Shown: one piece after another, positions 1 to 64,000 of the stretch | How positions within the stretch are numbered: the first letter of the stretch is position 1 | Layout of the letters: each line of letters starts with the position of its first letter | From: Hyphomicrobiales bacterium | GTDB lineage: Bacteria > Pseudomonadota > Alphaproteobacteria > Rhizobiales > Methyloligellaceae | Length of the DNA stretch: 64,000 nucleotides | Direction of reading: 5' to 3' | NCBI GenBank assembly: GCA_965228625.1 | Contig: OZ245829.1 | Span: forward strand, 615,137-679,136 | The notes under the pieces: model-generated | Databases searched by the model: none | Seen by the model: only the letters and a program-made list of their open reading frames with translations | What the model was told of the DNA's origin: nothing | Position numbers and translations under genes: made by a program

Positions 1-573
1 GAACAGGCCGAAGGCCATAGCCGCCACGCCCTGCACGCCGCCGAGCGCGAGGATCGAGTCCGCGCCGCAGACGTCGGCGGTGTAGATGATCGCCGGGTTG
101 ACCCCGACTTCGGGCCGCGGCGGCGAACACGTCGTGATGTGCCCGCATCCGGCAACCTTGGCGGTGGTCACGGTCATGATCGCGGAAGCCACGTGGCTGT
201 AGCGTCCGCCGGGCACGTAACATCCCGCCGCCTGGCAGGGGATCGCTTTCTGACCGGCGACGAACCCCGGAATGATCTCAACCTCGATATCGGAAATCGT
301 GCCCTTCTGCGCCTCCGCGAACTTGCGAACGTTATCGCGCGCGAACCGGATATCATCCTTCACCTTTTGCGAAAGCGATTGCGTCGCCGCATCGATCTCG
401 TCGCGGGTCAGGACGATGTTGCCGTCATACTTGTCGAACTTCGCCGCATAGCGCTTGGCCGCCTCTTCGCCGCCCTGCTCGATATCATCGAGGATGGCGC
501 GGACGGTCGCCTGGACGTCCGACGCATCGCTCGTCGACGTCTTGGGCGCCTTTTTGAGATATTCGACAGACAT
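1..573 (-). CDS. histidinol dehydrogenase family protein (HisD/HpsN-like), 3' part runs off the window
   Basis: Not in ORF track (open at window edge). My translation from ATG 573-571 (SD GGGAGAGG upstream) gives MSVEYLKKAPK...CYVPGGRY...LALGGVQGVAAMAFGLF, typical N-terminal half of the HisD family. Confidence 0.7.
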   Translation of the reverse strand, partial: MSVEYLKKAPKTSTSDASDVQATVRAILDDIEQGGEEAAKRYAAKFDKYDGNIVLTRDEIDAATQSLSQKVKDDIRFARDNVRKFAEAQKGTISDIEVEIIPGFVAGQKAIPCQAAGCYVPGGRYSHVASAIMTVTTAKVAGCGHITTCSPPRPEVGVNPAIIYTADVCGADSILALGGVQGVAAMAFGLF

Positions 574-711
574 TGGATTTGTACCTCTCCCTGAATTTGC
601 ACACGGGCTACGTAACAAGGTCACGGGCGCGCGTTCGAAATATTAGCAGAAACCTCGACAACGAAGCGCTGTTCATACGTTCCGACCGGTCCGGCGGCAA
701 ATCACTGACAC

Positions 712-2154
712 TCATTCCACCCACGCCCGATTGATGTAGGGCGTGTCGCCGACCTCAGACATCGAAAGGTGCGTGAGCGGTCCATTCGCGTTGCTTGAGG
801 AGAAGACCCTCTCCCCGACCTCGATCCGCGTCGGGTCCGGACCGTCCCGCAGCGCCTCATGCAGCACGCGTCCATCAAGATGTTCGGGCGGCGTGACCCC
901 CAGCATGTGCAGGACCGTGGGCATGACATCGACATTCCCGGCGGGCACGGGGATCTCCTGTTCCGGCTTGAGGCGGCCACCCGCCATGATCAGTACGTTA
1001 CGCATCTCATATGGGCTCAGCCCACCATGGCACCCTCCCCCCGGCGGATAGATGGAATCATGGAGGGACATGCCGTCCCGGCCCCATTCATTGGTGCTGT
1101 CGTCATAGCGCAGCACCAGCGCGATGTCGGGCGACCGGCGGTGCGCCACCTGAACGAGATCAAGCGTCAGCGTGCCTTCGGCGCCATGGCGGGTGAAGAG
1201 AGGACCACACCATTCCTCCTGTTGCAGCCATTCGACGATCTCGCCGATCCGCTCCGGCGCGGGGTCGTCGAGCCACACGCCGCCGCCATTTGCGACGACG
1301 ATATTCGCCCCGTCGAATCCCGCCTCGCGGAATCTCGTGTCCAGCCCGAGCGGTTCGCCTCTGATGGTGATCTGGCCATGGTCCGACATTGCGATGATCT
1401 GCAGCGAGCCATCGGCGATGGCGTCTTCGTGCATCGCGAGGATACGCCCGAACTGCGAGTCGGCATGGTGGATTGTCTCAAGCGCGCCCGGCGAGCCGAT
1501 ACCCAGATGGTGAAAGGACTCATCCGGTTCGCACAGCCACAGCAGCATGACATCGGGGTGGATTTCCGGCTCGACGAACTCCAGGTAACAATCGACCGCA
1601 TAGGTGATCCAGTCGAGCGCGGGCCGGGTGTACTCGGGCAACGGTCCGACACGTTCCATGATCCGGTTCTCGACGCCGGCAGGGACCGACGCTTCCGGCC
1701 GCCGCATGGCGAAGCGGAACGCGCCCGTCTTCTCGGCGGCAATATTGATAAGACGGCCACCGCCGGATGTTCCCGCGCTCAGAGTCGCATAGGATTTGCC
1801 GGCCGCATTCAGCCACTCACCGAGTGTCGGCACATCGAAGAACGGCTCGGTCATTCGCTTGAGAGCCGCTTCGAACGCAACGTCATCTCCGGTGTTCAAC
1901 ACAACGCCCCTGCCGTTTTCGGAGACGACGAAATTGTTGGCGACGACGCCATGACGGGACGGATAGCACCCGGTAATCACGGCCGACTGATTGACGCGGG
2001 TTTCGGACGGGAAAGTGGACCGGCTGTTCGTGAACCACACACCGCCCCGGGCAAAGGCATGCAGGTAGGGCATCAATTCTGGGGTGACGAATTCCGGGCG
2101 CAGGGCATCGAAGACGACAATCAGCACGCGCGTGTTCCGGTCAGACTTTTCCAA
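712..2154 (-). CDS. alkaline phosphatase superfamily protein (type I phosphodiesterase / nucleotide pyrophosphatase family)
   Basis: 480 aa; N-terminus VLIVVFDALRPEF...FPSETRVNQSAVITGCYPSRHG and later SDHG motif fit the NPP/phosphodiesterase metal-site pattern. Confidence 0.7.
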   Translation of the reverse strand: MEKSDRNTRVLIVVFDALRPEFVTPELMPYLHAFARGGVWFTNSRSTFPSETRVNQSAVITGCYPSRHGVVANNFVVSENGRGVVLNTGDDVAFEAALKRMTEPFFDVPTLGEWLNAAGKSYATLSAGTSGGGRLINIAAEKTGAFRFAMRRPEASVPAGVENRIMERVGPLPEYTRPALDWITYAVDCYLEFVEPEIHPDVMLLWLCEPDESFHHLGIGSPGALETIHHADSQFGRILAMHEDAIADGSLQIIAMSDHGQITIRGEPLGLDTRFREAGFDGANIVVANGGGVWLDDPAPERIGEIVEWLQQEEWCGPLFTRHGAEGTLTLDLVQVAHRRSPDIALVLRYDDSTNEWGRDGMSLHDSIYPPGGGCHGGLSPYEMRNVLIMAGGRLKPEQEIPVPAGNVDVMPTVLHMLGVTPPEHLDGRVLHEALRDGPDPTRIEVGERVFSSSNANGPLTHLSMSEVGDTPYINRAWVE

Positions 2155-2400
2155 CTTCCGTTACTCCCCCGAGACCGACGCGCCGCACTCACCAGTCGGC
2201 AGACCTACACATTTTTTGTGACGTGCGATAGCAGTTTGCTCCGGGCCGCCGCCGTTATCGGCGTGGAACATCAACGGCTCGTCCGGGCGGCGGCTGATCC
2301 GGCAGCAACCCATGCTGTCTCACACCTGGTTTTTCGCCTATAGTCCCGTTCTTTCCGCCGGACTCCCTTTTCAGCCGCGAAGCCCGTTCAGGCCGCTTCC

Positions 2401-3606
2401 ATGACGCCCCAACCAGAAAAGACCCCTAGGGACAGTTCCGTCAATCTGCCGCTGATGGTGCTGGCCCGCATCTGCACCACCACGATTTTCATGACCTATC
2501 CGGCGTGCCTGGCCGTGTTGCTCGTCGAGTGGAACATGAGCGCAACCCAGGGCGGCATGGTGCAGGGCGCGTTCACGGCCGCTTTCGCCGTGTCTCTTCT
2601 TGTTGCCTCGTTCCTGTGTGATCGCATCGGGGCGAAGCGCGTATTCAATACGGCAACCCTGTTAGCCGCCGCGTCCGCTCTTCTTTTCGCGGTCTTTTCC
2701 ACATCATTCGAGACCGCGCTCGTGTTCATATCCCTTGTCGGCCTGTCGCAGGGCGGGACCTATACGCCGGCCATCATGCTGGTTTCGGCAAACACGCCGC
2801 CGGCACGGACGGCATCCGCGGTCGGCTGGATACTCGCCGGCATGTCCGCCGGCTATGTCGTCTCCATCTTCCTGTCGATGGCGTTGCTGCCCACGCACGG
2901 CTACCGGACGGCGTTCATGGCGACCGCGGCGATCACCATTGCGGGCTGGGTGTTCGGATTTCTCGCCGTTCGCCACGCCCGAGACCAGCTCGAGGAAAAA
3001 GGAACCGCTGAAACGACGGCGGACGGCTCCCTGCCACGCCGGGCACGGCTGCTCACACTCGGATATATCGGCCATTGCTGGGAGCTCTTCGGCGCATGGG
3101 CCTGGATCCCTGCGTTTCTGGCAGCGGCGATTCTGACGAACGGCACAATGTCGGGAATCGAACTCGGCCTCTGGACTGCGCTTGCGCTGCACATGTCCGG
3201 CTTTTTCTCCTCATTCCTCTCAGGGTACGCCGCGGACCGGTTCGGGATGCGGCGCGTCCTGATCGTGTTCGCGGTGCTCGGTACAGCCTGCTCCGTGTCG
3301 ATTGGCTGGCTGGGCGACATCAACATCGCGCTGCTGCTGATCATCGCCGCGGTCTACGGGTTCGCCACAATCGGCGACTCATCCGTTCTCTCGGCGGCAA
3401 TGACGCGAGCCGTCCCCCCTCACCGACTCGGACGCGCGCTGGGCCTGAGGTCGGTTCTGGGGGTCGGTGCCGGGGCCGTCGCGCCAATCGCTTTCGGGCT
3501 TGCACTCGATATCGCCCCGAAAGCGTCCGCCTGGGGCATCGCGTTTTCCGTTCTCGCGATCGGCGGCATGGTCGCCGTGATCTGCGCTGTTCTGCTGCCG
3601 CGTTAG
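2401..3606 (+). CDS. MFS transporter
   Basis: 401 aa, about 12 hydrophobic segments, DRIGAKR and DRFGMRR loop motifs typical of MFS. Confidence 0.8.
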   Translation: MTPQPEKTPRDSSVNLPLMVLARICTTTIFMTYPACLAVLLVEWNMSATQGGMVQGAFTAAFAVSLLVASFLCDRIGAKRVFNTATLLAAASALLFAVFSTSFETALVFISLVGLSQGGTYTPAIMLVSANTPPARTASAVGWILAGMSAGYVVSIFLSMALLPTHGYRTAFMATAAITIAGWVFGFLAVRHARDQLEEKGTAETTADGSLPRRARLLTLGYIGHCWELFGAWAWIPAFLAAAILTNGTMSGIELGLWTALALHMSGFFSSFLSGYAADRFGMRRVLIVFAVLGTACSVSIGWLGDINIALLLIIAAVYGFATIGDSSVLSAAMTRAVPPHRLGRALGLRSVLGVGAGAVAPIAFGLALDIAPKASAWGIAFSVLAIGGMVAVICAVLLPR

Positions 3607-3630
3607 ACCTGGCCAGCCCCGGACAAACTG

Positions 3631-3999
3631 CTAGTCCTTGAGCTCGTCCGGCACTTTGCCGCCGTTTTCCGCGAGCTTCGTCATGACCTGCTTGTGGAGC
3701 CAGATGTTCATGGAAGCGGAGTCGCTCATGTCGCCGGAATACCCCAGCTCTTGCGCAAGCTCCTTGCGCTCCGACAGGCTGCTGTCCAGATCAAGCAGTT
3801 TCATCAGATCGACGATCGACGTCTTCCAGTTGAGTTTCTGATTTGCCTTGCCGGCAAGGTCGTCAAGAATTACCTCAACGTCGACTTCCGTCCCGGGGGC
3901 TACCGACGGCGCCGCCGAATCGCTTTCTGCCGCTTCCTGCGGCGCGGCTTCGGCTGATTTGCCGAAAATCGCCGACATGATGTTTCCAAAGATGCTCAT
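3631..3999 (-). CDS. DUF3597-like small protein
   Basis: Start moved to MSIFGNIMSAIFGK (ATG 3999-3997, SD GGAGA). N-terminal motif plus C-terminal LNWKTSIVDLMKLLDLDSS...ELA.ELG pattern recognised as DUF3597. Confidence 0.65.
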   Translation of the reverse strand: MSIFGNIMSAIFGKSAEAAPQEAAESDSAAPSVAPGTEVDVEVILDDLAGKANQKLNWKTSIVDLMKLLDLDSSLSERKELAQELGYSGDMSDSASMNIWLHKQVMTKLAENGGKVPDELKD

Positions 4000-4072
4000 G
4001 AGGTGTCTCCACAACCTAAAGTTGAATTATCTCGCCATTTCAACACGCCTGCCGAAAACAAGATAGTGGGTG

Positions 4073-4088
4073 TCTGATGTAAATCAGA
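4073..4088. promoter_or_regulatory. candidate Crp/Fnr-type operator, palindrome TCTGAT-N4-ATCAGA
   Basis: Perfect 6+6 inverted repeat in the AT-richer 400-bp divergent region between DUF3597 and ompW. A further AATCAGATA half-site lies about 80 bp downstream. Confidence 0.3.
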
Positions 4089-4403
4089 TACGCGACGATT
4101 GTTTGGCGCTAGCATCCTGCTCATGGGGGCGCGTGCGGTGCGCGAGTGTACCGACACGCCTTGGGACAAGAATCAGATAGACGTGGGGGTATCCACACAA
4201 CGAGCATCTGCGACAATTATACCACACATAAGTATCAATTTTGATTTGTGGTGCGGATGCGCTTTGTACTAACCAAAACCAACAGCTAGTTTTGTTTCGA
4301 AACACCTGCGGTTCGGAGATTCTTTTGCACCGTATCGGGTCTGAAACAACGTGGTCTTTGCGCGTCGCGCAAAGCAAATGGTCGGGACTTGGGGGACCAG
4401 AAA

Positions 4404-5108
4404 ATGAAAACGGGAATAGCAAATCGAGTTGCGTCAGTCGTTCTGGGCGCCGGGCTCTTGCTCGGGTTGAACCAGGCCGTATTGGCAGAAGACAGGACCG
4501 GCAGCGTCACGGTGCGCGTCGGAGCCACGGTGGTCGATCCGGACTCGAGCGCGGACGTATTTGCCGGCGGCGCGCGGATCGCAGGCGCCGATGCCGAAGT
4601 CAGCACCGAGGTCGTACCCTCGCTCACGCTGGCCTACTTCTTCACGCACAACGTCGCTGTGGAGCTGTTCTGCTGCTTTGCGAAGCACGAGGTGGACGGT
4701 AAAGGCACGCTCAACGGCATCGACCTTGGCGACACCTGGATCTTCCCACCGGCGCTGACGTTGCAGTACCACTTCGACACCGGAGGCGCTTTCAAGCCGT
4801 ATGTGGGCGCCGGCATCCAGTACATCAATTTCTTTGACGAAAGCAGGAGCGATCTCGCCGGCGGTGCCAGGCTGGACATTGACGATGCCGTCGGATTCAC
4901 GTTGCAGGCCGGTGTCGATATCGACATCGGCAACGGCTGGTTCCTCAACGGCGACGTCAAGAAGACCTTCCTCGACACCGACGCGAGCTGGGAAGGAACC
5001 AATGTCACTGCCGACGTGGACCTTGATCCCTGGCTTTTCACGGCCGCCGTCGGCCGACGTTTCAACCTGTTCGGCCCGGCCCCGATGGCGCCCGGACCGT
5101 ACAAATAG
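4404..5108 (+). CDS. ompW: OmpW family outer membrane protein
   Basis: Start at MKTGIANR (SD GGGGGA), signal peptide ending LAED, YHF...FKPYVGAGIQY and terminal F-rich beta-strand pattern of OmpW. Confidence 0.8.
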   Translation: MKTGIANRVASVVLGAGLLLGLNQAVLAEDRTGSVTVRVGATVVDPDSSADVFAGGARIAGADAEVSTEVVPSLTLAYFFTHNVAVELFCCFAKHEVDGKGTLNGIDLGDTWIFPPALTLQYHFDTGGAFKPYVGAGIQYINFFDESRSDLAGGARLDIDDAVGFTLQAGVDIDIGNGWFLNGDVKKTFLDTDASWEGTNVTADVDLDPWLFTAAVGRRFNLFGPAPMAPGPYK

Positions 5109-5151
5109 ACCCAGGGCGATCCACTGCCGATCGCCTCACCTCAATGCCAGG

Positions 5152-5183
5152 ACGGCCCGGTCTTCTGACCGGGCCGTTTTTTT
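5152..5183 (+). terminator. rho-independent terminator of ompW
   Basis: 11-bp perfect stem ACGGCCCGGTC/GACCGGGCCGT, 4-nt loop, followed by a T7 run. Confidence 0.75.
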
Positions 5184-5190
5184 GGCTGAT

Positions 5191-5667
5191 CTAATTCTGC
5201 GTGAGTTGCCTGACGAAATCCGCGATACGGGCCGCGAGTTCCGCACCAACGACATGGTCGGCCTTGACCGCCAGCACGGCTGCGACCGGCTGCGGCAATA
5301 ATGCATCAACCATTGCCTGCGCCGGCGCGGCCGCCGAGTGACCTCCATAGGTCAAAAACAACCCGACCCTGGACGGAAGCCGGGGCTTGCCGGCCAGAAG
5401 AGCCCGCAAGGGCAGCGCCGGATAGCTCGTCCAGATGGGCGCACCGAGCAACACCAGATCATAGTCGGCATATCTGGTCTCCGGGATATCGATCGGCGGG
5501 AGGTTTCCCCTGACGCTGTCGTAACCGGCACGCAGATAGCGCAACGCGCCAGAACCATATCGATCACACTTGATCTCGGTGACATCCGCATGCAGAGCAT
5601 CGGCAAGCGCCGACGCAAGCCTTCGCGTGGTCCCGGTGCGTGAATAGTAGACGATGAGAGTTTTCAC
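5191..5667 (-). CDS. flavodoxin family protein
   Basis: MKTLIVYYSRTGTTRRLA N-terminus (FMN phosphate loop), 158 aa. Confidence 0.75.
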   Translation of the reverse strand: MKTLIVYYSRTGTTRRLASALADALHADVTEIKCDRYGSGALRYLRAGYDSVRGNLPPIDIPETRYADYDLVLLGAPIWTSYPALPLRALLAGKPRLPSRVGLFLTYGGHSAAAPAQAMVDALLPQPVAAVLAVKADHVVGAELAARIADFVRQLTQN

Positions 5668-5903
5668 AGCTTCGCCGTCCCCGCATGCCTTTCTTCAGCG
5701 GTCAACTCCAGAAGACAATCGTGAATGGGCGCCGCCGCGCCGACATTGACCTGCCTCAATGCCTTTCCCGACGGGATGCCCGCTGGCTTCAGGATGATCT
5801 GAGAGGGTGTGCTCTTCGTAACGAAGCGGAATCAACACCAAATCTTCATGCGCGTTGCGGGACGGCACCGCGCTCGGCAACCGGCACACGGGCCAGACAA
5901 AAC

Positions 5904-7484
5904 ATGAGCTCCGATATTGCGAACCGAGAACCCCGACCGTCCCGTCAGTCCGGCAATGATACCCGCTCGCTGATTGTCGTTCTCGGCGACCAGCTCTCGG
6001 CCGACATCTCAAGCCTGGCCGCCGGCTCGAACACCCGTGATGTGGTGCTCATGGCGGAGGTGATGGAAGAGGCAACCTATGTGCCGCATCACAAGAAGAA
6101 GATCGCCTTCCTGTTTTCGGCCATGCGCCATTTCGCCGATAGCTTGAACGACGCCGGCTGGACGGTCGAATACACCCGGCTGGATGTCGGCGAGAACACC
6201 GGATCCTTCACCGGGGAAGTCGCACGCGCCCTTGAACGTCACGCCTGCAATGAAATCATCGTCACGGAACCGGGCGAGTGGCGGGTCCTGGAAGCGATGC
6301 GCACCTGGCCGGACCGCTTCGGCGTGCCGGTCCGAATTCTCACCGATGACCGCTTCATCTGCTCGCGCGAGGATTTCGCCGAGTGGGCCGCGCCGCGAAA
6401 GCAGTTGCGCATGGAGTATTTTTACCGCGACATGCGCCGCCGCACCGGCCTGCTCATGAACGGCGCGGAACCGGAGGGCGGGCGATGGAACTACGACGTC
6501 GAGAACCGCAAGCCGGCCCGCGGTGAACTCACCTTTCCGCGAGCCTACCGCGTGGCGCCGGACGCAACGACAAACGAGGTCCTGGACCTCGTGAGCGCGC
6601 GCTTTGCTGACCATTTCGGCGACCTTCAGCCCTTCTGGTTCGCGGTAACGCCCGCGGATGCGGAAGCCGCGCTCGACCACTTCATCAACGCCGCGCTCCC
6701 GAGTTTTGGCGACTACCAGGACGCGATGCTTCAGGACGAGCGGTTCATCTACCACTCCGTTCTTTCGCTCTATATCAATGCCGGGCTTCTCGACCCGTTG
6801 GATGTGTGCCGCCGGGTGGAGGCGGCCTTTCACGAAGGTCAGGCGCCCCTGAATGCCGCGGAGGGCTTCATTCGGCAGATCATCGGCTGGCGCGAATACG
6901 TACGCGGCATTTATTGGCTCAAAATGCCGGACTATCGCGAGCAGAACCATTTGGGCGCGGTGCGGCCGCTCCCGGATTTCTACTGGACCGGCGATACCGA
7001 TATGGCGTGCCTCCACGCCGCCATCGCCCAGACCCGGGAAGAGGCCTACGCGCACCATATTCAGCGCCTCATGGTCACGGGAACCTTCGCGATGCTCGCG
7101 GGGGTCGACCCCCATGCCGTGCATGAGTGGTACCTCGCCGTATACGCGGACGCCTATGAGTGGGTGGAGCTGCCGAACACGCTCGGCATGAGCCAGTTCG
7201 CCGATGGCGGTTTGCTGGGCTCAAAGCCCTATGCGGCCAGCGGCAACTACATCAACAAGATGTCCGACTACTGCCGCGGATGCCGTTATGACGTGAAGCA
7301 GAAAACCGGCGAAGGGGCGTGCCCTTTCAATCCACTCTATTGGGATTTCCTCGCCCGCAACCGCGAGAAACTGGGAGGCAACCCGCGGCTGGCGCATCCT
7401 TATCGCACGTGGGATCGCATGGAGCCGGCGCGTCAGGCGGAGACGCGGCAAAGCGCAGCGAAGGTGCTCGAAGCGCTCAGTTAG
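5904..7484 (+). CDS. cryptochrome/photolyase family protein, FeS-BCP / (6-4) photolyase-like (PhrB/CryB type)
   Basis: Start re-placed at MSSDIANRE (ATG 5904). Shows the photolyase-related pattern (LIVVLGDQL..., WREYVRGIYW, AYAHHIQRLMV) and a C-terminal Cys cluster (MACLH, CRGC, ACPF) consistent with a 4Fe-4S site. Confidence 0.75.
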   Translation: MSSDIANREPRPSRQSGNDTRSLIVVLGDQLSADISSLAAGSNTRDVVLMAEVMEEATYVPHHKKKIAFLFSAMRHFADSLNDAGWTVEYTRLDVGENTGSFTGEVARALERHACNEIIVTEPGEWRVLEAMRTWPDRFGVPVRILTDDRFICSREDFAEWAAPRKQLRMEYFYRDMRRRTGLLMNGAEPEGGRWNYDVENRKPARGELTFPRAYRVAPDATTNEVLDLVSARFADHFGDLQPFWFAVTPADAEAALDHFINAALPSFGDYQDAMLQDERFIYHSVLSLYINAGLLDPLDVCRRVEAAFHEGQAPLNAAEGFIRQIIGWREYVRGIYWLKMPDYREQNHLGAVRPLPDFYWTGDTDMACLHAAIAQTREEAYAHHIQRLMVTGTFAMLAGVDPHAVHEWYLAVYADAYEWVELPNTLGMSQFADGGLLGSKPYAASGNYINKMSDYCRGCRYDVKQKTGEGACPFNPLYWDFLARNREKLGGNPRLAHPYRTWDRMEPARQAETRQSAAKVLEALS

Positions 7485-7505
7485 CTTCCCTCAGGATCCA
7501 GACGA

Positions 7506-8168
7506 TCACTTCCAGTGCGGCGGATACGCGTTGTCGAAACCCTCGACCGCCTCGATGCGTTCGCGCCACGCGTCGAGGTTCGGCCAGTGCTTCCTCAAGG
7601 GGACCACGCCGAGCTTCATCGGCTCGGCTTCGGGACGCGCGGCGGCACGGCAAAGCTGCATGACGACCGGGAAAACGACCAGATCCGCGGCGCTCAAAGT
7701 CTCACCGGCAAGCCACGGCTCGGATGCAAGCCCCGTTTCGAGCAATACAAGCTCATCACGCACGCGCGCCATGGCCGCGGCAATCCGATCTGCGAACTCC
7801 TCGCCTTTTCCGCGAAAGAGTGGACGCGAGATATCCCCGATGCACTCCCGCAGGTAACCGTCGCATTCACTGATGACCTGCCAGATGCGGGCTGTCTGTG
7901 CTGGCGTCACTCCAAACAGCGGGGGCTCCGGCGCAATGGCGTCGAGATAGGCGAGAATCGCGAACGTCTCACAAACGACGGTGCCGTCGTGGACGAGGAC
8001 CGGAACCTGGCCGCGCGGATTGATCTTCAGAAACTCCGGCGCCTTTTGCTCGCGCTTGGCGTTGTCGAGCCGTCGGGGTGTATAGCCGATCCCCTTGACC
8101 TCCAGCGCCAGCATGACGGTCCAACACGGCGGCGAACCGGAAATGAAATACACATCGCACTGGGTCAT
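7506..8168 (-). CDS. glutathione S-transferase
   Basis: Start at MTQCDVYFISGSPPCW (ATG 8168). Thioredoxin-like N-domain with INPRGQVPVL..., 220 aa. Confidence 0.8.
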   Translation of the reverse strand: MTQCDVYFISGSPPCWTVMLALEVKGIGYTPRRLDNAKREQKAPEFLKINPRGQVPVLVHDGTVVCETFAILAYLDAIAPEPPLFGVTPAQTARIWQVISECDGYLRECIGDISRPLFRGKGEEFADRIAAAMARVRDELVLLETGLASEPWLAGETLSAADLVVFPVVMQLCRAAARPEAEPMKLGVVPLRKHWPNLDAWRERIEAVEGFDNAYPPHWK

Positions 8169-8290
8169 GAAAAGGTCGCCCGATTGACGCCACACAGGCC
8201 GTGGCATCAGCATATGCCCGCAACGGTGGTGGACGGCAAGGGACAATCGCAGGCGCGAAAGCCGACGCTCAGCCCGGCAATACGGTCCGT

Positions 8291-9091
8291 CTATGTCGGC
8301 GCCTTGTGAAAACCAAGTTGACCCGGGGTTGCGATGTCCGCCCCGTTGCTGCGCACATAATCAAGCAGCGTAGAGAGATCCTGCGCGTTTCGCTCACCGT
8401 AGATCCGCGTCAGAACGCCGGCCAACGGCGTGCTCTTCCGCAACAACTGGACGTCCTTCACGAACCCTTCTCGACGGTTGATCTGACCGAGGACCTTTTG
8501 CTTCCTGAGGTTCGACAAGGCACGGCTGACCGTATCCGCGTTGAGACCGAGATAACCGCCGATTTCCTCGCGGGTCATGGGCAGCGGAATGGAGACCCCA
8601 TCGACCATCTTGCGCCCCTGCCTCAGGACCATTTCGAGGACGAAAGACGCAACCCGCTGTTGCCGGTCGAGTGTTCCGAGCAAGACGTTTTGCAGCGCGA
8701 ACCGCTCGGTCTGATAGGCGGAAACGCGAACCAGGGCGCGGCCCAACCTCCGGTCCTGGCCCGCCCGCGCGATGATCTCGCGATGCGGCACCTTGGTCAG
8801 CGAAGCATCGCTGAGCGCCCGTGCCGTCGTGTTCGGCAGAAGATAGTTGAACGCGGTGCACAGGAAATCACCGGGAAACCGGAACCCGAGCACCTGGCGC
8901 CGCCCGTCGATGAGAACCGTTTCAAGGATCAGCACGCCGCGCGTAACCATCAGCAGGCCGTCTTCGCGGGTCTGGTCATCAACCACGATGTCATGACGTT
9001 CGAAGTCCCGGGACGGAAAACTCTTCAGCCAATTCAGGACCAGCTCTGGTGTGCTCTCCTGCGCGGATGGCGTCACATCTCGCGATGACAT
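8291..9091 (-). CDS. Crp/Fnr family transcriptional regulator
   Basis: cNMP-binding-like domain followed by HTH (MTREEIGGYLGLNADTVSRALSNL). Start uncertain (9091 or 9190). Confidence 0.8.
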   Translation of the reverse strand: MSSRDVTPSAQESTPELVLNWLKSFPSRDFERHDIVVDDQTREDGLLMVTRGVLILETVLIDGRRQVLGFRFPGDFLCTAFNYLLPNTTARALSDASLTKVPHREIIARAGQDRRLGRALVRVSAYQTERFALQNVLLGTLDRQQRVASFVLEMVLRQGRKMVDGVSIPLPMTREEIGGYLGLNADTVSRALSNLRKQKVLGQINRREGFVKDVQLLRKSTPLAGVLTRIYGERNAQDLSTLLDYVRSNGADIATPGQLGFHKAPT

Positions 9092-9290
9092 TTGCAGGCT
9101 CCTTGCGGGAGGCGAAGTAAAGCGCCCCGCGGACACATCTTGCACGTCGGCACGAAATGCTAGCGCGCACGCCTGTTCGCGCTTTGACATGCGTCAATAG
9201 TCTTCTGCGACTTTTGTCGTGGAGGTGTTGCCCGAAAATCAGCCAGCGCATGCAATCTCGCGCTTCGATGACGCGTGATCTGGCAAAGCG

Positions 9291-11351
9291 CTAGTTACAG
9301 GCGTCGACGTTCTCGAAGCTGAGCAACGTGCCGTTCTGATCCGTCACTTCGAGAATTCCGGCGAAGTTGCCGGTGCCGCGGCAAATTACGCCGGCGTTCG
9401 GCGCTGTGGTGACCTGATTGCCCGTGCTGCCGGCCGCGAGGGTCGTGCCCGCCGCATCAAAGAAGAAGGCGTCGTCATTGGCCCCGCCATTGCCGATGTT
9501 TGTGAGCGTGTTGTCCGCCAGCAGGACGTTGGTATTGCCGGCGCTTATGATGATGCCAACATTTGCCGTGCCGTTAATCGTGTTGCCCGAGATCGTCAGG
9601 TTGGTGTTGTTGTCGTTGATGAATATCGCATCGTCGCGCGTATCGACGATCGTATTGTTCGAAATCGTCACATTGGTGTTGCCGTTGTTGGAGCCGAGGA
9701 AGACGCCAACTTGTGTGTTTGTCAAAACGTTGTCAGATATGACCACGTTCACGTTGTCCCGATCCTGCAGGAACGCGCCGTTCGATCCGAGATTGGTCAT
9801 GATGTTGCGCGCAATCGTGATATTGGCGTTTTGCTGCTGGAAATGGACGCCGTCACCGCCGATATCCGTGAGGGTATTGTCGATGATGCGGACGTTTGAG
9901 TTATCGTCGTCGAAAAACACCGCATCTTCGCCAGTATCGGTTATCGTGTTGTTTTCAATCACGATGTTGGTCAGGTTATCGCGACCGCGGATACCGTGGT
10001 TGTCCGCGCCGACCCCGGGGTCGCCGACAATGTTCAATCCGGCAATATGGGTGTTGTTCGCGACGTTGAACACGCCGGTATCGGGATTTGTGTCATTTGA
10101 GAACAGCGTCGGCGTATTGCCGGGAGCGGTAAAAGGCACCACCTGACCCGAATTCTTGCCCCGGATGAGAATCGTGCTGCCGCCGCCCTGCACGGTTTGA
10201 TTGTCCTGCAGTATCTGGCCATCGGTGCCCGAGAGGTCGATCTGCGCGCCATTGCGCTGCACGATGATGAGCCGGTTGCCGCCAGCGTTCACCGCATCTC
10301 CGAGCTGGTTCGCGTTGGTGGCAAAGCTCACGGAGTTGAGAGCGACGTCGGTAGCGTCGTCAATGGCACCTTCCGTCGCCGTCGTGATGTCGGTCTGCTC
10401 GTTGGTGACGATGTCGGTGTCGCGCTCAAGGCCATCGGTCATGCGCAATTCCTGCGGTGTCAACGACGCGGTGCGCAACGCCGCGTCTGCGCCACGCGAC
10501 CCGAAGGGAATGCGCAGGCGCGCACCGATCTCGAACCTGGTTTCGCGTACGTCGTCGTAGGAAAGCTCGCTCTCGATGGTGAGGCGCGATCCGGGAAGCG
10601 ACGCGATCGCGTCATTGATGCGGTATTCAAGACGCCCTTTGGGACCGGCGATTTCGTCGTCCGCGTCATCATGATCGAACCAGAAGCCGCCGGCATAGGC
10701 TCTGAGTTCATGGCGCCTGGACGGTGCCAGGCCGTCCTTGAAACCCCCGGCCGTTCCACCGCGGGCACCGCCAAAAAGGAGAACGCCGAACTCCGCATCG
10801 ACCCCGTAATAGGCGAGTTCGCGGATCAGCGTATCTGTTTGCTGCACGAAGATGTTGTTGCCCTGAAGCAGTGCCGCAAACGTCGTCGTGTTCGAGACCG
10901 TTTCGTCGTCTTCGATCGGCACGTAGCCGTTGACGCGCAGATCATAGCGCTCGCTCAAGGCCTCGAGACCGAATGAGATCTGGTTGAACGTGTTATCGTT
11001 CGTTGTATCGCGGATATCCCAGCCGCCCCAGATGCCGAAATTCCAGCCCGAAGGCATCATCTGCCGGTAGCCGAGCGCGATATTGGCTTCCTGTACATCC
11101 TCTTCGAACAGCTTGCCGCGCGCATCGAGAAAGAACAGGGTTGTCGCCGACTGCATCAGCGGCGTGAACAGCACGATCTCGCCGCGGCTGCTGTCGTCGG
11201 TGCCGTAATAGCCGCCGAGCTCCCACCATCCGATGAACTTGTTCGGCGAGCCGGCGGTCACGTCCGAAGCGCGCGCCGAACCGGTGTAGAAAAACACAAT
11301 CGCCGCGACAAGCGCGAGAAATGCTGTCAGAGATTTGAACCGGGCCGTCAA
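9291..11351 (-). CDS. inverse autotransporter (type Ve) with right-handed parallel beta-helix passenger
   Basis: Signal peptide. N-terminal region matches the intimin/invasin beta-barrel pattern (NIALGYRQM...GIWGGWDIRD...SFGLEALSERYDLRVNGYVPI). C-terminal half has about 10 PbH1-like repeats (N-x-I-x-D/N-T/N...). Confidence 0.65.
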   Translation of the reverse strand: MTARFKSLTAFLALVAAIVFFYTGSARASDVTAGSPNKFIGWWELGGYYGTDDSSRGEIVLFTPLMQSATTLFFLDARGKLFEEDVQEANIALGYRQMMPSGWNFGIWGGWDIRDTTNDNTFNQISFGLEALSERYDLRVNGYVPIEDDETVSNTTTFAALLQGNNIFVQQTDTLIRELAYYGVDAEFGVLLFGGARGGTAGGFKDGLAPSRRHELRAYAGGFWFDHDDADDEIAGPKGRLEYRINDAIASLPGSRLTIESELSYDDVRETRFEIGARLRIPFGSRGADAALRTASLTPQELRMTDGLERDTDIVTNEQTDITTATEGAIDDATDVALNSVSFATNANQLGDAVNAGGNRLIIVQRNGAQIDLSGTDGQILQDNQTVQGGGSTILIRGKNSGQVVPFTAPGNTPTLFSNDTNPDTGVFNVANNTHIAGLNIVGDPGVGADNHGIRGRDNLTNIVIENNTITDTGEDAVFFDDDNSNVRIIDNTLTDIGGDGVHFQQQNANITIARNIMTNLGSNGAFLQDRDNVNVVISDNVLTNTQVGVFLGSNNGNTNVTISNNTIVDTRDDAIFINDNNTNLTISGNTINGTANVGIIISAGNTNVLLADNTLTNIGNGGANDDAFFFDAAGTTLAAGSTGNQVTTAPNAGVICRGTGNFAGILEVTDQNGTLLSFENVDACN

Positions 11352-11515
11352 CCGATTTCCCCCCAGAAGCCAGTTCTTTCCTGCCTATTCTTTGTGCACT
11401 TTATTCGTGAACAGTGCCGCCAAGCTATCAACTCAGAGTTGAAATATCCGGTTGTGGTCCGCGTTTGTGCTCTTTGCTCAGGTTGTGTTGCGGAATAGCT
11501 ACAGATTTGACCAAT

Positions 11516-11550
11516 CAATGATTGTGTATTCTTTATTGTTGCAATCATTG
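11516..11550. promoter_or_regulatory. inverted repeat CAATGATTG-N17-CAATCATTG in AT-rich upstream region of the inverse autotransporter
   Basis: Read directly. 9-bp perfect arms about 165-200 bp upstream of start 11351. Confidence 0.2.
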
Positions 11551-11788
11551 GTTGCTCGACTTGCGTTGTTTATCGTCATGAACCCTGGCGATGAGGATTC
11601 GTTTGTCCTGGATCGCGCGCTGATGGAGGCCGAAGCGTATCCATGCCTCAAGCAACGCATGACATTTCGGCGGCCCGGACGCGGTTTGGGCGGCACGATA
11701 TGTGACTGACTCCATGCTATGTTTGGTCCAATATGCAAGCTTGGCTGACAGCACCGAGGTCACAAAAACCGCGCAACATGGGGACATA

Positions 11789-12028
11789 ATGCAGCGTGCT
11801 TTGGGATTTCTGCTTATCGGACTCGCGGTCGCCGGCACGGCTGCGCAAATGGCGTACGGCTTGCACACCCATGTCGGCGAGGTGTTGCAGGCGGTGCTTG
11901 GGCCATACGTCACCGATACTTTTTCGACACCGGTCGGCGCGGCGGTCATTTACGGGTTCTTCTATTTCCTGGCCGCGTGCGGCCTCGTTCTCCTGGCGAC
12001 GGCAAATCGCGCCCGCTCGACGAAGTGA
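11789..12028 (+). CDS. hypothetical small membrane protein (79 aa)
   Basis: MQRALGFLLIGLAVAGTAAQ... has two hydrophobic segments. Weak SD, no family recognised. Confidence 0.3.
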   Translation: MQRALGFLLIGLAVAGTAAQMAYGLHTHVGEVLQAVLGPYVTDTFSTPVGAAVIYGFFYFLAACGLVLLATANRARSTK

Positions 12029-12098
12029 AACCGGAGTGTGGCGAACGTGCCCCGCCGCAACCAAATGAAAGTGCAACCCACGGAAGGCCACGTCTGAG

Positions 12099-13109
12099 AT
12101 GATGCTGAAGACACCGGAGGAGTCGCTGCCGCAGATCGCGGTGCTGGATGTCAGCGAAGACTGGCCGGTCGAAACGCTTCGGCTCGCGCTTGAAGAAACC
12201 CACGCGCTGCTGGATGAGGCCGCCGCCGATTACCCGGCGATCGCGCTCAAACTTGGCGATTCGATCTCCCGGCGCTGGCTCGAGCGTGCGCGTAACCCGT
12301 ATCTGGGCGAAATGGACCGGATATCGCAGATCATCGCCCGGCCCGGCGCGTATTACTTCAATGCCAGCTATGAATGGACGTGCAGCACCTGCGCGGGACC
12401 CGGTCCGGACGGCGGTTCGGCGCGGCTGATGCGGGTGCTTGACTGGCAGACTCCGGGCCTCGGCCGCCACGTGATCGCCGCCCGTGTTACCAGCGAAGCG
12501 GGCCCCTGGGTTACCTTCACATGGCCCGGCTACACCGGCGTGCTACAGGCAATGGCTCCGGGGCGGTTTGCCGCCGCCATCAACCAGGCGCCGATGGAAC
12601 GGCCCGTGGGCCTGTTCGCCCTCGACTGGATGGTGAACCGGGCAAAGATCTGGCGCAGCGCCGAGCCGACACCGGAGCATCTTCTGCGGCGCGTGTTCGA
12701 GACCGCGAAGAGCTTTCGCGAAGCAAAAGAGATGCTCGTGAGCACACGGCTTTGCGTCGGCGCTATCTACACGTTGAGCGGCGTCGCTCCCGACGAAGCC
12801 TGCGTCATTGAACGCACCGAAACTGGCACTCACATCGTCGAGGGACCGGCGAGCGCGGCGAACGCCTGGCAGAACAGCCAATGGGGCGGTCTTGTGCGTG
12901 GCGAAAACAACGAAAGCCGGCGTGAGATGATGGCCGCCCAGGAGCGACGGCTCGACAATGGCTTTGCCTGGCTTGAGCCGCCAGTCAGGAACGACCTTAC
13001 CCGTCTCGCGATGGTTGCCGATGCCGCGCAGGGCCGAGCGATCGCGCAAGGATACGAAGCGGAGGGCCCGGTCACACAGGTGCTTTCGCTTGAAATGCAG
13101 CCCGCCTGA
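12099..13109 (+). CDS. Ntn-hydrolase-like protein (acid ceramidase / NAAA / choloylglycine hydrolase-like)
   Basis: 336 aa. YEWTCSTCA (candidate Cys nucleophile, compare CTS in acid ceramidase/NAAA) followed by RVLDWQ (R-x-x-D). Function call tentative. Confidence 0.5.
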   Translation: MMLKTPEESLPQIAVLDVSEDWPVETLRLALEETHALLDEAAADYPAIALKLGDSISRRWLERARNPYLGEMDRISQIIARPGAYYFNASYEWTCSTCAGPGPDGGSARLMRVLDWQTPGLGRHVIAARVTSEAGPWVTFTWPGYTGVLQAMAPGRFAAAINQAPMERPVGLFALDWMVNRAKIWRSAEPTPEHLLRRVFETAKSFREAKEMLVSTRLCVGAIYTLSGVAPDEACVIERTETGTHIVEGPASAANAWQNSQWGGLVRGENNESRREMMAAQERRLDNGFAWLEPPVRNDLTRLAMVADAAQGRAIAQGYEAEGPVTQVLSLEMQPA

Positions 13110-13135
13110 CGCACACCCAGGGGCAATGGGCCTCG

Positions 13136-14947
13136 TCAGACCACCTTGTTGTCTGCGTCCACGACCGCATCGCTGCGATCGGTTTCGTCCTGCTCAAAAA
13201 GATCCTTCAACTCTTCGGAGCGTTCTCTCGCAAGAACCTGGAGCTTCTGCTGGTCCGTATAGTGCTCGTAGTCGCCATAAAGGTGACGGCGATCGAACTC
13301 GCGGAACGTGTCGATCGTTCGTGTCACCGCCCGTTCTGAATCGCCCAGACCGCGCAAGACTTCACGCGTGATATCCAGCGACGAGAGAAACGTTTCCCGA
13401 CGAATGAATTCGACCCCCACATCCATGAGCCGATGCACGTGGTCGCGGTTTCGCGCCCGGGCATAGATCGGCACGTGCGGGAAATGGCGACGCACCAACT
13501 CCGCCGTTTTCAGGGATTTCTCCTCATCTCCGATCGCCAGAACAAACGCGCGCGCCTTGCCCACCTGCGCCGCTTCAAGGATGCTGAGACGGGTTGCGTC
13601 TCCATAGTACGCCTGACCGCCAAAACGACTCACGAACTGAACCTGCTCCGCCGATCCGTCGAGTGCGGTGAACGGAATACGGCGCGCCTGCAGGACGCGG
13701 GCAACGATCTGTCCGACCCGCCCGAAACCGGCGATGACCACATGCCCCTGCTCATCCGGCATCTCGTCGTAGGGGCGGTCCTCCGGCTCGCCGGCGCGTG
13801 TGAGCAGCTCGTCCGCGAGCAACAACAGCGGCGTCGACAGCATCGACAACGTGACGATAACGGTCAGCAGTTCCGCCAGATCCCGGCTGATGACGTTCTC
13901 GCCAAGCGCGGTCGTGAAAATGACGAAGGCGAATTCACCGCCCTGCGATACCGCCAGTGCCAGCCGGCGCGCGGCGCGATTGTCGAGACCGTTCCAGCGG
14001 CCGAGCCCATAGAGCACGATGGCCTTGATGGTCAGCAGGCCCACGACACATACGATGATCAACCCGAACTGCTGCACCAGAAGCTGGAGATTGAGCATCA
14101 TGCCGACGGCGGTGAAGAAAAGCCCGAGAAGCAGACCTTCGAATGGTGCGATGTCGGATTCAATCTGGTGACGATACGGCGAGTCCGCGAGCAAGGCACC
14201 GGCGAGAAATGCCCCCAACACCGCGGACAGACCGGCAAACTCCATCAGCAGGACAACGCCGACAACCGTCAGCAGGGCGCTGGCGGTCATCGCCTCCCGG
14301 ACGCCGGTCATGGCCACAAGCCGGTAGACCGTGGACAACGCGTAACGGCCAACGATGATGACCAACAGGATCGCGCCGATGGCGCTTATGATCTTGACCA
14401 GTGAAACGCTCTCGTCCGCGCCCGCAGCGCCGAGCAGCGGCACGATGGCAATCAGCGGAATGGCCGCCATGTCCTGAAACAGAAGTACGGAGAACGCGGC
14501 ACGGCCGTGGCGCAGTCGTAGTTCTCCCTTTTCCTCCAACACCTGGAGCACGAAAGCGGTCGACGAGAGCGCCAGCGCAAATCCGATGAGGACGGCATCG
14601 TCCCACGGAACACCCATGAACCCGATGACGGGTATCAGCAGAGCCGCCGTAATCGCCACCTGGCTTCCGCCCAGGCCGAAGACCGATCCGCGCATGGTCC
14701 AGAGGCGCTTGGGTTTGAGCTCCAGGCCGATCAGGAACAACAAAAGCGCGACACCGTATTCCGCGATGTGGAGAATACTCTCGACATGATAGACGGTGTA
14801 GACGAAGCCAAGGCCGAATGGCCCGATCAGCACGCCTGCGGCGAGATAGCCGAGCACGGAGCTGATATGCAGTTTCTTCGCAATCGGCGCGGCAATTGCG
14901 GCCGCGGCCAGGAAGACCGCGGCCTGAATAAGAAAGCTTCCCGTCAT
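13136..14947 (-). CDS. monovalent cation:proton antiporter-2 (CPA2) family, glutathione-regulated K+ efflux KefB/KefC-like
   Basis: Start at MTGSFLIQAAVFL (ATG 14947, SD GGGAG). Na/H exchanger membrane domain plus C-terminal RCK/TrkA-N motif VVIAGFGRVGQ. Confidence 0.85.
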   Translation of the reverse strand: MTGSFLIQAAVFLAAAAIAAPIAKKLHISSVLGYLAAGVLIGPFGLGFVYTVYHVESILHIAEYGVALLLFLIGLELKPKRLWTMRGSVFGLGGSQVAITAALLIPVIGFMGVPWDDAVLIGFALALSSTAFVLQVLEEKGELRLRHGRAAFSVLLFQDMAAIPLIAIVPLLGAAGADESVSLVKIISAIGAILLVIIVGRYALSTVYRLVAMTGVREAMTASALLTVVGVVLLMEFAGLSAVLGAFLAGALLADSPYRHQIESDIAPFEGLLLGLFFTAVGMMLNLQLLVQQFGLIIVCVVGLLTIKAIVLYGLGRWNGLDNRAARRLALAVSQGGEFAFVIFTTALGENVISRDLAELLTVIVTLSMLSTPLLLLADELLTRAGEPEDRPYDEMPDEQGHVVIAGFGRVGQIVARVLQARRIPFTALDGSAEQVQFVSRFGGQAYYGDATRLSILEAAQVGKARAFVLAIGDEEKSLKTAELVRRHFPHVPIYARARNRDHVHRLMDVGVEFIRRETFLSSLDITREVLRGLGDSERAVTRTIDTFREFDRRHLYGDYEHYTDQQKLQVLARERSEELKDLFEQDETDRSDAVVDADNKVV

Positions 14948-15077
14948 CGTATTCGGCTCCCGGTGGACGGAGTTTCCAAAGACGCCAGAAACAAACACCC
15001 TGAAACCACGGTTTTAGAGAGCGCGGCGATTCCCGGCAACCGGTCACCTTGCGTGTCGGAGCGGCCTCATCGCCGGC

Positions 15078-15263
15078 TCAATATCGGATTGCGGGAAGCA
15101 GGAGGTAGAAGAAGAAGAGCAGGAACACGCCGAGAATGCTGAACCAGAGATTTCGGCTGACCAGTCCGATCGCCAATGCACCGATGCCGACAAGTGCGAC
15201 GATCGAAATCTCGTAGCCTGCGACTGAAACGCCACCCGTCAAGGTTTCAATGATTTCGCGCAT
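15078..15263 (-). CDS. hypothetical small membrane protein (61 aa)
   Basis: Two hydrophobic helices, no family recognised. Sits between kef and araC genes. Confidence 0.35.
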   Translation of the reverse strand: MREIIETLTGGVSVAGYEISIVALVGIGALAIGLVSRNLWFSILGVFLLFFFYLLLPAIRY

Positions 15264-15371
15264 TTAGGCCCTTTCGATCAAAACAGCCTATCACACCGCG
15301 AACACGGCGGAACCATTTCGCAGCCACCGCCTGCGGCTCCGATCCGCGCAGTCTTGCACGTTCGCGAACAG

Positions 15372-16337
15372 TCAGGACCGCATATCGTGAGTTTCGCGCC
15401 AGCGCGAGGGTGATACGCCGAAGCATCGCTTGAAAGCCCGGCTGAAGGCCGCCTCCGACCCGTATCCGACCGAAACGGCAATTTCCATAATGCCGACGTC
15501 ACCCTCGGCAAGCTCGCGCGCCGCGAGCCGCATCCGGTGTTGCGTCACATATTCGGCAGGAGCGCATCCCAGGTATCGCTTGAACTTGTCGGCGAGCGCG
15601 GAACGCGAGGCGCCGGAATCCCGGCCGAGCTGTTCGACGGTCCAGTTCTTCTGAGGTTCGTGGTGGATAAGCGCAATCGCGCGGCTCACCGACCGGTCCC
15701 TGAGCGCGCTGTACCAGCCTTCCATCTCCCGGCCCTGCGTTTCGACGTGGGACCGGATCGCCTCGATGAGCAGCAACTCGGAAAGGCCCGCGAGCACGGC
15801 ATCCGCTCCGGGCCGGTTGTCGGCGGCCTCGGCCGCCGCGAATTCGAGCGAAGAGCGCACCACCTCTCCGGACCGGGCGACCGCACTGTCATAGATGATA
15901 TAAGGCGGCAGGGCAGCCAGCAGTGGTTCCTCGCCAAGAGCCAGCCCCCCGAGAAAACCGCAAACCGTGCGGGTTTTTGCACCACCGCCGCCATGTTCAA
16001 TAACCATCATGCTGCCGCGCTCGGGTATCTGCACCACATCGAGCGCCGAGACCGCCGGAACACGGTCGCGCCCGGCCATCGTGTGCGGATCGTTGCGGAT
16101 GAACACGATGGCCTGACCGGGCGATATGACGACCGGTACGTTGCCCGGAATCTCGACGATCATCATCCCTTCGAGGATGTAGTGATAGATGATCAGGTGA
16201 TCGATCGGCCCGAGATAATCAGCGCAATCGGGAGCACTGATCTCCGTCGACAGACACCACGGCTCGGTAAACTCGCCGCGCAGAAACATGCTCGCGGATA
16301 AGCGTGTCGAACGCAGAATCTCTGACAAAGCGTCCAT
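15372..16337 (-). CDS. AraC family transcriptional regulator (cupin-type sensor domain)
   Basis: C-terminal double HTH (WTVEQLGRDSGASRSALADKFKRYLG...GYGSEAAFSRAFKR). Confidence 0.85.
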   Translation of the reverse strand: MDALSEILRSTRLSASMFLRGEFTEPWCLSTEISAPDCADYLGPIDHLIIYHYILEGMMIVEIPGNVPVVISPGQAIVFIRNDPHTMAGRDRVPAVSALDVVQIPERGSMMVIEHGGGGAKTRTVCGFLGGLALGEEPLLAALPPYIIYDSAVARSGEVVRSSLEFAAAEAADNRPGADAVLAGLSELLLIEAIRSHVETQGREMEGWYSALRDRSVSRAIALIHHEPQKNWTVEQLGRDSGASRSALADKFKRYLGCAPAEYVTQHRMRLAARELAEGDVGIMEIAVSVGYGSEAAFSRAFKRCFGVSPSRWRETHDMRS

Positions 16338-16521
16338 GCAATCTGGTCCCGGTAATGATGTGGCGGTTCGATCAAGTCAAATGGTGATTTGATCATTTGT
16401 TGCAAGTCGGCCGGATGCTAATTCCGCGCGCCGGTCGCTTCGAACTGAATTCTTCGTGATGAATTCTGCGCAGCGATCAATAACCGCCCCCTAATTTACC
16501 TTGCTCTGAAAAGGAGTTGCA

Positions 16522-17178
16522 ATGCTTAGACTTGGAGATATCGCACCTGATTTCACGGCCGAGACCACGGAAGGCCCCATCAATTTCCACAATTGGATCG
16601 GCGATTCCTGGTGCGTGCTGTTTTCACATCCCAAGGACTTTACGCCCGTTTGCACGACGGAACTCGGCTACATGGCCAAGATCAAGCCCGAATTCGACAA
16701 GCGAAATGTCAAAGTGATCGGCATCAGTGTGGACCCGATCGAGTCGCATGCCGAGTGGTCCAAGGATATCGAGGAAACCCAGGGCATCGCTCCCAACTAT
16801 CCGATGATCGGCGATCCTGAGCTCAAGATTTCGAAGCTCTACGGCATGCTTCCCGCCGACGCCGGTGACACCTCGGAGGGCCGGACCGCCGTCGACAACC
16901 AGACCGTCCGCAACGTCTACGTCATCGCACCCGACAAATCGGTGAAATTGGTCATCACCTACCCGATGAGCACCGGACGCAATTTCGATGAACTGTTGCG
17001 CGTTATCGACTCGCTGCAACTCACCGCGCACCACAAGGTCGCGACCCCGGTGAACTGGAAGCACGGCGAGGACGTTATCATCGTGCCGGCGGTCCCCGAT
17101 GACGACGCGAAGAAGATGTTCCCGTCCGGCTGGGACGCACCGAAGCCCTATATGCGCATTGTCCAGCAACCGGGATAG
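16522..17178 (+). CDS. 1-Cys peroxiredoxin (Prx6-like)
   Basis: SD AGGAG. MLRLGDIAPDFTAETTEG...FSHPKDFTPVCTTE active-site motif. Confidence 0.9.
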   Translation: MLRLGDIAPDFTAETTEGPINFHNWIGDSWCVLFSHPKDFTPVCTTELGYMAKIKPEFDKRNVKVIGISVDPIESHAEWSKDIEETQGIAPNYPMIGDPELKISKLYGMLPADAGDTSEGRTAVDNQTVRNVYVIAPDKSVKLVITYPMSTGRNFDELLRVIDSLQLTAHHKVATPVNWKHGEDVIIVPAVPDDDAKKMFPSGWDAPKPYMRIVQQPG

Positions 17179-17306
17179 GGGTGTCGGAAGCGCGAACGCA
17201 CGCGCCTCCGCGCACATTGAACCGCAACCGCGCCGCCGGGTTTTCCCGGCGGCGCTTGTACGAGAAGACCCCAATTTCACGGAACCGTTACACCGAAGTG
17301 AGCGCG

Positions 17307-18161
17307 ATGGATACCAGGACGCACGCCCTGCAAACGCCAACCATGAGCTCGAATGCGGCACCGCTGAAGGCCGCCGCAACCTATAACGCGGCCTCGGACC
17401 ATTTTGACGCGGAACCCCTTTCCTTCTGGAACCGGCACGGGCGGCGGACCGTCGACATGCTGGGGATCGCACCCGGAGACCGTGTTCTGGACGTGGGATG
17501 CGGCACCGGCGCGTCGGCGATACCGGCCGCGCTGGCCGCCGGGCCGAACGGCCGGGTCACGGGCATCGACGTCGCGGAAAAACTCCTCGAGATCGCCCGC
17601 GCGAAGGCCGAACGGCAAGGCCTCGCCAACCTGACTTTCGAGTTGGCGGACATGACGGCCGCGGAGTTTCCGCATGAGAGCTTCGACGCCGTTGTCAGCG
17701 TTTTCTCCATTTTCTTTGTCGAGGACATGGAAAGCCTCATCGGCAAGCTCTGGCGGCTGGTGGCGCCCGGCGGCGGCCTCGCCGTGACCGTCTGGGGCGC
17801 CGATCCGTTTCAGCCCGGCGCGACAATGCTCGGCGAGGAGATTGCACGGCAACGGCCTGACATTCCTCTCCCGACTGCGCCGTGGGAGCGCCTTACCGAA
17901 CCGCGGAACTTTCGCCAACTCTTTCTGGACGGCGGGGCACCCGAACCGCGGGTCGAGCGCATTCCCGACCGGCAACCTCTGCGACAGCCGGAGGATTTCT
18001 GGACAATCGCGCTCGGATCGGGCTTTCGTGGCCTGATTGAACAACTCAGGCCCGAAGAACGGACCATTGTGCGCGATCGCACAATTCAACGCCTTTCGCG
18101 CGCCGGCGCGACGGACATCGAATCGGGCGGCATTTGCGCGATCGCGCGAAAGGCACACTGA
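17307..18161 (+). CDS. class I SAM-dependent methyltransferase
   Basis: VLDVGCGTGASA motif I. Start uncertain (17181 / 17307 / 17343). Confidence 0.75.
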   Translation: MDTRTHALQTPTMSSNAAPLKAAATYNAASDHFDAEPLSFWNRHGRRTVDMLGIAPGDRVLDVGCGTGASAIPAALAAGPNGRVTGIDVAEKLLEIARAKAERQGLANLTFELADMTAAEFPHESFDAVVSVFSIFFVEDMESLIGKLWRLVAPGGGLAVTVWGADPFQPGATMLGEEIARQRPDIPLPTAPWERLTEPRNFRQLFLDGGAPEPRVERIPDRQPLRQPEDFWTIALGSGFRGLIEQLRPEERTIVRDRTIQRLSRAGATDIESGGICAIARKAH

Positions 18162-18208
18162 GCCGCGCAAGCGCTGCGCGGCGGACACGCAAACCTGGAG
18201 ACGAACCC

Positions 18209-19168
18209 ATGAGCGAATTGACACGACGCGAGGTCATTCACGGTGCGGCCGCGGCAGGCGCGGTCATGTGCGGCACGTCGATCTTGACGAAGCCGGCACT
18301 CGCGGACACGGCGCGCGAGGTTGGAACCTATCGTTACGCCATCGGCGACATTACCTGCACCGCGCTTTATGACGGCATCTGGAAGAAGGATCACGCGGAA
18401 GACTTCATCCGCAACGCCTCCATCGAAGACACGAAGGGCGCGCTCACCAAGGGCGGGCTGAGCGATCGCTTTGTCACGATCGAATTTTCGGCGACACTGA
18501 TCGAGACGGGCGGCAGAAAGGTCCTGATCGATCCGGGCACCGGCGGCCAGTGGACGCCGACCGCCGGCGTGATGCTCGACAACATGGCGCGTGCGGGCTT
18601 TGCTCCGAAAGATATCGATACCGTCCTGATCTCGCATTTTCACCCCGATCACATCTTCGGGCTGATGGAAAAACACACCAACAAGCAGATTTATCCGGAC
18701 GCCGAGATCATCGTGCCGGAGGCCGAATACGCGTTCTGGACCGACCCGGGCGTTTTCGCGAAGCTGCCGAAGGACTGGCACGGTCTGGCGAAGGGTATAC
18801 AGGCGACGTTCCCGAAATGGGAAAATGTCAGACGCGTCGCGTCGGACAGCGACGTCGCGCCGGGTATCCGCAGCCTGTCCGCGCCGGGCCATACGCCGGG
18901 TCACACCGCCTATCACGTGAGTTCGGGCGACACGCAACTGATCGTCGCCGGAGACGTCGCGATCACGCCTGCCCTGTTTGTTGCGAATCCCGGCTGGCAG
19001 GTGGTCTTCGACGCGGATCCGGCGCTTGCAGAGAAAACCAGACGCCGTATTTTCGACCAGATCGTTGCCGACCAGACTGTCGTTTCCGGCTATCATTTTG
19101 GTTTTCCCAATGCCGGTAAGCTTCTGAAAGACGGTAAAGGTTATACGTTCCAGCCCTATCAGAGTTAA
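18209..19168 (+). CDS. MBL-fold metallo-hydrolase with Tat signal peptide
   Basis: Start at MSELTRREVIHGAAAAG (SD GGAGA). HFHPDH zinc motif. Confidence 0.8.
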   Translation: MSELTRREVIHGAAAAGAVMCGTSILTKPALADTAREVGTYRYAIGDITCTALYDGIWKKDHAEDFIRNASIEDTKGALTKGGLSDRFVTIEFSATLIETGGRKVLIDPGTGGQWTPTAGVMLDNMARAGFAPKDIDTVLISHFHPDHIFGLMEKHTNKQIYPDAEIIVPEAEYAFWTDPGVFAKLPKDWHGLAKGIQATFPKWENVRRVASDSDVAPGIRSLSAPGHTPGHTAYHVSSGDTQLIVAGDVAITPALFVANPGWQVVFDADPALAEKTRRRIFDQIVADQTVVSGYHFGFPNAGKLLKDGKGYTFQPYQS

Positions 19169-19316
19169 AGTGCTGGAATTGGCCGAAAACCTGCGTCGGT
19201 GTGCGTTTTTTGTGCGGTGCACAAATCTGCCCAAATTGATCCTCATATGAGCGTTTGTCACGAAAAGCGGCGACGCTGAGCCGGCACACAGGCAACCGCG
19301 CCGACAGAGAGGATCC

Positions 19317-20492
19317 ATGAGCAACGATACGCTGATGCCGGGCGCAACCCGGCCCGTGCGCTCGCCCCTGCGCTCCCTTGGACTTGCCTCGCGAGCGAGT
19401 ACGGGCTGGTCGTCCATTGCACGGCGCTTGCCCTTCGCGCAGCGCGCCGGTTCACCGTCGCGAGGCTTGAATCTCGCGCTGCAGGGCGGCGGGGCGCATG
19501 GTGCTTTCACGTGGGGCGTTCTCGACGCCTTGCTGGAGCGCGGGGTTCTCGACTTCGATGGTGTGAGCGGGACGAGCGCCGGCGCCGTCAATGCCGTCGC
19601 ACTTGCCGCCGGTTTGATGGATGGCGGGGCGGATGGCGCACGCGAACGCCTGCACGAGGTCTGGAGTGCGATCAGCCACGCGGGCGCGCCGGACTCGCAT
19701 CCTGCCTCTCCGCTTGCCTACTCGGCGACCGCGAAGCTCTCCGGCGCTCTCATGCAACGCAGCCTCAAACGAATGGGAGGCGGATGGTCGCCATACGATG
19801 TCAATCCGCTGAACCTCAATCCCCTGCGCGACATCCTGCTGGCCAAGATCGACTTCGAGAAACTGCAGCGCGAGGCGCCGGTCCGGCTGTTTGTCGCGGC
19901 CACCGAAGTTGCCTCGGGCCGAGGCCGCGTTTTCCGGACACACGAGGTGAGCGCGGACGCCGTCGTCGCCTCCGCCTGTCTGCCGAACCTGTTTCCCGCG
20001 GTCCGCATCGGACGTTTCTACTATTGGGACGGCGCCTTCTCGGCAAATCCGGACCTCCTGACCCTGATCTCCGAAACGGACGTTCACGACACGCTGCTGG
20101 TTCAGATCAGCCCCGACCGCGATCCGGACCTGCCGGCGAGCGAAGAGGATATTTCCGGAAACATCGGTCGGCTCACCTTCAATCATCCGCTACGCACGCA
20201 GGTTCAGCAGATCGAGGTCTGCCGGCGCATTCCGCGTATTCCGTTGCTGTCCGACAATGCCGTCAGCCGCATGGGGCGCCATCGCTTTCATCTGATCGAC
20301 GGAAGCCCGCACACGCTCAAGCTGGCGCGCGCATCCAAATTGAGGCCCGACTGGCATATGGTCGAAAGCCTGCGCGATCTCGGGCGCCAGACCGCAATTG
20401 AATGGTGCGAAACACATTTGTCCCGCGTCGGCAAGCGGGCCACGGTGAACCTCTACGCCAAGTACTTCACCGACAGGGTGCCGTTCGACTGA
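19317..20492 (+). CDS. patatin-like phospholipase family protein
   Basis: LALQGGGAHGAFTWG oxyanion loop and GTSAG nucleophile elbow. Confidence 0.8.
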   Translation: MSNDTLMPGATRPVRSPLRSLGLASRASTGWSSIARRLPFAQRAGSPSRGLNLALQGGGAHGAFTWGVLDALLERGVLDFDGVSGTSAGAVNAVALAAGLMDGGADGARERLHEVWSAISHAGAPDSHPASPLAYSATAKLSGALMQRSLKRMGGGWSPYDVNPLNLNPLRDILLAKIDFEKLQREAPVRLFVAATEVASGRGRVFRTHEVSADAVVASACLPNLFPAVRIGRFYYWDGAFSANPDLLTLISETDVHDTLLVQISPDRDPDLPASEEDISGNIGRLTFNHPLRTQVQQIEVCRRIPRIPLLSDNAVSRMGRHRFHLIDGSPHTLKLARASKLRPDWHMVESLRDLGRQTAIEWCETHLSRVGKRATVNLYAKYFTDRVPFD

Positions 20493-20521
20493 GCTCCGAT
20501 TGCAGAAATTCGGCCCGGCGG

Positions 20522-21529
20522 CTACCGCACGTTCATGACTGACGACGTGGCGCTGCCCATGACGTCGAAGGCGACCGATCCCTTGAGGAAGCGCTTGAAC
20601 CGGGATTTCCCGGAGTCCGCTACCACGGTCACCGCATGTCGTTTTGCGTCGGCGACGATCGTTTCGACCGGGTCGCCGACCCGCGTCAGCGTCTTGACGT
20701 TCTTGATGCCCATCGCGTTCAGCTCCTTGCGAGCCGCCGTGAGCCGGTTCTTCACCATGAGATGCGAGTCCTCGTCCAGTGCGGTTGAGGTAAGGGTTAT
20801 AGGCCGTCCGAGATTGTAGGCGAGGACGGCCGCCTGCTTCAGGGAGGTGATGCTGTGGGGACTGCCGTCGGTCGCGATCAGAAAACCCTTTTTGGCGTCA
20901 AAACTCTCGCGCATGGTCAGGACCGAGCAAGGCGACAGCATCGCGACCTTCTGCACCGTGCTCGGCTCCAGGAAGGATTTGAACTCGCCGCGCCAGCGTT
21001 TTGGCGGTCCGGTTATGATCAGATTGTACGGACCCAGTTCATACTGATCCAGGATACCGCTGGAGACAGTCGGTGCGGTCTTGAGCTTGAGGATGATCCG
21101 TTTCTGCCGGCTTGACCGGTATTCCACCTTGTTGTCGCCGAGGGGGTCGCCGAAGATATCGGTATGACTGGCGCGCGCCCGCCACTCCTTGGTCATGTAG
21201 CCGAGGTCGCCCAGCATATCGAGGCCGCGGCGTAGAAACTGGATCCCCGGCAGTTCGAGGCCCCAATCGAGCATGTTCTGCCGCGCCACGCGCACCTGGA
21301 GCCCGCCTGAATTCAAGCCCTGATCAATGCGCCGCACATAGAGCAGCACGATGTCGCAGGGTCCCTTTTTCCCGATTTCGGCGGCGACGCGGACACCTTC
21401 ATACGACGGTTCCGTTCCGTTGACGCAGACGAGAATGCGGAAGCGTTCGCGGCGGCGGTCACGTTCCTCGCGCGCCTCTTCCTGTGCGGCGCGTTTGCGC
21501 TGCGACGGAGAGATGCGCCAAGCCGCCAT
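20522..21529 (-). CDS. universal stress protein, tandem USP domains
   Basis: Two USP-like halves. Lies 3 nt downstream of the DASS transporter stop (operon). Confidence 0.6.
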   Translation of the reverse strand: MAAWRISPSQRKRAAQEEAREERDRRRERFRILVCVNGTEPSYEGVRVAAEIGKKGPCDIVLLYVRRIDQGLNSGGLQVRVARQNMLDWGLELPGIQFLRRGLDMLGDLGYMTKEWRARASHTDIFGDPLGDNKVEYRSSRQKRIILKLKTAPTVSSGILDQYELGPYNLIITGPPKRWRGEFKSFLEPSTVQKVAMLSPCSVLTMRESFDAKKGFLIATDGSPHSITSLKQAAVLAYNLGRPITLTSTALDEDSHLMVKNRLTAARKELNAMGIKNVKTLTRVGDPVETIVADAKRHAVTVVADSGKSRFKRFLKGSVAFDVMGSATSSVMNVR

Positions 21530-21532
21530 CGC

Positions 21533-23215
21533 TCACACCCCGATCAACGGCCAGTACAAGGCCGCCATGGCGATCATCACAACGGTCGACATGATGACCA
21601 TGCGCCAGCCCACCTTGAGAAAGTCGTTCGGGGTGAGATAGCCGGCGGCGAAGACGATTGTGCATGCCGGCGTACCGACGACGGTCAGGTATGCGAACGC
21701 GGAGGAGATCGCGGTGATGAAACCAATGACGATCGGGCTTTCACCCGCGGCCACCGCAAGCTTGAGCACAATCGGGCCGAGCACCGCCACCGCGGCGCCG
21801 TTCGACATGGTGTTGGTGACGAATGTCGTCAGGGCGGATATAGCGACCCACAGCCCGACACCGGCATCGGCGCCGAGCGGCTTGAGAACCGACAGGAACC
21901 CGTCAGCCACCCACGCCGCTGCTCCGGTCACTTTCATCTGTACGCCGAGTGAAATGGCGGCGGCATAGAGCAGGACGACACCCCAGTTTACCCCCGTGTT
22001 CACGTCTTCCCACAGCACCAGACCGGCGGCGAGAAAGGCCGCGGCGCCGAGAATGGCGATGGTCCCCATGCCGACGTCCTGCGACTCGAAAATCCACGCA
22101 TAGAGGATCAGGAAGAACAGCACGATGGCCGCCCAGTTGCTCAAGGTCATCGGGCCTTCATCGCGGATGCCGGCGCGCAGCTTGGCAACGGCGCGGGACA
22201 GGTCGTTGTATTCCGGTTTGAAGGTGAAAAGCAGGATTGCGGTGACCAGCGGAAGCTGCACCAGGAAGATGGGATAGGCGTAGGCCGCCCATTTCACGTA
22301 GTCGATGAGGAACTTGTACGTCTCGGGGTTGGTCGGATCGTAGAAGAAGTCCCGCCAGTACCCGATCATGATGGCATTGCGGGCGCCGCCGGACGGCGTG
22401 CCGATGCCGGCGACCGAACAGCCGTAACAGATGGAAAACAGCAGCACCGCCGCAAGATTGCGCACGCGTTCGCGGTTTTCGGATGTCAGTGAAATGAGTG
22501 TGACGCCGACCGGCAGCATCATCGCGGCCACGGTGTGTTCGCCGATGAAAGAGGCAAGCAGGCCGGAAACCACGGAAATACCGAAACAGATGCGGGAGGT
22601 CCTGGTCCCGGTCAGGCGCACGATGAACCAGGCGATGCGCTGGTCGAGCTTCTGCCGCACAACCGCCACCGCCAGCATCAGCGAACCCATGATGAACAGT
22701 ACCGAATCCGTCATGAGGCTCTTGGCCACTTCCGTCGAGTTTCGACCCAGCAGAAGCACCTCACCGACGATCAGCAGCAGCGCGACGGTGGGCAGCGGAA
22801 CCGGCTCGGTAATGAACAGGATTGTCGCGACCACCGACATGGTGAGCACGATCATGCCGTCACGGGTCAGTCCGTCCGGCTGCGGCGCGTGGAGCAAGGC
22901 CGCGCCGATGGCCATCGCGAAGATGAACCAGCGCTTTTCCCAGAAGTAATGGAGATCGATGTTCGCGCGGACTGTGAGGAGGCGGTGATATCCGTGGCGA
23001 CCGACGCGCACTGACCACGGCGTCGAGATTTCCGGCGCCCTGAGAGAGTCGTGTACGAGGCTCAAGCCTGCCACAGCACGGGTCCGATCGAATGAGTTTC
23101 CCCAGTCACCTGAAATGCTAGCAACTTTTGCCGTCAGGCCAAAGGGAACGTTCGTAGTGAAAGGCCGTTCGAAATCGGCCCGGTGGCCGTTACCAGGGGA
23201 TCTCGGACCCGTCAT
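21533..23215 (-). CDS. SLC13/DASS family anion transporter
   Basis: Polytopic, ArsB/NhaD-superfamily pattern. Start uncertain: the annotated start overlaps the SDR gene end by 26 nt. Confidence 0.7.
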   Translation of the reverse strand: MTGPRSPGNGHRADFERPFTTNVPFGLTAKVASISGDWGNSFDRTRAVAGLSLVHDSLRAPEISTPWSVRVGRHGYHRLLTVRANIDLHYFWEKRWFIFAMAIGAALLHAPQPDGLTRDGMIVLTMSVVATILFITEPVPLPTVALLLIVGEVLLLGRNSTEVAKSLMTDSVLFIMGSLMLAVAVVRQKLDQRIAWFIVRLTGTRTSRICFGISVVSGLLASFIGEHTVAAMMLPVGVTLISLTSENRERVRNLAAVLLFSICYGCSVAGIGTPSGGARNAIMIGYWRDFFYDPTNPETYKFLIDYVKWAAYAYPIFLVQLPLVTAILLFTFKPEYNDLSRAVAKLRAGIRDEGPMTLSNWAAIVLFFLILYAWIFESQDVGMGTIAILGAAAFLAAGLVLWEDVNTGVNWGVVLLYAAAISLGVQMKVTGAAAWVADGFLSVLKPLGADAGVGLWVAISALTTFVTNTMSNGAAVAVLGPIVLKLAVAAGESPIVIGFITAISSAFAYLTVVGTPACTIVFAAGYLTPNDFLKVGWRMVIMSTVVMIAMAALYWPLIGV

Positions 23216-23897
23216 AGGCGAGGAACGCCCCCCCGGCGGCGGGCGCGGCGCGGTTGATCACCTCGAGCAGCATCTGCGCGGACTGCTTCGCCTCGAACCG
23301 TTCACGGTCCCCGGCAAACGGGTCCGAGAGCCGGGTCTTCACCGTTCCCGGATGCAGCGCCAGACAGACCGCGTCGGGCCGTTTGCGCGCAATCTCGATG
23401 GCGGCGGTCCGCAGAAACATGTTGAGCGCCGCCTTCGACGCGCGATAGCCGTACCATCCGCCGAGGCGGTTATCGGCGATGCTGCCGACGCGGGCGGAAA
23501 CGGTGGCAAAGACACCACGTCCCGTACGCGGCAGAAGGTGGTGAAAATGCTTCAGCAGCAACAGCGGCCCGGTCGCGTTGATGGCGAATGCGCGTGCGAC
23601 AGCCTCCGGATCGATCTGGCTGAACGTCTTCTCGGGGCGCATCGCCGCGTCATGCAGGATGCCTGTGGCGTCGATGATCAGGTGAATCTCGCCCTGGTCG
23701 GCGAGCGAGGCGGCCGCGCGTTCAATGGATGCTTCGTCCTCGAGGTCGAGCGGATGGCTGGACGAGCGGCTGAACCGGAAAACCTGCCCGCATCCGGGAT
23801 CACGCTCAAGCAAATCGGCAAACGCGCTTCCGAGACCGCCCGTGCTGCCGACCACGACCGCATTGAAGCCCTGCGGAAAGGCGGAAAGATCGCTCAT
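23190..23897 (-). CDS. SDR family oxidoreductase
   Basis: VVGSTGGLGSAF cofactor motif, Y-x-x-x-K (YRASK). Confidence 0.8.
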   Translation of the reverse strand: MSDLSAFPQGFNAVVVGSTGGLGSAFADLLERDPGCGQVFRFSRSSSHPLDLEDEASIERAAASLADQGEIHLIIDATGILHDAAMRPEKTFSQIDPEAVARAFAINATGPLLLLKHFHHLLPRTGRGVFATVSARVGSIADNRLGGWYGYRASKAALNMFLRTAAIEIARKRPDAVCLALHPGTVKTRLSDPFAGDRERFEAKQSAQMLLEVINRAAPAAGGAFLAYDGSEIPW

Positions 23898-24037
23898 CTC
23901 GTTGAAATCGCCTCATGTTCCGATGTTCACCTTTACGGACCCTGCCCATCCGCGGATCATTTCACGGCGCCTGCACGGGTTGATCCGGTCCGCAACAAAT
24001 GCCGTATTGACAGAGAGAAACCGAACGAAGGCATCAC

Positions 24038-24835
24038 GTGCTACGCAAGGACATCCTGAAACCTTTCGCTCTCGACCGCTCGACGGCGAGCGAGGAGGAA
24101 ATCGCCAGTTTCACTCGGCTGGCGCAGGAGTGGTGGCGGCCGGATGGGGCCTTCAAGGTCGTACACCGGTTCAACGAAACCCGGCTCGACTATCTCAAGG
24201 ACCTGTTGCCGAGGGCGTTTGAGCTGCGGCACGACGGCAACCGGCCGCTCGATGGACTTAATATTGTCGACGTCGGCTGCGGCGCGGGACTGGCGGCGGA
24301 ACCGTTGGCCCTTGCCGGGGCCCAGGTCGTCGGCATCGACCCGGTGGAACGCAACATCGAGATCGCGCGGCATCACCTGACGGAATCCGGCGCAACCGTC
24401 GATTATCGAAACATGCTGCCGGAAGATCTCGCCCGAAGCGGTGAAACCTTCGACGTGGTTCTCTCCCTGGAGGTGGTCGAACACGTGGCCGACGTACCGC
24501 TGTTTCTCGCGTCCTGCGCCCAGCTTGTGGCGCCCGGCGGGCTGCTGGTGCTTGCCACGCTGAACCGGACCCTCAGGTCATTCGTGTTCGCGATCGTCGG
24601 CGCCGAGTATGTACTTCGCCTCCTGCCGAAAGGCACGCACGACTGGCGAAAATTCATCTCCCCCGATGAATTGCGACGCGGCCTCGAACCGCACGGGCTG
24701 CATGAGTTCGAAAGAACCGGCATGAGCTTCAATCCGCTGCGCCGCACGTTCCGGTGCACCAGGGACGTCAGCGTCAACTATATGCAAGTCCTCCGACGGC
24801 CTCCATCTGCAGACAATTCTCGATCACGTGCCTGA
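24038..24835 (+). CDS. ubiG: ubiquinone biosynthesis O-methyltransferase
   Basis: F..LA.EWW...G.F...H..N..RL.Y N-terminal signature, VDVGCGAG, C-terminal DVSVNYM. Confidence 0.8.
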   Translation: MLRKDILKPFALDRSTASEEEIASFTRLAQEWWRPDGAFKVVHRFNETRLDYLKDLLPRAFELRHDGNRPLDGLNIVDVGCGAGLAAEPLALAGAQVVGIDPVERNIEIARHHLTESGATVDYRNMLPEDLARSGETFDVVLSLEVVEHVADVPLFLASCAQLVAPGGLLVLATLNRTLRSFVFAIVGAEYVLRLLPKGTHDWRKFISPDELRRGLEPHGLHEFERTGMSFNPLRRTFRCTRDVSVNYMQVLRRPPSADNSRSRA

Positions 24836-25418
24836 CACGGGGTGAACTGGCTCTGATCGGCGTTGAAAACCACGCCGCCAGATTGCCGTTCGGTGCGATC
24901 ACATATTTGTAGAAATTCCACTTCGGCGCGGCATGCTCGCCGGCCACCGAGCTGACATGAGAGAAGAAAGGATGAATTGCCTTACCCCTGGCTGAGACCT
25001 TCTCCGTAATCGGAAAAGTCAAATGCAGTTGCGATCGATAGATCTCGTGGATGGTCCGGTCGTCCCCGGGTTCCTGACTCCCGAAGTCGTTTGACGGCAC
25101 GCCGAGCACGACCAATCCATGGTGGGCCAGATCGTCATGCAGAGACTGGAGGTCCGCGAACTGGCTACGGAAACCGCACTTCGACGCAGTGTTCACAACC
25201 AGAATCGTCTCTCCCGCGAGACCAGACAGCGTCAGCGGCCGGCCGCCGGCATGCGTGAACGTCACCTCACCAATCTGGCTGTCAGGCGACGCCGGATCGA
25301 GAATCGCCTGCTTCGGTGCGAGCAACATTGACAAGGCTGAGAGAACCGAACCTGCCATACCGTTTTGCTTCTTTACGCCCGCCGACTCCGCGGCGCAGCC
25401 CTTTTGCAACTGTTTCAT
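24774..25418 (-). CDS. glutathione peroxidase (Cys-type)
   Basis: VVNTASKCGF, LGVPSNDFGSQEPG, FPITEK motifs. Start 25418 or 25358. Confidence 0.85.
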   Translation of the reverse strand: MKQLQKGCAAESAGVKKQNGMAGSVLSALSMLLAPKQAILDPASPDSQIGEVTFTHAGGRPLTLSGLAGETILVVNTASKCGFRSQFADLQSLHDDLAHHGLVVLGVPSNDFGSQEPGDDRTIHEIYRSQLHLTFPITEKVSARGKAIHPFFSHVSSVAGEHAAPKWNFYKYVIAPNGNLAAWFSTPIRASSPRVRHVIENCLQMEAVGGLAYS

Positions 25419-25587
25419 CTTGCCTCAGCCCCAGTTTAACAAAGGAATTGTCCCCGAATTTTGACGACGCGATGTCCGCATCGGCCATCAGCTTACGATC
25501 CGGGCCGCCACTCAGATCAGCCGCGCATTGACGGAAGTGATCCACATGCCTTTGGACCCCGTAGAAAAGACGCGTGTGCGGCGCTCT

Positions 25588-25603
25588 CCCCCCCCCCTCC
25601 CCC
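25588..25603. repeat. homopolymeric tract C10-T-C5
   Basis: Read directly in the 330-bp divergent intergenic region between the gpx and racemase genes. Confidence 0.9.
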
Positions 25604-25757
25604 GCACCGCGATCAGGGGATCGGCCGGCATCTGTGGCGGGTGACCGGCCGGTTTTCCCGCCTTTTCCCTTAATCACAGGCTGCAACGCGTATTTTCATG
25701 CTTGCGGACCGCCGCCTCATTCCTTAGACGATCGGCCTCCAGCGTGGAGTGAACGAT

Positions 25758-26435
25758 ATGCACATAGGTTTGATCGGCGGCATCGGTCCCGCCGCGACCG
25801 AATTCTACTATCGCGGCCTTGCCAGGGCTCATGCCTCGGCGGGCAAGCGCATGGAGTTGACGATCGTTCACGCGGATGTACGCGATCTTCAGCGCAACGC
25901 GGCGAACGGTGCGAAGCGCGAGCAGACCGAGATCTATCTGGAATTCGTCAACCGGCTTCAGGCGGCGGGCGCGGAGGCCGTGGCGGTCACCTCGATGGGC
26001 GGACACTTCTGCATTCAGGAGCTCGAGCAGGTTTCGCCGCTGCCGGTCATCAACGCTATTCCGGCGCTCGATCGCCATCTGACGCAGTCAGGGGTGAAGC
26101 GGGCCGGACTCATCGGAACGCGCTATGTCATGGAAACCGCCGTCTATGGCGGTATCCCGGCCACCGAGTTTGTCCTGCCACAAGGTGACGACCTGGAGCG
26201 TGTCCACGACACCTATATCGCCATGGCATCGTCCGCATCCGTGAGCGACGCGCAGCGCGCGTATTTTTTCGAGGTGGGGCAGACGCTTTGCCGCGAACAC
26301 GGTGCCGAAACCGTCATTCTCGGCGGCACGGACCTGTTTCTCGCCTTTGAAGGCCAGGACTGCGGCTTCCCGGTCATCGACGCCGCGGAGGTTCATATCG
26401 AGGCGCTTTACCGCGCATCGGTCGGGGACGGATAA
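25758..26435 (+). CDS. aspartate/glutamate racemase family protein
   Basis: Start at MHIGLIGGIGPAAT (SD GGAG 8 nt upstream). The track start 25749 is a GTG. Confidence 0.75.
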   Translation: MHIGLIGGIGPAATEFYYRGLARAHASAGKRMELTIVHADVRDLQRNAANGAKREQTEIYLEFVNRLQAAGAEAVAVTSMGGHFCIQELEQVSPLPVINAIPALDRHLTQSGVKRAGLIGTRYVMETAVYGGIPATEFVLPQGDDLERVHDTYIAMASSASVSDAQRAYFFEVGQTLCREHGAETVILGGTDLFLAFEGQDCGFPVIDAAEVHIEALYRASVGDG

Positions 26436-26447
26436 CCGGCAAGCCGC

Positions 26448-27128
26448 TCACGGGTGGTGCCCCGCCAGAGCGTCAAGAATCGCGTCGGTCGATGCTCCGA
26501 TATGTGCCTTCAATCGCTTTCGCGCCGCCTTCGCCTTACCTTTCCGCATCAGCTCCAACAGCTCGCGGTGCTCGTCGAGCGATGCTTCCGCATGCCGGCT
26601 GTGCTTCCACATGAAACCGAGATAACGCGCATAGCGTTGGCGCAATTGATGCACCATGTGAAGCGTGACGGGACGTCCTGCCGGGCGGTAGATGGCGTCG
26701 TGAAACGCCTCGTTTGCCTGAAGCAGCGAAGGCACGTTCTTCGCGTTTGCTATGAGATCAATGGCGGTCTCCGCGTGCCGGCGATCTGCCACGCTGAAGT
26801 TTCGCGTCGCGGCCGCGACGAGATCGGGTTCGAGCTTCAAACGCAGGCGCGCGGTCTCCTCCGCTTCCGCTCGCTCCAGCAGCGGCACGCGCACGCCGCA
26901 GTTCACCTGGTACGTGACGAGATCTTCCGAGGCGAGCTGCCGCAAAGCCTCGCGCACCGGTGCCTGACTGACGCTGAAGCGTTGCGCGACGTGATCCTGC
27001 CTGAGCGGCGCGCCCGGTTCGATGACCGCCGAGAGGATATCATTGCGGAGTTGCGCCGCAATCTGATCCGCGATGGACCTGCGGTGCGCCCGCTGCGCAC
27101 CGTTCGTTTCAGTCGCACCAGGCGTCAT
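26448..27128 (-). CDS. GntR family transcriptional regulator (FadR/FCD subfamily)
   Basis: Start at MTPGATE. wHTH (L.QDHVAQRFSVSQAPVREALRQL) plus FCD-like C-domain. Confidence 0.85.
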   Translation of the reverse strand: MTPGATETNGAQRAHRRSIADQIAAQLRNDILSAVIEPGAPLRQDHVAQRFSVSQAPVREALRQLASEDLVTYQVNCGVRVPLLERAEAEETARLRLKLEPDLVAAATRNFSVADRRHAETAIDLIANAKNVPSLLQANEAFHDAIYRPAGRPVTLHMVHQLRQRYARYLGFMWKHSRHAEASLDEHRELLELMRKGKAKAARKRLKAHIGASTDAILDALAGHHP

Positions 27129-27157
27129 TGGCCTTGACCGGTCATGCTTCCGTTCCA

Positions 27158-27178
27158 TATTATCGATTATCGATAATA
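27158..27178. promoter_or_regulatory. 21-bp perfect palindrome TATTATCGAT-T-ATCGATAATA, candidate GntR operator
   Basis: Verified base by base. Centred in the 70-bp gap between the divergent gntR (27128) and HAD (27199) starts. Confidence 0.5.
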
Positions 27179-27198
27179 ATGTCATCATCGGGTCATTC

Positions 27199-27900
27199 AT
27201 GCAAGCGCAGGACTACGACGCCATCACGTTCGATGTTTACGGGACGCTGATCGACTGGGAGCCCGCAATTCTCTCCACGCTCGACGACTGGATAACGTCC
27301 AGGGGCACGCAAATCGAAAGAGCAGCCCTGCTCGATGCGTTCGACCGCGCCCGTGCGCACTATCAGATGCTCGCACCGGCCCGCCCCTATCCGAAAATCC
27401 TCCGCTCGTCCTTCGCCTATATTGCCGACGAGCTTGACCTGGACCTGGACGCTGAGACGCGGCGGCGGTTCGGAGATTGCGTTGGCGACTGGGAGCCCTA
27501 TACGGACAGCGTCGCCGCACTGGCGGAATTGCGCAAACACTTCGCCCTCGGCGCGCTGACGAACATGGATGATGCCTCCTTCGCCAGGAGCCACGCCAAA
27601 CTCGGCGATTGCTTCGAGATCGTCGTGACCGCCGAACGCGCCGGTGCCTACAAGCCGTCCCTTCGGCACTTCGTCCTCGCGCTGACCGACCTGGCCGCGC
27701 GCGATATTCCACCGCAGCGCGTCCTGCACGTCGCACAGAGCCTGCGCGCCGATGTCCGGCCCGCAAACCTGCTTGGCCAGGACGTCGTATGGATCAACCG
27801 CGCGGGCCGCGGACTGGGGCACGCGGGCTTCGGGGCGGAACTCGCCGAACCCATGGCGACATTCGCAACCATGAAGGAATTCGTCGCCACGCTTGTGTGA
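27199..27900 (+). CDS. HAD family hydrolase, haloacid dehalogenase type II-like
   Basis: Start at MQAQDYDAITFDVYGTLIDWE (DxYGT motif I), ...YKP motif. Confidence 0.8.
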   Translation: MQAQDYDAITFDVYGTLIDWEPAILSTLDDWITSRGTQIERAALLDAFDRARAHYQMLAPARPYPKILRSSFAYIADELDLDLDAETRRRFGDCVGDWEPYTDSVAALAELRKHFALGALTNMDDASFARSHAKLGDCFEIVVTAERAGAYKPSLRHFVLALTDLAARDIPPQRVLHVAQSLRADVRPANLLGQDVVWINRAGRGLGHAGFGAELAEPMATFATMKEFVATLV

Positions 27901-27990
27901 TCGATATCCGGCCGAGCTGGTCCAACCCGGGAATCGGCAAGCACGGGCCTTCGCCCATGCTATAATGCGTTTTTTACAAGGGAGAGCGTC

Positions 27991-28338
27991 ATGTCCCGCG
28001 TATCGCACCTCGCAGTGCTTGTTGCCGCGTCTGTCCTGCTCGGCACCGCAACCGCGTCAGCAGACCCGAACTCCGCAGGATACGGAAATCCGTACCCCTA
28101 CCCCTATCCGCCCGTCTACACTCCACCTGCCCAACCGAAAGTTATCATCCCACAGGGCTCACCGGTCACGGTCGTCGTTGCGCCGAACGCACACGTCGTC
28201 ACCACGTCTCCGTCGACCACCACCCTGCCGCCCGGCTGGGTGTGGGCCCGGCCCGCCAATTGTGGTGAATACAGGTACTGGAACGGGACCCGGTGCCTCG
28301 ACGCGCGCGACTACCCGCCGGATCTTGGTCCGCGATAG
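27991..28338 (+). CDS. secreted proline-rich hypothetical protein
   Basis: SD GGGAGAG, signal peptide ...ATASA, PYPYPYPP stretch, C-terminal Cys pair (NCGEYRYWNGTRC). Confidence 0.55.
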   Translation: MSRVSHLAVLVAASVLLGTATASADPNSAGYGNPYPYPYPPVYTPPAQPKVIIPQGSPVTVVVAPNAHVVTTSPSTTTLPPGWVWARPANCGEYRYWNGTRCLDARDYPPDLGPR

Positions 28339-28419
28339 ATCAGTCTTTTCCGGAGACTTCGGCCGGCGGCCCACCTTGAGGCAGACAAAATAGAAGCTGC
28401 CACTGATGCGGAGAATGAC

Positions 28420-29568
28420 ATGGGCGCTGTCCGTCCCTTCAAACTCGCCGTCCCGGATGCAACGCTGGAGCACATCCGCACCAGGGTCGCCGCCTTCCCG
28501 TGGGACGACATGCCGCCGCTCGATGGCTGGGCCCTTGGCGCCAACATCGACTACATGCGGGAGCTGTGCGCCTACTGGCTCGACAAGTTCGACTGGCGCG
28601 CCCAGGAAGCGAAGATCAACCGCTTTGCGCATTTCACTGCCCCGGTCGACGACCTCGACATCCATTTCATCCATGAGAAAGGCAGCGGCCCGACGCCGCG
28701 ACCCCTGCTGATCAGTCATGGCTGGCCCGGGTCCGTCGTCGAGTTCCTGGAGATTATCGAGCCGCTGGCGCATCCAGAACGGTTCGGCGGCAGCGCGGAG
28801 GATGCCTTCGACGTGATCGCACCCTCGCTGCCGGGCTTCGGGTTTTCCGGCAAGCCGGAGCAGCCGATGGGTCCGCGGGCCATCGCCCGCCACTTCGCCA
28901 CGCTGATGACCGACGTCCTCGGCTATGACGGTTACATCGCCCAGGGCGGCGACTGGGGCGGCGCGGTGTCCGCATGGCTCGGCTTCGATCATGCACCCGC
29001 CTGCCGCGCCATTCACGTCAACATCATGATGATGCGACACCCGGACGGGCCACAGGGCGCGGAAGAGGAAGCCTGGGCCGCCCGGTTCGCCAGGGAGCAG
29101 GAGCTCGAGGAAGGCTACCGCACCCAACAGGCGACGAAGCCTCAGTCCCTGAGCTATGCGATGATGGACAGTCCGGTCGGTATAGCGGCGTGGATCATCG
29201 AGAAGTTCAATTCCTGGTCCGACACGCGCGGCGGCGACATCGACAGCGTCTTCACCAAGGACCGGCTGCTCACCAACATCATGGTCTATCTGGTCACCGG
29301 CACATTCGCCACCGCGAGCTGGATCTACGCCGGGCGGCGCACGGAAGGCGGCCGGTTGCTCTCGCCCGAGGGCAAACGGGTCGAGGTGCCCACGGCCTGC
29401 GCGGTGTTTCCCGAAGAGCTCCTGGAATGGCCGCCGCGCAGCTATGTCGAGCGCGTCTACAACGTTGCGCGCTGGACCGAGATGCCCCGCGGCGGGCACT
29501 TCGCAGCCATGGAACAACCGGACCTACTGATTGACGATATTCGCACCTTCGTGCGTTCTTTGTCATAA
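28420..29568 (+). CDS. epoxide hydrolase (microsomal type, alpha/beta hydrolase with EH N-terminal domain)
   Basis: FPWDDMP..., HGWPGS oxyanion motif, FDVIAPSLPGFGFS, GGDWG nucleophile motif. Confidence 0.85.
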   Translation: MGAVRPFKLAVPDATLEHIRTRVAAFPWDDMPPLDGWALGANIDYMRELCAYWLDKFDWRAQEAKINRFAHFTAPVDDLDIHFIHEKGSGPTPRPLLISHGWPGSVVEFLEIIEPLAHPERFGGSAEDAFDVIAPSLPGFGFSGKPEQPMGPRAIARHFATLMTDVLGYDGYIAQGGDWGGAVSAWLGFDHAPACRAIHVNIMMMRHPDGPQGAEEEAWAARFAREQELEEGYRTQQATKPQSLSYAMMDSPVGIAAWIIEKFNSWSDTRGGDIDSVFTKDRLLTNIMVYLVTGTFATASWIYAGRRTEGGRLLSPEGKRVEVPTACAVFPEELLEWPPRSYVERVYNVARWTEMPRGGHFAAMEQPDLLIDDIRTFVRSLS

Positions 29569-29777
29569 ATACGTCGTAACAACTTAATGTTGTGCGCATC
29601 CATTACTGCAACTATTGATCGGTCTTTCTGTTGCGCAACCGCCACATCTGAAAAAAAACGGCAACTTGCAGTAGAAAATTTTTTCCCGACTGCTGGACCG
29701 TGACAAAAATCCGGGCCTTAGCTTCTTGTTGTAACGGACCCAAATCGTACATGGGGCCAAGCAAACAGGGGGCAGAA

Positions 29778-32597
29778 GTGAGCCGGAACAGGACGGCAAG
29801 GCGCAGGGCCGCCGCCCTTGCACGCAAGGAGCGCGGAAGGGCGCAAGTGTCTGCGCCCGGATTCCTGCGTGCCACCACTCTCGGTACGCTTGCCGCGAGC
29901 GCCGCGATATTCGGCTATGGCCGGACGACCCAGGCCGGTCCCGACGCCTGCGGTACCGTCGCCAATGTCGCCACGTGCACGGGAAACCAGTCGGCGGGCA
30001 TCACCAGTACCGCCGATTTCAATCCGGCCGTCGTCAACGTCCTGAACGTCAACACCCTGAACCAGGACATCGCGCCGGCTGCGGGCGTTTCCGGCATCTA
30101 CTTCAGGTCCGACGACGCCATCACCATCAACTCCGACACCGGTAACTTCGAGATCGTCACACAGGGAAGCGATACGTACGGCATATACGCCTACTCCGAG
30201 GTCTCCGGAAACGTCTCGATTACGCACAACGGGAATATCCGCACCGAAGGCAATTTCAGCTACGGCATATACGCCTATGCCGCCGACGGGGCGGTCACGG
30301 TTGTCCATACCGGCAACATCCGCAACAACGCCAGTTACAGCGGCGCGATCGATGCCCGCTCCGATAACGGCAACGTAACGGTCGAACAGACAGGGACGAT
30401 CATCACCGGAGCCACGGGTTTTGGAATCAGTGCTGAAAGCTACGGCCCGGGCACCGTCACCGTGGAGCAGACCGGCAGCATCACCACCGAGAATGCCGCC
30501 GCGATCCGTGCATTTTCCAACGGCGGCAACGTGGATGTTACGCAAACAGGGGACGTTACATCATCGAATTTCACGGCGATCAATGCAGGCTCGGACGGCA
30601 CTGGCAATGTGGCGGTCACGCAGATCGGCAACATCTCCACGGACGGAGTGCTTGCAGCCGGCATCTATGCGGTTTCCTACGGCTCCGGCCCAGTCACCGT
30701 GACGCAATCGGGCAACATCACCACGCAAGGCACCGGATCATTCGGCATCTTTGCGCGTTCCTATGGCGCAAGCCCGATTACAATCAACAAGACCGGCGGC
30801 CTGACGGCGAGCGGCGACGATGCTGACGGCGTCAGAGTGTACGCCAACGGCGGTGCGGTCACAGTCAATCTCTCCGGCGGTACGGTCCAGGGCGGTGGCG
30901 ACGACGCCGCAGGCGTCTATATTTCAAATATCGGCGGCACGTCGAACGAACTGAACATTGCCGCCAGCGGTACGCTCTGGGCCCTGTCCGGTATTGCCGT
31001 CACCAGCAACGACGGCGACGACGAGGTTAACAACGCCGGCACGGTGACCGGCAACGTCACGCTCGGAGCGGGAACCAACGCTTTCAACAATCTCGCCGGC
31101 GGGCAATTCAATTCGGGCGCAACTGTCGATCTCGGCGCGGGCAACCTGCTCAACAATGCCGGTACGCTGTCGCCCGGCGGCTCCGCCGCGGTCCAGACCA
31201 CGGCGCTGACTGGCAACATCAACCAGACAGCGTCCGGCGTGTTCGAGGTAGATGTGAACGGAGTGGCCGCAACCGCGGACCGGGTCAATGTGAGCGGATC
31301 CGCGAACCTTGCCGGCACCGTCCAGGCGCAGGTGCAGGACCCCACGTTCGGAACCCAATCAAATGTCATTCTGTCCGCTGCGGGCGGTGTCACCGACAAC
31401 GGACTCGGGCTCGTCTCGAGTCCGCTCCTGGAGGCGTCCCTGTCCTTCCCGAACGCCACCGACGTGGTTTTGACGACCACCGTCATCGGCTTCGCACCGC
31501 CCGGCGTGACCCTCAACCAGAACCAGACCAGTCTGGCGAACAACCTGAACGCGATACTGGGCTCCGGCGGCGGCACGGTCGGTCCGCTGCTGCTGGCGCT
31601 GCTCAACGACGTTCAGAGCGTGCCCGCCTATCTCAATGCGCTGGATCAGCTCATTCCCGAAGGCTACCTGAACACCGAGTCGGCTTCGCTGTTCGCGGCC
31701 GAGGAGTTCAACAACAACCTCCTGAGCTGCCCCAAGGCCGGCCCCGGCTTCACAGCCATCAGCCAGGGGCAATGCATGTGGGTGCGCTATGACGGAAGGT
31801 GGCTCGATAGAGACTCCACCCGCCAGAACATCGGCTATGACGAGGACACGCACGGGATTTCAGGTGGGGGCCAGGTCGCCGTCGCACCCAACTGGTTCGT
31901 GGGGCTCGCCGCGGCTTACGAGGATAGCGATCTCGATACCGACACCAATGCGTCCGCCGACACCGACCGCTACATGCTCGGCGGCGTCATCAAGTATCAG
32001 TCGGGTCCCGTGCTCATGGCGCTCGCCGGCTCCATCGGCACCGGCGAAGTCGACATGACGCGGCAGATCAGTTTCGGCGGCTTCAACGCCACGGCGCGTT
32101 CCAGTTACGACGTCGATCATGTGGGGGCGACCTTCCATGCGGCCTATCTTCTGGACCGCAGTAGCTGGTACGCGAAACCCTTCGTCGACATAAACGTCAC
32201 CCATATCGATAGGGACAGCGTGACCGAGACCGGCGGCGGGGCGGCAAACCTCAATCTTTCCGGCTCGGACGAGACCTATTTCTCGGTGACGCCCGCGCTT
32301 GAGCTCGGCACCACCATCGACAGAGGCGACGGGCGCGCCATCCGGCCATACGTGCGCGCCGGCGTGACCATCTATGGCGACACCGACCAATCGCTTACCG
32401 CGCGCTTCGTCGGCGCGCCGGCGGCGGCCGGCGGCTTCACCTCCACTTCGGAGTTCGACGACGTGTTCGCTGACATCGAGGCGGGCGTGACCCTGTTCCA
32501 TGGAGACCAGCACACCGTGTCCGCCGGCTACGAGGGCCGCTTCTCCGACGACACCGAAGTCCACGGCTTCTTCGTCAAGGGCACGCGGACGTTCTAG
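29778..32597 (+). CDS. autotransporter (type Va) with beta-helix passenger and C-terminal beta-barrel
   Basis: GTG 29778 with SD GGGGG (alternatives 29700/29751). Extended signal peptide, about 25-30 aa passenger repeats (GN-I-T...G-I-A), C-terminal barrel ending ...FFVKGTRTF. Confidence 0.85.
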   Translation: MSRNRTARRRAAALARKERGRAQVSAPGFLRATTLGTLAASAAIFGYGRTTQAGPDACGTVANVATCTGNQSAGITSTADFNPAVVNVLNVNTLNQDIAPAAGVSGIYFRSDDAITINSDTGNFEIVTQGSDTYGIYAYSEVSGNVSITHNGNIRTEGNFSYGIYAYAADGAVTVVHTGNIRNNASYSGAIDARSDNGNVTVEQTGTIITGATGFGISAESYGPGTVTVEQTGSITTENAAAIRAFSNGGNVDVTQTGDVTSSNFTAINAGSDGTGNVAVTQIGNISTDGVLAAGIYAVSYGSGPVTVTQSGNITTQGTGSFGIFARSYGASPITINKTGGLTASGDDADGVRVYANGGAVTVNLSGGTVQGGGDDAAGVYISNIGGTSNELNIAASGTLWALSGIAVTSNDGDDEVNNAGTVTGNVTLGAGTNAFNNLAGGQFNSGATVDLGAGNLLNNAGTLSPGGSAAVQTTALTGNINQTASGVFEVDVNGVAATADRVNVSGSANLAGTVQAQVQDPTFGTQSNVILSAAGGVTDNGLGLVSSPLLEASLSFPNATDVVLTTTVIGFAPPGVTLNQNQTSLANNLNAILGSGGGTVGPLLLALLNDVQSVPAYLNALDQLIPEGYLNTESASLFAAEEFNNNLLSCPKAGPGFTAISQGQCMWVRYDGRWLDRDSTRQNIGYDEDTHGISGGGQVAVAPNWFVGLAAAYEDSDLDTDTNASADTDRYMLGGVIKYQSGPVLMALAGSIGTGEVDMTRQISFGGFNATARSSYDVDHVGATFHAAYLLDRSSWYAKPFVDINVTHIDRDSVTETGGGAANLNLSGSDETYFSVTPALELGTTIDRGDGRAIRPYVRAGVTIYGDTDQSLTARFVGAPAAAGGFTSTSEFDDVFADIEAGVTLFHGDQHTVSAGYEGRFSDDTEVHGFFVKGTRTF

Positions 32598-32599
32598 CG

Positions 32600-32760
32600 G
32601 CGCGGCCAGACCAACACGCGAAATCCCGGACAAGGGCCGGCCGCCGCGGTCTGTGTGCCGTTGCGTTTGATCCGGCCCGCGATCCGGGATCCAGCGCACA
32701 GTGAATGAAAATATGGATTCCCGCTTTCGCGGGAATTTCGGTATCAAGGGCAGACAAACC
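32600..32760. repeat. REP-like composite palindromic intergenic element
   Basis: Hairpin ATTCCCGC-TTTC-GCGGGAAT at 32717-32736 (reads MDSRFRGN / IPAKAGIH in spurious ORFs), plus GATCCGG..CCGGGATC and CTGTGTGC..GCGCACAG nested inverted repeats. Confidence 0.45.
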
Positions 32761-32872
32761 AATAAACTGCACCCGCGATGACCAAGGCCGCAATAATGGG
32801 CACAGCCGGGCAACCGGGCGATCTAACGAACTTACAACTCATTTTTCAGCGTATTGAACAGGAGTAACCACC

Positions 32873-33304
32873 ATGGGCAGTGATGAAGAACAAGCCGTCA
32901 TGCAGGCCGTGAAGGGCTTTTACGACGCCCTGGCTGTCATTTTCGAAGGCAGCACGGACGCGATGGAAGAGCTCTGGTCGCATGCGGACGACGTTACCTA
33001 TATGGGCCCGGGTGGTGGCTATCAGCACGGATGGGAGCAGGTTCTCGAGAACTGGCGGGCGCAGGCCGCGCTCAAGATGGGCGGCAAGGTGACGCCTGAG
33101 AACATTCGCATTTCGGTGGGCCATGATATCGCCGTGGCGCACAACCTTGAGATCGGACACGTCGCCGACCCCGAGGGAGAGGACGAGACGGTATCCCTGC
33201 GGGCGACCAATCTGTTCCGCAAGGAGAACGGGACTTGGAAGATGATCGGTCATCATGCCGATCTTCTGACTTTCCTGACGAAAGCCATCGGGGAGAAGAC
33301 CTGA
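32873..33304 (+). CDS. SnoaL-like / NTF2-fold (DUF4440-like) protein
   Basis: SD AGGAG. The ...FYDAL...W..DDVTYMGP...W.....NLFRKENGTWKM..HH pattern fits the NTF2-like fold. Confidence 0.6.
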   Translation: MGSDEEQAVMQAVKGFYDALAVIFEGSTDAMEELWSHADDVTYMGPGGGYQHGWEQVLENWRAQAALKMGGKVTPENIRISVGHDIAVAHNLEIGHVADPEGEDETVSLRATNLFRKENGTWKMIGHHADLLTFLTKAIGEKT

Positions 33305-33310
33305 CGCGGA

Positions 33311-34561
33311 TCAGGACGGACGCGCGGTCAACTTGGCGATCGCGGCACCGCCCCAGGTCAGGATCACGAGCACCAGCCCCAGCCCCGCTATAGCCGTGAC
33401 GATATAGAACGGCAGGCGGATATCGACGGACATCAGGCCGCCACCGACCAGGGACATCACGCCGCCCGAAAGGCAGAACACCGCGGTCGTCACGCCCATG
33501 ACCCAGCCCTGATCGGCCTCGCTCACGCTGCTCGAGAACAGTCCGAGCAGCGTCGGGTACGAAATGCCGAACAGAAAGTAGAAGAAGAAGATGGGAACAT
33601 AGGTCAGGACGGGATTCGGCAGCAGCACGAAGGCGAGAGAGCTGACGGCCATTGTGAGCAGGCTCGCACCGATGATATTCCGCTTCTCGAAGCGCGCCTG
33701 CGCCGGTTTCACCAGGAACGTGCTGCTCGTCGCCAATGCGATACCGATCACAAGCATCGCCACGCTGCCGCCGATGACGCCGTATCCGAAGGCGCTGGTC
33801 AGGTAGTTGTCGATGAAGATGTAGAAGGTGCTGTTGGCCAACATGAACAGCGCGTAGACCGGCATGATCTGCATCACCACCGGATGCTGTGTGACCCGCC
33901 AGAGCGCGTCGGTGATGTCGCGAGGCCGGAAAACGAAATGCGTGCGCTCGGTGCGGATGTCATGAAAGTAGATGACGACCAGAGCGATCGCGATCAGGAC
34001 CAACACAAATGCACCGTAGAACGGTAACTTCAGGCTTGCGATCCCACCAAGCAGCGCGGGGTCGGACAGCAACGCCCCGATGATCGGGCCGCCGACCAGG
34101 CCGAAGCTGACACCGGTGACGATAAAACCCATGTTGCGGTCACGGTCGGCCGCGTCCGTGCTGCCGTCGATCATCGCTGCCTGGGCGATCGGCTGATTGC
34201 CCGCCGTGAACCCGGTGATCGCGCGGCCGAGAATCAGCAACCACATGCTGTTTACGTAGAGCGAGACAATGGTCAGCGCATAACCAGCCAGCGCCCCGCC
34301 GAGACAGACCAGCAGGGCATTCTTGCGGCCGATCGAGTCGGACACCTTGGCGACGTAAACCACACCGAGAAACCAGGAGAGGAAGAACGTCCCGATCACC
34401 AGCCCGTAGTTGAAGTGGCGCCTGTCCATGGTCGTGTCTTGCGGGAGAAAGCCGGACGACGGGTCCATGATCAGGGTATTGATGATCGGAAAGACGAGGC
34501 CCTGGCCGATCAGATCGACGAAGACCACGAACATCAGTGTGATCTTGGCCATTGCGGTCAT
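33311..34561 (-). CDS. MFS transporter (drug:H+ antiporter / Tet-like)
   Basis: Start at MTAMAKITLMFVVFVDLIG (GGGGGG 9 nt upstream). DSIGRKN loop motif. Confidence 0.8.
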   Translation of the reverse strand: MTAMAKITLMFVVFVDLIGQGLVFPIINTLIMDPSSGFLPQDTTMDRRHFNYGLVIGTFFLSWFLGVVYVAKVSDSIGRKNALLVCLGGALAGYALTIVSLYVNSMWLLILGRAITGFTAGNQPIAQAAMIDGSTDAADRDRNMGFIVTGVSFGLVGGPIIGALLSDPALLGGIASLKLPFYGAFVLVLIAIALVVIYFHDIRTERTHFVFRPRDITDALWRVTQHPVVMQIMPVYALFMLANSTFYIFIDNYLTSAFGYGVIGGSVAMLVIGIALATSSTFLVKPAQARFEKRNIIGASLLTMAVSSLAFVLLPNPVLTYVPIFFFYFLFGISYPTLLGLFSSSVSEADQGWVMGVTTAVFCLSGGVMSLVGGGLMSVDIRLPFYIVTAIAGLGLVLVILTWGGAAIAKLTARPS

Positions 34562-34727
34562 AGCGCGCATCCCCCCGGACGTGATCCTTCGTTGGCCACA
34601 AAAGCCAAGTTTGACGGCGCGAGCATACGTGATGCGCAGACGCGGACCAAGCCGTGTTCGGCGCGGCCGCATCGTCCGACTCCGGTGAGGCTCTTGTCTC
34701 GGATACGACGGTCAGGCCTGGAGTGCC

Positions 34728-35438
34728 TCAACCAAGACGGCCGCTTTCCAGCGTATCAAGTTCGGCAAATCCGGCCTGTGCCTCTTCAACGAAGCGCCGG
34801 GTCAGATCGGCGCGTTTGCGCCCGTCCGGGCCTTCGATCCCCGTGTGGACATCGACCCCGGCCGGGCGGACGGTGTGGATGGCCTCGCGTACGTTACCGG
34901 GGTTCAAGCCGCCTGCCAGGATGACGGGCCGGGTTGATGCGTCAACCAGCCGCCGGCTGACCTCCCAGTCGTGCGTTTTACCGGTCGCGCCGGATGCACC
35001 GGTCGCGGGATCGAACGTGTCGGTGATGAACGAGTCGACGTGCGCTCCATAGCGCTGAACCTCGTCGATCAAGGTATCCGTGTTTTGACCACGGACGATG
35101 AGGCTCTTGATGATCCTGAGCTTCGGCGCCTCTCGCTTCAACACTCTTATTTCCTCGAGGCTCGTCTCTCCGTGCAACTGGACCATGTCGACCGACAAGG
35201 CACGACAAAGCTCAAGGATGTCTCCCGCCTCGTTCGCATAGGTGATCAGGAAGAAGGTCGCCTCGTTGCCGAGTTCGGCAACGATCGACGCCGCGGCATC
35301 GATCGTCAGATCCTCCTTGTGGTAGCCCAGCACAAGGGGGAACCCGATATGCGCGATCCCGCAGTCGATCAGCAACTGCGCCTCGGCCAGATCGATGACG
35401 CCCGCGACATGGATGCGCGCTCCGGACCCTGTTCCCAT
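34728..35438 (-). CDS. phosphoribosylanthranilate isomerase-like protein (stand-alone TrpF paralogue)
   Basis: SD GGAGGAG. ...VQLHG..., ILAGGLNPGNV, GVDVHTGIE motifs. Confidence 0.7.
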   Translation of the reverse strand: MGTGSGARIHVAGVIDLAEAQLLIDCGIAHIGFPLVLGYHKEDLTIDAAASIVAELGNEATFFLITYANEAGDILELCRALSVDMVQLHGETSLEEIRVLKREAPKLRIIKSLIVRGQNTDTLIDEVQRYGAHVDSFITDTFDPATGASGATGKTHDWEVSRRLVDASTRPVILAGGLNPGNVREAIHTVRPAGVDVHTGIEGPDGRKRADLTRRFVEEAQAGFAELDTLESGRLG

Positions 35439-35799
35439 CGGTCTGCTTCAACTCCTCCGTCCGTATCGGATTCCGTATCGACCGCGTCTTTGGCAAAGAG
35501 ATAAAGGCACGTCAATTCCTCCGACGATAGCGAGGGCCACGACTTCTTCGTCAAGAGGGCGTGGACGTTTTGTACCGTCATTCCGGACCGTGGCGTCTGC
35601 GCGACGCCGTCGTCCTCGAACGTCCCTCGCGTCTTGTGTGAAGACAGCGCGGGCTCGACTATGATCAAACTGAAAGCTTCAGAGCGAGTCGGGCAATGCG
35701 TTCACCGTGATCGGCTTGCCCGGCTTCGGCAATGATTTGGCGCATGTTTGACGTTGTCGGAATCGGTCGAGCGAAGCATTGCCAAAACGGGGGGTATTC

Positions 35800-36612
35800 A
35801 TGAGTGGTCTCGATTTCATAAATGCAACTCCGGCCTGGACGCTCGCTCTCCTGGTAATCATTTTGGCCATCGGTTTCAGCGTCGGTTTGCAGTTGTTCAC
35901 ACGCTGGCGTTTCGGCGTCGACCTTGTCGAGTCGAACCACGAAGTCGCCGGTTTCAAATTTGCGGTGGTCGGCGTCGCCTACGGTGTGCTCCTGGCCTTC
36001 GTCGTCCTCAGCGTCTGGGACGAGTATGAGCAAACCAAGGGTTCCGTGGAGGCCGAAGCGGAGCGGTTCTACAACCTGTTTCGGAACACCTACAATTATC
36101 CCCCGAAAACGGCTGCCAAAATGCAGGATGCGTTGATCGACTACGCGATCGAAGTGCGCGACAACGAGTGGCCGCAAATGCAACAGGGGGTTCGTGGCAG
36201 CACGTCCACCGCGGAAGCGTATACCAGGCTGAGCTTCATTGTCGGGAAGGCACGGCCCGCGGAGATCCAGTTTGTTCCGAGCGTCATGCACTCACTCAAT
36301 CTGCTGCAGCAGATCGCAGATCACAGAATGGAGAGATTGTCCGATGTCGGCGGTCACGTGACGCCCGCTGTGTGGGCGGTGCTGCTGCTGGGGGCATTCA
36401 TCACTCTGGGCTATTGCTCGTTCTTCGCGACGAAGCGTGTCGGTGCCCAGATCCTCATGACCGGCGGGCTCGCTGCAATCATCGGCTCGATCTTCTTCCT
36501 GATGTTGATACTGAACTACCCGTTCTCGGGACCGCAGGCGCTGTCACCCACTCCAATCGGCGATGCCATAGAGCGCATGCGGGCAGAGATCGACAATGCC
36601 AGCGATCGATAA
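35800..36612 (+). CDS. DUF4239-like membrane protein
   Basis: Start at MSGLDFI (SD GGGGGG). N- and C-terminal TM segments flank a soluble region, pattern recognised as DUF4239. Confidence 0.55.
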   Translation: MSGLDFINATPAWTLALLVIILAIGFSVGLQLFTRWRFGVDLVESNHEVAGFKFAVVGVAYGVLLAFVVLSVWDEYEQTKGSVEAEAERFYNLFRNTYNYPPKTAAKMQDALIDYAIEVRDNEWPQMQQGVRGSTSTAEAYTRLSFIVGKARPAEIQFVPSVMHSLNLLQQIADHRMERLSDVGGHVTPAVWAVLLLGAFITLGYCSFFATKRVGAQILMTGGLAAIIGSIFFLMLILNYPFSGPQALSPTPIGDAIERMRAEIDNASDR

Positions 36613-36716
36613 TCTCCGCTCGAGCGGCCTGCCGCCGCGGAACCCCGCGCGCAGACAGGCCGCGACCGGCGGATAGACTGTTATCCGGCAACGGCACGCC
36701 GTTCTGTGGCTCTTAA

Positions 36717-37751
36717 CTAGGCGTAACGATAGGGCCGGCCGGCCTTCTGCATATCTTCGTTGTATTTGCGGAAAATGCCGATGACCTTTGCCTTGGTTTC
36801 GGATTCCGCGGCGATCTCATCCCAGAACTTCACCGCCGCTTCTTCCACCGTTGCCCATTCCTCGTCGGGAATGCTCGTCAGCTTCAGTTTCGTGCCGTTG
36901 ACGCGCAGGTCTGCCTCGCCACCCCAGTACCACCACTGGCGATAATAGTGGCTCTGGTCCATGCAGACCTTCAGCAGTTCCTTCAGATTGTCGGGAAGCT
37001 CGTTCCAGCGATCCGCATTTGCGTAGAACGATCCGATCCACGCACCCGATATGTTGTTGGTCAGGAAGTAGTTTGTCACATCCGCCCAACCGACGGTGTA
37101 ATCCTCCGTGATGCCGGACCAGGCGATGCCGTCGAGCTCTCCGGTTTGAACCGCTGTTTCAATATCTTCCCACGGCAGGGTCACGGGAACGACGCCGAAC
37201 TGGCTGAGGAAGCGTCCGGCGGTGGGAAACGTGAAGACCCTCTTGCCCTTCAGATCCGCCAGCGACCGGATCGGATCCTTGGTGGCGAAGTGGCACGGGT
37301 CCCACGCGCCCGCGGAAATATGTTTGACGCCGACGGCGGCGTATTCCTTGTCCCAGATTTCGCCAAGGCCGTACTGATTGAACAGGACGGGCACATCGAG
37401 CGAGTAGCGGCAGGCGAACGGAAAGTATCCGCCGAAGACGGTCACTTCCGTCGGCGAGGCCATGGAGTCGTCGTCGGACTGAACCGCGTCAATCGTCCCC
37501 TTCTGCATGGCACGAAAAAGTTCGCCGGTCGGCACCAGTTGATCGGAGAAAAACAGCTCGATCTCCATCTGATCGCCCGCGATCTTGTTGAAACTGTCGA
37601 TGGCCGGTTTGATGACGTGTGCCGCGAGCGCCGGACCGGCATAGGTCTGTAGCCGCCATTTGATCTTTGATTGGGCGATCGCGGGTGCGGCCAGCGCCGC
37701 GGCCGGTGCGGCAACGGCCGCGCCTTTGAGAAACTTGCGTCGTGTCGTCAT
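36717..37751 (-). CDS. dctP: TRAP transporter substrate-binding protein with Tat signal
   Basis: Start at MTTRRKFLKGAAVAAPAA (SD GGGAGGA). DctP-family length and pattern. Confidence 0.85.
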   Translation of the reverse strand: MTTRRKFLKGAAVAAPAAALAAPAIAQSKIKWRLQTYAGPALAAHVIKPAIDSFNKIAGDQMEIELFFSDQLVPTGELFRAMQKGTIDAVQSDDDSMASPTEVTVFGGYFPFACRYSLDVPVLFNQYGLGEIWDKEYAAVGVKHISAGAWDPCHFATKDPIRSLADLKGKRVFTFPTAGRFLSQFGVVPVTLPWEDIETAVQTGELDGIAWSGITEDYTVGWADVTNYFLTNNISGAWIGSFYANADRWNELPDNLKELLKVCMDQSHYYRQWWYWGGEADLRVNGTKLKLTSIPDEEWATVEEAAVKFWDEIAAESETKAKVIGIFRKYNEDMQKAGRPYRYA

Positions 37752-37817
37752 TGGTCCTGTTTTCCTCCCTGAAATGTCCCTTTTAACACGCACCTGTGCG
37801 TCGATCTCAAGCTCCCG

Positions 37818-39143
37818 CTATTTCCCGTAGATGTAGTTCGGCAGCCAAAGCGCGATTTGCGGGAATGTCATGACGAGCCCCAGCGCCAGCGCCATCACCA
37901 GAACAAAGGGCGTGATGGAACTGTAGATATCCCTAAGCGAGATTTCAGGCGGGGCCATGGCCCGCATCAGAAACAGATTGTAACCGAAGGGCGGCGTCAT
38001 GTAGGCGATCTGCGTCGTGATCGTATAGAGAACACCGTACCAGATGAGGTCAAAGCCGAGCACCTTGACCAGCGGCACATAGAGCGGCGCGACGATGACC
38101 AGCATGGCGGTATCGTCGAGGAACGTGCCCATGACGAGGAACGAAAGCTGCATGAGGATGAGGATCATCCACGGGTTCAGGCCAAGCTGTTCGGTGAAGA
38201 GGTTGTCGATTGCGCGCACCGCCCCGAGACCGTCGAACACCGCGCCGAATGCCAGCGCGGCGAGGATGATCCACATGAACATGCAGGACACGGCGAGCGT
38301 CTGACGGACAGAGACTTCGAACACCTCCCGCGTCATGCGCCCCTTCAGGACGGCTGCGAGAAACGCCGCCGTCGCCCCCACCGCCGAACTCTCCACCAGA
38401 GAGGTCCAGCCGTTCACAAACGGCACCATCATCACAGCGAATATGAACAACGGCAGAAGCCCTGCGCGCAGCAGGCGCAGCTTCTCGCCGAGGGCAATGT
38501 TTCGATCCTCCGGAGCCAAAGCCGGTCCCAGTTGCGGTTGGGTCCGGCACCGGATGTAAATGTAGATCATGAACAGGGCGGCCATCATCAGTCCGGGAAA
38601 CACGCCGGCGAGCCAGAGCTGGCCCACGGGCTGACGCGCGATCATGGCGTAAAGAACCAACACGACCGAAGGCGGAACAAGAATCCCAAGCGACGAGCCG
38701 GCCTGGATGACGCCGGTCACCATCCGCTTGTCGTAGCCGCGTTTCAGCAGCTCCGGCAGAGCGATCGTCGCACCGATGGCCATGCCTGCTACCGAGAGGC
38801 CGTTCATCGCCGAGATCAGGATCATCAGGCCAATCGTGCCTATGGCGAGGCCGCCGCGCACCGGGCCCATCCAGACGTGAAACATCCGGTAGAGATCGTC
38901 CGCGATTTTCGATTCCGACAGGACGTAACCCATGAAAATGAACATCGGCAGTGTCAGGAGCGGATACCACTTCATGAGCTTCATGGCGGACGCGAAGGCA
39001 ATGTCGGAACCACCCGTCCCCCAGAGCGCCAGGGCCGCAATGGCGCCGACTGCGCCGATGGCTCCGAACACCCGCTGCCCGGTGAACAGCATGAGCATCA
39101 TCGAGGCGAACATGAACAGGGCGATCATCTCGTGCGACATCAC
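37818..39143 (-). CDS. dctM: TRAP transporter large permease
   Basis: 441 aa polytopic protein. 4-nt overlap with the upstream dctQ. Confidence 0.9.
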   Translation of the reverse strand: MMSHEMIALFMFASMMLMLFTGQRVFGAIGAVGAIAALALWGTGGSDIAFASAMKLMKWYPLLTLPMFIFMGYVLSESKIADDLYRMFHVWMGPVRGGLAIGTIGLMILISAMNGLSVAGMAIGATIALPELLKRGYDKRMVTGVIQAGSSLGILVPPSVVLVLYAMIARQPVGQLWLAGVFPGLMMAALFMIYIYIRCRTQPQLGPALAPEDRNIALGEKLRLLRAGLLPLFIFAVMMVPFVNGWTSLVESSAVGATAAFLAAVLKGRMTREVFEVSVRQTLAVSCMFMWIILAALAFGAVFDGLGAVRAIDNLFTEQLGLNPWMILILMQLSFLVMGTFLDDTAMLVIVAPLYVPLVKVLGFDLIWYGVLYTITTQIAYMTPPFGYNLFLMRAMAPPEISLRDIYSSITPFVLVMALALGLVMTFPQIALWLPNYIYGK

Positions 39144-39706
39144 GCATCACCCTCGCGCAGCCTGATGATGTCCTTGAGCAGTTCGGAGACCGCCTGCAGC
39201 AGCATCAGGAAGACTCCGAAACACATCAGGGTCTTGATCGGCCAGAGATAGGGCCGCCACGCGGTCGGGCTGCGCTCCAGCCGGCCGGCGCTTTCAGAAC
39301 CGGTGATCAACCCGGTGAGATACTGAAACGGTTCATCGCCGAAATGCCCCAGCGAATACGCGGTGGACTCCAGCCCGCCATACAGCAACACGCCGAGATA
39401 GAAGATCAGGAACAGGATCGTGAACGCATCAAACCTGGCCTTCTTGCGCGCCGACCATTGCCCGTAGAAAAGGTCCATCCGCACATTCGATCCGAGTTGC
39501 ATCGAATAGGGACCGCCCATGATGTAATAGGCAACCAGGGCAAACTGCGCGATCTCCAGCGTCCAGAGCGAAGGCAGAAAAAACGTCTTCGAGATCGAAG
39601 ACCACAACAGGATGCCGATCATGACGAAGATCCCGTACATCATGATCCGGCCAACCCTGTAATTCACGGCGTCGACCACGCGAATATATGCACGTGCGAG
39701 TTTCAT
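39140..39706 (-). CDS. dctQ: TRAP transporter small permease
   Basis: 188 aa, 4 TM segments, first gene of the Q-M-P operon. Confidence 0.8.
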   Translation of the reverse strand: MKLARAYIRVVDAVNYRVGRIMMYGIFVMIGILLWSSISKTFFLPSLWTLEIAQFALVAYYIMGGPYSMQLGSNVRMDLFYGQWSARKKARFDAFTILFLIFYLGVLLYGGLESTAYSLGHFGDEPFQYLTGLITGSESAGRLERSPTAWRPYLWPIKTLMCFGVFLMLLQAVSELLKDIIRLREGDA

Positions 39707-39790
39707 GAACGCACGCCCGAGGTTTCAGCATGTCCGCGAATTGTCCGCGACGGTCTTTTCAATTGGCCAGCCCCCATGCACGCCACGAGA

Positions 39791-40273
39791 TCATTCGCCC
39801 GCGCACCGCTCCATATCGGGAGGGTCTTTGTTTTCGCGGACCATCACCCAACGGCAGCTTTCAACAATCAATTCCCCTTCCCGCCCGGGCAGCGCTTCTG
39901 TCATGAAAATGGTATCTGCCGAAAAGCTCAACCCGTCCTTCGTCGGCAGGGCCGGCAGGATGCGGACCGCCTCCTCATAGTCGAAATCGGGCCTGCACGC
40001 GGTCACGTACCCGGACACGCGGCCGTCCGCGATTGCCGCCTTGCCCGTGTACAGCGAGGGTCTGCGCCGCTTGAGAGCCTCGTCTTTTGCCGTCCATGTT
40101 GCGATGTCAAGGCGATCGCCGTCCTGCAGGACCCGAATGTTCAGGCGCAACTGGAATGCCCCGGGCCGGCCGTCATCGGTGCGGTCACAGGCGACGACGC
40201 CGCTGTAGGAGCCGGTCAGATTGGCCTCTTCGCTGTATGCCGGGGTCGCCAAAAGGAGCAGTGTGGCGAGCAT
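39791..40273 (-). CDS. secreted hypothetical protein
   Basis: Start at MLATLLLLATPAYS (ATG 40273-40271). No family recognised. Confidence 0.45.
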   Translation of the reverse strand: MLATLLLLATPAYSEEANLTGSYSGVVACDRTDDGRPGAFQLRLNIRVLQDGDRLDIATWTAKDEALKRRRPSLYTGKAAIADGRVSGYVTACRPDFDYEEAVRILPALPTKDGLSFSADTIFMTEALPGREGELIVESCRWVMVRENKDPPDMERCAGE

Positions 40274-40292
40274 GCATACATTTCGAGGCACC

Positions 40293-41030
40293 TTATCGGC
40301 TTTCCATCTGCGCGTAGTGCTTGGAGAAACCGGCAAGTGGCAGCGGCACAGCAATATCTTTCTTCTGAAGGTTCTGGAAAACCGCCTTGAGCTGGTTGCC
40401 TTTTTTCATGCCCGCGAGCATTTCGTTCGAAAGTGGCCCACTGGCGAAACAACCGCTCTGATTGCAGGTCTGCAGCACCATGGCTTGCGCCTTTTGATCG
40501 TCGATCTGCAGCCGGACCCCCGCAGGAAGGAACAGGCCGAACGGCGTCTGCACGAGGAGCGAGGGCTTCTTGGTGTTTGCCGGCAAGGTCACGGTCACCC
40601 TGAGCAACAGCTTGCGGTTCTGTTTCAGCACGACGGCGCGGGACATCTGACAGTTGAAACCGCCTCCACCAGCCGCATTCTGACACTGGATGTTCCAGTC
40701 CGACCCCTGAGCAGGGGGTGCGGCCTGTGCTGTCTTCGGTTGGGCGGTTTGTGCCGGGGCCGGATTGGCGCCTGGCGCGACGGCGGGCTTGCGGTTCGGA
40801 GCGGGTGCCGGCGCACGCTGTTGCTGGGCCGGCACGGGTGCCGGAGCACGCTGCTGCTGCTCCGGCGCAGGTGTCTCACCTGGACTGGTGAACCAGTTCG
40901 TCCACTGCGCCGATACCGGTGTTCCGCTTCCGGAAAGGATCATGGCGGCGAGAAAGCCGGCCAGCACGCACACGGCTTTTTGAATCTCGGCGGTTTTTCC
41001 GCTCTTCTCAGACGTTTTCACGATGCTCAT
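40293..41030 (-). CDS. invasion-associated locus B (IalB) family protein
   Basis: Start at MSIVKTSEK. Signal/TM segment, Pro/Gln-rich linker with a 33-bp tandem duplication, then the IalB-like domain (WNIQC...LQTCNQSGCFA). Confidence 0.7.
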   Translation of the reverse strand: MSIVKTSEKSGKTAEIQKAVCVLAGFLAAMILSGSGTPVSAQWTNWFTSPGETPAPEQQQRAPAPVPAQQQRAPAPAPNRKPAVAPGANPAPAQTAQPKTAQAAPPAQGSDWNIQCQNAAGGGGFNCQMSRAVVLKQNRKLLLRVTVTLPANTKKPSLLVQTPFGLFLPAGVRLQIDDQKAQAMVLQTCNQSGCFASGPLSNEMLAGMKKGNQLKAVFQNLQKKDIAVPLPLAGFSKHYAQMESR

Positions 41031-41092
41031 AACCCCGCACGAAGTTCTCATCGACCAGAATTTCGATATTCAGATAAAGGCCCCACCGCACA

Positions 41093-41791
41093 TCAGGTCG
41101 GCTGGCGGGCGCGCTGACCGAATAGCACGGATTTGGCGTCCTTGTCCTTGCGCAAATCCCATTTGGCCCGTTCATCCTTGCCGATCTCCACGGCCCGCGC
41201 CACGGCGGGACGGTCGTGAATGCGCACGTACCACTCTTCGAGATAGGCGAAATCCTTCAGGTCCTGACCCTGGCGCTTATAGGGGCGGACCCATGGATAG
41301 GCCGCCATATCGGCGATCGAATAGTCGCCCGCGAGATAGTCGTTATCCTTGAGCTGGATGTTCATGACGCCATAGAGCCGGTTCACCTCGTCCGTATAAC
41401 GGTTGACGGCGTATTCGTGCTGCTCATCCGCATATTGGCGAAAATGGTGTGCCTGTCCGGCCATCGGACCAAGGCCCGCCATTTGCCAGAACAGCCACTG
41501 CTCGACATTGACGCGGGCACGCTCCTCCTGCGGATAGAACTGACCGGTCTTGCGTCCGAGATACTGAAGAATCGCGCCGGACTCGAAGATCGCAATGGGC
41601 TCGCCACCGGGACCGTCGTGATCGACGATCGCCGGCATGCGGTTGTTCGGGGCGATCTCCAGGAAGTCATCCTCGAACTGATCGCCACGCCCGATATTGA
41701 TGTATTTGACGTTGTAGGGAAGGCCCGTCTCCTCCAGGAAAATAGTGATCTTGAAGCCATTCGGAGTCGGCCAGAAATACAGGTCAATCAT
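41093..41791 (-). CDS. Nu-class glutathione S-transferase (YfcG/YghU-like)
   Basis: MIDLYFWPTPNGFKITIFLEE...NRMPAIVD...FESGAILQYL. Confidence 0.85.
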   Translation of the reverse strand: MIDLYFWPTPNGFKITIFLEETGLPYNVKYINIGRGDQFEDDFLEIAPNNRMPAIVDHDGPGGEPIAIFESGAILQYLGRKTGQFYPQEERARVNVEQWLFWQMAGLGPMAGQAHHFRQYADEQHEYAVNRYTDEVNRLYGVMNIQLKDNDYLAGDYSIADMAAYPWVRPYKRQGQDLKDFAYLEEWYVRIHDRPAVARAVEIGKDERAKWDLRKDKDAKSVLFGQRARQPT

Positions 41792-41860
41792 TCGTTTGGA
41801 TCCTACATCTGAGAGAGTGATTCAGCTCTGGCGGCATCGCCCTTCGAGGCGTGCCAACGC

Positions 41861-42835
41861 CTAAGGCAGCAGCACGGTCGAGCCCGTGGTCTTGCGGCCC
41901 TCCAGATCAATGTGCGCCTGGGTAGCCTCGGCCAGCGGATAGGTCTGGTTGATCTCGATCTTGACATCGCCCGATTTCACCACGTCGAACAGGGCGCCCG
42001 AGAGCTCTTCGAGGTCGGCGCGGTCGGCAATGTGGGTGAAGAGCGTTGGGCGGGTCGCGTAGAGCGATCCCTTCTGCGCCAGAAGCCCCATATTGATGTC
42101 GGGCAGCGGGCCCGAAGCCTGGCCGAACGTGGCCCAAAGGCCGAACTTCTTCAGGCAATCCAGGGACGCCGGAAACGTGTCCTTGCCGATGGAATCGTAG
42201 ACCACGTCGCAGCCCTTGCCGTCGGTCAATTCCCTGACACGCTCCACGAAGTCTTCCTCCTGGTAGTTGATCGTGTGCGTGCACCCGAGCGACTGGGCGA
42301 GTTCGGCCTTTTCGGCGGAGCCGACGGTGCCGATCATCGTCGCGCCGAGCTTCTTCGCCCATTGACAGACGATCAACCCGACGCCGCCCGCGGCCGCGTG
42401 AAACAGAAACGTCGTGTCCGACGTCACCTTGTAGGTCCGCAACAACAGATAAGCCGCGGTCATGCCCTTGAGCATCATCGCCGCACCGGTCTGGTCCTCG
42501 ATTCCGTCAGGAAGCACGACCAGCCTGTCGGCGGGTACAATCCGGTCTTCCGCGTAAGACCCAATCGCGCCGCAATAGGCGACCCGGTCACCCGGCTTGA
42601 CGTGGGCGACGCCCTCGCCGACCGCAACGACCTCGCCCGCGCCTTCCATTCCCGGCGTGAACGGCATCTTCTCCTGGGGATAGGTTCCGGTGCGGAAATA
42701 GACGTCGATGTAATTCAGCCCGACGCCGGTCTGTTTGAGGCGGGCCTCGCCCGGTCCCGGGTCGCCGATCTCGACCTCCTCCCACTTCATGACCTCGGGG
42801 CCACCGGTCTCATGGATCTGAATTGCATGCGTCAT
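41861..42835 (-). CDS. qor: NADPH:quinone oxidoreductase (zeta-crystallin type MDR)
   Basis: Start at MTHAIQIHETGGPEVM. NYIDVYFRTGTYP, AAGGVG cofactor motif. Confidence 0.85.
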   Translation of the reverse strand: MTHAIQIHETGGPEVMKWEEVEIGDPGPGEARLKQTGVGLNYIDVYFRTGTYPQEKMPFTPGMEGAGEVVAVGEGVAHVKPGDRVAYCGAIGSYAEDRIVPADRLVVLPDGIEDQTGAAMMLKGMTAAYLLLRTYKVTSDTTFLFHAAAGGVGLIVCQWAKKLGATMIGTVGSAEKAELAQSLGCTHTINYQEEDFVERVRELTDGKGCDVVYDSIGKDTFPASLDCLKKFGLWATFGQASGPLPDINMGLLAQKGSLYATRPTLFTHIADRADLEELSGALFDVVKSGDVKIEINQTYPLAEATQAHIDLEGRKTTGSTVLLP

Positions 42836-43030
42836 GGTACGAACACCCTCTTTTTGAACTCGATTTGCCGTCGACATTAGCAGCATTGGCCGCATTGCGC
42901 GCTAGCCCCGTTCGTGTGTCATGCGAAAAACTGCTTTATCCGGCACGGTCCCAGCTTCGCAAGAAGCGGGTGGCGTTTTGCCTCATCGCGCAGTACCCGT
43001 TGTCGGTCTGGTCATGATCGGGAGGAACAC

Positions 43031-43921
43031 GTGGGACTGGCCGACTGGCTCCGGATATCGCTGCTGTCGCTGCTGTGGGGCAGCGCCTTCTTCTATATCG
43101 AGATCGCGCTGCAGTTCTCGGGACCGCTGACCATCGTACTGGCCCGCGTCGGCCTCGCCGCGGCCGCACTGATGATCTATTGCGCAATACGCGGTATCCC
43201 GATCATGCTCGACGCGCGGGAACTTCGCGAACTCGCCGTCCTGGCCGTGCTCGCCTGCGTTCTGCCATTTACGCTGATTGCAGCCGGTCAGGTCCAGATT
43301 ACCAGCGGGCTGACCGCCATCCTGATCGCCTCGACCCCGCTGTTCACCGTGCTGCTCGGTCATCTTTGGGGCCGCATGGAACCGGCGACACCGGCGAAGC
43401 TCGGCGGCGTCCTGACCGGTATGCTCGGTGTCGCCGTGCTGATGGGCGCTGACGCTCTGTCAGGGCTTTCGGGAACTATTCTCGGCCAGTTGGCGGTGCT
43501 CGCGTCAGCATTGATCTATGCGATCTCGGCGCTCTATGCGCGGCGCCTGCGGCAGATGCGGCCCGCCCGCATTTCCGCATGGATGCTGACATTGTCCGCG
43601 CTGATCCTTGCGCCGTTCGCCTTTTTGTTCGAAAGCCCGTTCGTTCCCCTGCCCGAACCGTCCGGACTTGCCGCGCTCGCCGCCCTCGCCCTGCTCTCGA
43701 CGGCGCTCGCCTTCCTGCTCTATTTCCGCGTGCTGGCCAGTGCAGGCGCCACGAACGCGATGCTGGTGACGTTCGTGCAGCCGCCGGTGGCCATATTGCT
43801 GGGTGTGCTGTTCCTGCAGGAAAGCTTCGAACCGCATCATCTCGCCGGGATGATGCTGATCTTCATCGGCCTGGCACTGGTGGACGGAAGGGTACTCCGT
43901 TTCGTCGGCAAACGGGCGTGA
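43031..43921 (+). CDS. DMT family transporter (EamA)
   Basis: GTG 43031 with SD GGGAGGA. 10 TM segments, two EamA halves. Confidence 0.8.
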   Translation: MGLADWLRISLLSLLWGSAFFYIEIALQFSGPLTIVLARVGLAAAALMIYCAIRGIPIMLDARELRELAVLAVLACVLPFTLIAAGQVQITSGLTAILIASTPLFTVLLGHLWGRMEPATPAKLGGVLTGMLGVAVLMGADALSGLSGTILGQLAVLASALIYAISALYARRLRQMRPARISAWMLTLSALILAPFAFLFESPFVPLPEPSGLAALAALALLSTALAFLLYFRVLASAGATNAMLVTFVQPPVAILLGVLFLQESFEPHHLAGMMLIFIGLALVDGRVLRFVGKRA

Positions 43922-43928
43922 GCGCCAA

Positions 43929-45410
43929 TCAACCCTCGCCCACGTCCAGTTTCTCCCGAAGCATCTGATTGACCATCTGCGGATTGGCCTTGCCGCCGGT
44001 CTTCTGCATCACCTGACCGACGAACCAGCCCAGCGTTTGCGGCTTGGATTTGACCTGCTCGACCTGTTTCGGGTTGGCGGCGATGACCTCGTCCACCACC
44101 TTTTCGATCTCGCCGGTGTCCGTGACCTGTTTGAGGCCCTTTTCCTCGACGAGCTTTTCCGGATCGCCGCCGGTCTCCCATACGAGGTCATAGAGATCCT
44201 TGGCAATCTTGCCGGAGATGGTTCCGTCGGCCGTCATTTTCAGGATCGCGGTGTTCGCCTCGGCGGACACCGGCGCACTCGCGAAGTCGATGCCTTCCTT
44301 GTTGATGCGGCCGAGATGCTGGTTCAGCACCCAGTTCACCGCCGCACCCGGATCGGCACCCAGCCGGACCATGTCCTCGAAATAGTCCGCCCGCTCCTTC
44401 TCCGCGACCAGAACCTCCGCATCGTAGTGCTGCAGGTTCCACTCCTTCATGAACCGAGCCTTCTTCTGGTCCGGCAGCTCCGGCAGATGCGCGGCAAGCT
44501 CGTCGACATAGCCTTGCGTGAACTCGAGCGGCAAAAGGTCGGGATCGGGGAAATAGCGATAGTCGTGTGCCTCTTCCTTGGTGCGCATGGACCGGGTCTC
44601 GCCGGTCCTGGGATCGAACAGGCGGGTCTCCTGCACGATTTCGCCACCGTCCTCGATGATCTCGATCTGCCGGCGTGCCTCATACTCGATGGCCTGGCCG
44701 ATGAAGCGGATGGAATTGACGTTCTTGATCTCGCAGCGCGTGCCGAGCTCCTCGCCGGGGCGGCGCACCGACACGTTCACGTCGGCCCGCAGCGAGCCTT
44801 CTTCCATGTTCCCGTCACACGTGCCGAGGTAGCGCAGGATCGACCGCAACTTGGAGACATAGGCCTGTGCCTGCGCCGAGGACCGGATGTCAGGCTTGGA
44901 CACGATCTCCATCAACGCCACGCCGGACCGGTTGAGATCGACATAGGACGAGTTCGGGTCCTGATCGTGCAGGCTCTTGCCGGCATCCTGTTCCAGGTGC
45001 AGCCGTTCGATGCCGACGCGGACCTCCTCGCCGTCCTCCATGTCGAGCGCAACCTCGCCCTCGCCGACGATCGGCTGGGTGAACTGCGAAATCTGATAGC
45101 CCTGCGGCAGGTCGGGATAGAAATAGTTCTTCCGGTCGAACACCGAGCGCAGGTTGATCTTCGCGTTGAGCCCGAGCCCGGTACGGATCGCCTGCGCGAC
45201 GCATTCCCCGTTGATGACCGGCAACATGCCGGGCATGGCGGCATCCACGAGACTGACCTGGGCATTCGGCTCGCCGCCAAACTCGGTCGACGCGCCGGAA
45301 AACAGCTTCGCATTCGAGGTCACCTGCGCATGGACCTCCATGCCGATGACCATCTCCCAGTCGCCGGTCGAGGAATTGATCAGGTGCGCCGGCACACTGT
45401 CATTTGCCAT
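43929..45410 (-). CDS. gatB: Asp-tRNA(Asn)/Glu-tRNA(Gln) amidotransferase subunit B
   Basis: Start at [18 protein letters not shown]..., [15 protein letters not shown]-terminal YqeY-like tail. Confidence 0.95.
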
Positions 45411-45711
45411 CGGTGGCCTCACGCAACTTTTCTTCCTCGTACTGGATGAACCAGCCGATCATCTGCCGCCAAAGCGCCTCCGCAAGCTCCGGCGGAAGGC
45501 CCTTCTCTTCCGCCTGGGCGCGCACCTTGTCGACGACCTGCTGGATGCGCCACGGCACGACCGCGTCTTCCGGGTTGTTTTTGAGTTGCCATGCCCGGTC
45601 GACATAGCCGAAGCGCTCGGCGATCAGCTCGACAAGTATCCGGTCGAGCCGGTCGATCTCGACGCGAACATGATCCATGCTTTCACATTCTTCCGGTTTG
45701 CGCGGTGCCAT
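45400..45711 (-). CDS. chorismate mutase (AroQ class, about 100 aa)
   Basis: Start at [28 protein letters not shown] helix-1 signature. 3' end overlaps the gatB start by 11 nt. Confidence 0.65.
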
Positions 45712-45727
45712 AACTCCAGTTTCCCCT

Positions 45728-46162
45728 CTAGTCCGTTGGCGCCCAGGCGTTCTGCCAGCTTTCATCGGTCTCGACGATCAGCGCGTCCGCCTCGATCTCG
45801 ATCACCCAGTCGGGATCGAGCAGTCCCGACACTTCCACCATGGTGGCCGCCGGGCGAATGTCGCCGAACACTTCGCCGTGCGCGCGGCCAACTTCCTCCC
45901 AAAGCGAGGCGTCCGTCAGGAACATGCGTGTGCGTACGACATGTTTGAGGTCGGCGCCCGCTTCGCGCAGCGCCGCGGCAATGACCTCCAGACACCGGCG
46001 CGTCTGTGCGCCCGCATCGCCGACGCCGACAGTCTTGCCGTCCTGCCCGATGGGTGCCGACCCGCTCACGAACACCATGTTGCCGACGCGCACCGCGCGT
46101 GAAAACCCGATCGGTTTCTCAAATGGGCTTCCGGAGGAAACCAGTTGACGATCCGCACTCAT
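45728..46162 (-). CDS. RidA/YjgF family protein
   Basis: Start at MSADRQL. ATG overlaps the gatA stop (ATGA). ...FVSG....G...GD...Q...CL.....L pattern. Confidence 0.8.
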
Positions 46163-47643
46163 GACTTGCTCCACCAGTTTTCCGGCTCGGGCAGCTTTCC
46201 GGCGGCCTGCTCGATCACATGCCCCACGCGGAACAGCATCTCCTCGTCAAATGCCCTGGCGATGAGCTGCAACCCGAGTGGCGTGCCTTCCCCGGACAGC
46301 CCGCCGGGGATCGAGATGCCCGGCAGGCCGGACATATTCGCTGGCACGGTGAAGATGTCGTTCAGGTACATCTCGATCGGATCGCCCGACTTCTCGCCGA
46401 GTGCGAATGCCGGTCCCGGCGTCGCCGGCGTGAGCAACACGTCGACATCCGCAAACGCATCCTCGAAGTCCCGCTTGATCAGCGTGCGCACCCGCTGCGC
46501 CTTGAGATAATAGGCATCGTAGTAGCCGGCGGACAGCACATAGGTGCCGATCAGAACGCGCCGTTTGACCTCCGCGCCGAATCCGGCGGCGCGCGTCTCT
46601 TCATACATGTCGATGATATCAGCGCCCTCGACGCGCAGGCCGTAGCGCACGCCGTCATAACGCGCCAGGTTCGAGGAAGCTTCCGCCGGCGCGACGATGT
46701 AGTAGGCGGGCAGCGCGTACTTGGTATGCGGCAGGCTGACATCCATGATTTCGGCGCCTGCGTCCTTGAGCCAGTCGATGCCGGTGCGCCACAGCGCCTC
46801 GATCTCTTCCGGCATGCCCTCCATACGGTATTCCTTCGGGATGCCCACCTTCAGGCCCTTGATACTCTGTCCGACCGCCGCTTCATAGTCGGGAACGGGC
46901 ACGTTGACGCTGGTCGTATCCTTTTGGTCGTAACCGGCCATGGCGCCAAGCATGATCGCGGAGTCGCGCACCGTCCGCGTGATCGGGCCGGCCTGGTCGA
47001 GCGAGGAGGCAAAGGCGACGATGCCCCAGCGCGAGCAGCGCCCATAAGTCGGCTTGAGGCCGACCGTGCCGGTGAGCGAAGCCGGCTGGCGGATCGAACC
47101 GCCGGTATCCGTCGCCGTGGCGCCCTGAGCCAGACAGCCCGCCACCGCGCTCGCCGAGCCGCCGGACGAGCCGCCGGGCACCAGCTTCGCGTCGCTTCCC
47201 GCGCGCCGCCACGGATTGATGACCGGGTCGTAGTAACTCGTCTCGTTGGAGGACCCCATGGCGAACTCGTCGCAATTGAGCTTACCGAGCATCACGGCGC
47301 CGGCGTTCCAAAGATTCTGCGTGACGGTCGATTCATAGCCCGGTTCGAACCCGTCGAGAATGTGCGAACACGCGGTGGTGCGAACGCCCTTCGTGCAGAA
47401 CAGGTCCTTGATGCCGAGCGGGATGCCCTCCAGAGGTCCCACCTCCCCGTTGGCGAGCCTTTGATCGCTTGCGCCCGCCATATCGAGCGCGCGATCAGGC
47501 GTCGGCAGAATGTACGCGTTCAGCGCCGCATTGCCGCTCTCGATCGCTTTGATATGCGCCTGTGTCAGCTCCACGGCGGACAATTTCTTCGCCGCCAGCG
47601 CCTCGCGTGTTTCGGCTATGGACAGACGCGTGGGATCGCTCAC
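46159..47643 (-). CDS. gatA: Asp-tRNA(Asn)/Glu-tRNA(Gln) amidotransferase subunit A
   Basis: GTG 47643, 4 nt after the gatC stop. Amidase signature GGSSGGSA. Confidence 0.95.
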
Positions 47644-47647
47644 CGCT

Positions 47648-47935
47648 TCACTCCACGACCTTCGGCACGACGAAGAAGGTGCCTTTGTGCTCCGGGGCGT
47701 TTCTGACAATTTCCTGCGGATACCCGCCGTCCGTCACCTCGTCGGTGCGCATGTGCATCTGCATTTCCGTGACGCAGGTCATCGGCTCGACACCATTGGT
47801 ATCGACTTCATTCAGTTGCTCGACCCAATCGAGGATGCCGGTGAGTTCGCCCTTGAGCGTGTTCGCCTCCGCATCGTCGACCTTGATGCGGGCGAGCCGG
47901 GCGATTTTGCGCACCGTCGCGTCGTCAATCTCCAT
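47648..47935 (-). CDS. gatC: Asp-tRNA(Asn)/Glu-tRNA(Gln) amidotransferase subunit C
   Basis: Start at [17 protein letters not shown], 95 aa. Confidence 0.9.
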
Positions 47936-48028
47936 GAAGTCGCCTTCACTCTTGAATGTCGGTTGTCGAGGGTGCACTCATAGCTCGCGCGATACCCCTG
48001 CGCAACACGGCTGATAAGAGAACGGGAC

Positions 48029-48511
48029 ATGGCCGAATTAAGCGATGCCAACAAGCGGTTCGTCGACGGCGCGAAGACGTGCGGCATCGACGTCGAAATC
48101 CGTGTCATGGCGGACAGCACGCGCACTGCCGAGGATGCGGCGCGGGCGTGTGGCTGCACCGTCGAACGGATCGTCAAGTCACTGGTCTTCCAGGGCAGAC
48201 AGACAGGCAAACCGTACCTTCTTCTCGTGTCGGGCCCCAACCGTGTGAACGAGCAAGGCGTCGCGGCGATCATCGGCGAGGAACTCCGGAGGCCCGACGC
48301 GGATTTCGTGCGGGAGACGACCGGCTATTCCATCGGCGGCATCCCGCCCCTCGCCCACAAGACGCCGCTTGCGACCTATATGGACGGCGACCTGCTGACC
48401 CACGAAACGGTCTGGGCGGCGGCCGGCACGCCGAAGGCGGTGTTCGAGGTTGCCCCCGAAACCCTCCGCGACGCCGCCGGCGCGGAGGTCATTGTCGTAA
48501 CGGGTAGCTGA
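48029..48511 (+). CDS. YbaK/EbsC family aminoacyl-tRNA deacylase-like protein
   Basis: ...IVKSLVF... and GYSIGGIPP motifs, 160 aa. Confidence 0.8.
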   Translation: MAELSDANKRFVDGAKTCGIDVEIRVMADSTRTAEDAARACGCTVERIVKSLVFQGRQTGKPYLLLVSGPNRVNEQGVAAIIGEELRRPDADFVRETTGYSIGGIPPLAHKTPLATYMDGDLLTHETVWAAAGTPKAVFEVAPETLRDAAGAEVIVVTGS

Positions 48512-48525
48512 CGGCCGCGCCCTGC

Positions 48526-48565
48526 AAAAGGTGAAGAGCCGCTCACCCGTGAGGGTGAACGGCTC
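48526..48565 (-). terminator. rho-independent-type terminator of cassette A (minus strand)
   Basis: 13-bp stem 48536-48548/48553-48565. The one non-Watson-Crick position is G-U only in the minus-strand RNA. The U-rich tail corresponds to plus AAAAGGTGAA. Confidence 0.55.
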
Positions 48566-48668
48566 GACGACTCTATGAAGTGCGTCAGATTTTGGAGGGC
48601 GGGACGGACCGTACGATTTCGAAGCAAACGGCCCGCCTCGACCTCCCAATGCAATCCGTAAGGACTGC

Positions 48669-48788
48669 TTAGTTACCGACCAGCGACTGGATGTACCAGA
48701 ACTTGTCCGCCTTGCTCAGGGCATATGCGGCATTGGTCATGACAAACGCGGAAGCGGCCAACGTGAGAGCTGTGAGGGTGGTCTTCAT
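48669..48788 (-). CDS. 39-aa secreted mini-protein, copy A (MKTTLTALTLAASAFVMTNAAYA/LSKADKFWYIQSLVGN)
   Basis: Below the ORF-track cutoff, translated codon by codon. SD GAAGGAG 8 nt upstream, Sec-type signal peptide with A-x-A site, TAA stop. Confidence 0.6.
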   Translation of the reverse strand: MKTTLTALTLAASAFVMTNAAYALSKADKFWYIQSLVGN

Positions 48789-48933
48789 GAGATGTACTCC
48801 TTCGATCTTTTCCATTCACATTCACATCACCGGCTCTAGGCGGTTGGGAGGAAGCCCGCCGGCGTGCCCTAACATTTGGGAAGGGCCGGCACGGAAAGAA
48901 GGACATCTCGCGGGCGTGTCATAATTGTTGTCC
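48789..48933 (-). promoter_or_regulatory. 145-nt structured 5' leader of mini-protein gene A (SD-sequestering helix plus two CU-rich-loop hairpins)
   Basis: Identical in both copies. GAGAUGUCCUUC (plus 48898-48909) is complementary to GAAGG-AGU-ACAUCUC (plus 48789-48803), which covers the SD and spacer. Internal hairpins are CGUGCC/GGCACG and GGCGG/CCGCC. Confidence 0.4.
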
Positions 48934-49188
48934 GCGCGGTGCGCGTGAGCGGAAAATGTCACCTGACCGTAACGGAGTGAATATGAACAAGCAGCTTCCG
49001 CCGGAGCGCGTTTTTCGCTGAAATCCGCGCCTTTCAGGGTCGCCTGACGTGCGGACTGCCGTCATGTAACAGTGATCACGCTGAATTTTGGACCGGAATG
49101 AAACCATTCGGCGCCGGCATCCGTTCGCGCGCGCTCATCCGTGATGGACGTGTGTTTTTGATGCTTCCGGAGGCGTCCGGCTGACGGT

Positions 49189-49319
49189 TCACCCGGCCGA
49201 TACTACGGCTCGCGGGACCCCCGGTTGTCCGATTTCACATTCGAGCGCTTCGCGGTCCCAGCCTCCGGTGTTGGCGGCGGCCCCATAGGTCGAGGTGAGG
49301 AACTGCAGAAGCGCGGCCG
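49189..49319 (-). pseudogene. relic of the 3' end of a second DUF5996 gene
   Basis: About 131 bp align by eye with the 3' end of the intact gene at 50399-50529. Encodes ...ALLQFLTSTYGAAANTGGWDREALECEIGQPGVPRAVVSAG versus ...ALLQFLISTYEAAASTGGWDREALECEIGRPGVPRAVVSAV. Similarity stops abruptly upstream. Confidence 0.6.
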
Positions 49320-49377
49320 GCGCCGAGGTCATCGACGTGACGGGTGGGCGACCGCGTCGCCGGCCTTGAGACATGCG

Positions 49378-50316
49378 CTAGCGGCCGCGCGTCTGGATCG
49401 GCGGCAGTACACGTTCGATCTGATCCCGTTTGTCTTCGTGCTGCGGCGGCAGTTTGAGCGCGTGGCCGAGTTCGTCAATTGGTTCGTCCACCGCGAATCC
49501 GGGTGGATCGGTCGCAATCTCGAACAGGACGCCGCCCGGCTCACGAAAGTAGATCGACTTGAAGTACTGACGGTCTATCACGGGCGTGACGTCCAGGCCG
49601 AACTCCCTGACCCGTTCGCGCCACTGCGACAAAGCGCCTTCGTCCTCGGCCCGAAACGCCACGTGATGGATGGTGCCGCTTCCCTGTCTGCCTATCGACT
49701 GACCATTGGGGTGCACCAGATCCACGTGCGTGCCCTGCCCGTTGGTATGTGCGGTGAAGCGCTGCCGCAGCCCGGCCGGTTCAACTGTTTCCGGCCCCTG
49801 CCGGTAGCCGAACAGGTCAGTCATGAGCCGCGCCGTGGGCTCGGTGTTGTTCAGTAGAAGCGTGACAGAGTGAAATCCGGCGACAGTCGGGCCGTTCGCC
49901 CGAAGACTGTCCGCGCTCGCCGTCTCGATGAGTTCGATCGCAAAACGGTCGGGATCGTGCACGGTGATGAATTGCTCGCCAAACCTGCCGTCCGGTCCAT
50001 CGAAATCGTGCCCCGCTTCGGCAAGATACGCCATCCACGTCTCTAACCCGCCCGGCCGCACGGCATACGCAACGGTGCTCGCCATTCCGTGGCCGGCGCG
50101 CCCGGGTGCGGCGTCGGCGAAGGGAAAGAACGTCAGGATCGATCCGGGAGTACCTGCCTCGTCCCCGTAATAGAGATGATAAGTGTCAGGCGCATCGAAA
50201 TTGACAGTCTTCTTTACCAGCCGCTGCTTCAGGACACCGACATAAAAATCGACATTGTCCTGGGGCGGCCCCGAAATCGCCGTGACGTGATGCAGACCGG
50301 AAATCGTGCTGCTCAT
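49378..50316 (-). CDS. ring-cleaving dioxygenase, two-domain VOC (glyoxalase/extradiol) family
   Basis: MSSTISGLHHVTAISG...NVDFY...LG...VK.TVNFD.P..YHLYYGD signature. Confidence 0.8.
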   Translation of the reverse strand: MSSTISGLHHVTAISGPPQDNVDFYVGVLKQRLVKKTVNFDAPDTYHLYYGDEAGTPGSILTFFPFADAAPGRAGHGMASTVAYAVRPGGLETWMAYLAEAGHDFDGPDGRFGEQFITVHDPDRFAIELIETASADSLRANGPTVAGFHSVTLLLNNTEPTARLMTDLFGYRQGPETVEPAGLRQRFTAHTNGQGTHVDLVHPNGQSIGRQGSGTIHHVAFRAEDEGALSQWRERVREFGLDVTPVIDRQYFKSIYFREPGGVLFEIATDPPGFAVDEPIDELGHALKLPPQHEDKRDQIERVLPPIQTRGR

Positions 50317-50398
50317 TTCATGAATCCCGTGTCACAGTTTTCCATTTCGACTTTCCATTTCGACGCGCCTGTGCACGCCGTGGTGGCCGCCGGCGCGC

Positions 50399-51367
50399 TC
50401 ACACAGCCGATACGACTGCCCGCGGGACCCCCGGTCGTCCGATTTCACACTCCAACGCTTCGCGGTCCCAGCCTCCGGTGCTGGCGGCAGCCTCATAGGT
50501 TGAGATCAGGAACTGCAGAAGCGCGGCCGCCGGATCGTCTGAAGTGCGCACCGCTTCGTAAGGCAGCAGAAACTCGCCCAGAGTGTCGTCGAACCTCGCA
50601 CCCGCAGGCCCGACCTTTTGATCCTTGAAATCCTCCGGTGTCGCGTAGGCATAGGAATAGAACATGGCCTCATCGACCCCGTTTCCGCCCGGCCAGAACC
50701 CGGCGGAGGAAACCTCGTGACTGTACGCTTCCTGCGTGACGCTGTCCGGGAGGTGCGGAATGCCGCCGGGATGCAGAGGCGCAGGCCGCCCCGAGAACCG
50801 CGTCACGGCCAGATCGAACGCGCCCCAGAACAGGTGAACCGGGCTGACCTTGCCGACAAAGCCGGTGCGAAAGTGCTGAAACACGCGTTCGATTTGCAAT
50901 AGCGCGCGATGAAGTTTCTCCACGGCTTCGGCATCGTAGGGCCGTTCCTGCGTGTCCTCGGCGAACGGAACGGGGTCGGGCATTTCGTTCGGTACGCCGT
51001 GAATTTTTGGGGTACCGCCGACCGCGGAGATGAGGCGGCGGGTGCGATCCAGGAACTCCGCGACACTCATCGCTTTCAGGCCGAAACTCTCCTCCGCACC
51101 GTTATCAGCCCGCGCAATCAGCCTGTGGTCGATCACGTCGAAATCAAGCGAGATCTCTCGGGAAGGATCGGGCACCGGCCCGGTCGTCAGTCCCCTCGGC
51201 GTCACATAAAACGTCGCATGCCAGGAATGGTTGACCCATGGCGTATGGGCGAGACGGTATTTCCCGACGACCTGCGACCACAAGTGAAGTGCCGTCCCCG
51301 TCTCACGCCACGCCTTGTAGTTGAGAACGGGCCATTCATTGCTCAAAGTGAATTTGTCGCCGCTCAT
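50399..51367 (-). CDS. DUF5996 family protein
   Basis: SD GGGAGG. W..T...LHLWSQVVGKYRLA..PW.NHSWH..FYVT.RGLTT pattern recognised as DUF5996. Confidence 0.7.
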   Translation of the reverse strand: MSGDKFTLSNEWPVLNYKAWRETGTALHLWSQVVGKYRLAHTPWVNHSWHATFYVTPRGLTTGPVPDPSREISLDFDVIDHRLIARADNGAEESFGLKAMSVAEFLDRTRRLISAVGGTPKIHGVPNEMPDPVPFAEDTQERPYDAEAVEKLHRALLQIERVFQHFRTGFVGKVSPVHLFWGAFDLAVTRFSGRPAPLHPGGIPHLPDSVTQEAYSHEVSSAGFWPGGNGVDEAMFYSYAYATPEDFKDQKVGPAGARFDDTLGEFLLPYEAVRTSDDPAAALLQFLISTYEAAASTGGWDREALECEIGRPGVPRAVVSAV

Positions 51368-51576
51368 TCGCCAGCCTCCCGCCGTCCTTGCGTGGTCCCG
51401 GTTCGATACGGACCGAAACCGGTAACCGGATCAGTCAATCAAGCGAAAGCAGGAATAGCGAATGTCATGAATTAAATCGCGGACATAGATTAATTCGATG
51501 TCAAAGATAGAAACGGCTCGAAACTTTGCGAAACTAACATCGATGACCGCCAAGTAGACCAGAAACGAAAGGAAAC

Positions 51577-52068
51577 ATGATGAGTTCTATCGCAAAGACC
51601 ACAGCTATCCTGGGCATCGCGACACTTGCCATGGGCGGGCTTGCCCAAGCCAGCGATGTTCGCACCCCCGTCTATCCGAAAGGCGCGAAACCGATCGCGC
51701 CGTATTCGCCGGGGATCAAACTGTCAAACGGGCTGCTCTTCGTTTCCGGCCAGATTCCCTATGTCGACGGCGCCATTCCGGAACATGCCAGTGACGGCAA
51801 GGATGACATGGCCGATCAGACGAAAATCGTCATGGAGAATCTGCGAACTGTTCTCAGCGAAGCCGGCTACACCTTCGACGACGCCGTCCGCGTTACCGTG
51901 TTCATGACCGACATGAAGAACTACGGCGCGTTCAACAAGGTCTATGGAACGTACTGGGGCGAAGGAAAGACACCCCCGGCGCGTGCCGCCGTCGAGGTTG
52001 GCGAGCTCCCTGGCAGCAAGCCCAATGCCCCGGTGCTCGTGGAAGTTTCGATGATCGCCGCGAAGTAA
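51577..52068 (+). CDS. RidA/YjgF family protein with N-terminal signal peptide
   Basis: MMSSIAKTTAILGIATLAMGGLAQA/SD then YSPGIK..GLLFVSGQIP...ARAAVEV. SD GAAAGGAAA. Confidence 0.8.
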   Translation: MMSSIAKTTAILGIATLAMGGLAQASDVRTPVYPKGAKPIAPYSPGIKLSNGLLFVSGQIPYVDGAIPEHASDGKDDMADQTKIVMENLRTVLSEAGYTFDDAVRVTVFMTDMKNYGAFNKVYGTYWGEGKTPPARAAVEVGELPGSKPNAPVLVEVSMIAAK

Positions 52069-52134
52069 CCCGGCACGCGCGCGCGTGATGGACGTCGGCG
52101 TGCTGACGCGACCGGCGGCTGAATGTGCAACCCT

Positions 52135-52176
52135 CAAAACGACTCAAGCCGCCCACCCCGAAGGATGAACGGCTTG
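52135..52176 (-). terminator. rho-independent-type terminator of cassette B (minus strand)
   Basis: 14-bp stem 52145-52158/52163-52176. Three positions pair only as G-U in the minus-strand RNA. Covaries with copy A (GAGCCG/CGGCUC versus CAAGCCG/CGGCUUG). Confidence 0.5.
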
Positions 52177-52277
52177 AACGACGGGAAAGATGTCGTCAGT
52201 TCCTGGGGTCGAGACGGGCCGTCCGATTTCGAAACAACCGGCCCGCCTCAACTCCCAAAGCAACCCTGAAGGACTGC

Positions 52278-52397
52278 TTAGTTGCCGACCAGCGACTGGA
52301 TGTACCAGAACTTGTCCGCCTTGCTCAGGGCATATGCGGCATTGGTCATGACAAACGCGGAAGCGGTCAACGTGAGAGCTGTGAGGGTGGTCTTCAT
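52278..52397 (-). CDS. 39-aa secreted mini-protein, copy B (Ala11Thr relative to copy A)
   Basis: Same frame, SD and stop as copy A. The only differences are one synonymous Gly codon and one Ala/Thr change in the signal peptide. Confidence 0.6.
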   Translation of the reverse strand: MKTTLTALTLTASAFVMTNAAYALSKADKFWYIQSLVGN

Positions 52398-52542
52398 GAG
52401 ATGTACTCCTTCGATCTTTTCCATTCACATTCACATCACCGGCTCTAGGCGGTTGGGAGGAAGCCCGCCGGCGTGCCCTAACATTTGGGAAGGGCCGGCA
52501 CGGAAAGAAGGACATCTCGCGGGCGTGTCATAATTGTTGTCC
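52398..52542 (-). promoter_or_regulatory. 145-nt structured 5' leader of mini-protein gene B
   Basis: Identical to 48789-48933. Confidence 0.4.
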
Positions 52543-52749
52543 CGCCGATGCGTTGAAGCGAAAAAGCGTACCTGGAAGACAAGAAATGGAAACGGCCGCG
52601 CGAATTCTGTGAGTGCATTTTTTGGCTGAAAACAGAGCGGTGCAGAGGGTTCGTCCGCGCAGATTAACGTCACGTAATGGACATCACGCTGTTTTTGGGA
52701 TTGCGAGTGCAACCATTCGGCACCGGCATCCGTTCGCGCCACTTGTGCG

Positions 52750-53709
52750 CTAGATTCCGTCCGGCACCGTCTCGCCGGCATCCTGGAGTTTGGCTCGAAG
52801 CCTCTCGAACAGGGCTTCAAGTTCTCTCGTATCATCGGCGTCCATGGCCGGGCCCGGAGCGCGGGCGAGCGGACAGGAGAGCGCGCCAAGCCGCCTCAGC
52901 GACTCTTTCCTGAGTGCCAGACCGAAACCGAACTGCTGTTCATGCCGGATCAACGGCAGGTAGAGATCGAACAAGTCCTCGGCCGCGTCGGCCTTCCCCG
53001 CGGCGAACAGCTCGTAAACCTTGACCAGCGCGCCAATGAAGGCAAACCCGGTCATGATGCCGTCGGCGCCACGATGCAGCTCCTGCGGGACGTAAAGCCC
53101 CCCATTGCCCGTCAGGATCGAAACACGGCGCACGCCCTGCGTATCCGGCGCGTTGCGGAGCGCCGTCAGCTTGCGGTGTCCCGGGCAGTCCTCGTGCTTG
53201 AACATCTTGATGCGCGGATGATCGCTGATCAGCTTGTTGATCACGCCGTTGGAGAAATAAACCGTGGTCGTAGGCGGGTAGTCCTGCAGGCATACGGGCG
53301 TCGCATCGTCGAGCCCGGACATCACCTTGTCGAAATATGCCAGCACCTGCTCGTCGGTCTTCAGACCGCCGATGCCGGCGATCATCACACCGGCCGCGCC
53401 CGCATCCATCGACGCCTTCGACAACGCAACCAGATTATCGATCCCGGGATTGGAGACTCCCACGATTGCAGGAACGCGTCCGCCGACACGTTTGATGTAA
53501 CGCTGCATGAGCCGGGTCTGCTCGGAATCTGTCAGCTTCGGCGCCTCGCCCATCACGCCAAGGACCGTCATACCGTGCACGCCCTGGCCGATATAAAAGT
53601 CCGTCAGGCTGTCGACGCTGTCGAAATCGACCGCACCCGTCTCGGTGAACGGCGTCGCCGCGATGACGTAAACCCCTTTCGCCGTCTCATCCAACACTTC
53701 GGTTCCCAT
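52750..53709 (-). CDS. dihydrodipicolinate synthase / N-acetylneuraminate lyase family protein
   Basis: ...TPFTE.G.VDF.S...L..F.I..GV.G..VLG.MGE...L...E pattern, 319 aa. Confidence 0.8.
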   Translation of the reverse strand: MGTEVLDETAKGVYVIAATPFTETGAVDFDSVDSLTDFYIGQGVHGMTVLGVMGEAPKLTDSEQTRLMQRYIKRVGGRVPAIVGVSNPGIDNLVALSKASMDAGAAGVMIAGIGGLKTDEQVLAYFDKVMSGLDDATPVCLQDYPPTTTVYFSNGVINKLISDHPRIKMFKHEDCPGHRKLTALRNAPDTQGVRRVSILTGNGGLYVPQELHRGADGIMTGFAFIGALVKVYELFAAGKADAAEDLFDLYLPLIRHEQQFGFGLALRKESLRRLGALSCPLARAPGPAMDADDTRELEALFERLRAKLQDAGETVPDGI

Positions 53710-53829
53710 GCTTTGGTTTCGCTCCCTGCTTTCGAGTTGCTTTCATGCCCTTCGCCCGTCGGCACCGCACCCGGTGTCGTCGCGCCGGTTTTCGCACAGA
53801 TTGCACGATATGCTCGAGACGTTTGCCGA

Positions 53830-55440
53830 CTAGCTGGCGCTGCAGCGTTGTCTGTTCTTGTCTACGACGAGTGTCTCCAGCTCCACAGGCAATGCTCCCT
53901 TCCATGGCGTGTGAAATGGAACGGCGACCTCGGTCTCATTGATCGGGTCGGAGAACAGCGGCGCCTTTTTTCGCACACCCTCTACAAAGTTCACCATGAT
54001 TTGCTTGATACGCTTTTCGCTGGAGCGCCAAGGTTCTTTGTCTGTGGCACCAAATGTTCTGCCAAGGTCCTTTGAACCGAAATGGAGGACGTAGCCCGAG
54101 CCTGGCGTGCGTTGCATCACGGACATTGTGCCGAGCGTGTGTCCCACTCGATGACCAAGCTCGAATCCCAGTATTTCGTACTTGTACGCTCCAATCCTCT
54201 GCCGGTCGGGAACGGGAAGGCCCAGAGAATCGAAACCAATCAGGGGCGCACCGTCCCACTCCCTCGTTGCGAGTAGCGGCAAACAATCAAAACGCGTCAG
54301 GCCGGTGCCCTTGAACAGAGGATGGTTGGGCTGGGTGATAATGTAGCCACCCCAGCCCTTGGCCTCCTTTGGCCTGCGGAATTTCCCAAATCCACCCTTC
54401 TTGAAGTCGGCGCCCGTGCTTCGGTAAATCGGATAGTCCAGTCGCTTCTGGTGCCAGTTCGTCGTCTCAAGGGGCGTGCGCGCCAACGGATCGTTATGTA
54501 TCGAGCCGGTCTTGTACGATACCAGTACCGACCGGTCATCTCCCTCATATCGTGCCTGCCACCAAAGGGCGTTCCCGCCGGCGATGATCACGTGACCGCC
54601 GCGTGCAACAAAACCGTCGAAGGTCTCGCGGGCGCGCCGTGTCCAGTACTCGGGATGTCCGACGACCATCAGGACGTCAATTCCATCGAGGACTCTTGGA
54701 TCGTCCATCTCCCAGTCCGTCAGAAATGTAATGTTGGTTTCTTCACCGAATGGCTTGTCATTCGCGACCCACTTGACCAGTGGCAGCCACAAGACGGAAT
54801 GCGACCTGTGCATTGGCCTGTAGAAAGAGACTTTCGGAACGCGCACGGGATGAGAGTAGAGGCTCCGTCCAAGGGTTGTGGCGTAGGCATTGAAGGTATT
54901 TGTCCCGATCAGAATCGCGATATTCCTGCAGCACGCATTCTGGTTCGGGGGAAGCGCTTCCCGCTTCAGGGAATGCTCGTCATTCAGGACAAAGAACAGG
55001 TATGGCGAGTCGGCAACAAAATACAATCCGGGGCCGAATGTCGATGTATCGATCTTTGCCGTGACGTCGAAACCCGCACCGTCCAACCATGGCTTCAAGC
55101 CTTTGTACTCCTGCCGCCTCAGTGCTACGGGGGGCGTCAAGTGACGCGTGTCGCCATGCACGTCGGTGATTGCGAGGCGACGGAGTTGCGTTCTGATGTT
55201 TTGAGCGCTCAAAGCGAGCCCGAGCGTATCGCCAACATTTGCGCTCCACCCGGGTGCGACTATTTCCCCGTCCGGAGACAATTTGACAATGTAACCTTCG
55301 GCAATATCCTCACCGCTGACAGGAAAGTACTTCTCTGATACGGAAACTGCGCGCCATACCGCGAAGCACACGATCAAAATGACCGCAAAACTCAAACTCC
55401 ACGCCCCGGCCAGGCGCACAAAGGTGCCTTTCTCGCTCAT
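53830..55440 (-). CDS. membrane-anchored protein with N,N-dimethylformamidase beta-subunit-like (class I glutamine amidotransferase-fold) C-terminal domain
   Basis: N-terminal TM (LAGAWSLSFAVILIVCFAVW). IAILIGTNTFNAYATTLGRSLY and VVGHPEYWTRRARETFDGFVARGGHVIIAGGNALWWQARYE resemble DMFase large-subunit C-domain homologues. Lower GC than flanks. Confidence 0.5.
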   Translation of the reverse strand: MSEKGTFVRLAGAWSLSFAVILIVCFAVWRAVSVSEKYFPVSGEDIAEGYIVKLSPDGEIVAPGWSANVGDTLGLALSAQNIRTQLRRLAITDVHGDTRHLTPPVALRRQEYKGLKPWLDGAGFDVTAKIDTSTFGPGLYFVADSPYLFFVLNDEHSLKREALPPNQNACCRNIAILIGTNTFNAYATTLGRSLYSHPVRVPKVSFYRPMHRSHSVLWLPLVKWVANDKPFGEETNITFLTDWEMDDPRVLDGIDVLMVVGHPEYWTRRARETFDGFVARGGHVIIAGGNALWWQARYEGDDRSVLVSYKTGSIHNDPLARTPLETTNWHQKRLDYPIYRSTGADFKKGGFGKFRRPKEAKGWGGYIITQPNHPLFKGTGLTRFDCLPLLATREWDGAPLIGFDSLGLPVPDRQRIGAYKYEILGFELGHRVGHTLGTMSVMQRTPGSGYVLHFGSKDLGRTFGATDKEPWRSSEKRIKQIMVNFVEGVRKKAPLFSDPINETEVAVPFHTPWKGALPVELETLVVDKNRQRCSAS

Positions 55441-55573
55441 CAGCAGATACTTCTAGACCATGAAAAGTGGGGTTGAGATTGGTCGTACGGTCAGAATTCT
55501 TGGAGTGCAATCGAACTCAGACTTAAGCCTATCGTCTTTGTCAGGCGAATCAACTTTTGTACCGGACGTCTAG

Positions 55574-57067
55574 ATGGCGAAGCGTCATCCAGGTCATAAC
55601 TGCGCATCGATCGTGTCGGGCGCCCTTCTCGGGCATGGCGCGAAACACGCAATTTCGTGCGAGGGTGACGCCTACACGCGCGAAGAATTCCTGCGTGAGA
55701 TTGCGACAAGGCGGGCGCACTTTCGTCACAACGATGTCGGTCGCGACACCCGCGTCATTCTCGTCTCCGGACGCGGCTCGAAATTCTGGGCCGACTTCGT
55801 TGCGTTGTGGTCGCTTGGTGCTGTCGCCATTCCATTGGATCCAACGATAGACGAACGCCACGCAAGCGAGATCTCTCGCGCAGCCCGTCCAACGCATATC
55901 ATCGGAGAATTCAAGGTTCCGCCTGCAGCTCTCGACGGCCTGAAACAAATCGGCGAGCCCGAAGAAGACGTCGAGGGCGACCGGGACCCTTATGGCGGCA
56001 TCGAAATTGAACCGGTGGAGCCAGGTGAACTGGCCGGTCTCTTCTTCACCTCAGGATCGACCGGCCTGCCCAAGGGCGTCATGATCCGTCACGAAATGCT
56101 TGTCGCGAACATGTACGCGACACAGGCTCGGGTGAACCTGCTGCGCTCCGACAAACTCTTCATGGCGATCCCTTTCCGGTTCATCTCCTCGATCTCGCAT
56201 TTTCTGGTGACAATCCTCTCAGGAGCGAGCTTTGTCGCGACCGAACGGAACCTCATGCCCAAGGCCTTCATACAGGCGCTGCATTCCGCCGACATCACCG
56301 CATTCGGCGGGTCTCCGTTGCAAGTGCGGTTGATCAGCAGCGCGCCGAAGGACATGTTTCCGCGCCTGCGCTGGATCATGTCATCCGGGGACCATCTGTC
56401 CGAGGAGATCATCGAGGCGATGCGCCGGGCGCGTCCTGAGGTCGATATCAATACCGTGTACGGCCTGACAGAGTTGGCCGGACGGTTCTGCATGCTCCCG
56501 CCGGAACAGATCGACGCCAAAAAAGGGTCCGTCGGCCGTCCGATTCCCGGCCTCGCCGTGATCGTGCTCGATGACGACGGGCGACAGTGCGGCACCGGTG
56601 AGATTGGCCATGTCTACGCGCAAGGCGTGTGCTGTCTCGAGGGTTACATCGGCAACGAGGCGGCGACGCGCAAAGCCGTGACGCCGCATGGATTTCGCAC
56701 CGGCGATATGGGCATGCTCGACGAAGACGGTGATCTGTTCCTTGCGGGGCGATCGGACAGCGTGTTCAAGCGCTCCGGCCTCAAGGTCTCGTGCATTCCG
56801 ATCGCAGACGAACTCATGAAGCTCGACGCGTTTGCCGACGTCGCGGTCTTGCCGCGCGACGATGATCTGGAGGGCGCTGTCCCGGTGGCTTACGTGGTCT
56901 TGAAAAACGAAAAAGAGGTTGATCGGTCCAACGTGCTAGGGGCGCTTCGCTCCCGACTGTCGCCCAAACATCTTCCGGCCGAGTTCATCGTTTTGGATGA
57001 GATTCCGCGAACACGTTCCGGCAAAGTCAAATCGCATGAACTTGCCAAAATGCCAAAGCCGAGTTAA
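55574..57067 (+). CDS. ANL-superfamily adenylating enzyme, DltA-like carrier-protein ligase
   Basis: 497 aa. FFTSGSTGLPKGV (A3), YGLTE (A5), RTGDMG...GRSDSVFKRSGLKV (A7/A8), PRTRSGKV (A10). Confidence 0.8.
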   Translation: MAKRHPGHNCASIVSGALLGHGAKHAISCEGDAYTREEFLREIATRRAHFRHNDVGRDTRVILVSGRGSKFWADFVALWSLGAVAIPLDPTIDERHASEISRAARPTHIIGEFKVPPAALDGLKQIGEPEEDVEGDRDPYGGIEIEPVEPGELAGLFFTSGSTGLPKGVMIRHEMLVANMYATQARVNLLRSDKLFMAIPFRFISSISHFLVTILSGASFVATERNLMPKAFIQALHSADITAFGGSPLQVRLISSAPKDMFPRLRWIMSSGDHLSEEIIEAMRRARPEVDINTVYGLTELAGRFCMLPPEQIDAKKGSVGRPIPGLAVIVLDDDGRQCGTGEIGHVYAQGVCCLEGYIGNEAATRKAVTPHGFRTGDMGMLDEDGDLFLAGRSDSVFKRSGLKVSCIPIADELMKLDAFADVAVLPRDDDLEGAVPVAYVVLKNEKEVDRSNVLGALRSRLSPKHLPAEFIVLDEIPRTRSGKVKSHELAKMPKPS

Positions 57068-57112
57068 CTGGCGGAGGCTCGGTCAGGCAATGCCAACGGT
57101 GTGCAACTTTCG

Positions 57113-58105
57113 ATGAAGAAGTTTTTCGGAGCAACTCTCGTCGTTTGCCTCGTTCTTGGCTTTCTGATCGTTCGCGGCGACAGCGCAGAGGTCAGATATC
57201 GCGGCTCGGACTGCAACTACTATCTGACATACGAGAACACCGGACCCATCAGTCTGGCGGGCTTTGGCGGCTCACGCATGCGGACGGCGTTTGACGCCGA
57301 CGACCTCGCGCGGATCCTGAGAGACAGCGGGCATCCCGAAGCAATTGTCTACAATGGCGGGCACAGCCATTACTCCATAGAGAAGGAGTATGTGCTGGTA
57401 CGCGACCTGTTGGAGACCCGGCAGGTGAAGACCGTGGTCGTGATGCTGCAACCCCGCGCGATGGACTACGCCCTCATCAGCCGTGATTTCAAATCCATCG
57501 CACGCGTTCGGGACATTCCGACCATTGTCAACGCGGTTGCCCATGAAAGCCTGGTCGAAGGCGTAGCCACATCTTTCAAGGTCCTCAGCGAAAGACTGAA
57601 GCTTCCCGAGCCCGTTCCGTCCTGTCACGACAAAAAGAATGCCAAACGAAGACTTTGCAAGGTCGCCGTTCATCGCGAAGATCCGACACGCAATTGCCAT
57701 CCGGGAGATTACAGAGCCGACCTTGATCGCCTTCTGGATGCAGAGAGTCGGGTGGAAAAGATGTCAACGCAGATCAGGGAATGGGACCCCACCTCCCTGG
57801 AAAACCGTTTCACTTTGCATTTCATCAAAAGAATCCAGTCGCTCGCCGCATCAAAGGACACTGCGGTGTTCTTTCTGTTCCTGTACCGGACAGGCAAGCC
57901 GTTCTTGCCGGACGGGTTGAGCGAGCGGTTCAAGATGGAAACAGGCGCGGAGCTTTTGATACCGCCCAGGGACATGGTCAGCCAGCTCGCAATCGATGGA
58001 CGACGAGATCCAACGCACATGAATTCAAAAGGGCGCGCGCTGTTCCTCCCCTGGATGATCGCCGAAATCAAATCCAGATGCCCCCGCGCTGACGGATGTC
58101 TCTAG
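57113..58105 (+). CDS. TM-anchored SGNH/DltD-like acyltransferase or esterase candidate
   Basis: Start at MKKFFGATLVVCLVLGFLIV. FGGSRM (block I-like Ser) near the N-terminus and DPTHM (D-x-x-H) near the C-terminus, in the order seen in SGNH/DltD. Confidence 0.45.
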   Translation: MKKFFGATLVVCLVLGFLIVRGDSAEVRYRGSDCNYYLTYENTGPISLAGFGGSRMRTAFDADDLARILRDSGHPEAIVYNGGHSHYSIEKEYVLVRDLLETRQVKTVVVMLQPRAMDYALISRDFKSIARVRDIPTIVNAVAHESLVEGVATSFKVLSERLKLPEPVPSCHDKKNAKRRLCKVAVHREDPTRNCHPGDYRADLDRLLDAESRVEKMSTQIREWDPTSLENRFTLHFIKRIQSLAASKDTAVFFLFLYRTGKPFLPDGLSERFKMETGAELLIPPRDMVSQLAIDGRRDPTHMNSKGRALFLPWMIAEIKSRCPRADGCL

Positions 58106-58117
58106 TCGGGTCGGAAA

Positions 58118-58270
58118 ATGAAGTTGAAAATCGGAAAACTGGCGACACGGAAAAACGTCCTTCACCTCATTCGCAGTTTCTGCGTATACAGCGTGCTCGC
58201 CATTGCCGTTATTTATGCCGTCAATTACTGGCCGTTCGGTGAGATCAGGGCGGTCTATGAACGGTATTGA
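58118..58270 (+). CDS. 50-aa single-TM peptide, DltX-like candidate (MKLKIGKLATRKNVLHLIRSFCVYSVLAIAVIYAVNYWPFGEIRAVYERY)
   Basis: Below the ORF-track cutoff, translated codon by codon. ATG lies 12 nt after the upstream stop. Basic N-terminus, one TM helix, Tyr-containing C-terminal hexapeptide. Confidence 0.45.
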   Translation: MKLKIGKLATRKNVLHLIRSFCVYSVLAIAVIYAVNYWPFGEIRAVYERY

Positions 58271-58322
58271 TGTTGGAATGTTCTGTGCCGATGAGCTGCC
58301 GCTCGCATAGGGGGCCCGGGAG

Positions 58323-59186
58323 GTGGGTGTGCGCGCAATCTTCAAGTCAGCATCCGTTGTCTCATGGCGCTTTGCCAAGCCGCTCGTAATCCTGGCTGTT
58401 TTTGTTGTTCTCTGGAGCGTGGTACTGACGCTGGCGGTGAAGTCCGGATTCCTCTGGGACGTGCTTTCACCCCGCCTGGCCGCGGACCAGCGATACGGCA
58501 CGCAGAACCTGGTCATGAGCACGGCCGACACGGCAAAGCGCGTTCTCGTGATCGGTGACAGTGCGTTCGTGGCGCGCCTCCGGAAAACTGATGACGCCAG
58601 GTCCGATACCGAATTTCTGACCATTGATGCGCTTGACCCGGACGATATCACCACCGCACTCAGCGCGATTGCACGGCACAACAGGAAGCGAGAAAACAAG
58701 GTTCAGTTCTGCAGGCTTGTCCTGCAGGTCTCACCATACTTTGTGGCGCGCATGCGGGATCGGGGAAGCCGCCAAGACGTGACATATTTGCGCGCGCTGG
58801 AGCAGAAAAGTCCGCCATTCATACCGAACAGGTCGACAAAGACCTTTTTCCAGACGCTGACCAAATGGGCACGGACCCGACCGGCCAAGCTGGACACATC
58901 CGATCCGCAACGCCCCCCGGACTTCCCGCCACAGATTTCGACGCCTGATCCCAACCTCGAAAACTGGACGAAGGTTGAAAGACAGCTTCGCAACAGTGCA
59001 GTCCCGGTCGTCGTTGTTGCTGACCGGAGGTTCTCGGACTATGCGCGGGCGCCTCGGCTCCTCGGCTATTTTGACCGCGACTTCCGAGACCGCATCGTGA
59101 GAGGTCAGGAAACGTCCGGACTCACCACATGGGCTGAATTCTCCGACCTGCGCAACTTGGCGTGGGCGACGTGCCCCAGCTCATAG
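58323..59186 (+). CDS. TM-anchored protein with GDS (SGNH block I-like) motif, no C-terminal D-x-x-H
   Basis: GTG 58323 or 58329 (SD GGGAGG). TM PLVILAVFVVLWSVVLTLAV, VLVIGDSAF. Contains only one His (ARHNRK). Confidence 0.45.
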   Translation: MGVRAIFKSASVVSWRFAKPLVILAVFVVLWSVVLTLAVKSGFLWDVLSPRLAADQRYGTQNLVMSTADTAKRVLVIGDSAFVARLRKTDDARSDTEFLTIDALDPDDITTALSAIARHNRKRENKVQFCRLVLQVSPYFVARMRDRGSRQDVTYLRALEQKSPPFIPNRSTKTFFQTLTKWARTRPAKLDTSDPQRPPDFPPQISTPDPNLENWTKVERQLRNSAVPVVVVADRRFSDYARAPRLLGYFDRDFRDRIVRGQETSGLTTWAEFSDLRNLAWATCPSS

Positions 59187-59204
59187 TGACGGGGCAGTCC
59201 GACC

Positions 59205-60356
59205 ATGCTTGGTGACGTTCTTCTCTATGCGATCTTCGTAGCGCTGGCGTTCTGCCTTTATTGGGTCGCGCCGGGAGACCGGCCGAACATTCGCATCGCG
59301 ATCCTCCTGTGCGTCTCCGCTGCGTTCATTTTTCTCGTTTCGCCCGGCGGCTTCCTGTCGGTGCTGGCTCTGTTCGTTGTTGTCATTGTCGCCAACAGGG
59401 TCTTTGTGCGGTTCAAGACGCCTTACATCCTTCCGATTTTTCTCGGCCTCGCCGTTCTCCCGCTTGTTCTGAGCCGCACCCTCGGAGACCTGACTTTCGT
59501 CTTCACGCTCGGCATCGCTTTCGCAACGGTCCGGAGCATCGGCCTGGTGCTTGATTCCTATGCGGGTCGCAACGTGTTGGAAAAGGCTCGTGTTGGGCTC
59601 TATCTGTTCTTCTTTCCCCTGTATGCGGTCGGTCCCGTTGAGAAGTTTGACTCGTTCCAGGCGAGGTGCTTCACGACGCCGTTTGTTCTTGAGAACGTGT
59701 ATGTCGGCCTTACACGCATGGCCTACGGGGTATTTCTGGCCCATTTCGTCTGCGACTCGCTCATTCTGAACGTCATCAACAATTGGCTGCCGGGCGGGGA
59801 AAGAGCATTCGCCGATTTCACCGTCTCGAACGCGTGGTCATACGTGTTTCTGAGATTTCTCTACACGTATCTGAATTTCGTTGCCTTTACCGAAATTGCC
59901 ATCGGCACATGCCGACTGTTCGGGATGCATATCGTCGAGAACTTCAACTGGCCTCTGATCTCGCGGAACATTCAGGATTTCTGGCGGCGGTACCACATTT
60001 CGATGGGCAACTGGATTACCCGTTATCTGTTCTTTCCCGTTGTCGGTGTCTTGCGGACGGACTGGGCGGTCTATGTCGCCAGTATTTTCTCGTTTGTGAT
60101 GTTCGGGTTGTGGCACGCCTTCACACCAAACTACCTGTTTTGGGGAATCATGCACGGGCTTGCCATTGCGACTTACCAATTCTATCGCAATGCCGAACTG
60201 TACGGCCGGATTCAGCGAATGCGGGTAATCGCCGTACCATTTGGTCTGATTGGCGGCATCATGACCATTTGTTACGTTGCGTGGTTGCAAACGTTCGCGA
60301 ACCTCTCGACCTTCGACGCCGGTTTGGAGCTTACGTCCAGGATGATCGGATGGTAG
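59205..60356 (+). CDS. MBOAT family O-acyltransferase (DltB/AlgI-like)
   Basis: Polytopic. FWRRYHISMGNWITRYLFFPV and GLWHAF...WGIMHGLAI match the MBOAT signature including the catalytic His region. Confidence 0.85.
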   Translation: MLGDVLLYAIFVALAFCLYWVAPGDRPNIRIAILLCVSAAFIFLVSPGGFLSVLALFVVVIVANRVFVRFKTPYILPIFLGLAVLPLVLSRTLGDLTFVFTLGIAFATVRSIGLVLDSYAGRNVLEKARVGLYLFFFPLYAVGPVEKFDSFQARCFTTPFVLENVYVGLTRMAYGVFLAHFVCDSLILNVINNWLPGGERAFADFTVSNAWSYVFLRFLYTYLNFVAFTEIAIGTCRLFGMHIVENFNWPLISRNIQDFWRRYHISMGNWITRYLFFPVVGVLRTDWAVYVASIFSFVMFGLWHAFTPNYLFWGIMHGLAIATYQFYRNAELYGRIQRMRVIAVPFGLIGGIMTICYVAWLQTFANLSTFDAGLELTSRMIGW

Positions 60357-60440
60357 CTTGCCGCCGGTTGGCATCGGATCGAAGCGGGGACAAAAGGACC
60401 GCACCTTGCGGCTTGGCCACTCGTCACACAGGAACGGAAA

Positions 60441-60704
60441 ATGAAAGCCGACGACATCAAAGAGAAGCTATATGCCTATTTCTCCCAGGAATGCGGGATC
60501 AACAAAGAGAGCATAGAAGCGAACCAGCCCATCTTCTCGACCGGACTTTTGGACTCGATCGAGTTGATCAAGCTGATCTCATTCATCGACAAGGAGATCG
60601 GGGTTACAATCAACCCGCTGGACATCGGCTTCGATGAGTTCGATACCATTGATCGGATCGTTGCGAATATCGAAAACGCCGCCGCACCATCGCAAGTCGC
60701 CTAA
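60441..60704 (+). CDS. acyl/peptidyl carrier protein (DltC-like)
   Basis: 87 aa, SD AGGAA. GLLDSIELIKLI phosphopantetheine-attachment Ser motif. Confidence 0.85.
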   Translation: MKADDIKEKLYAYFSQECGINKESIEANQPIFSTGLLDSIELIKLISFIDKEIGVTINPLDIGFDEFDTIDRIVANIENAAAPSQVA

Positions 60705-60763
60705 GGCTGACTTCTCGTCGCCTGCCGCCGTTCCTGGCCCTCAACATCACGCGGCATTGCCGC

Positions 60764-62095
60764 CTAAATACACCTCTGCAGGGCAAGCGCCGTCAGCAGG
60801 ACCCGACAGCCCTCGGCAAAATCACCCATATCCATGGCCTCGTCCGGATTGTGACTGCCATTGGCATTGCGCACCAGAACCATGCCGGAGGGAATGCCGG
60901 CCTTGGTGAACATGGCGGCGTCGTGCCCGGCCGTCGCCATCTCCAGCGCCTCGTGCCCAAGCGTCCGGCACGACTTCGTCAGTCCTGCGCGGATTTCGGG
61001 GTCGAGGGGGCGCGGCGGCGTTCCCGTGGCCGGGCCAAGCTCGAACTTCACGCGGCGGTGCGCCTCGATGTCATTTGCGGCATTTGCAACGCGGCGATGG
61101 AACTCATCGATATCCGCGGCGCGGGTGGTGCCGAAGTTGAGCGTGAACGTCACGTGCCCCGGAACCGTCGTCATGCCGTGGGCCCCCGGATCGGTAAAGA
61201 ACTCCCCGACGGTGAGCACCGAGTCCGCACTTCCCGCCGCTTCCAGTTCCTGCCAAAAACCGTCAAGCCGCATGACCAGGTCAGCGGTCGCCAACACCGC
61301 ATCACGCCGGAACGCGCGCGGCACGGCCGCGGAATGCGCATGTGTGCCTTCGCATCGCGCATAAGGATACCGCGCGTTCCCGCGTATGACCGTTGCGACG
61401 GCGACCGGGAGATCGCGCTCCTGGAGGAAAGGCCCCTGCTCGATGTGTAACTCGTAGTATGCAGCAACGTTTTCAGGCGAAAGATAGGGCGGGTTGTCGC
61501 GCAGCTTTCCGGTGTCATAGCCCAGCGCATCGATATGATCGCCAAGCGTCTTGCCGGTGTCCGATCGGACGAGATCGTCGAGCCGCTCGTGGGGCAAGAG
61601 CCCCAGCGCCAGGCTGCTGCCGAGATAGGCGGTGCCAAACCATACGCTTTCCTCGCCGCGTATGCCCATCACGCGAACGTCCTGCTCGGGTTCGAGAGCG
61701 AGCGAGCGCAGGGCCGAGAGGACCGCAATGCCGGCGACCACACCTGCCGCTCCATCATAGTTTCCGCCCACGGGCACGGAATCGAGGTGTGAGCCCAGAA
61801 TGACCGCAGGCCGCGAGCGATCCCTGCCGGGAAGCGTCGCGTACAGGTTTCCCGCGGGGTCATGATCCAGTTCGAGGTCGAGCCTGTTCGCCGCGGCAGC
61901 GATGACCTCGGCTGCGGCCTGTTCACCAGCACCGAACGCCTGCCGTGTCACGCCGGGGCCGTCGGCGCTCACGCGCCGGAGTTCGTCGAATATGCGCGTT
62001 GCCTCCGGCATGGCGGCGGAAATGCCCCGGTCGATACGGGCGATGCAATCGGCATCCACGCCGTCATCGACTCGGACTGGTCGTGCGTCGGGCAT
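60764..62095 (-). CDS. M20 family amidase, hydantoinase/carbamoylase type (allantoate amidohydrolase / N-carbamoyl-L-amino acid hydrolase-like)
   Basis: ILGSHLDSVPVGGNYDGAAGVVAG motif. Start uncertain (62095 ATG or 62146 TTG). Confidence 0.8.
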   Translation of the reverse strand: MPDARPVRVDDGVDADCIARIDRGISAAMPEATRIFDELRRVSADGPGVTRQAFGAGEQAAAEVIAAAANRLDLELDHDPAGNLYATLPGRDRSRPAVILGSHLDSVPVGGNYDGAAGVVAGIAVLSALRSLALEPEQDVRVMGIRGEESVWFGTAYLGSSLALGLLPHERLDDLVRSDTGKTLGDHIDALGYDTGKLRDNPPYLSPENVAAYYELHIEQGPFLQERDLPVAVATVIRGNARYPYARCEGTHAHSAAVPRAFRRDAVLATADLVMRLDGFWQELEAAGSADSVLTVGEFFTDPGAHGMTTVPGHVTFTLNFGTTRAADIDEFHRRVANAANDIEAHRRVKFELGPATGTPPRPLDPEIRAGLTKSCRTLGHEALEMATAGHDAAMFTKAGIPSGMVLVRNANGSHNPDEAMDMGDFAEGCRVLLTALALQRCI

Positions 62096-62148
62096 GGCCA
62101 ATGTTGGAAACGAATGCGCGCTGAGTCGAATAATCATTCGCTTCAAGC

Positions 62149-62167
62149 CGATAACGCCAAATTATCG
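62149..62167. promoter_or_regulatory. candidate LysR box CGATAA-N7-TTATCG (contains T-N11-A)
   Basis: Verified inverted repeat in the divergent region between the amidase and lysR genes. Confidence 0.3.
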
Positions 62168-62325
62168 TGTTTCATCGAAACGTCCGGGAACGCAGCCGGA
62201 ACGCTCCGAACTCCATCACTAATGCCTGGTATTGGCGTCCCGCTTATAATCTGCATGAATAGTCCGGGACAAAGGACACGGATCGGCGCGGCCGATGCCG
62301 TGCAATCGCATTCGGGAGATGGTCC

Positions 62326-63207
62326 ATGGTGAACCTGCGGCAGTTGGAGGTTTTTCGCGCCGTCATGGATGCCGGCACCACAGGGGCGGCTGCCGAACTC
62401 CTGAACATCTCCCAGCCCGCCGTCAGCAACATGATCCGCCAGACGGAAGACCAGCTCGGTTTCAAGCTGTTCGAGCGAAGCCGTGGACGCTTGTGGCGCA
62501 CGGCCGAGGCGGAAGCGCTGTACCGGGAGACGGAGGCCATGTTCATCATGTTCCGCTCCGTGCAGCAGAAGACGGAAGACTTGCGCGATGCAAAGGTCGG
62601 TTCCATACGCATTGCCGCAACGCCGAGTGTCGGACTCGCACTCGTGCCCGCGGCTCTGAAGCGGTTTCTCGCCGATCGACCCAAGGTGAAGGCAACGGTC
62701 GACATTCGCGGCAGCGACAACCTCGTGAAGCATATCGATTCCGGGCTCGCGGAAGTCGCCGTGTCCATGGAGCCGCTCGAGCATCCTTCGGTGACCGCCA
62801 TGCCGATCCACATGGGCAACATGGCGTGCGTCATGCCTGCCGATCATCCGCTTGCCGAACTGAAGAGTGTCCGGCCCTCCGACCTCGAACCGCACATATT
62901 TGTTGCGTTGGGACGTAACACCCCGCTTGGAGCGCTGGTTGAGAGTGCATTCCGGACGGCGGACGTTCCGTATCGCTGGCACGTGGAAACGCGCTATTGC
63001 AATGCCGCCTGCGCCCTGGCGCTGGAAATCGGCGCCGTTACCATCGTCGATCCGTATACGATCGCCAAGGTTCCGCAGGAGGCCATGGCGGTTCGTGCTT
63101 TCGTGCCGACAATCCAGGTGAGCGCCTATGTGGTCCACTCGACGATCCGGCCGTTGTCGCGACTGGCGACCAACTTCATTGCCGACCTGGAAGCCTCGCT
63201 TCGCTGA
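62326..63207 (+). CDS. LysR family transcriptional regulator
   Basis: MVNLRQLEVFRAVMDAGTTGAAAELLNISQPAVSNMIRQ HTH. Confidence 0.9.
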   Translation: MVNLRQLEVFRAVMDAGTTGAAAELLNISQPAVSNMIRQTEDQLGFKLFERSRGRLWRTAEAEALYRETEAMFIMFRSVQQKTEDLRDAKVGSIRIAATPSVGLALVPAALKRFLADRPKVKATVDIRGSDNLVKHIDSGLAEVAVSMEPLEHPSVTAMPIHMGNMACVMPADHPLAELKSVRPSDLEPHIFVALGRNTPLGALVESAFRTADVPYRWHVETRYCNAACALALEIGAVTIVDPYTIAKVPQEAMAVRAFVPTIQVSAYVVHSTIRPLSRLATNFIADLEASLR

Positions 63208-63312
63208 ACGCGCCCACTTTTGGTACGACACAGAGTGTGATCTCGTGCGAGACGCACGACCGCTTCTGCTTCCGAAGCAAGCGTTTGGCTGGTTCGAGTT
63301 TTGTGGACCAGG

Positions 63313-63513
63313 CTAGGCCTTCTTCAACTCCACCGGGTTCACATCCTGAAAGAACCCGTTGACTCGATCCGAAATCCAGTCAATCGGGAACCGGCAGGCA
63401 TCGCCAAAGCTCTCTCGCACCCTGCTTGCAGTGCATTGAAGCTCGGCGTGGCGTGCCAGATCGGGACGCGAGTGACCCAACATGCTCCTTGTGAGAACGA
63501 GATCTTGCAGCAT
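63313..63513 (-). CDS. hypothetical 66-aa protein
   Basis: SD GAGGTG 7 nt upstream of the ATG. No family recognised. Divergent from the XRE gene, lower-GC context. Confidence 0.4.
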   Translation of the reverse strand: MLQDLVLTRSMLGHSRPDLARHAELQCTASRVRESFGDACRFPIDWISDRVNGFFQDVNPVELKKA

Positions 63514-63754
63514 GGCACTTCACCTCGACTTTGCTCCGCTCACGATCCGAATGACTGGCCGGACCTTTTGAGCGCACATATTGCGTCTTTGACTCCTAAA
63601 ATGTGCACTTAGTGCGTATTGGTCAAGCGCAGAAGCGCACTCTGTGCATAACTGGCGCAATTTGTGCATCGGGCTCAGTGGTCAGCGGATCGTCAACCGA
63701 GGCGAACGGCTGATCGAAGAAGGAGGCCAGCGGGTAAGGAAAAGACAGGTGCAG

Positions 63755-63982
63755 ATGAGTCCCTACCAGTTTCGCAAATGGCGGAAATCGCTGGGTCTTA
63801 AGCAGAGCGAGGCGGCCGAGCTGCTTGGGCTCAAGAAGCGGATGATCCAGTACTACGAGAACGGCGAGCGGAACGGAAAAAAGGTCAAGATCCCGAAATA
63901 CATCCGCCTTGCGTGCTTCGCGATCCAGAACGGCGTTTCAGACTTCGACGGCGAAAAGGAAACGGCGAAACTCCGGAAGTAG
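63755..63982 (+). CDS. XRE-type helix-turn-helix protein (75 aa)
   Basis: Start at MSPYQFRKWRKSLGLKQSEAAELLGLKKRMIQYYENG (classic XRE HTH). Confidence 0.65.
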   Translation: MSPYQFRKWRKSLGLKQSEAAELLGLKKRMIQYYENGERNGKKVKIPKYIRLACFAIQNGVSDFDGEKETAKLRK

Positions 63983-64000
63983 CACCCGAGTCTCCGGCGC

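What the first reader, a model, noticed from the sequence alone, without database searches (positions are those of the whole stretch)
48789..48933. 145-nt leader with a long-range SD-sequestering helix enclosing two hairpins with CU-rich (anti-SD-like) loops
Reading the minus strand, GAGAUGUCCUUC near the 5' end of the conserved core is complementary to GAAGG-(AGU)-ACAUCUC directly in front of the AUG. That gives 5 + 7 bp with a 3-nt bulge, and the helix would bury the SD and spacer.

Between the two arms lie two GC-rich hairpins. CGUGCC/GGCACG has the loop GGCCCUUCCCAAAUGUUAG, and GGCGG/CCGCC has the loop GCUUCCUCCCAA. Loops of the CCUCCUCCC type are the hallmark of the alphaproteobacterial cuckoo / alpha-r14 sRNA family. 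Here, however, they sit in a 5' UTR and not in a stand-alone sRNA.

The leader is 100 percent identical between the two copies, while sequence further upstream has diverged. The architecture fits a riboswitch, an RNA thermometer, or a cis/trans dual-function riboregulator. I cannot assign it to a known class.
Basis: partly seen in the sequence, partly recalled or inferred. Interest (0 to 1): 0.65.

Follow-up and report, generated by a model that had tools for sequence, protein, structure and literature searches.

The report
Conserved anti-SD leader of micropeptide gene
The 145 bases are a real, conserved 5' leader of a tiny secreted-peptide gene in a few marine Hyphomicrobiaceae, but only part of the proposed fold (a CU box facing the ribosome-binding site, and one invariant CCUCCC-loop hairpin) holds up in relatives, so it is a modest new regulatory-leader candidate rather than a riboswitch.

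Summary
The sequence features are at the stated coordinates. Both window copies are identical over the leader.

The leader precedes a real 39-aa gene for a signal-peptide micropeptide. Six distinct leaders were recovered from syntenic loci of related marine Hyphomicrobiaceae. Three islands are invariant in them:
- a CU box, UCCUUC(U);
- a 35-nt block that folds alone into a 10-bp bulged hairpin with the loop U(U)CCUCCCAACC;
- the SD, GAAGGAGUA.

Its duplex energy beats shuffles at P≈0.005 in the window but only at P 0.05-0.37 elsewhere. One of its pairs is A·C in 4 of 6 leaders.

Hairpin 1 is not conserved (53% of cells paired). Hairpin 2 is better drawn differently.

No Rfam family matches. 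The cuckoo family's requirement of two or more motif hairpins is not met.

The A/B identity reflects gene conversion as well as selection.

The 3'UTR of the same transcripts covaries strongly, so the sequence set can detect structure where it exists.

The transcription start could not be mapped, because no RNA data are available.

Best reading (confidence ~0.4): a self-inhibitory leader in which the CU box occludes the SD, with the invariant anti-SD hairpin as a docking or trans-acting module. Interest is moderate to low.

The parts
48789..48933 (-). It runs from the edge of the A/B identity tract to the base before the AUG.
   Evidence: nhmmer finds it only in front of sORF homologues
52398..52542 (-). 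Leader of sORF copy B, 100% identical to copy A
48897..48903 (-). CU box UCCUUCU. UCCUUC is invariant in all 6 leaders and complementary to GAAGGA of the SD region.
48829..48863 (-). Invariant 35-nt block. It forms a 10-bp stem with a 3-nt bulge (GCCGGCGGGC / GCCU-AGA-GCCGGU). The loop is UUCCUCCCAACC (48853..48842).
   Evidence: -15 to -17 kcal/mol folded alone in every homologue
48863..48893 (-). It is specific to the window lineage and is not conserved.
   Evidence: 53% of cells paired; uncompensated changes in X12 and X16 contigs; P~0 in the window ensemble
48789..48803 (-). GAAGGAGUA is invariant; the spacer varies.
48910..48937 (-). Conserved block (C)GCGG-ACAACAAnnAUnACACGC-CCGC(G). It is either a short stem (G:C, G:U and A:U at one pair) or a -10-like AAnnAT. 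Its role is unresolved.
48669..48788 (-). sORF copy A: 39 aa, a signal peptide plus a ~16-aa mature peptide
   Evidence: variable columns by codon position 17/7/24; in-frame indel
52278..52397 (-). sORF copy B (one Ala/Thr difference and one synonymous difference from copy A)
48525..48668 (-). 3'UTR with three covarying stem-loops: 48668..48651, 48649..48593, and the terminator stem 48565..48536 followed by a U tract
   Evidence: 92.9% paired, 7 pairs changed on both sides, 0/500 shuffles
49102..49127 (-). Candidate EcfG-type promoter CGAAC-N18-GTT. It lies ~290 nt upstream of the AUG and 173-174 nt upstream of the GGACAAC block in all 7 sequences.
   Evidence: motif GGAAC-N17-20-GTT from PMC6599016. 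Its function was not tested.

Best explanation
The stretch is the 5' untranslated leader of a small secreted-peptide gene. The gene occurs only in a narrow clade of marine Hyphomicrobiaceae. The window carries two paralogues kept alike by gene conversion.

The conserved anatomy is three sequence islands separated by variable linkers:
- a CU box, UCCUUC(U);
- an invariant bulged hairpin that displays U(U)CCUCCCAACC;
- a strong SD, GAAGGAGUA.

Most likely mechanism: the CU box pairs with the SD (UCCUUC:GAAGGA). This closes a domain of about 95 nt and lowers ribosome access, so the leader is self-inhibitory. In the window lineage six or seven further pairs into the SD-AUG spacer reinforce the helix.

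The invariant hairpin sits inside the closed domain. It is the probable contact for whatever tunes the switch, such as a G-rich RNA or a protein. Alternatively it is itself an anti-SD module.

Shown: the conservation pattern, the complementarities, the coding status of the sORF, and the structured 3'UTR.
Inferred: that the 5' arm is transcribed, that the pairing forms in vivo, and that it represses translation.
For: - Leader homologues always precede the sORF and are found nowhere else in the DNA held.
- UCCUUC, the 35-nt hairpin block and GAAGGAGUA are invariant, while the columns flanking them vary and carry indels.
- RNAalifold keeps UCCUUC:GAAGGA and the bulged hairpin in its consensus.
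- The SD is predicted to pair with the CU box at P 0.85-0.95 in 4 of 6 homologues.
- In the window the extended helix beats shuffles (P 0.003-0.006) and has P 0.8-1.0 in the ensemble.
- L026 keeps all 7 distal pairs through a G:C to U:G change.
- The sORF is genuinely coding, so an SD-centred control makes sense.
Against: - The conserved pairs never vary, so there is no covariation for the key helix.
- SD-core complementarity and SD paired probability are ordinary for a CU-rich leader (P 0.19 and 0.12).
- In L026 the CU box prefers a second AGAAGGA in the linker. In L035 the SD pairs locally.
- The distal arm is broken in L035 and L030a. One of its pairs is A.C in most relatives, with 48790 U>C in many environmental contigs and no change at 48908.
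- Predicted probabilities for the hairpin inside the full leader range from 0 to 0.68.
- The TSS is unknown. The only runs holding the locus are DNA.
Confidence: 0.4

Rival explanations
1. Dual-function or trans-acting RNA. The invariant hairpin is a single cuckoo-like anti-SD module. Either within the mRNA or after processing of the 5'UTR, it pairs with the ribosome-binding sites of other mRNAs.
For: - The loop reads GCUCCUCCC in L026, L035 and L030a. That is 8 of the 9 bases of the cuckoo motif CCUCCUCCC (motif from PMC4615179).
- Stem size and loop size fit the cuckoo module limits.
- The loop matches canonical GGAGG/GGGAG better than the gene's own GAAGGAG. Duplex energy with its own SD is only about -8.7 kcal/mol.
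- The loop sequence is invariant, which points to a sequence-specific partner.
Against: - Only one module is conserved. The family definition needs 2-4 adjacent motif hairpins.
- No Rfam match at E<=10 in the window region or at E<=1 in the homologous loci.
- No stand-alone copy exists in the DNA held.
- There is no terminator or processing signature after the hairpin, and no expression data.
Confidence: 0.2
2. No dedicated riboregulator. The conservation reflects recent common descent, gene conversion between paralogues and ordinary constraints on a translation-initiation region. The helix in the window is a lineage-specific accident.
For: - L033 is an A/B mosaic, so conversion homogenises the core.
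- Overall leader divergence lies between that of codon positions 1+2 and that of position 3.
- The fold z-score is -0.86.
- The helix is unusual only in the window.
- No covariation supports it.
Against: - A 35-nt block and a 6-nt CU island stay invariant across lineages whose synonymous sites differ by 33-43%.
- Neighbouring leader columns vary and carry indels over the same comparisons.
Confidence: 0.15
3. The conserved blocks act at the DNA level. The promoter or an operator lies inside the supposed leader. For example, AAnnAT at 48926..48921 could be a -10 element, or the GC-rich inverted repeats could be a regulator site. The true 5'UTR would then be shorter or differently bounded.
For: - The GGACAACAAnnATnACACGCC block is as conserved as the hairpin and contains an A2/T6 hexamer.
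- GCCGGC occurs as an inverted repeat.
- The TSS is unmapped.
Against: - No sigma-70-like promoter passes the scan in the window or in three homologous loci.
- No conserved -35 lies at a proper distance.
- One pair flanking the block changes G:C to G:U and A:U, as in an RNA stem.
- A -10 at 48926..48921 would still leave the CU box and the hairpin in the transcript.
Confidence: 0.12
4. A metabolite riboswitch or an RNA thermometer that controls the sORF.
For: - The leader is long and conserved, with predicted SD occlusion.
- A marginal 6-bp closing helix could in principle melt with temperature.
Against: - There is no multi-stem core with covarying helices. The 3'UTR of the same sequences shows clear covariation, so detection power exists.
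- No Rfam riboswitch or ROSE/fourU-type match.
- The SD is not in a local hairpin.
- In the window the 12-14 bp helix (-17 kcal/mol) is too stable for a thermometer.
- The regulated gene is a micropeptide with no metabolic link.
Confidence: 0.07

Closest known systems
Cuckoo RNA family (RSs0680/CcsR1-4, alpha-r14/NfeR1) of Rhizobiales and Rhodobacterales
   Same: - GC-rich hairpin with a C/U-rich anti-SD loop.
- The loop GCUCCUCCC in three lineages matches 8 of 9 bases of CCUCCUCCC.
- Module size (35 nt, 10 bp, 11-12-nt loop) lies within the published limits.
- Alphaproteobacterial host.
   Different: - Only one conserved module instead of 2-4 adjacent ones.
- It sits in the 5'UTR of an sORF. 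It is neither a stand-alone sRNA nor located downstream of a DUF1127 gene.
- The window lineage has an extra U in the loop (CUUCCUCCC).
- No covariance-model match.
Self-inhibitory leaders in which an upstream segment pairs long-range with the ribosome-binding site (E. coli rpoS leader type; from established knowledge)
   Same: - A distant upstream pyrimidine-rich segment is complementary to the SD region.
- It encloses a structured domain.
- Translation would need the helix to be opened.
   Different: - No activating sRNA or other trigger is known.
- The conserved helix is only 5-6 bp.
- There is no homology.
- The regulated gene is a 39-aa secreted peptide.
ROSE and fourU RNA thermometers of Alphaproteobacteria and enterobacteria
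   Same: The SD is predicted to be base-paired by a pyrimidine-rich strand in a 5'UTR with several hairpins.
   Different: - Thermometers use a local, imperfect 3'-proximal hairpin containing the SD and AUG.
- Here the partner lies ~95 nt upstream.
- No Rfam ROSE match.
- The window helix is too stable to melt.
EcfG (general stress response) promoters, GGAAC-N17-20-GTT (PMC6599016)
   Same: [C/G]GAAC-N18-GTT is conserved in 6 of 7 upstream regions. EcfG regulons include small secreted proteins.
   Different: - The box lies ~290 nt from the start codon, whereas EcfG motifs are enriched within 100 bp of it.
- The first G is C in most copies.
- The spacing is altered in L030a.
- No expression evidence.

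Membership tests
Cuckoo RNA family (PMC4615179) | Two to four adjacent hairpins, each carrying the motif in its loop, with linkers of at most 10 nt | tested here: not met
   Only hairpin 2 is conserved. Hairpin 1 is 53% paired across 6 leaders, and its loop lacks the motif outside the window lineage.
Cuckoo RNA family (PMC4615179) | Loop motif CCUCCUCCC (IUPAC variants allowed) | tested here: inconclusive
   The loops read GCUCCUCCCAA (L026, L035, L030a) or GCUUCCUCCCAA (window, L033, L028). The permitted variants are listed in Fig. 3C of the paper, which could not be read.
Cuckoo RNA family (PMC4615179) | Module geometry: hairpin of 24-50 nt, helix of at least 6 bp, loop of 9-27 nt, interruptions of at most 6 nt | tested here: met
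   35 nt, 10 bp, 3-nt bulge, 11-12-nt loop.
Cuckoo RNA family / alpha-r14 models in Rfam | Match to a curated covariance model | tested here: not met
   No hit at gathering score in the window. None at E<=10 in 48300..49300. None at E<=1 in 5 homologous loci.
Cuckoo RNA family | Trans-encoded sRNA, or co-transcribed downstream of a DUF1127 gene, with its own terminator | tested here: not met
   The element lies upstream of an sORF with no Pfam family. No terminator follows the hairpin.
Riboswitch | Conserved multi-helix aptamer whose stems covary, coupled to an expression platform | tested here: not met
   Only 2 of 23 proposed pairs change on both sides, and the consensus fold has a covariation term of +0.58. 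The positive control, the 3'UTR, shows 7 such pairs with 0/500 shuffles reaching the observed score. Only 6 sequences were available.
ROSE/fourU thermometers | Local 3'-proximal hairpin that holds the SD and AUG with weak or non-canonical pairs | tested here: not met
   The SD partner lies ~95 nt upstream. No Rfam match.
Self-inhibitory (SD-occluding) leader | An upstream segment complementary to the SD that is predicted to pair with it, and is conserved | tested here: met
   UCCUUC:GAAGGA is invariant in 6 of 6 leaders and kept by RNAalifold. Pairing probability is 0.85-0.95 in 4 of 6.
Self-inhibitory (SD-occluding) leader | The pairing reduces translation in vivo and is relieved by a signal | not testable with these tools
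   This needs reporter fusions and structure probing. No RNA data exist for the organism.
EcfG-dependent promoter | GGAAC-N17-20-GTT upstream of the transcription start | tested here: inconclusive
   [C/G]GAAC-N18-GTT is present in 6 of 7 sequences. About 4 such matches are expected by chance in 64 kb (own calculation). The support comes from conservation only.

The most novel reading that the evidence does not exclude
A single cuckoo-type anti-SD hairpin has been built into the 5'UTR of a secreted-micropeptide mRNA. This would make a dual-function RNA.

The mRNA would silence itself through the CU box. At the same time the CCUCCCAA loop would contact G-rich sites. One candidate is its own 3'UTR box UUGGGAG(G), a 7-8 nt perfect complement that is the best intramolecular partner in all seven transcripts. 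The other candidates are the ribosome-binding sites of other mRNAs.

The whole unit might be under the general stress sigma factor EcfG.
Probability: 0.12. Interest if true: 0.65.

Novelty: new member of a known kind. Interest (0 to 1): 0.35.

Why it matters
If the mechanism holds, it adds an unclassified cis-regulatory leader to the few known in Hyphomicrobiales. It would also show that the CCUCC-loop hairpin, known from stand-alone alphaproteobacterial sRNAs, can be embedded in an mRNA leader. That would hint at how such sRNA modules arise or are recruited.

The work also uncovers an orphan family of about 16-residue secreted peptides with unusually elaborate 5' and 3' UTRs. Their duplication and concerted evolution suggest that dosage or regulation matters.

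The narrow distribution and the lack of expression data limit the immediate impact.

Tried and rejected
- **Protein searches for sORF relatives.** They found only the window's own cluster. Pfam and NCBIfam gave nothing.
- **Collection scans.** Two genome-contig scans and one metagenome-contig scan, using back-translated peptide patterns, returned only chance matches. Homologues were reached instead through the neighbouring YbaK gene.
- **More distant loci.** YbaK neighbours at 66% identity and DHDPS neighbours at 78-83% have no sORF or leader.
- **RNA-seq.** The runs that hold the locus have flat depth, with 2x depth on the repeat, so they are genomic DNA.
- **uORFs.** The AUG inside the 5' arm (a 77-aa frame) and the upstream in-frame AUG (MEKIEGVHL-) are not conserved. 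The second is out of frame in L028 and stops after 3 codons in L030a. This was read from the sequences.
- **Coding upstream region.** The 62-aa frame running from the GTT box to the TGA in the GGACAAC block is open only in copy A. No frame is open in all 7 sequences.
- **Consensus structure of the 173-nt upstream region.** Almost none was found (-6.7 kcal/mol).
- **Loop-to-3'UTR kissing pair.** The 3'UTR box is the best partner of the loop everywhere. However, shuffles give P of 0.03-0.35, and UUGG of the box lies in the basal stem of 3'UTR stem-loop b. It is kept only as a speculative reading.
- **CCTCCTCCC at 42775..42783.** It lies inside a 344-aa ORF and is not an sRNA.
- **Sigma-70 promoter scans.** They were negative in the window and in three homologous loci.

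Full report
**1. What is in the sequence**

On the minus strand the window reads GGACAACAAUUAUGACACGCCCGC-GAGAUGUCCUUC-UUUC-CGUGCC-(19 nt)-GGCACG-CC-GGCGG-GCUUCCUCCCAA-CCGCC-...-GAAGG-AGU-ACAUCUC-AUG. It occupies exactly 48933..48789.

A second copy lies at 52542..52398. It is identical over the whole leader. The two differ at two positions in the following 120-nt ORF, by about 15% in the 3'UTR and by about 40% upstream.

The 5+7 bp complementarity with a 3-nt bulge is real.

**2. Is it more than chance in this one sequence?**

RNAfold puts the long-range helix into the MFE. The fold as a whole is ordinary, at -45.1 kcal/mol with z = -0.86.

The helix itself is unusual. The duplex between the upstream leader and GAAGGAGUACAUCUCAUG scores -17.3 kcal/mol. 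Shuffles average -10.7 +/- 2.1, giving P of 0.003-0.006. Its pairs have probabilities of 0.8-1.0 in the ensemble.

Complementarity to the SD core alone is common in a leader this CU-rich (P = 0.19). The SD paired probability is 0.79 against 0.61 +/- 0.15 in shuffles (P = 0.12).

**3. The downstream gene is real**

The ORF encodes MKTTLTALTLAASAFVMTNAAYALSKADKFWYIQSLVGN. This is a Sec-type signal peptide ending in AYA, followed by about 16 residues.

Protein databases hold only the window's own cluster. Pfam and NCBIfam have no family for it.

I fetched loci around homologues of the convergent neighbour YbaK. This yielded the same sORF in five further sequence types: L033, L028, L025-27, L035 and L030-32. 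L030-32 carry two tandem copies.

Variable alignment columns fall 17/7/24 on codon positions 1/2/3, and the only indel is one codon. The sORF is therefore a translated gene.

More distant loci lack both the sORF and the leader: YbaK neighbours at 66% identity and DHDPS neighbours at 78%. One source names a carrier 'Hyphomicrobiaceae bacterium'. Runs holding near-identical DNA are marine, sediment, coral, sponge and microbial-mat metagenomes.

**4. Comparative test of the leader**

Six distinct leaders align well (A2). Three islands are invariant:
- UCCUUC in the CU box;
- AGCCGGCGGGCU(U)CCUCCCAACCGCCU[A/U]GAGCCGG;
- UGAAU...GAAGGAGUA before the AUG.

The block GGACAACAAnnAUnACACGCC[C/U]GCGA is nearly invariant. 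The hairpin-1 region and the linker between hairpin 2 and the SD vary and carry indels of 1-10 nt.

| Element | Result across 6 leaders |
|---|---|
| Distal 7 bp | 76% paired |
| Five CCUUC:GAAGG pairs | never vary |
| Hairpin 1 | 53% paired |
| Hairpin 2 stem | never varies |

Within the distal arm, the pair 48908:48790 is A.C in 4 of 6 leaders. L035 has three mismatches and L030a is unpaired. One change, G:C to U:G in L026, is consistent with pairing.

Environmental contigs agree. 48790 U>C is common, with no change at 48908. Changes in the 5' arm of hairpin 1 (X12, X16) are uncompensated.

Duplex statistics for the other leaders are unremarkable: L026 P = 0.05, the rest P = 0.13-0.37.

RNAalifold keeps UCCUUC:GAAGGA. 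It redraws hairpin 2 as a 10-bp stem with a 3-nt bulge, GCCGGCGGGC / GCCU-AGA-GCCGG[U/C], with the loop U(U)CCUCCCAACC. It also adds a short stem, GCGG/CCGC, around ACAACAAUUAUGACACGC. One pair of that stem runs G:C, G:U, A:U.

Folded alone, the invariant block gives the bulged hairpin in every homologue, at -15 to -17 kcal/mol. Inside the full leader its predicted probability ranges from 0 to 0.68.

**5. Positive control**

The 3'UTRs of the same transcripts form three stem-loops, including the terminator. They are 92.9% paired, have 7 pairs changed on both sides, and 0 of 500 shuffles reach the observed scores.

This small sequence set can therefore reveal structure where it exists. The weak signal in the leader is informative: 80.4% paired, carried by invariant pairs, with 16 of 500 shuffles reaching that percentage (28 of 500 reach the covariation score).

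**6. Why the two window copies are identical**

L033 matches copy A at 65 of 73 diagnostic upstream sites and at 60 of 71 distal 3'UTR sites. It matches copy B at 8 of 10 diagnostic sites across the CDS and the first 50 nt of the 3'UTR.

Paralogues therefore exchange sequence. The 100% identity of the leaders is concerted evolution plus selection. It is not by itself proof of nucleotide-by-nucleotide constraint.

A remnant of the C-terminus of the DUF5996-like gene upstream of copy A shows that the locus arose by segmental duplication.

**7. Transcript boundaries**

No sigma-70-like promoter passes the scan in the window or in three homologous loci.

A box [C/G]GAAC-N18-GTT is conserved in 6 of 7 upstream regions. 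It fits the EcfG motif GGAAC-N17-20-GTT (PMC6599016).

This box lies about 290 nt before the AUG. It is always 173-174 nt before the GGACAAC block, although the sequence in between is poorly conserved. That intervening sequence is non-coding and has almost no consensus structure.

The runs that hold the locus are genomic DNA. The TSS is therefore unknown, and 48933 is only the edge of the identity tract.

**8. Comparison with known classes**

Rfam 15 gives no match at gathering score in the window. It gives none at E<=10 locally and none at E<=1 in five homologous loci.

The cuckoo family is defined by 2-4 adjacent hairpins. Each has CCUCCUCCC in a 9-27-nt loop, a helix of at least 6 bp and linkers of at most 10 nt. 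Members are stand-alone sRNAs or lie downstream of a DUF1127 gene (PMC4615179).

The invariant hairpin is a good single module. Its geometry fits, and its loop GCUCCUCCC in three lineages matches 8 of 9 motif bases. The multi-module requirement, the genomic setting and the model match are not met.

Riboswitch and thermometer criteria are not met either (see the membership table).

In function it most resembles self-inhibitory leaders in which a distant upstream segment occludes the ribosome-binding site.

**9. Mechanism and verdict**

Most likely (confidence ~0.4): the CU box pairs with the SD and damps translation of the micropeptide. The window lineage has strengthened this helix. The invariant CCUCCC hairpin is the contact for a partner that tunes it, or it acts itself as an anti-SD module.

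The rivals are:
- a cuckoo-like trans-acting or dual-function RNA (0.2);
- no dedicated function beyond descent and gene conversion (0.15);
- DNA-level promoter or operator elements (0.12);
- a riboswitch or thermometer (0.07).

The loop's best intramolecular complement is a conserved 3'UTR box, UUGGGAG(G). This is not significant against shuffles, and the box is partly buried in a 3'UTR stem.

The finding is real but more modest than proposed. It is a clade-restricted, unclassified leader with anti-SD features, and decisive evidence must come from TSS mapping and reporter mutagenesis.

Noticed in passing
window 48669..48788 and 52278..52397 (minus); L030 8957..9079 and 9116..9238; L026 6582..6701; L028 5643..5762; L035 1443..1565; L033 446..565: An orphan family of 39-40-aa secreted micropeptides. 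Each has a signal peptide ending in AYA and a mature part ~[LMI][ST]KA[DE]x(1-2)FWY[IVM]QSL[VTI]GN. There is no Pfam or NCBIfam match, and only one cluster among 1.84 billion representatives. The family is duplicated or tandem in several genomes.
   Followed up: partly
window 48525..48668 (minus) and the same region of copy B, 52130..52277: The sORF 3'UTR forms three stem-loops (one directly after the stop codon, a ~25-bp stem, and the terminator). Compensatory changes are clear: 7 pairs change on both sides and 0/500 shuffles reach the observed scores.
   Followed up: yes
window 49102..49127 (minus); copy B at about 52711..52736: A conserved EcfG-like box [C/G]GAAC-N18-GTT. Its distance to the GGACAAC block is fixed at 173-174 nt in all 7 sequences. 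The intervening sequence is poorly conserved, non-coding and without consensus structure. The fixed spacing is unexplained.
   Followed up: partly
window 49189..49374 (minus) compared with 50399..51367: A remnant copy of the C-terminal ~45 residues of the DUF5996-like gene lies just upstream of sORF copy A. This marks a segmental duplication around the ring-cleaving dioxygenase-like gene at 49378..50316.
   Followed up: no
L033 1..821 compared with window copies A and B: L033 is copy-A-like in its flanks but copy-B-like across the CDS and the first 50 nt of the 3'UTR. This indicates gene conversion between the paralogues.
   Followed up: yes
L026 about 6712..6724 (minus), in the linker of the leader: The L026 linker carries a second AGAAGGA. 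In the MFE it pairs with the CU box (11 of 12 complementary), which leaves the true SD in a bulge while the distal arm stays paired.
   Followed up: no
window 48842..48853 (loop) and 48642..48649 (3'UTR box UUGGGAGG): The hairpin loop CCUCCCAA is a perfect 7-8-nt complement of a conserved 3'UTR box about 20 nt after the stop codon. This box is the best partner of the loop in all seven transcripts. It is not significant against shuffles, and it is partly inside a 3'UTR stem.
   Followed up: yes
L030 9080..9115 (minus): The second tandem sORF in L030-32 has only a 36-nt spacer. The spacer repeats UGAAUGAAGGAGUAAUUCCC but carries no leader hairpin, so the leader serves the first cistron of a two-sORF operon there.
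   Followed up: no

Follow-up and report, generated by a model that had tools for sequence, protein, structure and literature searches.

Gene content and layout of the cluster

The window analysed here, a 64,000-nucleotide stretch of a Hyphomicrobiales genome, contains six co-directional genes and a divergently oriented neighbour (Table 1). An initial annotation, made from the sequence alone, had described them as a complete Dlt-like envelope acylation system in a lower-GC island of a Gram-negative genome. All of the open reading frames it claimed are present, each motif it quoted was found, and the gene order does differ from that of the classical dltXABCD operon. Along A-D1-X-D2-B-C the intergenic gaps are 33, 12, 52, 18 and 84 bp, and D1, X, D2 and the DMFA2_C protein each carry a single N-terminal transmembrane (TM) segment. 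The divergent intergenic region is the presumed promoter region; no sigma-70-like match and no Rfam family was found inside it, and the sole sigma-70-like match (55283-55310) lies within the DMFA2_C gene. The seven ORFs are intact and full-length when compared with their orthologues, and their catalytic and motif residues are kept.

Table 1. Coordinates of the cluster features in the window.
Feature	Position	Strand	Product or basis
DMFase-like (DMFA2_C-domain) gene	53830..55440	-	536 aa; Pfam DMFA2_C
Divergent intergenic region, DMFA2_C gene/adenylase gene	55441..55573	.	133 bp; position only
A, ANL adenylating enzyme	55574..57067	+	497 aa; AMP-binding + AMP-binding_C
D1, TM-anchored SGNH-fold protein	57101..58105	+	334 aa; AF2 model + conserved triad
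X, single-TM microprotein	58118..58270	+	50 aa; C-terminus AVYERY
D2, TM-anchored alpha/beta protein	58323..59186	+	287 aa; GD(S/A) motif after first strand
B, short DltB-type MBOAT	59205..60356	+	383 aa; MBOAT profile
C, stand-alone carrier protein	60441..60704	+	87 aa; PP-binding, Ser in GLLDSIE

The five large cluster genes have a GC content of 0.573 against 0.619 (p=0.002) and a GC3 of 0.693 against 0.764 +/- 0.036 (p=4e-5), and they take five of the seven lowest GC3 ranks among 50 genes. The dip in G+C and third-position GC that had been judged by eye is real, but it is only modest (GC3 0.69 vs 0.76).

Predicted roles of the encoded proteins

Profile searches placed three of the six proteins in the families expected of them, A in AMP-binding, B in MBOAT and C in PP-binding, while D1, X and D2 had no Pfam or NCBIfam match. 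The adenylating enzyme A matches the Pfam families AMP-binding (7e-54) and AMP-binding_C (5e-13) and has its catalytic Lys in GSGKV; all of its best NCBIfam matches are under the cutoff, including DltA (126.6 vs 559.85). At the position that corresponds to the FD(235) Asp in adenylation domains of LgrA, A has an Ile, located in the motif PFRFISSxSH, which is invariant in six full-length orthologues. Since A lacks this amino-binding Asp, D-alanine is unlikely as the cargo, and from its sequence A is predicted to be the loader of carrier protein C and not an activator of alpha-amino acids. The carrier matches PP-binding (3.5e-9, Pfam) and has orthologues in all related loci. It scores 35.8 against the DltC model NF003464 (cutoff 68), its top NCBIfam match is an ornithine-lipid ACP (37.6 bits; cutoff 130), and its PDB matches are the type II PCP PltL and DltC carrier proteins.

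For B (Pfam MBOAT, 8.6e-16) the sole NCBIfam match was DltB TIGR04091, at 107 bits against a cutoff of 375, and the sole PDB sequence matches were the DltB structures 6bug and 8jem (9e-18). His304 of B, in WHAF, aligns with the His of the DltB WHG motif, and the C-terminus (...SRMIGW) has no FXYXXF motif of its own. B is predicted to be the transmembrane acyl conduit.

Counterparts of X were found in ten loci counting the window (nine others), which identifies the 50-aa peptide as a real gene; it usually lies directly 3' of D1, and in the related loci L014 and L015 directly 3' of the MBOAT gene. Its TM segment (residues 14-32) follows a Lys/Arg-rich N-terminus. The N-termini of the family diverge and the C-termini are kept (A[VI]YExY-type): all ten peptides end in Y-x-x-Y, and the nine that were aligned have Y33, Y47 and Y50 without exception. 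DltX carries an acyl-shuttle motif, FXYXXF, with the acyl-accepting Tyr at -4 from the C-terminus (PMC12148441). The Y-x-x-Y end of X is in register with this motif; its hexapeptide has A and Y at the two ends, where the motif has F. We propose that X is an acyl shuttle analogous to DltX, with Tyr47 as the predicted acyl acceptor.

D1, with its TM segment at residues 8-26, shows a conserved triad: among 138 family members Ser58 (GGSR) and His306 are each present in 137 and Asp303 in 131, and with them the motifs G-x-S-R and D-x-x-H are kept. An AF2 model (pLDDT 70, pTM 0.74) gave as its top three Foldseek matches the DltD structures 6pfx, 7dxm and 6o93 (E 2e-3 to 6e-3), with PatB (7tlv, 8tlb) next; these matches are marginal, with E-values of 2e-3 and worse and TM-scores near 0.4, and the underlying model used 3 sequences. 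DltD and PatB are the two SGNH proteins known to work with MBOATs. On the strength of the model and the triad, D1 is predicted to be a periplasmic SGNH-fold acyltransferase and the functional counterpart of DltD/PatB. The database copy of D1, P0001, starts 4 codons later.

D2 is present in every full-module locus, the distant loci L014, L015 and L098 included, and its invariant residues include G78, D79, C130, Q135, P138 and D234. It had been taken for a duplicate of the D-like component, and this kinship could not be demonstrated: an hhalign comparison of D2 with D1 gave a probability of 3.6%, no His is invariant in the D2 family alignment, and the AF2 model (pLDDT 57) had no convincing fold match, and D2 is therefore not to be called a second DltD/SGNH copy. 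D2 is probably a conserved accessory subunit and not catalytic. The divergently encoded protein matches Pfam DMFA2_C at 6.4e-32, has its TM segment at residues 10-28 and has no sequence match in the PDB. Homologous DMFA2_C proteins lie inside or adjoin the module in L005, L014 and L015, which upholds the linkage to the cluster that had been suggested for this gene; we regard it as a recurrent accessory component, predicted to be membrane-anchored and periplasmic.

Recurrence of the module and its linked genes

Genomes or MAGs of Hyphomicrobiaceae, Pelagibius, Inquilinaceae, Cypionkella and Roseobacter, and several metagenome contigs, carry the six-gene set in other gene orders. Its recurrence in five alphaproteobacterial lineages with shuffled order argues that the set is not a chance juxtaposition, and the module is co-inherited as a whole. 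In L007 the start and stop codons of module genes overlap. More distant versions of the module are found in L014, L015 and L098. All relatives with a named source are alphaproteobacterial, in agreement with the Gram-negative setting originally proposed. The D1 family comprises at least 433 cluster representatives at 50% identity, excluding a system unique to the host genome. No complete locus lacks A and C; L015 has a different carrier-loading enzyme, together with that enzyme's own carrier, in their place.

A conserved orthologous aldehyde dehydrogenase (ALDH) adjoins the module in L004, L005, L007, L008 and L098, and the module-linked copies from a 38%-GC organism and from Alphaproteobacteria share 62-65% identity. 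The window contains no ALDH, so that the cluster is complete as regards the Dlt parts list but not as regards this gene of five related loci. The Hyphomicrobiaceae locus also has no adjacent ALDH, which makes the ALDH-less layout a recurring one. In L014 the module is linked to ComA, a sulfolactate dehydrogenase-like gene, a sulfopyruvate decarboxylase and a SafD-like ALDH (a sulfoacetaldehyde pathway). This ALDH is of a different subfamily, with 27-31% identity to the alphaproteobacterial ones, and cargos may therefore differ between lineages. One distant version of the module adjoins a tRNA-synthetase-like loader and a sulfotransferase. In L098 WbpABDE-like sugar genes, a glycosyltransferase and Wzy follow immediately downstream of the module and in the same orientation. 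Within about 10 kb of the cluster, the window has neither a precursor pathway nor polysaccharide genes, and the earlier observation that no glycosyltransferase lies nearby was borne out.

A proposed acyl relay and competing explanations

We consider it likely that the cluster encodes a carrier-dependent relay of the Dlt type, which would move a small non-alpha-amino carboxylic acid from the cytoplasm to a hydroxyl group on a polymer of the periplasm or cell surface. The order of transfers proposed here follows that of Dlt and PatAB. The ANL enzyme A would adenylate the acid and load it as a thioester on the phosphopantetheine arm of C; the loaded carrier would dock on B from the cytoplasmic side, and His304 of this MBOAT would catalyse through-membrane transfer to Tyr47 of X, the fourth residue from its end. 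The acyl-Tyr tail would then swing to D1, whose Ser58 (with Asp303 and His306) would take the acyl group and hand it to the acceptor. For the periplasmic accessories D2 and the DMFA2_C protein, possible roles are acceptor recognition, scaffolding or removal of the acyl group.

The same five functional roles are found in DltXABCD of the Firmicutes, and here the parts list drawn up in the initial annotation stands: an adenylase, a stand-alone carrier, a short MBOAT without a fused tail whose sole PDB and NCBIfam relative is DltB, a TM-anchored SGNH protein whose best fold matches are DltD structures, and a single-TM microprotein with a Tyr at -4 from the C-terminus. Unlike DltXABCD, the cluster encodes two additional conserved proteins of the periplasm (D2 and the DMFA2_C protein) and has an X motif of the form A-V-Y-E-x-Y rather than F-X-Y-X-X-F, a variable gene order and, in relatives, a linked ALDH, and teichoic acid is not expected in alphaproteobacterial hosts. 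The parts list, the DltB affinity of the MBOAT and the carrier's score against DltC models would also suit true D-alanylation, which, as in the Bordetella pertussis dra locus, would lower the negative surface charge via an outer-membrane component. Dlt-related loci for D-alanine addition are known from a Gram-negative bacterium (Taneja et al. 2013, cited in PMC4448142). However, all three equivalog scores given above are far under cutoff (those of A and B 3-5 fold), D1 and X were missed by all curated models, DltD and DltX included, the alpha-amino-binding Asp is replaced in A by an invariant Ile, and neither the ALDH nor the sulfoacetaldehyde pathway of relatives supplies D-alanine. The scores and the Ile rule out a Dlt orthologue, and we regard D-alanylation as highly improbable. 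The dra locus, compared here by description only, is likewise a Dlt-type system in a Gram-negative envelope, for which D-alanine addition to an outer-membrane component is reported (PMC4448142); from their sequences, the adenylase pocket and the linked genes would argue for a different cargo in our cluster.

PatA/PatB (peptidoglycan O-acetylation) and AlgI/AlgJ/AlgX (alginate O-acetylation) also acylate by way of an MBOAT, a Tyr-bound acyl intermediate and the Ser of an SGNH protein, with acetyl-CoA as donor, without adenylase, carrier or separate microprotein, and with the Tyr motif fused to a longer MBOAT; Gram-negative MBOAT and SGNH pairs are normally of this type (PMC12148441). The cluster would share with them MBOAT-driven periplasmic acylation in a Gram-negative setting, and PatB comes next after DltD among the fold matches of D1. 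Acetyl-CoA-dependent O-acetylation, with the adenylase and carrier as unrelated neighbours, is nevertheless hardly credible: the MBOAT is short and lacks the two extra helices and fused FXYXXF tail of PatA/AlgI, the motif being on a separate microprotein; adenylase and carrier accompany every complete locus, or are substituted as in L015; and only 1 of 80 generic metagenomic MBOAT loci had a D1 match, a weak one. MBOATs in general acylate lipids, and in Vibrio cholerae AlmEFG a DltA/DltC-like pair feeds lipid A glycylation. These precedents, the ornithine-lipid ACP match of the carrier and the absence of polymer genes near the window cluster would fit modification of a membrane lipid or lipid A, in which the MBOAT, alone or with D1, acylates a lipid head group (aminolipid, lyso-lipid or lipid A) and X, D2 and the DMFA2_C protein are accessory. 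We consider this unlikely, since the ACP match is far under its cutoff and the OlsH pathway relies on a GH3-like enzyme instead of an MBOAT, an SGNH protein with intact triad and a C-terminal Tyr microprotein are hallmarks of an extracytoplasmic relay, and L098 is embedded in an O-antigen-type cluster; a periplasmic lipid-anchored acceptor (LPS core or a lipid-linked glycan) would fit the relay too. AlmEFG resembles the cluster in drawing the acyl group for a Gram-negative envelope modification from a DltA-like adenylase and a DltC-like carrier, but AlmG is a cytoplasmic-face lipid A acyltransferase and not an MBOAT, and the SGNH protein and microprotein of the cluster are absent from it. An island acquired by horizontal transfer and now decaying or silent, without a present role in the host, would account for GC and GC3 below the rest of the window, the missing ALDH and the lack of a promoter-like match in the divergent region; it is very unlikely given the seven intact ORFs with preserved residues and the Hyphomicrobiaceae locus of the same ALDH-less layout.

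The carrier-dependent relay mechanism is well supported. Its cargo and acceptor we only infer, from relatives 28-55% identical, because the window has no ALDH, precursor pathway or polysaccharide genes. The module-linked ALDH of relatives probably yields the acyl group, which could be an omega-amino or betaine-type acid or, following L014, an anionic acid, for example sulfoacetate. On the evidence of the single locus L098, a Wzy-type surface polysaccharide or O-antigen is the probable acceptor. The cluster belongs to an undescribed family of Dlt-like relay systems.

Organization and base composition of the cluster

The initial annotation described a Dlt-like envelope acylation cluster in a Gram-negative genome, and its seven genes and their positions are borne out by the ORF list (first table). 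Six of them run in the same direction, with gaps of 33, 12, 52, 18 and 84 bp, in the order A (ANL adenylase), D1 (TM-anchored SGNH-like protein), X (single-TM microprotein), D2 (TM-anchored periplasmic alpha/beta protein), B (DltB-type MBOAT) and C (carrier protein); the seventh encodes a DMFase-like product, the DMFA2_C protein, divergently upstream of A. Profile searches confirmed the families that had been named for A, B and C, and placed the DMFA2_C protein as well, but left D1, X and D2 without any match in Pfam or NCBIfam. By simple hydropathy D1, X, D2 and the DMFA2_C protein have one N-terminal TM segment apiece, B has several and C none; a hydrophobic stretch in A (residues 203-221) scored 1.65, barely over the threshold, and was not taken as a TM segment. 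The database versions of D1 (P0001, 330 aa) and D2 (P0004, 285 aa) start at 57113 and 58329, four and two codons into the longest ORFs, which leaves a few residues of doubt about where each protein begins.

Genes of the cluster and two genes outside it (positions in the window)
Feature	Positions	Strand	Product and family match
RidA/L-PSP gene	51577-52068	+	RidA/L-PSP-family protein
DMFA2_C gene	53830-55440	-	536 aa; Pfam DMFA2_C 6.4e-32
A	55574-57067	+	Pfam AMP-binding 7e-54 + AMP-binding_C
D1	57101-58105	+	334 aa; no Pfam/NCBIfam match
X	58118-58270	+	50 aa; no Pfam/NCBIfam match
D2	58323-59186	+	287 aa; no Pfam/NCBIfam match
B	59205-60356	+	383 aa; Pfam MBOAT 8.6e-16
C	60441-60704	+	87 aa; Pfam PP-binding 3.5e-9
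HTH gene	63644-63982	+	112 aa; HTH_3/MqsA-antitoxin-like

The lower-GC island reported for this block is real in both GC (0.573 in the five large cluster genes against 0.619 in 45 other plausible window genes, p=0.002) and GC3 (0.693 against 0.764 +/- 0.036, p=4e-5), and the five large genes take five of the lowest seven GC3 ranks, but the dip is modest in size, about 2 SD. No tRNA, Rfam element or mobility gene was found at the boundaries of the block, and no D1 homologue among the 72,556 plasmids searched. The flanks are unremarkable in content: one holds gatB, an amidase, a YbaK-like editing domain, a glyoxalase, DUF5996, a RidA-like protein and a DHDPS-family gene, and the other an M20 peptidase, a LysR regulator and an HTH protein; there are no teichoic acid genes in these flanks and, as annotated, no glycosyltransferase or polymer gene within about 10 kb of the cluster. 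The modest GC dip, the differing flanks in the closest syntenic contig and a patchy distribution are the three observations that hint at horizontal acquisition. Separately, the RidA/L-PSP-family protein begins with what looks like a signal peptide (MMSSIAKTTAILGIATLAMGGLAQA), an unusual feature given that members of this family are normally cytoplasmic; its gene lies upstream of the DHDPS-family gene, where GC is lower (0.545-0.59). At the window edge, where local GC falls to 0.555, the HTH_3/MqsA-antitoxin-like gene could mark the beginning of a mobile or toxin-antitoxin element that has nothing to do with the cluster.

Predicted components of an acyl relay

B scored 58.6 bits against the Pfam MBOAT model (cutoff 27), and its H304, invariant in 9 orthologues and aligned with the DltB His, provides the invariant histidine that characterizes the MBOAT of MBOAT-SGNH relays. 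Its sole NCBIfam match was the DltB model TIGR04091 (107.3 against a cutoff of 375) and its sole PDB relative was DltB (9e-18), again with the His aligned. Judged by sequence, B is DltB-like and not a DltB equivalog.

In the Dlt pathway, DltB passes the D-Ala carried by DltC to DltX, onto an invariant Tyr of its C-terminal FXYXXF motif, and DltD takes over (PMC12148441); FLYFGF is an example of the motif (PMC11035591), and PatA carries it fused to its own C-terminus (PMC12148441). We sought counterparts of X as small ORFs adjoining D1 or B, and all ten X peptides end in Y-x-x-Y (second table). In an alignment of nine, Y33, Y47 and Y50 are the sole invariant residues and the N-termini are unrelated. 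Tyr47 lies at -4 from the C-terminus, the same spacing as the Tyr of DltX; compared with FXYXXF, this Tyr is invariant, the last residue is aromatic and the first Phe is replaced, all in a single-TM peptide of 50 aa. X accordingly contains the Tyr-bearing acyl-shuttle hexapeptide of MBOAT-SGNH relays, as the motif is defined in PMC12148441. Given the position of Tyr47, and a short B (383 aa) that ends in SRMIGW without a motif of its own, X is best read as a putative DltX analogue with a variant motif.

The residues G56-G57-S58-R59 and D303-x-x-H306 of D1 are invariant in seven orthologues, and across an alignment of 138 representatives G56 is conserved in 134, S58 in 137, D303 in 131 and H306 in 137. 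An AF2 model (pLDDT 70, pTM 0.74) has an alpha/beta fold with the Ser directly after strand 1 and DxxH before the last helix. When this model was compared with the PDB by Foldseek, the top three matches were DltD structures (6pfx, 7dxm and 6o93; E 2e-3 to 6e-3, probability 0.98-1.0), followed by PatB (7tlv, 8tlb) and then by generic SGNH esterases; the DltD matches have marginal E-values and a TM-score of about 0.4. No curated DltD model in Pfam or NCBIfam matched D1, and searches of PDB sequences with the D1 and D2 profiles returned noise only. D1 thus combines the attributes of the SGNH partner in MBOAT-SGNH relays, namely the triad, SGNH fold matches and an N-terminal TM anchor. Since fold ranking, triad and anchor agree, though the E-values are marginal, we read D1 as the probable SGNH acyltransferase of the system. 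The impression from word-indexed homology searches that D1 and D2 are near-unique (3 and 2-6 matches) was, for D1, an artefact of sensitivity: an exhaustive HMMER search with a profile from 3 sequences gave a family of at least 433 cluster representatives (E<=1e-3), 164 of them at E<=1e-10. Ten sampled representatives had no Pfam domains. Some family members, P0132 (1169 aa) and P0061/P0092 (about 500 aa), have long C-terminal extensions with no Pfam domain there, which could be a clue to acceptor-binding partners.

D2 had been annotated as a duplicate of D1. It is present in every locus with the full module, the most distant ones (L014, L015 and L098) included. Just after its first strand a G-D pair is invariant, and the next residue is S in all sequences but one, which has A. 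Paralogy with D1 is nevertheless unproven, and we dropped it: hhalign gives a probability of 3.6%, the orthologue alignment has no invariant His, and the poor model (pLDDT 57) drew a mixture of generic alpha/beta folds from Foldseek, none convincing. It is best described as a conserved accessory protein and not as a proven second DltD.

C passes the PP-binding model and falls below both DltC models (NF003464, 35.8 against 68; TIGR01688, 25.5 against 52.35), and even the best curated matches of A lie far below cutoff, with 126.6 against 559.85 bits for DltA (TIGR01734) and 216.7 against a cutoff of 476 for the fatty-acid-CoA ligase PRK06187. Two other assignments were rejected, C as the ornithine-lipid OlsHI ACP (NCBIfam, 37.6 against a cutoff of 130; an unrelated pathway) and A as the exosortase A-associated acyl-CoA ligase TIGR03098 (202.9 bits against 592.35). 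For the specificity of A we restrict ourselves to the position equivalent to Asp235, rather than a full specificity code. In HMMER alignments the FD Asp of both LgrA adenylation domains, which we take to be the alpha-amino-binding Asp235 (GrsA numbering), aligns with the Ile of PFRFISSISH in A; the Ile-bearing motif is invariant in six full-length orthologues and reads PFRFVSAQSH in L014. Because the amino-binding Asp is replaced by Ile in a motif conserved across orthologues, an alpha-amino acid, and hence D-Ala, is an unlikely substrate.

Related loci, loaders and candidate cargo genes

A scan for B, with one genome per species, identified six loci, all alphaproteobacterial (a Hyphomicrobiaceae MAG, Pelagibius, an Inquilinaceae MAG, a Cypionkella MAG with two, and a Roseobacter MAG). 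By tblastn, A, D1, C, D2 and B are present in five of them, with the short contig L006 limited to part of A, D2 and B; the proteins are 25-55% identical to those of the window, and gene orders vary. Overlap of several gene boundaries in L007 is consistent with co-translation. Counting the window, four lineages have a DMFA2_C protein with the module, the others being L005, L014 and L015. An MBOAT-profile scan of metagenomes returned 80 loci, mostly of unrelated MBOATs owing to generic MBOAT motifs in the profile, and served as a negative control. The recurrence of the six-gene set in the related loci indicates a co-inherited module. The region 3-9 kb upstream of the module in the Hyphomicrobiaceae MAG (L001:611-7026) contains phage-like genes (Collar, Phage_lysozyme) as well as a separate AT3-SGNH acyltransferase (621 aa), a second envelope-acylation gene of another kind.

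Gene order at related loci and C-termini of the X peptides
Locus	Source and positions	Gene order	X C-terminus
Window			AVYERY
L001/L003		A(-) then D1-X-C-D2-B	AVYERY
L004		ALDH(-) then A-D1-X-C-D2-B	AIYENY
L005			AVYEGY
L007		[X-D1-ALDH](-) then [C-A-D2-B]	AVYEKY
L008		[X-D1-ALDH](-) then [C-A-D2-B]	AVYEAY
L009	metagenome contig	D1-X-D2-B-C as in window; downstream gene differs	AVYERY
L010, L011	metagenome contigs	D1-X-D2-B-C as in window; downstream gene differs	
L012, L013		C-A-D2-B	
L014	metagenome contig Ga0438745_371094; 9857-14709	C-A-B-X-DMFA2_C-D1-D2, then six genes	FAYELY
L015	Logan contig SRR26538806_227411; 1663-8742	loader genes upstream, then D1-D2-B-X-DMFA2_C	VIYQNY
L098	ENA contig c_000002798316 (GC 38%); 844-13014	D2-B-D1-X-ALDH; polysaccharide genes directly downstream, co-directional	AVYEAY

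An aldehyde dehydrogenase (ALDH; Pfam Aldedh about 1e-130) adjoins the module in five loci (L004, L005, L007, L008 and L098). The organism of L098 has 38% GC, and its ALDH shares 62-65% identity with the L004 and L005 enzymes even though its D1 and B are only 28% and 41% identical to those of the window, which argues that ALDH is integral to the system and would make the acid. In NCBIfam and the PDB the enzyme comes closest to aminobutyraldehyde, betaine-aldehyde and ALDH1/9-type dehydrogenases, all below cutoff; the window lacks an ALDH, and the fetched flanks around the Hyphomicrobiaceae locus yielded no detected copy. From these relatives the cargo appears to be a non-alpha-amino acid, probably ALDH-made, with sulfoacetate-like, omega-amino and betaine-type acids as possibilities. 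The adjacent M20 carbamoylase-like gene was rejected as a beta-alanine supplier, a YCII gene standing there in L009, the closest syntenic relative.

Three distant versions extend this picture. The six genes that follow the module in L014 encode an L-sulfolactate dehydrogenase-like protein, sulfopyruvate decarboxylase alpha and beta (153.5 against a cutoff of 147.95, and 216 against 221.5), an ALDH with sulfoacetaldehyde dehydrogenase SafD as best match (489 bits), a phosphatase and phosphosulfolactate synthase ComA. We infer a complete-looking pathway that would convert PEP and sulfite to sulfoacetate. This acid would be the L014 cargo, and the locus suggests it as a cargo for a carrier-dependent MBOAT relay. 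In L015 the ANL enzyme gives way to a class II aminoacyl-tRNA-synthetase-like protein, accompanied by a sulfotransferase and a carrier of its own (85 aa), and with this swap the membrane module appears to combine with interchangeable loaders. The genes downstream of the module in L098 encode a UDP-sugar dehydrogenase, an oxidoreductase, acetyltransferases, aminotransferases, a glycosyltransferase and a Wzy polymerase, the sugar genes forming a WbpABDE-like set. From this single locus, a surface polysaccharide or O-antigen is a candidate acceptor, and by extension from relatives the acceptor in the system is possibly a Wzy-type polysaccharide.

Comparison with known relays and wider meaning

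All three features that define the MBOAT-SGNH relay class, the MBOAT His, the SGNH triad and the Tyr hexapeptide, are found in the cluster, which on sequence grounds is a predicted member of that general class with a Dlt-like way of working. The full Dlt parts list of the initial annotation describes how the system would work, but A, B and C score 2-5 fold below the equivalog cutoffs and the amino-binding Asp is absent. In contrast to dltXABCD, the cluster has a D1 and an X that curated models miss, and it falls outside the Dlt family proper; the Dlt acceptor is lipoteichoic or wall teichoic acid. The named relatives of the cluster are all Alphaproteobacteria. A Gram-negative setting also applies to the dlt-related dra locus of Bordetella, which is reported to add D-alanine (Taneja et al. 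2013, cited in PMC4448142). An acetyl-CoA-dependent pathway of the PatA/AlgI type would have a long MBOAT with a fused FXYXXF and neither carrier nor adenylase, whereas the cluster has a short B, a carrier, a loader and a separate microprotein; we rejected this type because B, at 383 aa, ends in SRMIGW, and the module is inherited together with A and C. Other MBOAT/SGNH pathways have no carrier protein or DltX-like microprotein, and Dlt has been presented as the sole pathway that uses them (PMC12148441).

We regard the relay mechanism as likely, well supported as it is by anatomy and co-inheritance. More tentatively, and with somewhat less than even confidence in the combined reading, we propose a Dlt-like relay family in which a five-part membrane module (MBOAT, Tyr microprotein, SGNH protein D1, D2 and DMFA2_C protein) would be joined to interchangeable loaders (an ANL adenylase or a class II tRNA-synthetase-like ligase) and cargo pathways (ALDH, de novo sulfoacetaldehyde-to-sulfoacetate, or sulfotransferase), attaching acyl groups of an unusual and possibly charged kind, sulfoacetyl for example, to O-antigen or other surface polysaccharides of Gram-negatives. 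The literature searched, which spans part of the journals, held no description of such a Dlt-like system or its family and no report of envelope-polymer acylation with unusual charged groups such as sulfoacetyl; this sizeable relay family has no curated models, and D1, D2 and X are invisible to current ones. The predicted key residues (Tyr47 of X; Ser58, Asp303 and His306 of D1; His304 of the MBOAT) are testable by point mutants, and the genes linked to the module in relatives (ALDH, ComA/ComDE/SafD-like, sulfotransferase, Wzy cluster) supply candidate cargos and a candidate surface-polysaccharide acceptor. The cluster indicates that the Dlt design, with a carrier and a separate microprotein, extends to Gram-negative Alphaproteobacteria and further groups, where it would handle another cargo. 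If true, the proposed reading would widen the substrate range of bacterial MBOAT relays and would represent a new class of surface-charge or antigen modification, bearing on the interactions of marine and soil bacteria with phage, hosts and antimicrobial peptides.

What the first reader, a model, noticed from the sequence alone, without database searches (positions are those of the whole stretch)
58118..58270. Unannotated 50-aa single-TM ORF ending in AVYERY: candidate DltX-like acyl-shuttle peptide
The ORF is shorter than the 60-aa track cutoff. Its ATG lies 12 nt after the stop of the DltD-like gene, and the ORF ends 52 nt before the next gene. The sequence is MKLKIGKLATRKNVLHLIRSFCVYSVLAIAVIYAVNYWPFGEIRAVYERY: a basic N-terminus, one hydrophobic helix and a short tail whose last six residues are aliphatic-aliphatic-Tyr-acidic-basic-aromatic.

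In Firmicutes dlt operons, a roughly 45-50 aa membrane peptide (DltX) has been reported to receive the D-alanyl group on a Tyr within a conserved C-terminal hexapeptide and pass it from the MBOAT DltB to DltD. As I recall it, that hexapeptide is of the FIYNEF type. The same size, topology, terminal Tyr motif and operon context here suggest an analogous shuttle. If so, that mechanism would extend to a Gram-negative system.
Basis: partly seen in the sequence, partly recalled or inferred. Interest (0 to 1): 0.7.

Follow-up and report, generated by a model that had tools for sequence, protein, structure and literature searches.

The report
DltX-like tyrosine-tailed membrane microprotein gene
The 50-codon ORF is a real, strongly conserved gene for a tiny membrane protein that most likely carries an acyl group on a tyrosine near its tail, handing it from a membrane acyltransferase to a periplasmic enzyme; this is a variant, in a Gram-negative bacterium, of the DltX shuttle known from Gram-positive bacteria.

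Summary
The ORF at 58118-58270 (+) exists exactly as described. It is under strong purifying selection: in codons 24-50 there are 14 synonymous and 1 non-synonymous differences from a 74%-identical metagenomic copy.

It sits in a conserved gene set: adenylating enzyme, SGNH/DltD-like protein, microprotein, unknown ~280-aa protein, short DltB-like MBOAT and carrier protein. I recovered this set in 8 other loci. Seven of them encode the microprotein, usually right after the SGNH-like gene.

All eight copies end in A-[V/I]-Y-[E/Q]-x-Y. The Tyr is fourth from the C-terminus and the last residue is aromatic, the same register as the DltX/PatA "FxYxxF" shuttle motif.

Among 104 MBOAT homologues, 0 of 75 short ones (420 aa or less) carry a fused terminal Tyr motif, against 25 of 29 longer ones. 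Short MBOATs therefore appear to need the motif in trans.

Acyl-Tyr chemistry and translation remain untested. No sequence homology to DltX (Pfam PF12459) is detectable, and the motif departs from FxYxxF at positions 1 and 6. The adenylating enzyme lacks the Asp that binds an alpha-amino group, so the cargo is probably not D-alanine. I rate it a new variant of a known kind.

The parts
58118..58270 (+). Microprotein gene (50 aa): basic N-terminus, one TM helix, periplasmic tail ending in AVYERY.
   Evidence: sequence; purifying selection; homologues; topology.
58250..58267 (+). Codons for the C-terminal hexapeptide A45-V46-Y47-E48-R49-Y50. Tyr47 (58256-58258) is the proposed acyl acceptor.
   Evidence: A, Y(-4) and Y(-1) are invariant in all 8 subfamily copies, written with different synonymous codons. 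The register matches FxYxxF of DltX/PatA (PMC12148441).
57101..58105 (+). Membrane-anchored SGNH/DltD-like protein (334 aa) with invariant GGS58R, N85 and D303-x-x-H306. Proposed to receive the acyl group from the microprotein and pass it to the final acceptor.
   Evidence: invariant residues; AF2, pLDDT 70, pTM 0.74; Foldseek top hits are DltD 6pfx, 7dxm, 6o93, then PatB. No Pfam or NCBIfam hit.
59205..60356 (+). Short MBOAT (383 aa), DltB-like, with no fused C-terminal Tyr motif (ends ...SRMIGW). Its W-H304-A-F aligns with the W-H-G-I of DltB.
   Evidence: PF03062; TIGR04091 DltB 1e-30, below cut-off; best PDB matches DltB 8jem and 6bug, E 6e-25; tail survey.
60441..60704 (+). Carrier protein (87 aa) with a PP-binding domain and an LDS phosphopantetheine attachment site; DltC-like.
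   Evidence: DltC PRK05087 6e-9, below cut-off; PF00550 3.5e-9; conserved in all loci.
55574..57067 (+). Adenylating enzyme (497 aa), the DltA analogue that loads the carrier protein. The Asp235-equivalent position is Ile.
   Evidence: best PDB match an LgrA A domain, 1.5e-52; DltA 1.8e-28; query F-I aligns with F-D; PFRFISSISH in seven of the eight subfamily enzymes compared; FHFTSALSH in L010.
58323..59186 (+). Conserved membrane-anchored protein of unknown fold (287 aa), present in every cluster. The G-D is invariant, but the following Ser is not, and there is no invariant His.
   Evidence: No PDB or Pfam hit. AF2 single-sequence model unusable.
53830..55440 (-). Membrane-anchored DMFA2_C-like protein (536 aa), divergently transcribed. 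A possible accessory component.
   Evidence: PF20254, 6e-32. Homologues lie inside or beside the cluster in L008 and L011.

Best explanation
The ORF encodes a single-pass inner-membrane microprotein (N-terminus in, C-terminus out). It is the trans-acting 'acyl shuttle' of a carrier-protein-dependent MBOAT-SGNH envelope acylation system in a diderm bacterium.

Proposed pathway:
1. The adenylating enzyme (55574-57067) activates a carboxylic acid and loads it on the phosphopantetheine arm of the carrier protein (60441-60704).
2. The short DltB-like MBOAT (59205-60356), using His304, transfers the acyl group through the membrane onto Tyr47 of the microprotein. Tyr47 is the fourth residue from the free C-terminus, within A-V-Y-E-R-Y.
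3. The flexible tail carries the acyl-Tyr ester to Ser58 of the membrane-anchored SGNH/DltD-like protein (57101-58105).
4. That protein transfers the acyl group to an unknown periplasmic or envelope acceptor.

Shown here: the gene is real and under selection; the cluster composition; the fold class of the partners; the motif conservation and register; and the absence of a fused motif in short MBOATs.

Inferred: every chemical step, the topology, and the identity of the acyl group and the acceptor.
For: Selection. Between the window and L001, codons 24-50 differ by 14 synonymous and 1 non-synonymous change. Third codon positions are identical in 23 of 50 codons, second positions in 45 of 50. 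Only this frame is open in the three loci compared.

Conservation. All 8 subfamily copies (window, L001, L004, L007, L008, L009, L010, L013) end in A-[V/I]-Y-[E/Q]-x-Y. RAVYERY is identical in L004 and L009, where the flanking SGNH-like protein is only 43% and 32% identical.

Position. The gene directly follows the SGNH-like gene in 7 of 8 cases, with gaps of 2-76 nt, and follows the MBOAT in L010.

Partners. The best solved relatives of the MBOAT are DltB structures, E 6e-25, with the catalytic His aligned. The SGNH-like model best matches DltD and then PatB, and it has an invariant Ser/Asn/Asp/His set.

Need for a trans motif. Of 104 MBOAT homologues, 0 of 75 that are 420 aa or shorter end in Y-x-x-aromatic, whereas 25 of 29 longer ones end in F-[I/L/F]-Y-F-x-F.

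Other short-MBOAT loci. Two more distant ones have adjacent microproteins with the canonical motif: L012 (Luteitalea) ends FRYQGF and L014 ends FIYVSF.

Literature. DltX and PatA use the invariant Tyr of a C-terminal FxYxxF as a covalent acyl carrier between MBOAT and SGNH (PMC12148441; PMC13653941).

Topology and operon. The topology fits: basic N-terminus, about 19-22 hydrophobic residues, and a tail of about 15 aa. No terminator-like site lies between the ligase gene and the MBOAT gene.
Against: - There is no experimental evidence of translation or of an acyl-Tyr intermediate.
- No detectable sequence homology to DltX: no PF12459 hit at E up to 10 for any of the 8 microproteins scanned (seven subfamily copies plus the Luteitalea one).
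- hhalign against the fused tails of long MBOATs is not significant, probability 0.3-4.5%.
- The motif has Ala where DltX/PatA have the first Phe, and Tyr where they have the last Phe.
- Two other Tyr residues (Y33 and Y50) are also invariant within the subfamily, so the acceptor residue is assigned by register only.
- No microprotein was found in the 12.4 kb retrieved for locus L011.
- The SGNH-like model is of moderate quality (pLDDT 70), and its fold matches are weak (E 2e-3, TM about 0.4).
- The Shine-Dalgarno-like sequence is weak (GGA at -6 to -4).
Confidence: 0.7

Rival explanations
1. The microprotein is a non-covalent structural or adaptor subunit. Its TM helix holds the MBOAT and the TM anchors of the SGNH-like and 287-aa proteins together, or gates the MBOAT funnel. 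The conserved tail would be a docking peptide for the SGNH domain, and the MBOAT would hand the acyl group directly to the SGNH serine or to the acceptor.
For: The TM segment is also strongly conserved (Y-S-x-L-A-x-x-x-I-Y-x-x-N-x-W-P), as expected for specific helix packing. The DltX tail is known to bind DltD with micromolar affinity (PMC13653941). The motif departs from FxYxxF at two of the three defining positions.
Against: The register of the invariant Tyr (fourth from the free C-terminus) and the terminal aromatic residue match the motif shown to be covalently acylated in DltX and PatA. All MBOAT homologues of 443 aa or more in the sample carry that motif fused, and all short ones lack it. 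This points to an obligatory chemical role rather than scaffolding.
Confidence: 0.17
2. The shuttle model is right, but the acyl acceptor is another invariant tyrosine: the C-terminal Tyr50, which replaces the terminal Phe of FxYxxF, or Tyr33 at the outer end of the TM helix.
For: Y33, Y47 and Y50 are all invariant in the 8 subfamily copies. Assignment to Y47 rests only on the register shared with FxYxxF.
Against: Y47 is the only residue apart from Met1 that stays invariant when the canonical-motif microprotein of L012 is added to the alignment. The position fourth from the C-terminus is the acylated one in DltX and PatA.
Confidence: 0.08
3. The ORF is a regulatory leader or ribosome-arrest peptide (MifM/SecM-like: N-terminal TM segment, conserved C-terminal arrest sequence) that tunes translation of the downstream gene.
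For: It is a small ORF with a TM segment and an extremely conserved C-terminal peptide, lying upstream of another membrane-protein gene in the window and in L001.
Against: The downstream neighbour is not constant. It is the 287-aa gene in the window and L001, the carrier-protein gene in L004, L007, L008, L010 and L013, and none in L009, which is convergent with the MBOAT. The constant neighbour is the upstream SGNH-like gene. The TM residues are conserved at the amino-acid level too.
Confidence: 0.03
4. The ORF is a chance open frame in a GC-rich intergenic or overlapping region and is not expressed.
For: It is short, has a weak Shine-Dalgarno sequence and has no family annotation.
Against: pN 0.016 against pS 0.76 over codons 24-50. 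The frame is intact in 8 loci down to about 31% identity of the neighbouring genes, and the tail is identical despite different codons.
Confidence: 0.01

Closest known systems
DltX (Pfam PF12459/DUF3687), the microprotein of the Firmicutes dltXABCD D-alanylation operon
   Same: Size of about 40-60 aa. Basic N-terminus, one TM helix and a short extracytoplasmic tail. An invariant Tyr fourth from the free C-terminus and an aromatic last residue. Encoded with an adenylating enzyme, a carrier protein, a short MBOAT without a fused motif, and a membrane-anchored SGNH fold protein.
   Different: No detectable sequence homology (no PF12459 hit). The motif is A-[V/I]-Y-[E/Q]-x-Y rather than F-x-Y-x-x-F (FIYNEF). 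The gene follows the SGNH-like gene instead of heading the operon. The host is diderm, with autotransporter genes in the window. The adenylating enzyme lacks the Asp that binds an alpha-amino group, so the cargo is probably not D-Ala. The cluster has an extra conserved ~280-aa membrane protein and, in some loci, a DMFA2_C-like protein.
PatA/PatB (and AlgI-, WssH-type) MBOAT-SGNH acetylation systems of Gram-negative bacteria with a fused C-terminal FxYxxF
   Same: An MBOAT plus a periplasmic SGNH transferase. A Tyr in a C-terminal hexapeptide carries the acyl group. The SGNH-like model here also matches PatB structures.
   Different: In those systems the motif sits on two extra C-terminal TM helices of a roughly 440-510-aa MBOAT, and the donor is acetyl-CoA. 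Here the MBOAT is 383 aa, the motif is on a separate gene, and the donor is an acyl-carrier protein.
dlt operons of Gram-negative bacteria (Dickeya, Pectobacterium)
   Same: Carrier-protein-dependent MBOAT systems in proteobacteria.
   Different: Those are described in the literature as the dlt genes themselves (PMC5541007, PMC10142376). The cluster here is a distinct, rare family: the SGNH-like protein has only 3 relatives among 5.8 billion proteins by word-indexed search, and the gene content and probable substrate differ. I did not examine those operons directly.
Microproteins with the canonical FxYxxF motif next to short MBOATs in other phyla, found here (L012 Luteitalea sp. TBR-22; L014)
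   Same: Short MBOAT (395 and 412 aa) plus an adjacent 47- or 60-aa TM microprotein ending in Y-x-x-F.
   Different: Their motif is canonical (FRYQGF, FIYVSF). Their MBOATs are only about 28% identical to the window's, and their partner genes differ.

Membership tests
DltX (Pfam PF12459 / DUF3687) | Significant match to the family profile | tested here: not met
   No PF12459 hit at E up to 10 for the window protein or for any of the 8 microproteins scanned. Such short proteins give HMMER little power.
DltX (Pfam PF12459 / DUF3687) | Single-pass membrane protein of about 50 aa: basic N-terminus, about 22-aa hydrophobic segment, about 15-aa outside tail (PMC5541007) | tested here: met
   50 aa; 5-6 Lys/Arg before the hydrophobic stretch; best 19-aa hydrophobic window with mean Kyte-Doolittle score 2.1; 15-18-aa tail with no net charge. 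Topology is inferred from the positive-inside rule only.
DltX (Pfam PF12459 / DUF3687) | Invariant Tyr in a hexapeptide at the extreme C-terminus (third residue of the six) | tested here: met
   Tyr47 of AVYERY is invariant in 8 of 8 subfamily copies, and remains so when the canonical L012 microprotein is added.
DltX (Pfam PF12459 / DUF3687) | Strict F-x-Y-x-x-F consensus (PMC12148441) | tested here: not met
   Position 1 is an invariant Ala. Position 6 is an invariant Tyr, which is aromatic but not Phe.
DltX (Pfam PF12459 / DUF3687) | Encoded with DltA-, DltB-, DltC- and DltD-type genes | tested here: met
   AMP-binding enzyme, MBOAT closest to DltB structures, PP-binding carrier, and an SGNH fold protein closest to DltD structures. 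All four score below the curated Dlt equivalog cut-offs.
DltX (Pfam PF12459 / DUF3687) | Carries D-alanine destined for teichoic acid | tested here: not met
   The adenylating enzyme has Ile (Thr in L010) where A domains have the Asp that binds the alpha-amino group. The host encodes an autotransporter beta-domain, so it is diderm. The actual substrate and acceptor are unknown.
DltX (Pfam PF12459 / DUF3687) | Forms a covalent acyl-O-Tyr intermediate dependent on the MBOAT His | not testable with these tools
   Needs biochemistry or mass spectrometry.
Bacterial MBOAT-SGNH acyl-shuttle systems (general mechanism, PMC12148441) | MBOAT with the conserved catalytic His | tested here: met
   W-H304-A-F is invariant in the three closest copies (window, L001, L004) and aligns with W-H-G-I of DltB 8jem.
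Bacterial MBOAT-SGNH acyl-shuttle systems (general mechanism, PMC12148441) | Extracytoplasmic SGNH partner with a Ser nucleophile and an Asp/His pair | tested here: met
   GGS58R, N85 and D303-x-x-H306 are invariant in 8 sequences. The fold matches DltD, PatB and SGNH esterases. An N-terminal TM helix and invariant Cys residues fit a periplasmic location.
Bacterial MBOAT-SGNH acyl-shuttle systems (general mechanism, PMC12148441) | Terminal Tyr motif, either fused to the MBOAT or supplied in trans | tested here: met
   The MBOAT ends in ...SRMIGW with no motif. 0 of 75 short homologues have one, against 25 of 29 long ones. The only frame in the window that ends in Y-x-x-aromatic is this ORF.

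The most novel reading that the evidence does not exclude
Every short bacterial MBOAT (roughly 440 aa or less) works with a separately encoded microprotein bearing a terminal Tyr. This would contradict the current statement that MBOAT pathways other than Dlt lack a DltX-like microprotein. The window's family would then define a previously undescribed envelope modification of marine and soil Alphaproteobacteria-like diderms. In it, a carboxylic acid that is not an alpha-amino acid, possibly made by the aldehyde dehydrogenase that neighbours the cluster in four loci, is loaded on a carrier protein. It is then passed through an A-V-Y-E-x-Y shuttle to an unknown periplasmic or outer-membrane acceptor, with a second conserved pseudo-SGNH-like protein as a new component.
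Probability: 0.4. Interest if true: 0.75.

Novelty: new variant of a known kind. Interest (0 to 1): 0.58.

Why it matters
The acyl-tyrosine shuttle is the recently established answer to how bacteria move acyl groups across the membrane onto envelope polymers. So far it is known as DltX in Firmicutes and as a fused tail in acetyl-CoA-dependent MBOATs.

This locus shows a sequence-unrelated microprotein with a variant motif doing, in all likelihood, the same job in a carrier-protein-dependent system of a Gram-negative bacterium.

The length/motif split among MBOATs gives a simple, testable rule for finding missed microprotein genes next to short MBOATs. Three of the copies found here were not called by the gene callers of their source records.

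It also points to an uncharacterised envelope modification, with unknown acyl group and acceptor. One carrier is a named isolate, Pelagibius sp. Alg239-R121, in which it could be studied if the strain is available.

Tried and rejected
- **Pfam and NCBIfam scans of the microprotein.** Nothing relevant. The only hit was a sub-threshold Sterol-sensing match, E 0.029, taken as TM-helix noise.
- **Microprotein profile against PDB sequences.** Only chance matches to TM or other segments (folliculin, opioid receptor); rejected.
- **phmmer of the microprotein against 1.84 billion representatives.** Only itself and the L004 copy. The word-indexed search found only itself and the L001 copy.
- **Pattern scans of GTDB genomes and JGI metagenomes with the 3-sequence alignment.** They re-found L004 and L003 only. 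The wider family was reached through MBOAT homologues and their contigs instead.
- **hhalign of the 8 microproteins against the last 55 residues of 25 long MBOATs.** Not significant: probability 0.3% in global mode and 4.5% in local mode. Common descent of the separate and fused shuttles is therefore not shown.
- **Profiles of the SGNH-like and 287-aa families against PDB sequences.** No meaningful hits.
- **hhalign between those two families.** Probability 0.1-1.7%, so paralogy is not shown.
- **AF2 of the 287-aa protein without an alignment.** pLDDT 40.6, unusable, so no fold search was run on it.
- **Locus L011.** No microprotein found, by motif scan, by listing small ORFs around the MBOAT 3' side and the locus end, or by permissive tblastn. 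The locus is cut by the flank limit just beyond the DMFA2_C-like gene, so absence is not proven.
- **Schultz et al. 2023 (PMC10664464).** Not held. The mechanism is cited from PMC12148441 and PMC13653941.
- **The OlsHI ornithine-lipid ACP lead for the carrier protein.** It is a GH3-type pathway of planctomycetes and unrelated.
Full report
**1. The observation**

It runs from the ATG at 58118 to the TGA at 58268-58270 and encodes 50 codons: MKLKIGKLATRKNVLHLIRSFCVYSVLAIAVIYAVNYWPFGEIRAVYERY. It starts 12 nt after the stop of a 334-aa ORF (57101-58105) and ends 52 nt before a 287-aa ORF (58323-59186). No alternative in-frame start lies upstream, because the frame opens at 58106.

Of the 1338 stop-to-stop frames of at least 25 aa in the window, this is the only one ending in Y-x-x-[F/Y/W]. 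The identical protein already exists, unnamed, in the public protein collection.

**2. The surroundings**

On the + strand the cluster reads as follows.

| Coordinates | Product | Evidence |
|---|---|---|
| 55574-57067 | Adenylating enzyme, 497 aa | AMP-binding, 7e-54 |
| 57101-58105 | 334-aa protein, N-terminal TM helix | No Pfam or NCBIfam hit |
| 58118-58270 | Microprotein, 50 aa | This finding |
| 58323-59186 | 287-aa protein, N-terminal TM helix | No hit in any library |
| 59205-60356 | MBOAT, 383 aa | PF03062; DltB TIGR04091 1e-30, below cut-off |
| 60441-60704 | Carrier protein, 87 aa | PP-binding 3.5e-9; DltC model 6e-9, below cut-off |

- The best solved relatives of the MBOAT are DltB structures (8jem, 6bug; E 6e-25). 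Its W-H304-A-F aligns with the catalytic His region of DltB.
- The MBOAT ends in ...SRMIGW, with no tyrosine motif.
- A membrane-anchored DMFA2_C-like protein is divergently encoded at 53830-55440.
- No terminator-like site separates the genes from 55574 to 59205.
- The window also encodes an autotransporter beta-domain protein (29700-32597; PF03797, 5e-45) and a protein with a weaker inverse-autotransporter beta-domain match. The host is therefore diderm.

**3. Is the ORF a gene?**

Yes. A 74%-identical copy lies in the same position in a metagenomic contig (L001-L003).

Between the two copies, third codon positions are essentially saturated (23 of 50 identical), while second positions are almost unchanged (45 of 50). 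In codons 24-50 there are 14 synonymous and 1 non-synonymous differences (pS 0.76, pN 0.016). Only this frame of the six is open in the window, L001 and L004.

The last seven residues, RAVYERY, are written with different codons in the three loci. The conservation therefore acts on the peptide, not on the DNA.

**4. How wide is the family?**

Direct searches with the microprotein reached almost nothing:
- a word-indexed search of 5.8 billion proteins gave two hits;
- phmmer over 1.84 billion representatives gave two hits;
- pattern scans of GTDB genomes and of JGI metagenomes each gave one locus already known.

The SGNH-like neighbour is similarly rare, with three hits.

Searching with the MBOAT opened the family. 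It showed a clade of about 37 MBOATs of about 383 aa at 39-53% identity, followed by a drop to about 30%.

I read the contigs of seven members of that clade. All carry the same six-gene set in shuffled order (tblastn table). In six of the seven, a scan for frames ending in Y-x-x-aromatic picked out one small TM ORF inside the cluster.

| Locus | Source | Tail | Called in the source record? |
|---|---|---|---|
| L004 | Hyphomicrobiaceae MAG | ...LEAVRAVYERY | yes |
| L007 | metagenome | ...LEPIRAVYEAY | no |
| L008 | - | ...LAGITAVYEGY | yes |
| L009 | - | ...FESVRAVYERY | yes |
| L010 | - | ...FSSLLAVYQLY | no |
| L013 | Pelagibius sp. Alg239-R121 | ...LSTIQAIYENY | no |

- With the window and L001, that makes eight copies. 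All end in A-[V/I]-Y-[E/Q]-x-Y.
- The Ala, the Tyr fourth from the end and the terminal Tyr are invariant.
- The gene follows the SGNH-like gene directly in seven of the eight copies (gaps of 2-76 nt) and follows the MBOAT in L010.
- In L011 I found none within the 12.4 kb available.
- Across the nine loci scanned (L004 and L007-L014), 10 of 2767 frames ended in the pattern. Nine of the ten were the in-cluster microprotein.

**5. The partners**

*The 334-aa family.* Eight sequences share an invariant G-G-S58-R, N85, H88 and R-D303-x-x-H306, together with invariant cysteines. This is the block I / III / V pattern of SGNH enzymes in an oxidising compartment.

An AF2 model built on a 3-sequence alignment (pLDDT 70, pTM 0.74) gives as top Foldseek PDB matches three DltD structures (6pfx, 7dxm, 6o93; E 2e-3 to 6e-3, probability 0.98-1.0). 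PatB of N. gonorrhoeae and C. jejuni come next, followed by generic SGNH esterases. The scores are weak (TM about 0.4), but the ranking is coherent.

*The 287-aa family.* It is present in every cluster, but it has no invariant Ser or His: the motif G-D is followed by S, T, A or P. It has no detectable relatives, no significant relation to the SGNH-like family, and no usable model. It remains an unexplained conserved component.

**6. Why a separate tyrosine tail is expected here**

The literature states that DltB passes D-Ala from DltC to an invariant Tyr in the C-terminal hexapeptide FxYxxF of DltX. DltX then delivers it to the Ser of the SGNH protein DltD. Other bacterial MBOATs carry the same motif fused, on two extra C-terminal TM helices. 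PatA of Gram-negative bacteria auto-acetylates that Tyr, and PatB uses the acetyl-hexapeptide as donor (PMC12148441). L. plantarum DltX ends in NQAKFIYNEF (PMC13653941).

I checked the C-termini of the 104 MBOAT homologues returned.

| MBOAT length | Number | Ending in Y-x-x-aromatic |
|---|---|---|
| 420 aa or less | 75 | 0 |
| more than 420 aa | 29 | 25 (all F-[I/L/F]-Y-F-x-F) |

The four exceptions in the longer group are 432-439 aa. The split is therefore clean: long MBOATs carry the shuttle, and short ones do not.

Two more distant short-MBOAT loci have an adjacent microprotein with the canonical motif:
- Luteitalea sp. TBR-22 (L012): 47 aa, ending in FRYQGF, with a carrier protein and an adenylating enzyme in the cluster;
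- L014: 60 aa, ending in FIYVSF, immediately after a 412-aa MBOAT.

This runs against the published statement that other MBOAT pathways lack a DltX-like microprotein. It makes the window's microprotein one instance of a broader pattern.

**7. Mechanism proposed**

1. The adenylating enzyme loads an acid onto the carrier protein.
2. The MBOAT, through His304, moves the acyl group onto Tyr47 of the microprotein at the periplasmic face.
3. The tail swings to Ser58 of the SGNH-like protein.
4. That protein acylates an unknown envelope acceptor.

The chemistry, the topology and the acceptor are inferred. The topology rests on the positive-inside rule: 5-6 Lys/Arg lie before the TM segment and the tail has no net charge.

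The cargo is probably not D-alanine. In the HMMER alignment to an LgrA A domain, the F-D of the A4 core aligns with F-I in the window enzyme; this Asp is the Asp235 that binds the alpha-amino group of the substrate, which is established A-domain knowledge. PFRFISSISH is conserved in seven of the eight subfamily enzymes compared (FHFTSALSH in L010). The Luteitalea enzyme keeps F-D.

An aldehyde dehydrogenase gene flanks the cluster in L007, L008, L011 and L013. This hints at an acid made in situ, but it is a lead only.

**8. Membership versus analogy**

As a member of the DltX family (PF12459) the protein fails. There is no profile match. The strict FxYxxF is not met at positions 1 and 6. The operon position and the likely cargo also differ.

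hhalign against the fused tails of long MBOATs is not significant either. In global mode, though, the two architectures line up end to end with the Tyr in register: a basic residue, then a TM helix, then a short linker, then x-x-Y-x-x-aromatic at the free C-terminus.

As something that works like DltX, it meets every feature I could test: size, architecture, an invariant Tyr fourth from the free C-terminus, a terminal aromatic residue, the four partner types, and an MBOAT without its own motif.

**9. Rivals**

- **Scaffolding subunit without covalent chemistry** (about 0.17). It cannot be excluded without biochemistry.
- **Another invariant Tyr, Y50 or Y33, as the acceptor** (about 0.08). This is a variant of the main model.
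- **Leader or arrest peptide** (about 0.03). Unlikely, because the downstream gene varies between loci while the upstream SGNH-like gene is constant.
- **Chance ORF** (about 0.01). Excluded by the substitution pattern.

**10. Verdict**

It is a new variant of a known kind: a sequence-unrelated microprotein with an A-V-Y-E-x-Y tail, in a rare carrier-dependent MBOAT-SGNH cluster of diderm bacteria.

Interest is moderate to high for people working on envelope acylation. The mechanism itself is already established elsewhere. The value lies in the new system, the variant motif, and the simple length rule that predicts missed microprotein genes.

Noticed in passing
window 58323-59186 (+); homologues in L001, L004, L007-L011, L013: A ~280-aa membrane-anchored protein is present in every cluster but matches no Pfam, NCBIfam or PDB entry. 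Its G-D is invariant, but the next residue varies (S/T/A/P) and there is no invariant His. It may be a degenerate, non-catalytic SGNH-like partner or something else entirely.
   Followed up: partly
window 55574-57067 (+), residues ~205-215 (PFRFISSISH): The adenylating enzyme has Ile where NRPS A domains and DltA-type enzymes have the Asp that binds the substrate's alpha-amino group. PFRFISSISH is conserved in seven of the eight subfamily enzymes compared (L010 has FHFTSALSH, with Thr at that position). The activated acid is therefore probably not an alpha-amino acid, although the best solved relative is an LgrA A domain.
   Followed up: partly
P0007-P0110 (MBOAT homologues of window 59205-60356): There is a clean split between length and motif. 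All 25 homologues of 443 aa or more end in F-[I/L/F]-Y-F-x-F, and none of the 79 homologues of 439 aa or less ends in Y-x-x-aromatic.
   Followed up: yes
L012:6803-6946 (Luteitalea sp. TBR-22, AP024452.2) and L014:8258-8440: Microproteins with the canonical shuttle motif (FRYQGF, FIYVSF) lie next to short MBOATs outside Firmicutes. L012 also has a carrier protein, an Orn/DAP decarboxylase, a sulfotransferase and an adenylating enzyme that keeps the F-D motif. L014 has no carrier or ligase nearby, and a 726-aa protein follows.
   Followed up: partly
window 53830-55440 (-); L008:2989-4701; L011:186-1502: A membrane-anchored DMFA2_C-like (PF20254) protein accompanies the cluster in three loci. 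An aldehyde dehydrogenase gene flanks it in L007, L008, L011 and L013. Both are possible accessory or substrate-supplying functions.
   Followed up: no
window 57101-58270 (+); L001:2-925: The SGNH-like ORF and the microprotein ORF are in the same reading frame, separated by one TAG and four codons. Stop-codon readthrough would fuse them. This also holds in L001 but not in L004, so it is probably incidental.
   Followed up: partly
L007:4257-4388, L010:~8168-8287, L013:4932-5090: The microprotein gene was not called in these three public records. In L013 it seems to start at a TTG 5 nt after the SGNH-like stop.
   Followed up: yes
window 29700-32597 (+) and 9291-11351 (-): An autotransporter (PF03797 beta-domain) and a beta-helix protein with a weaker inverse-autotransporter beta-domain match. 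These are outer-membrane proteins, and they show that the host is diderm.
   Followed up: no
window 52942-54075 (+): This 377-aa ORF has no family match. It lies antisense to two Pfam-supported genes, DHDPS-like at 52750-53709 (-) and DMFA2_C-like at 53830-55440 (-), so it is probably a spurious GC-rich open frame.
   Followed up: no
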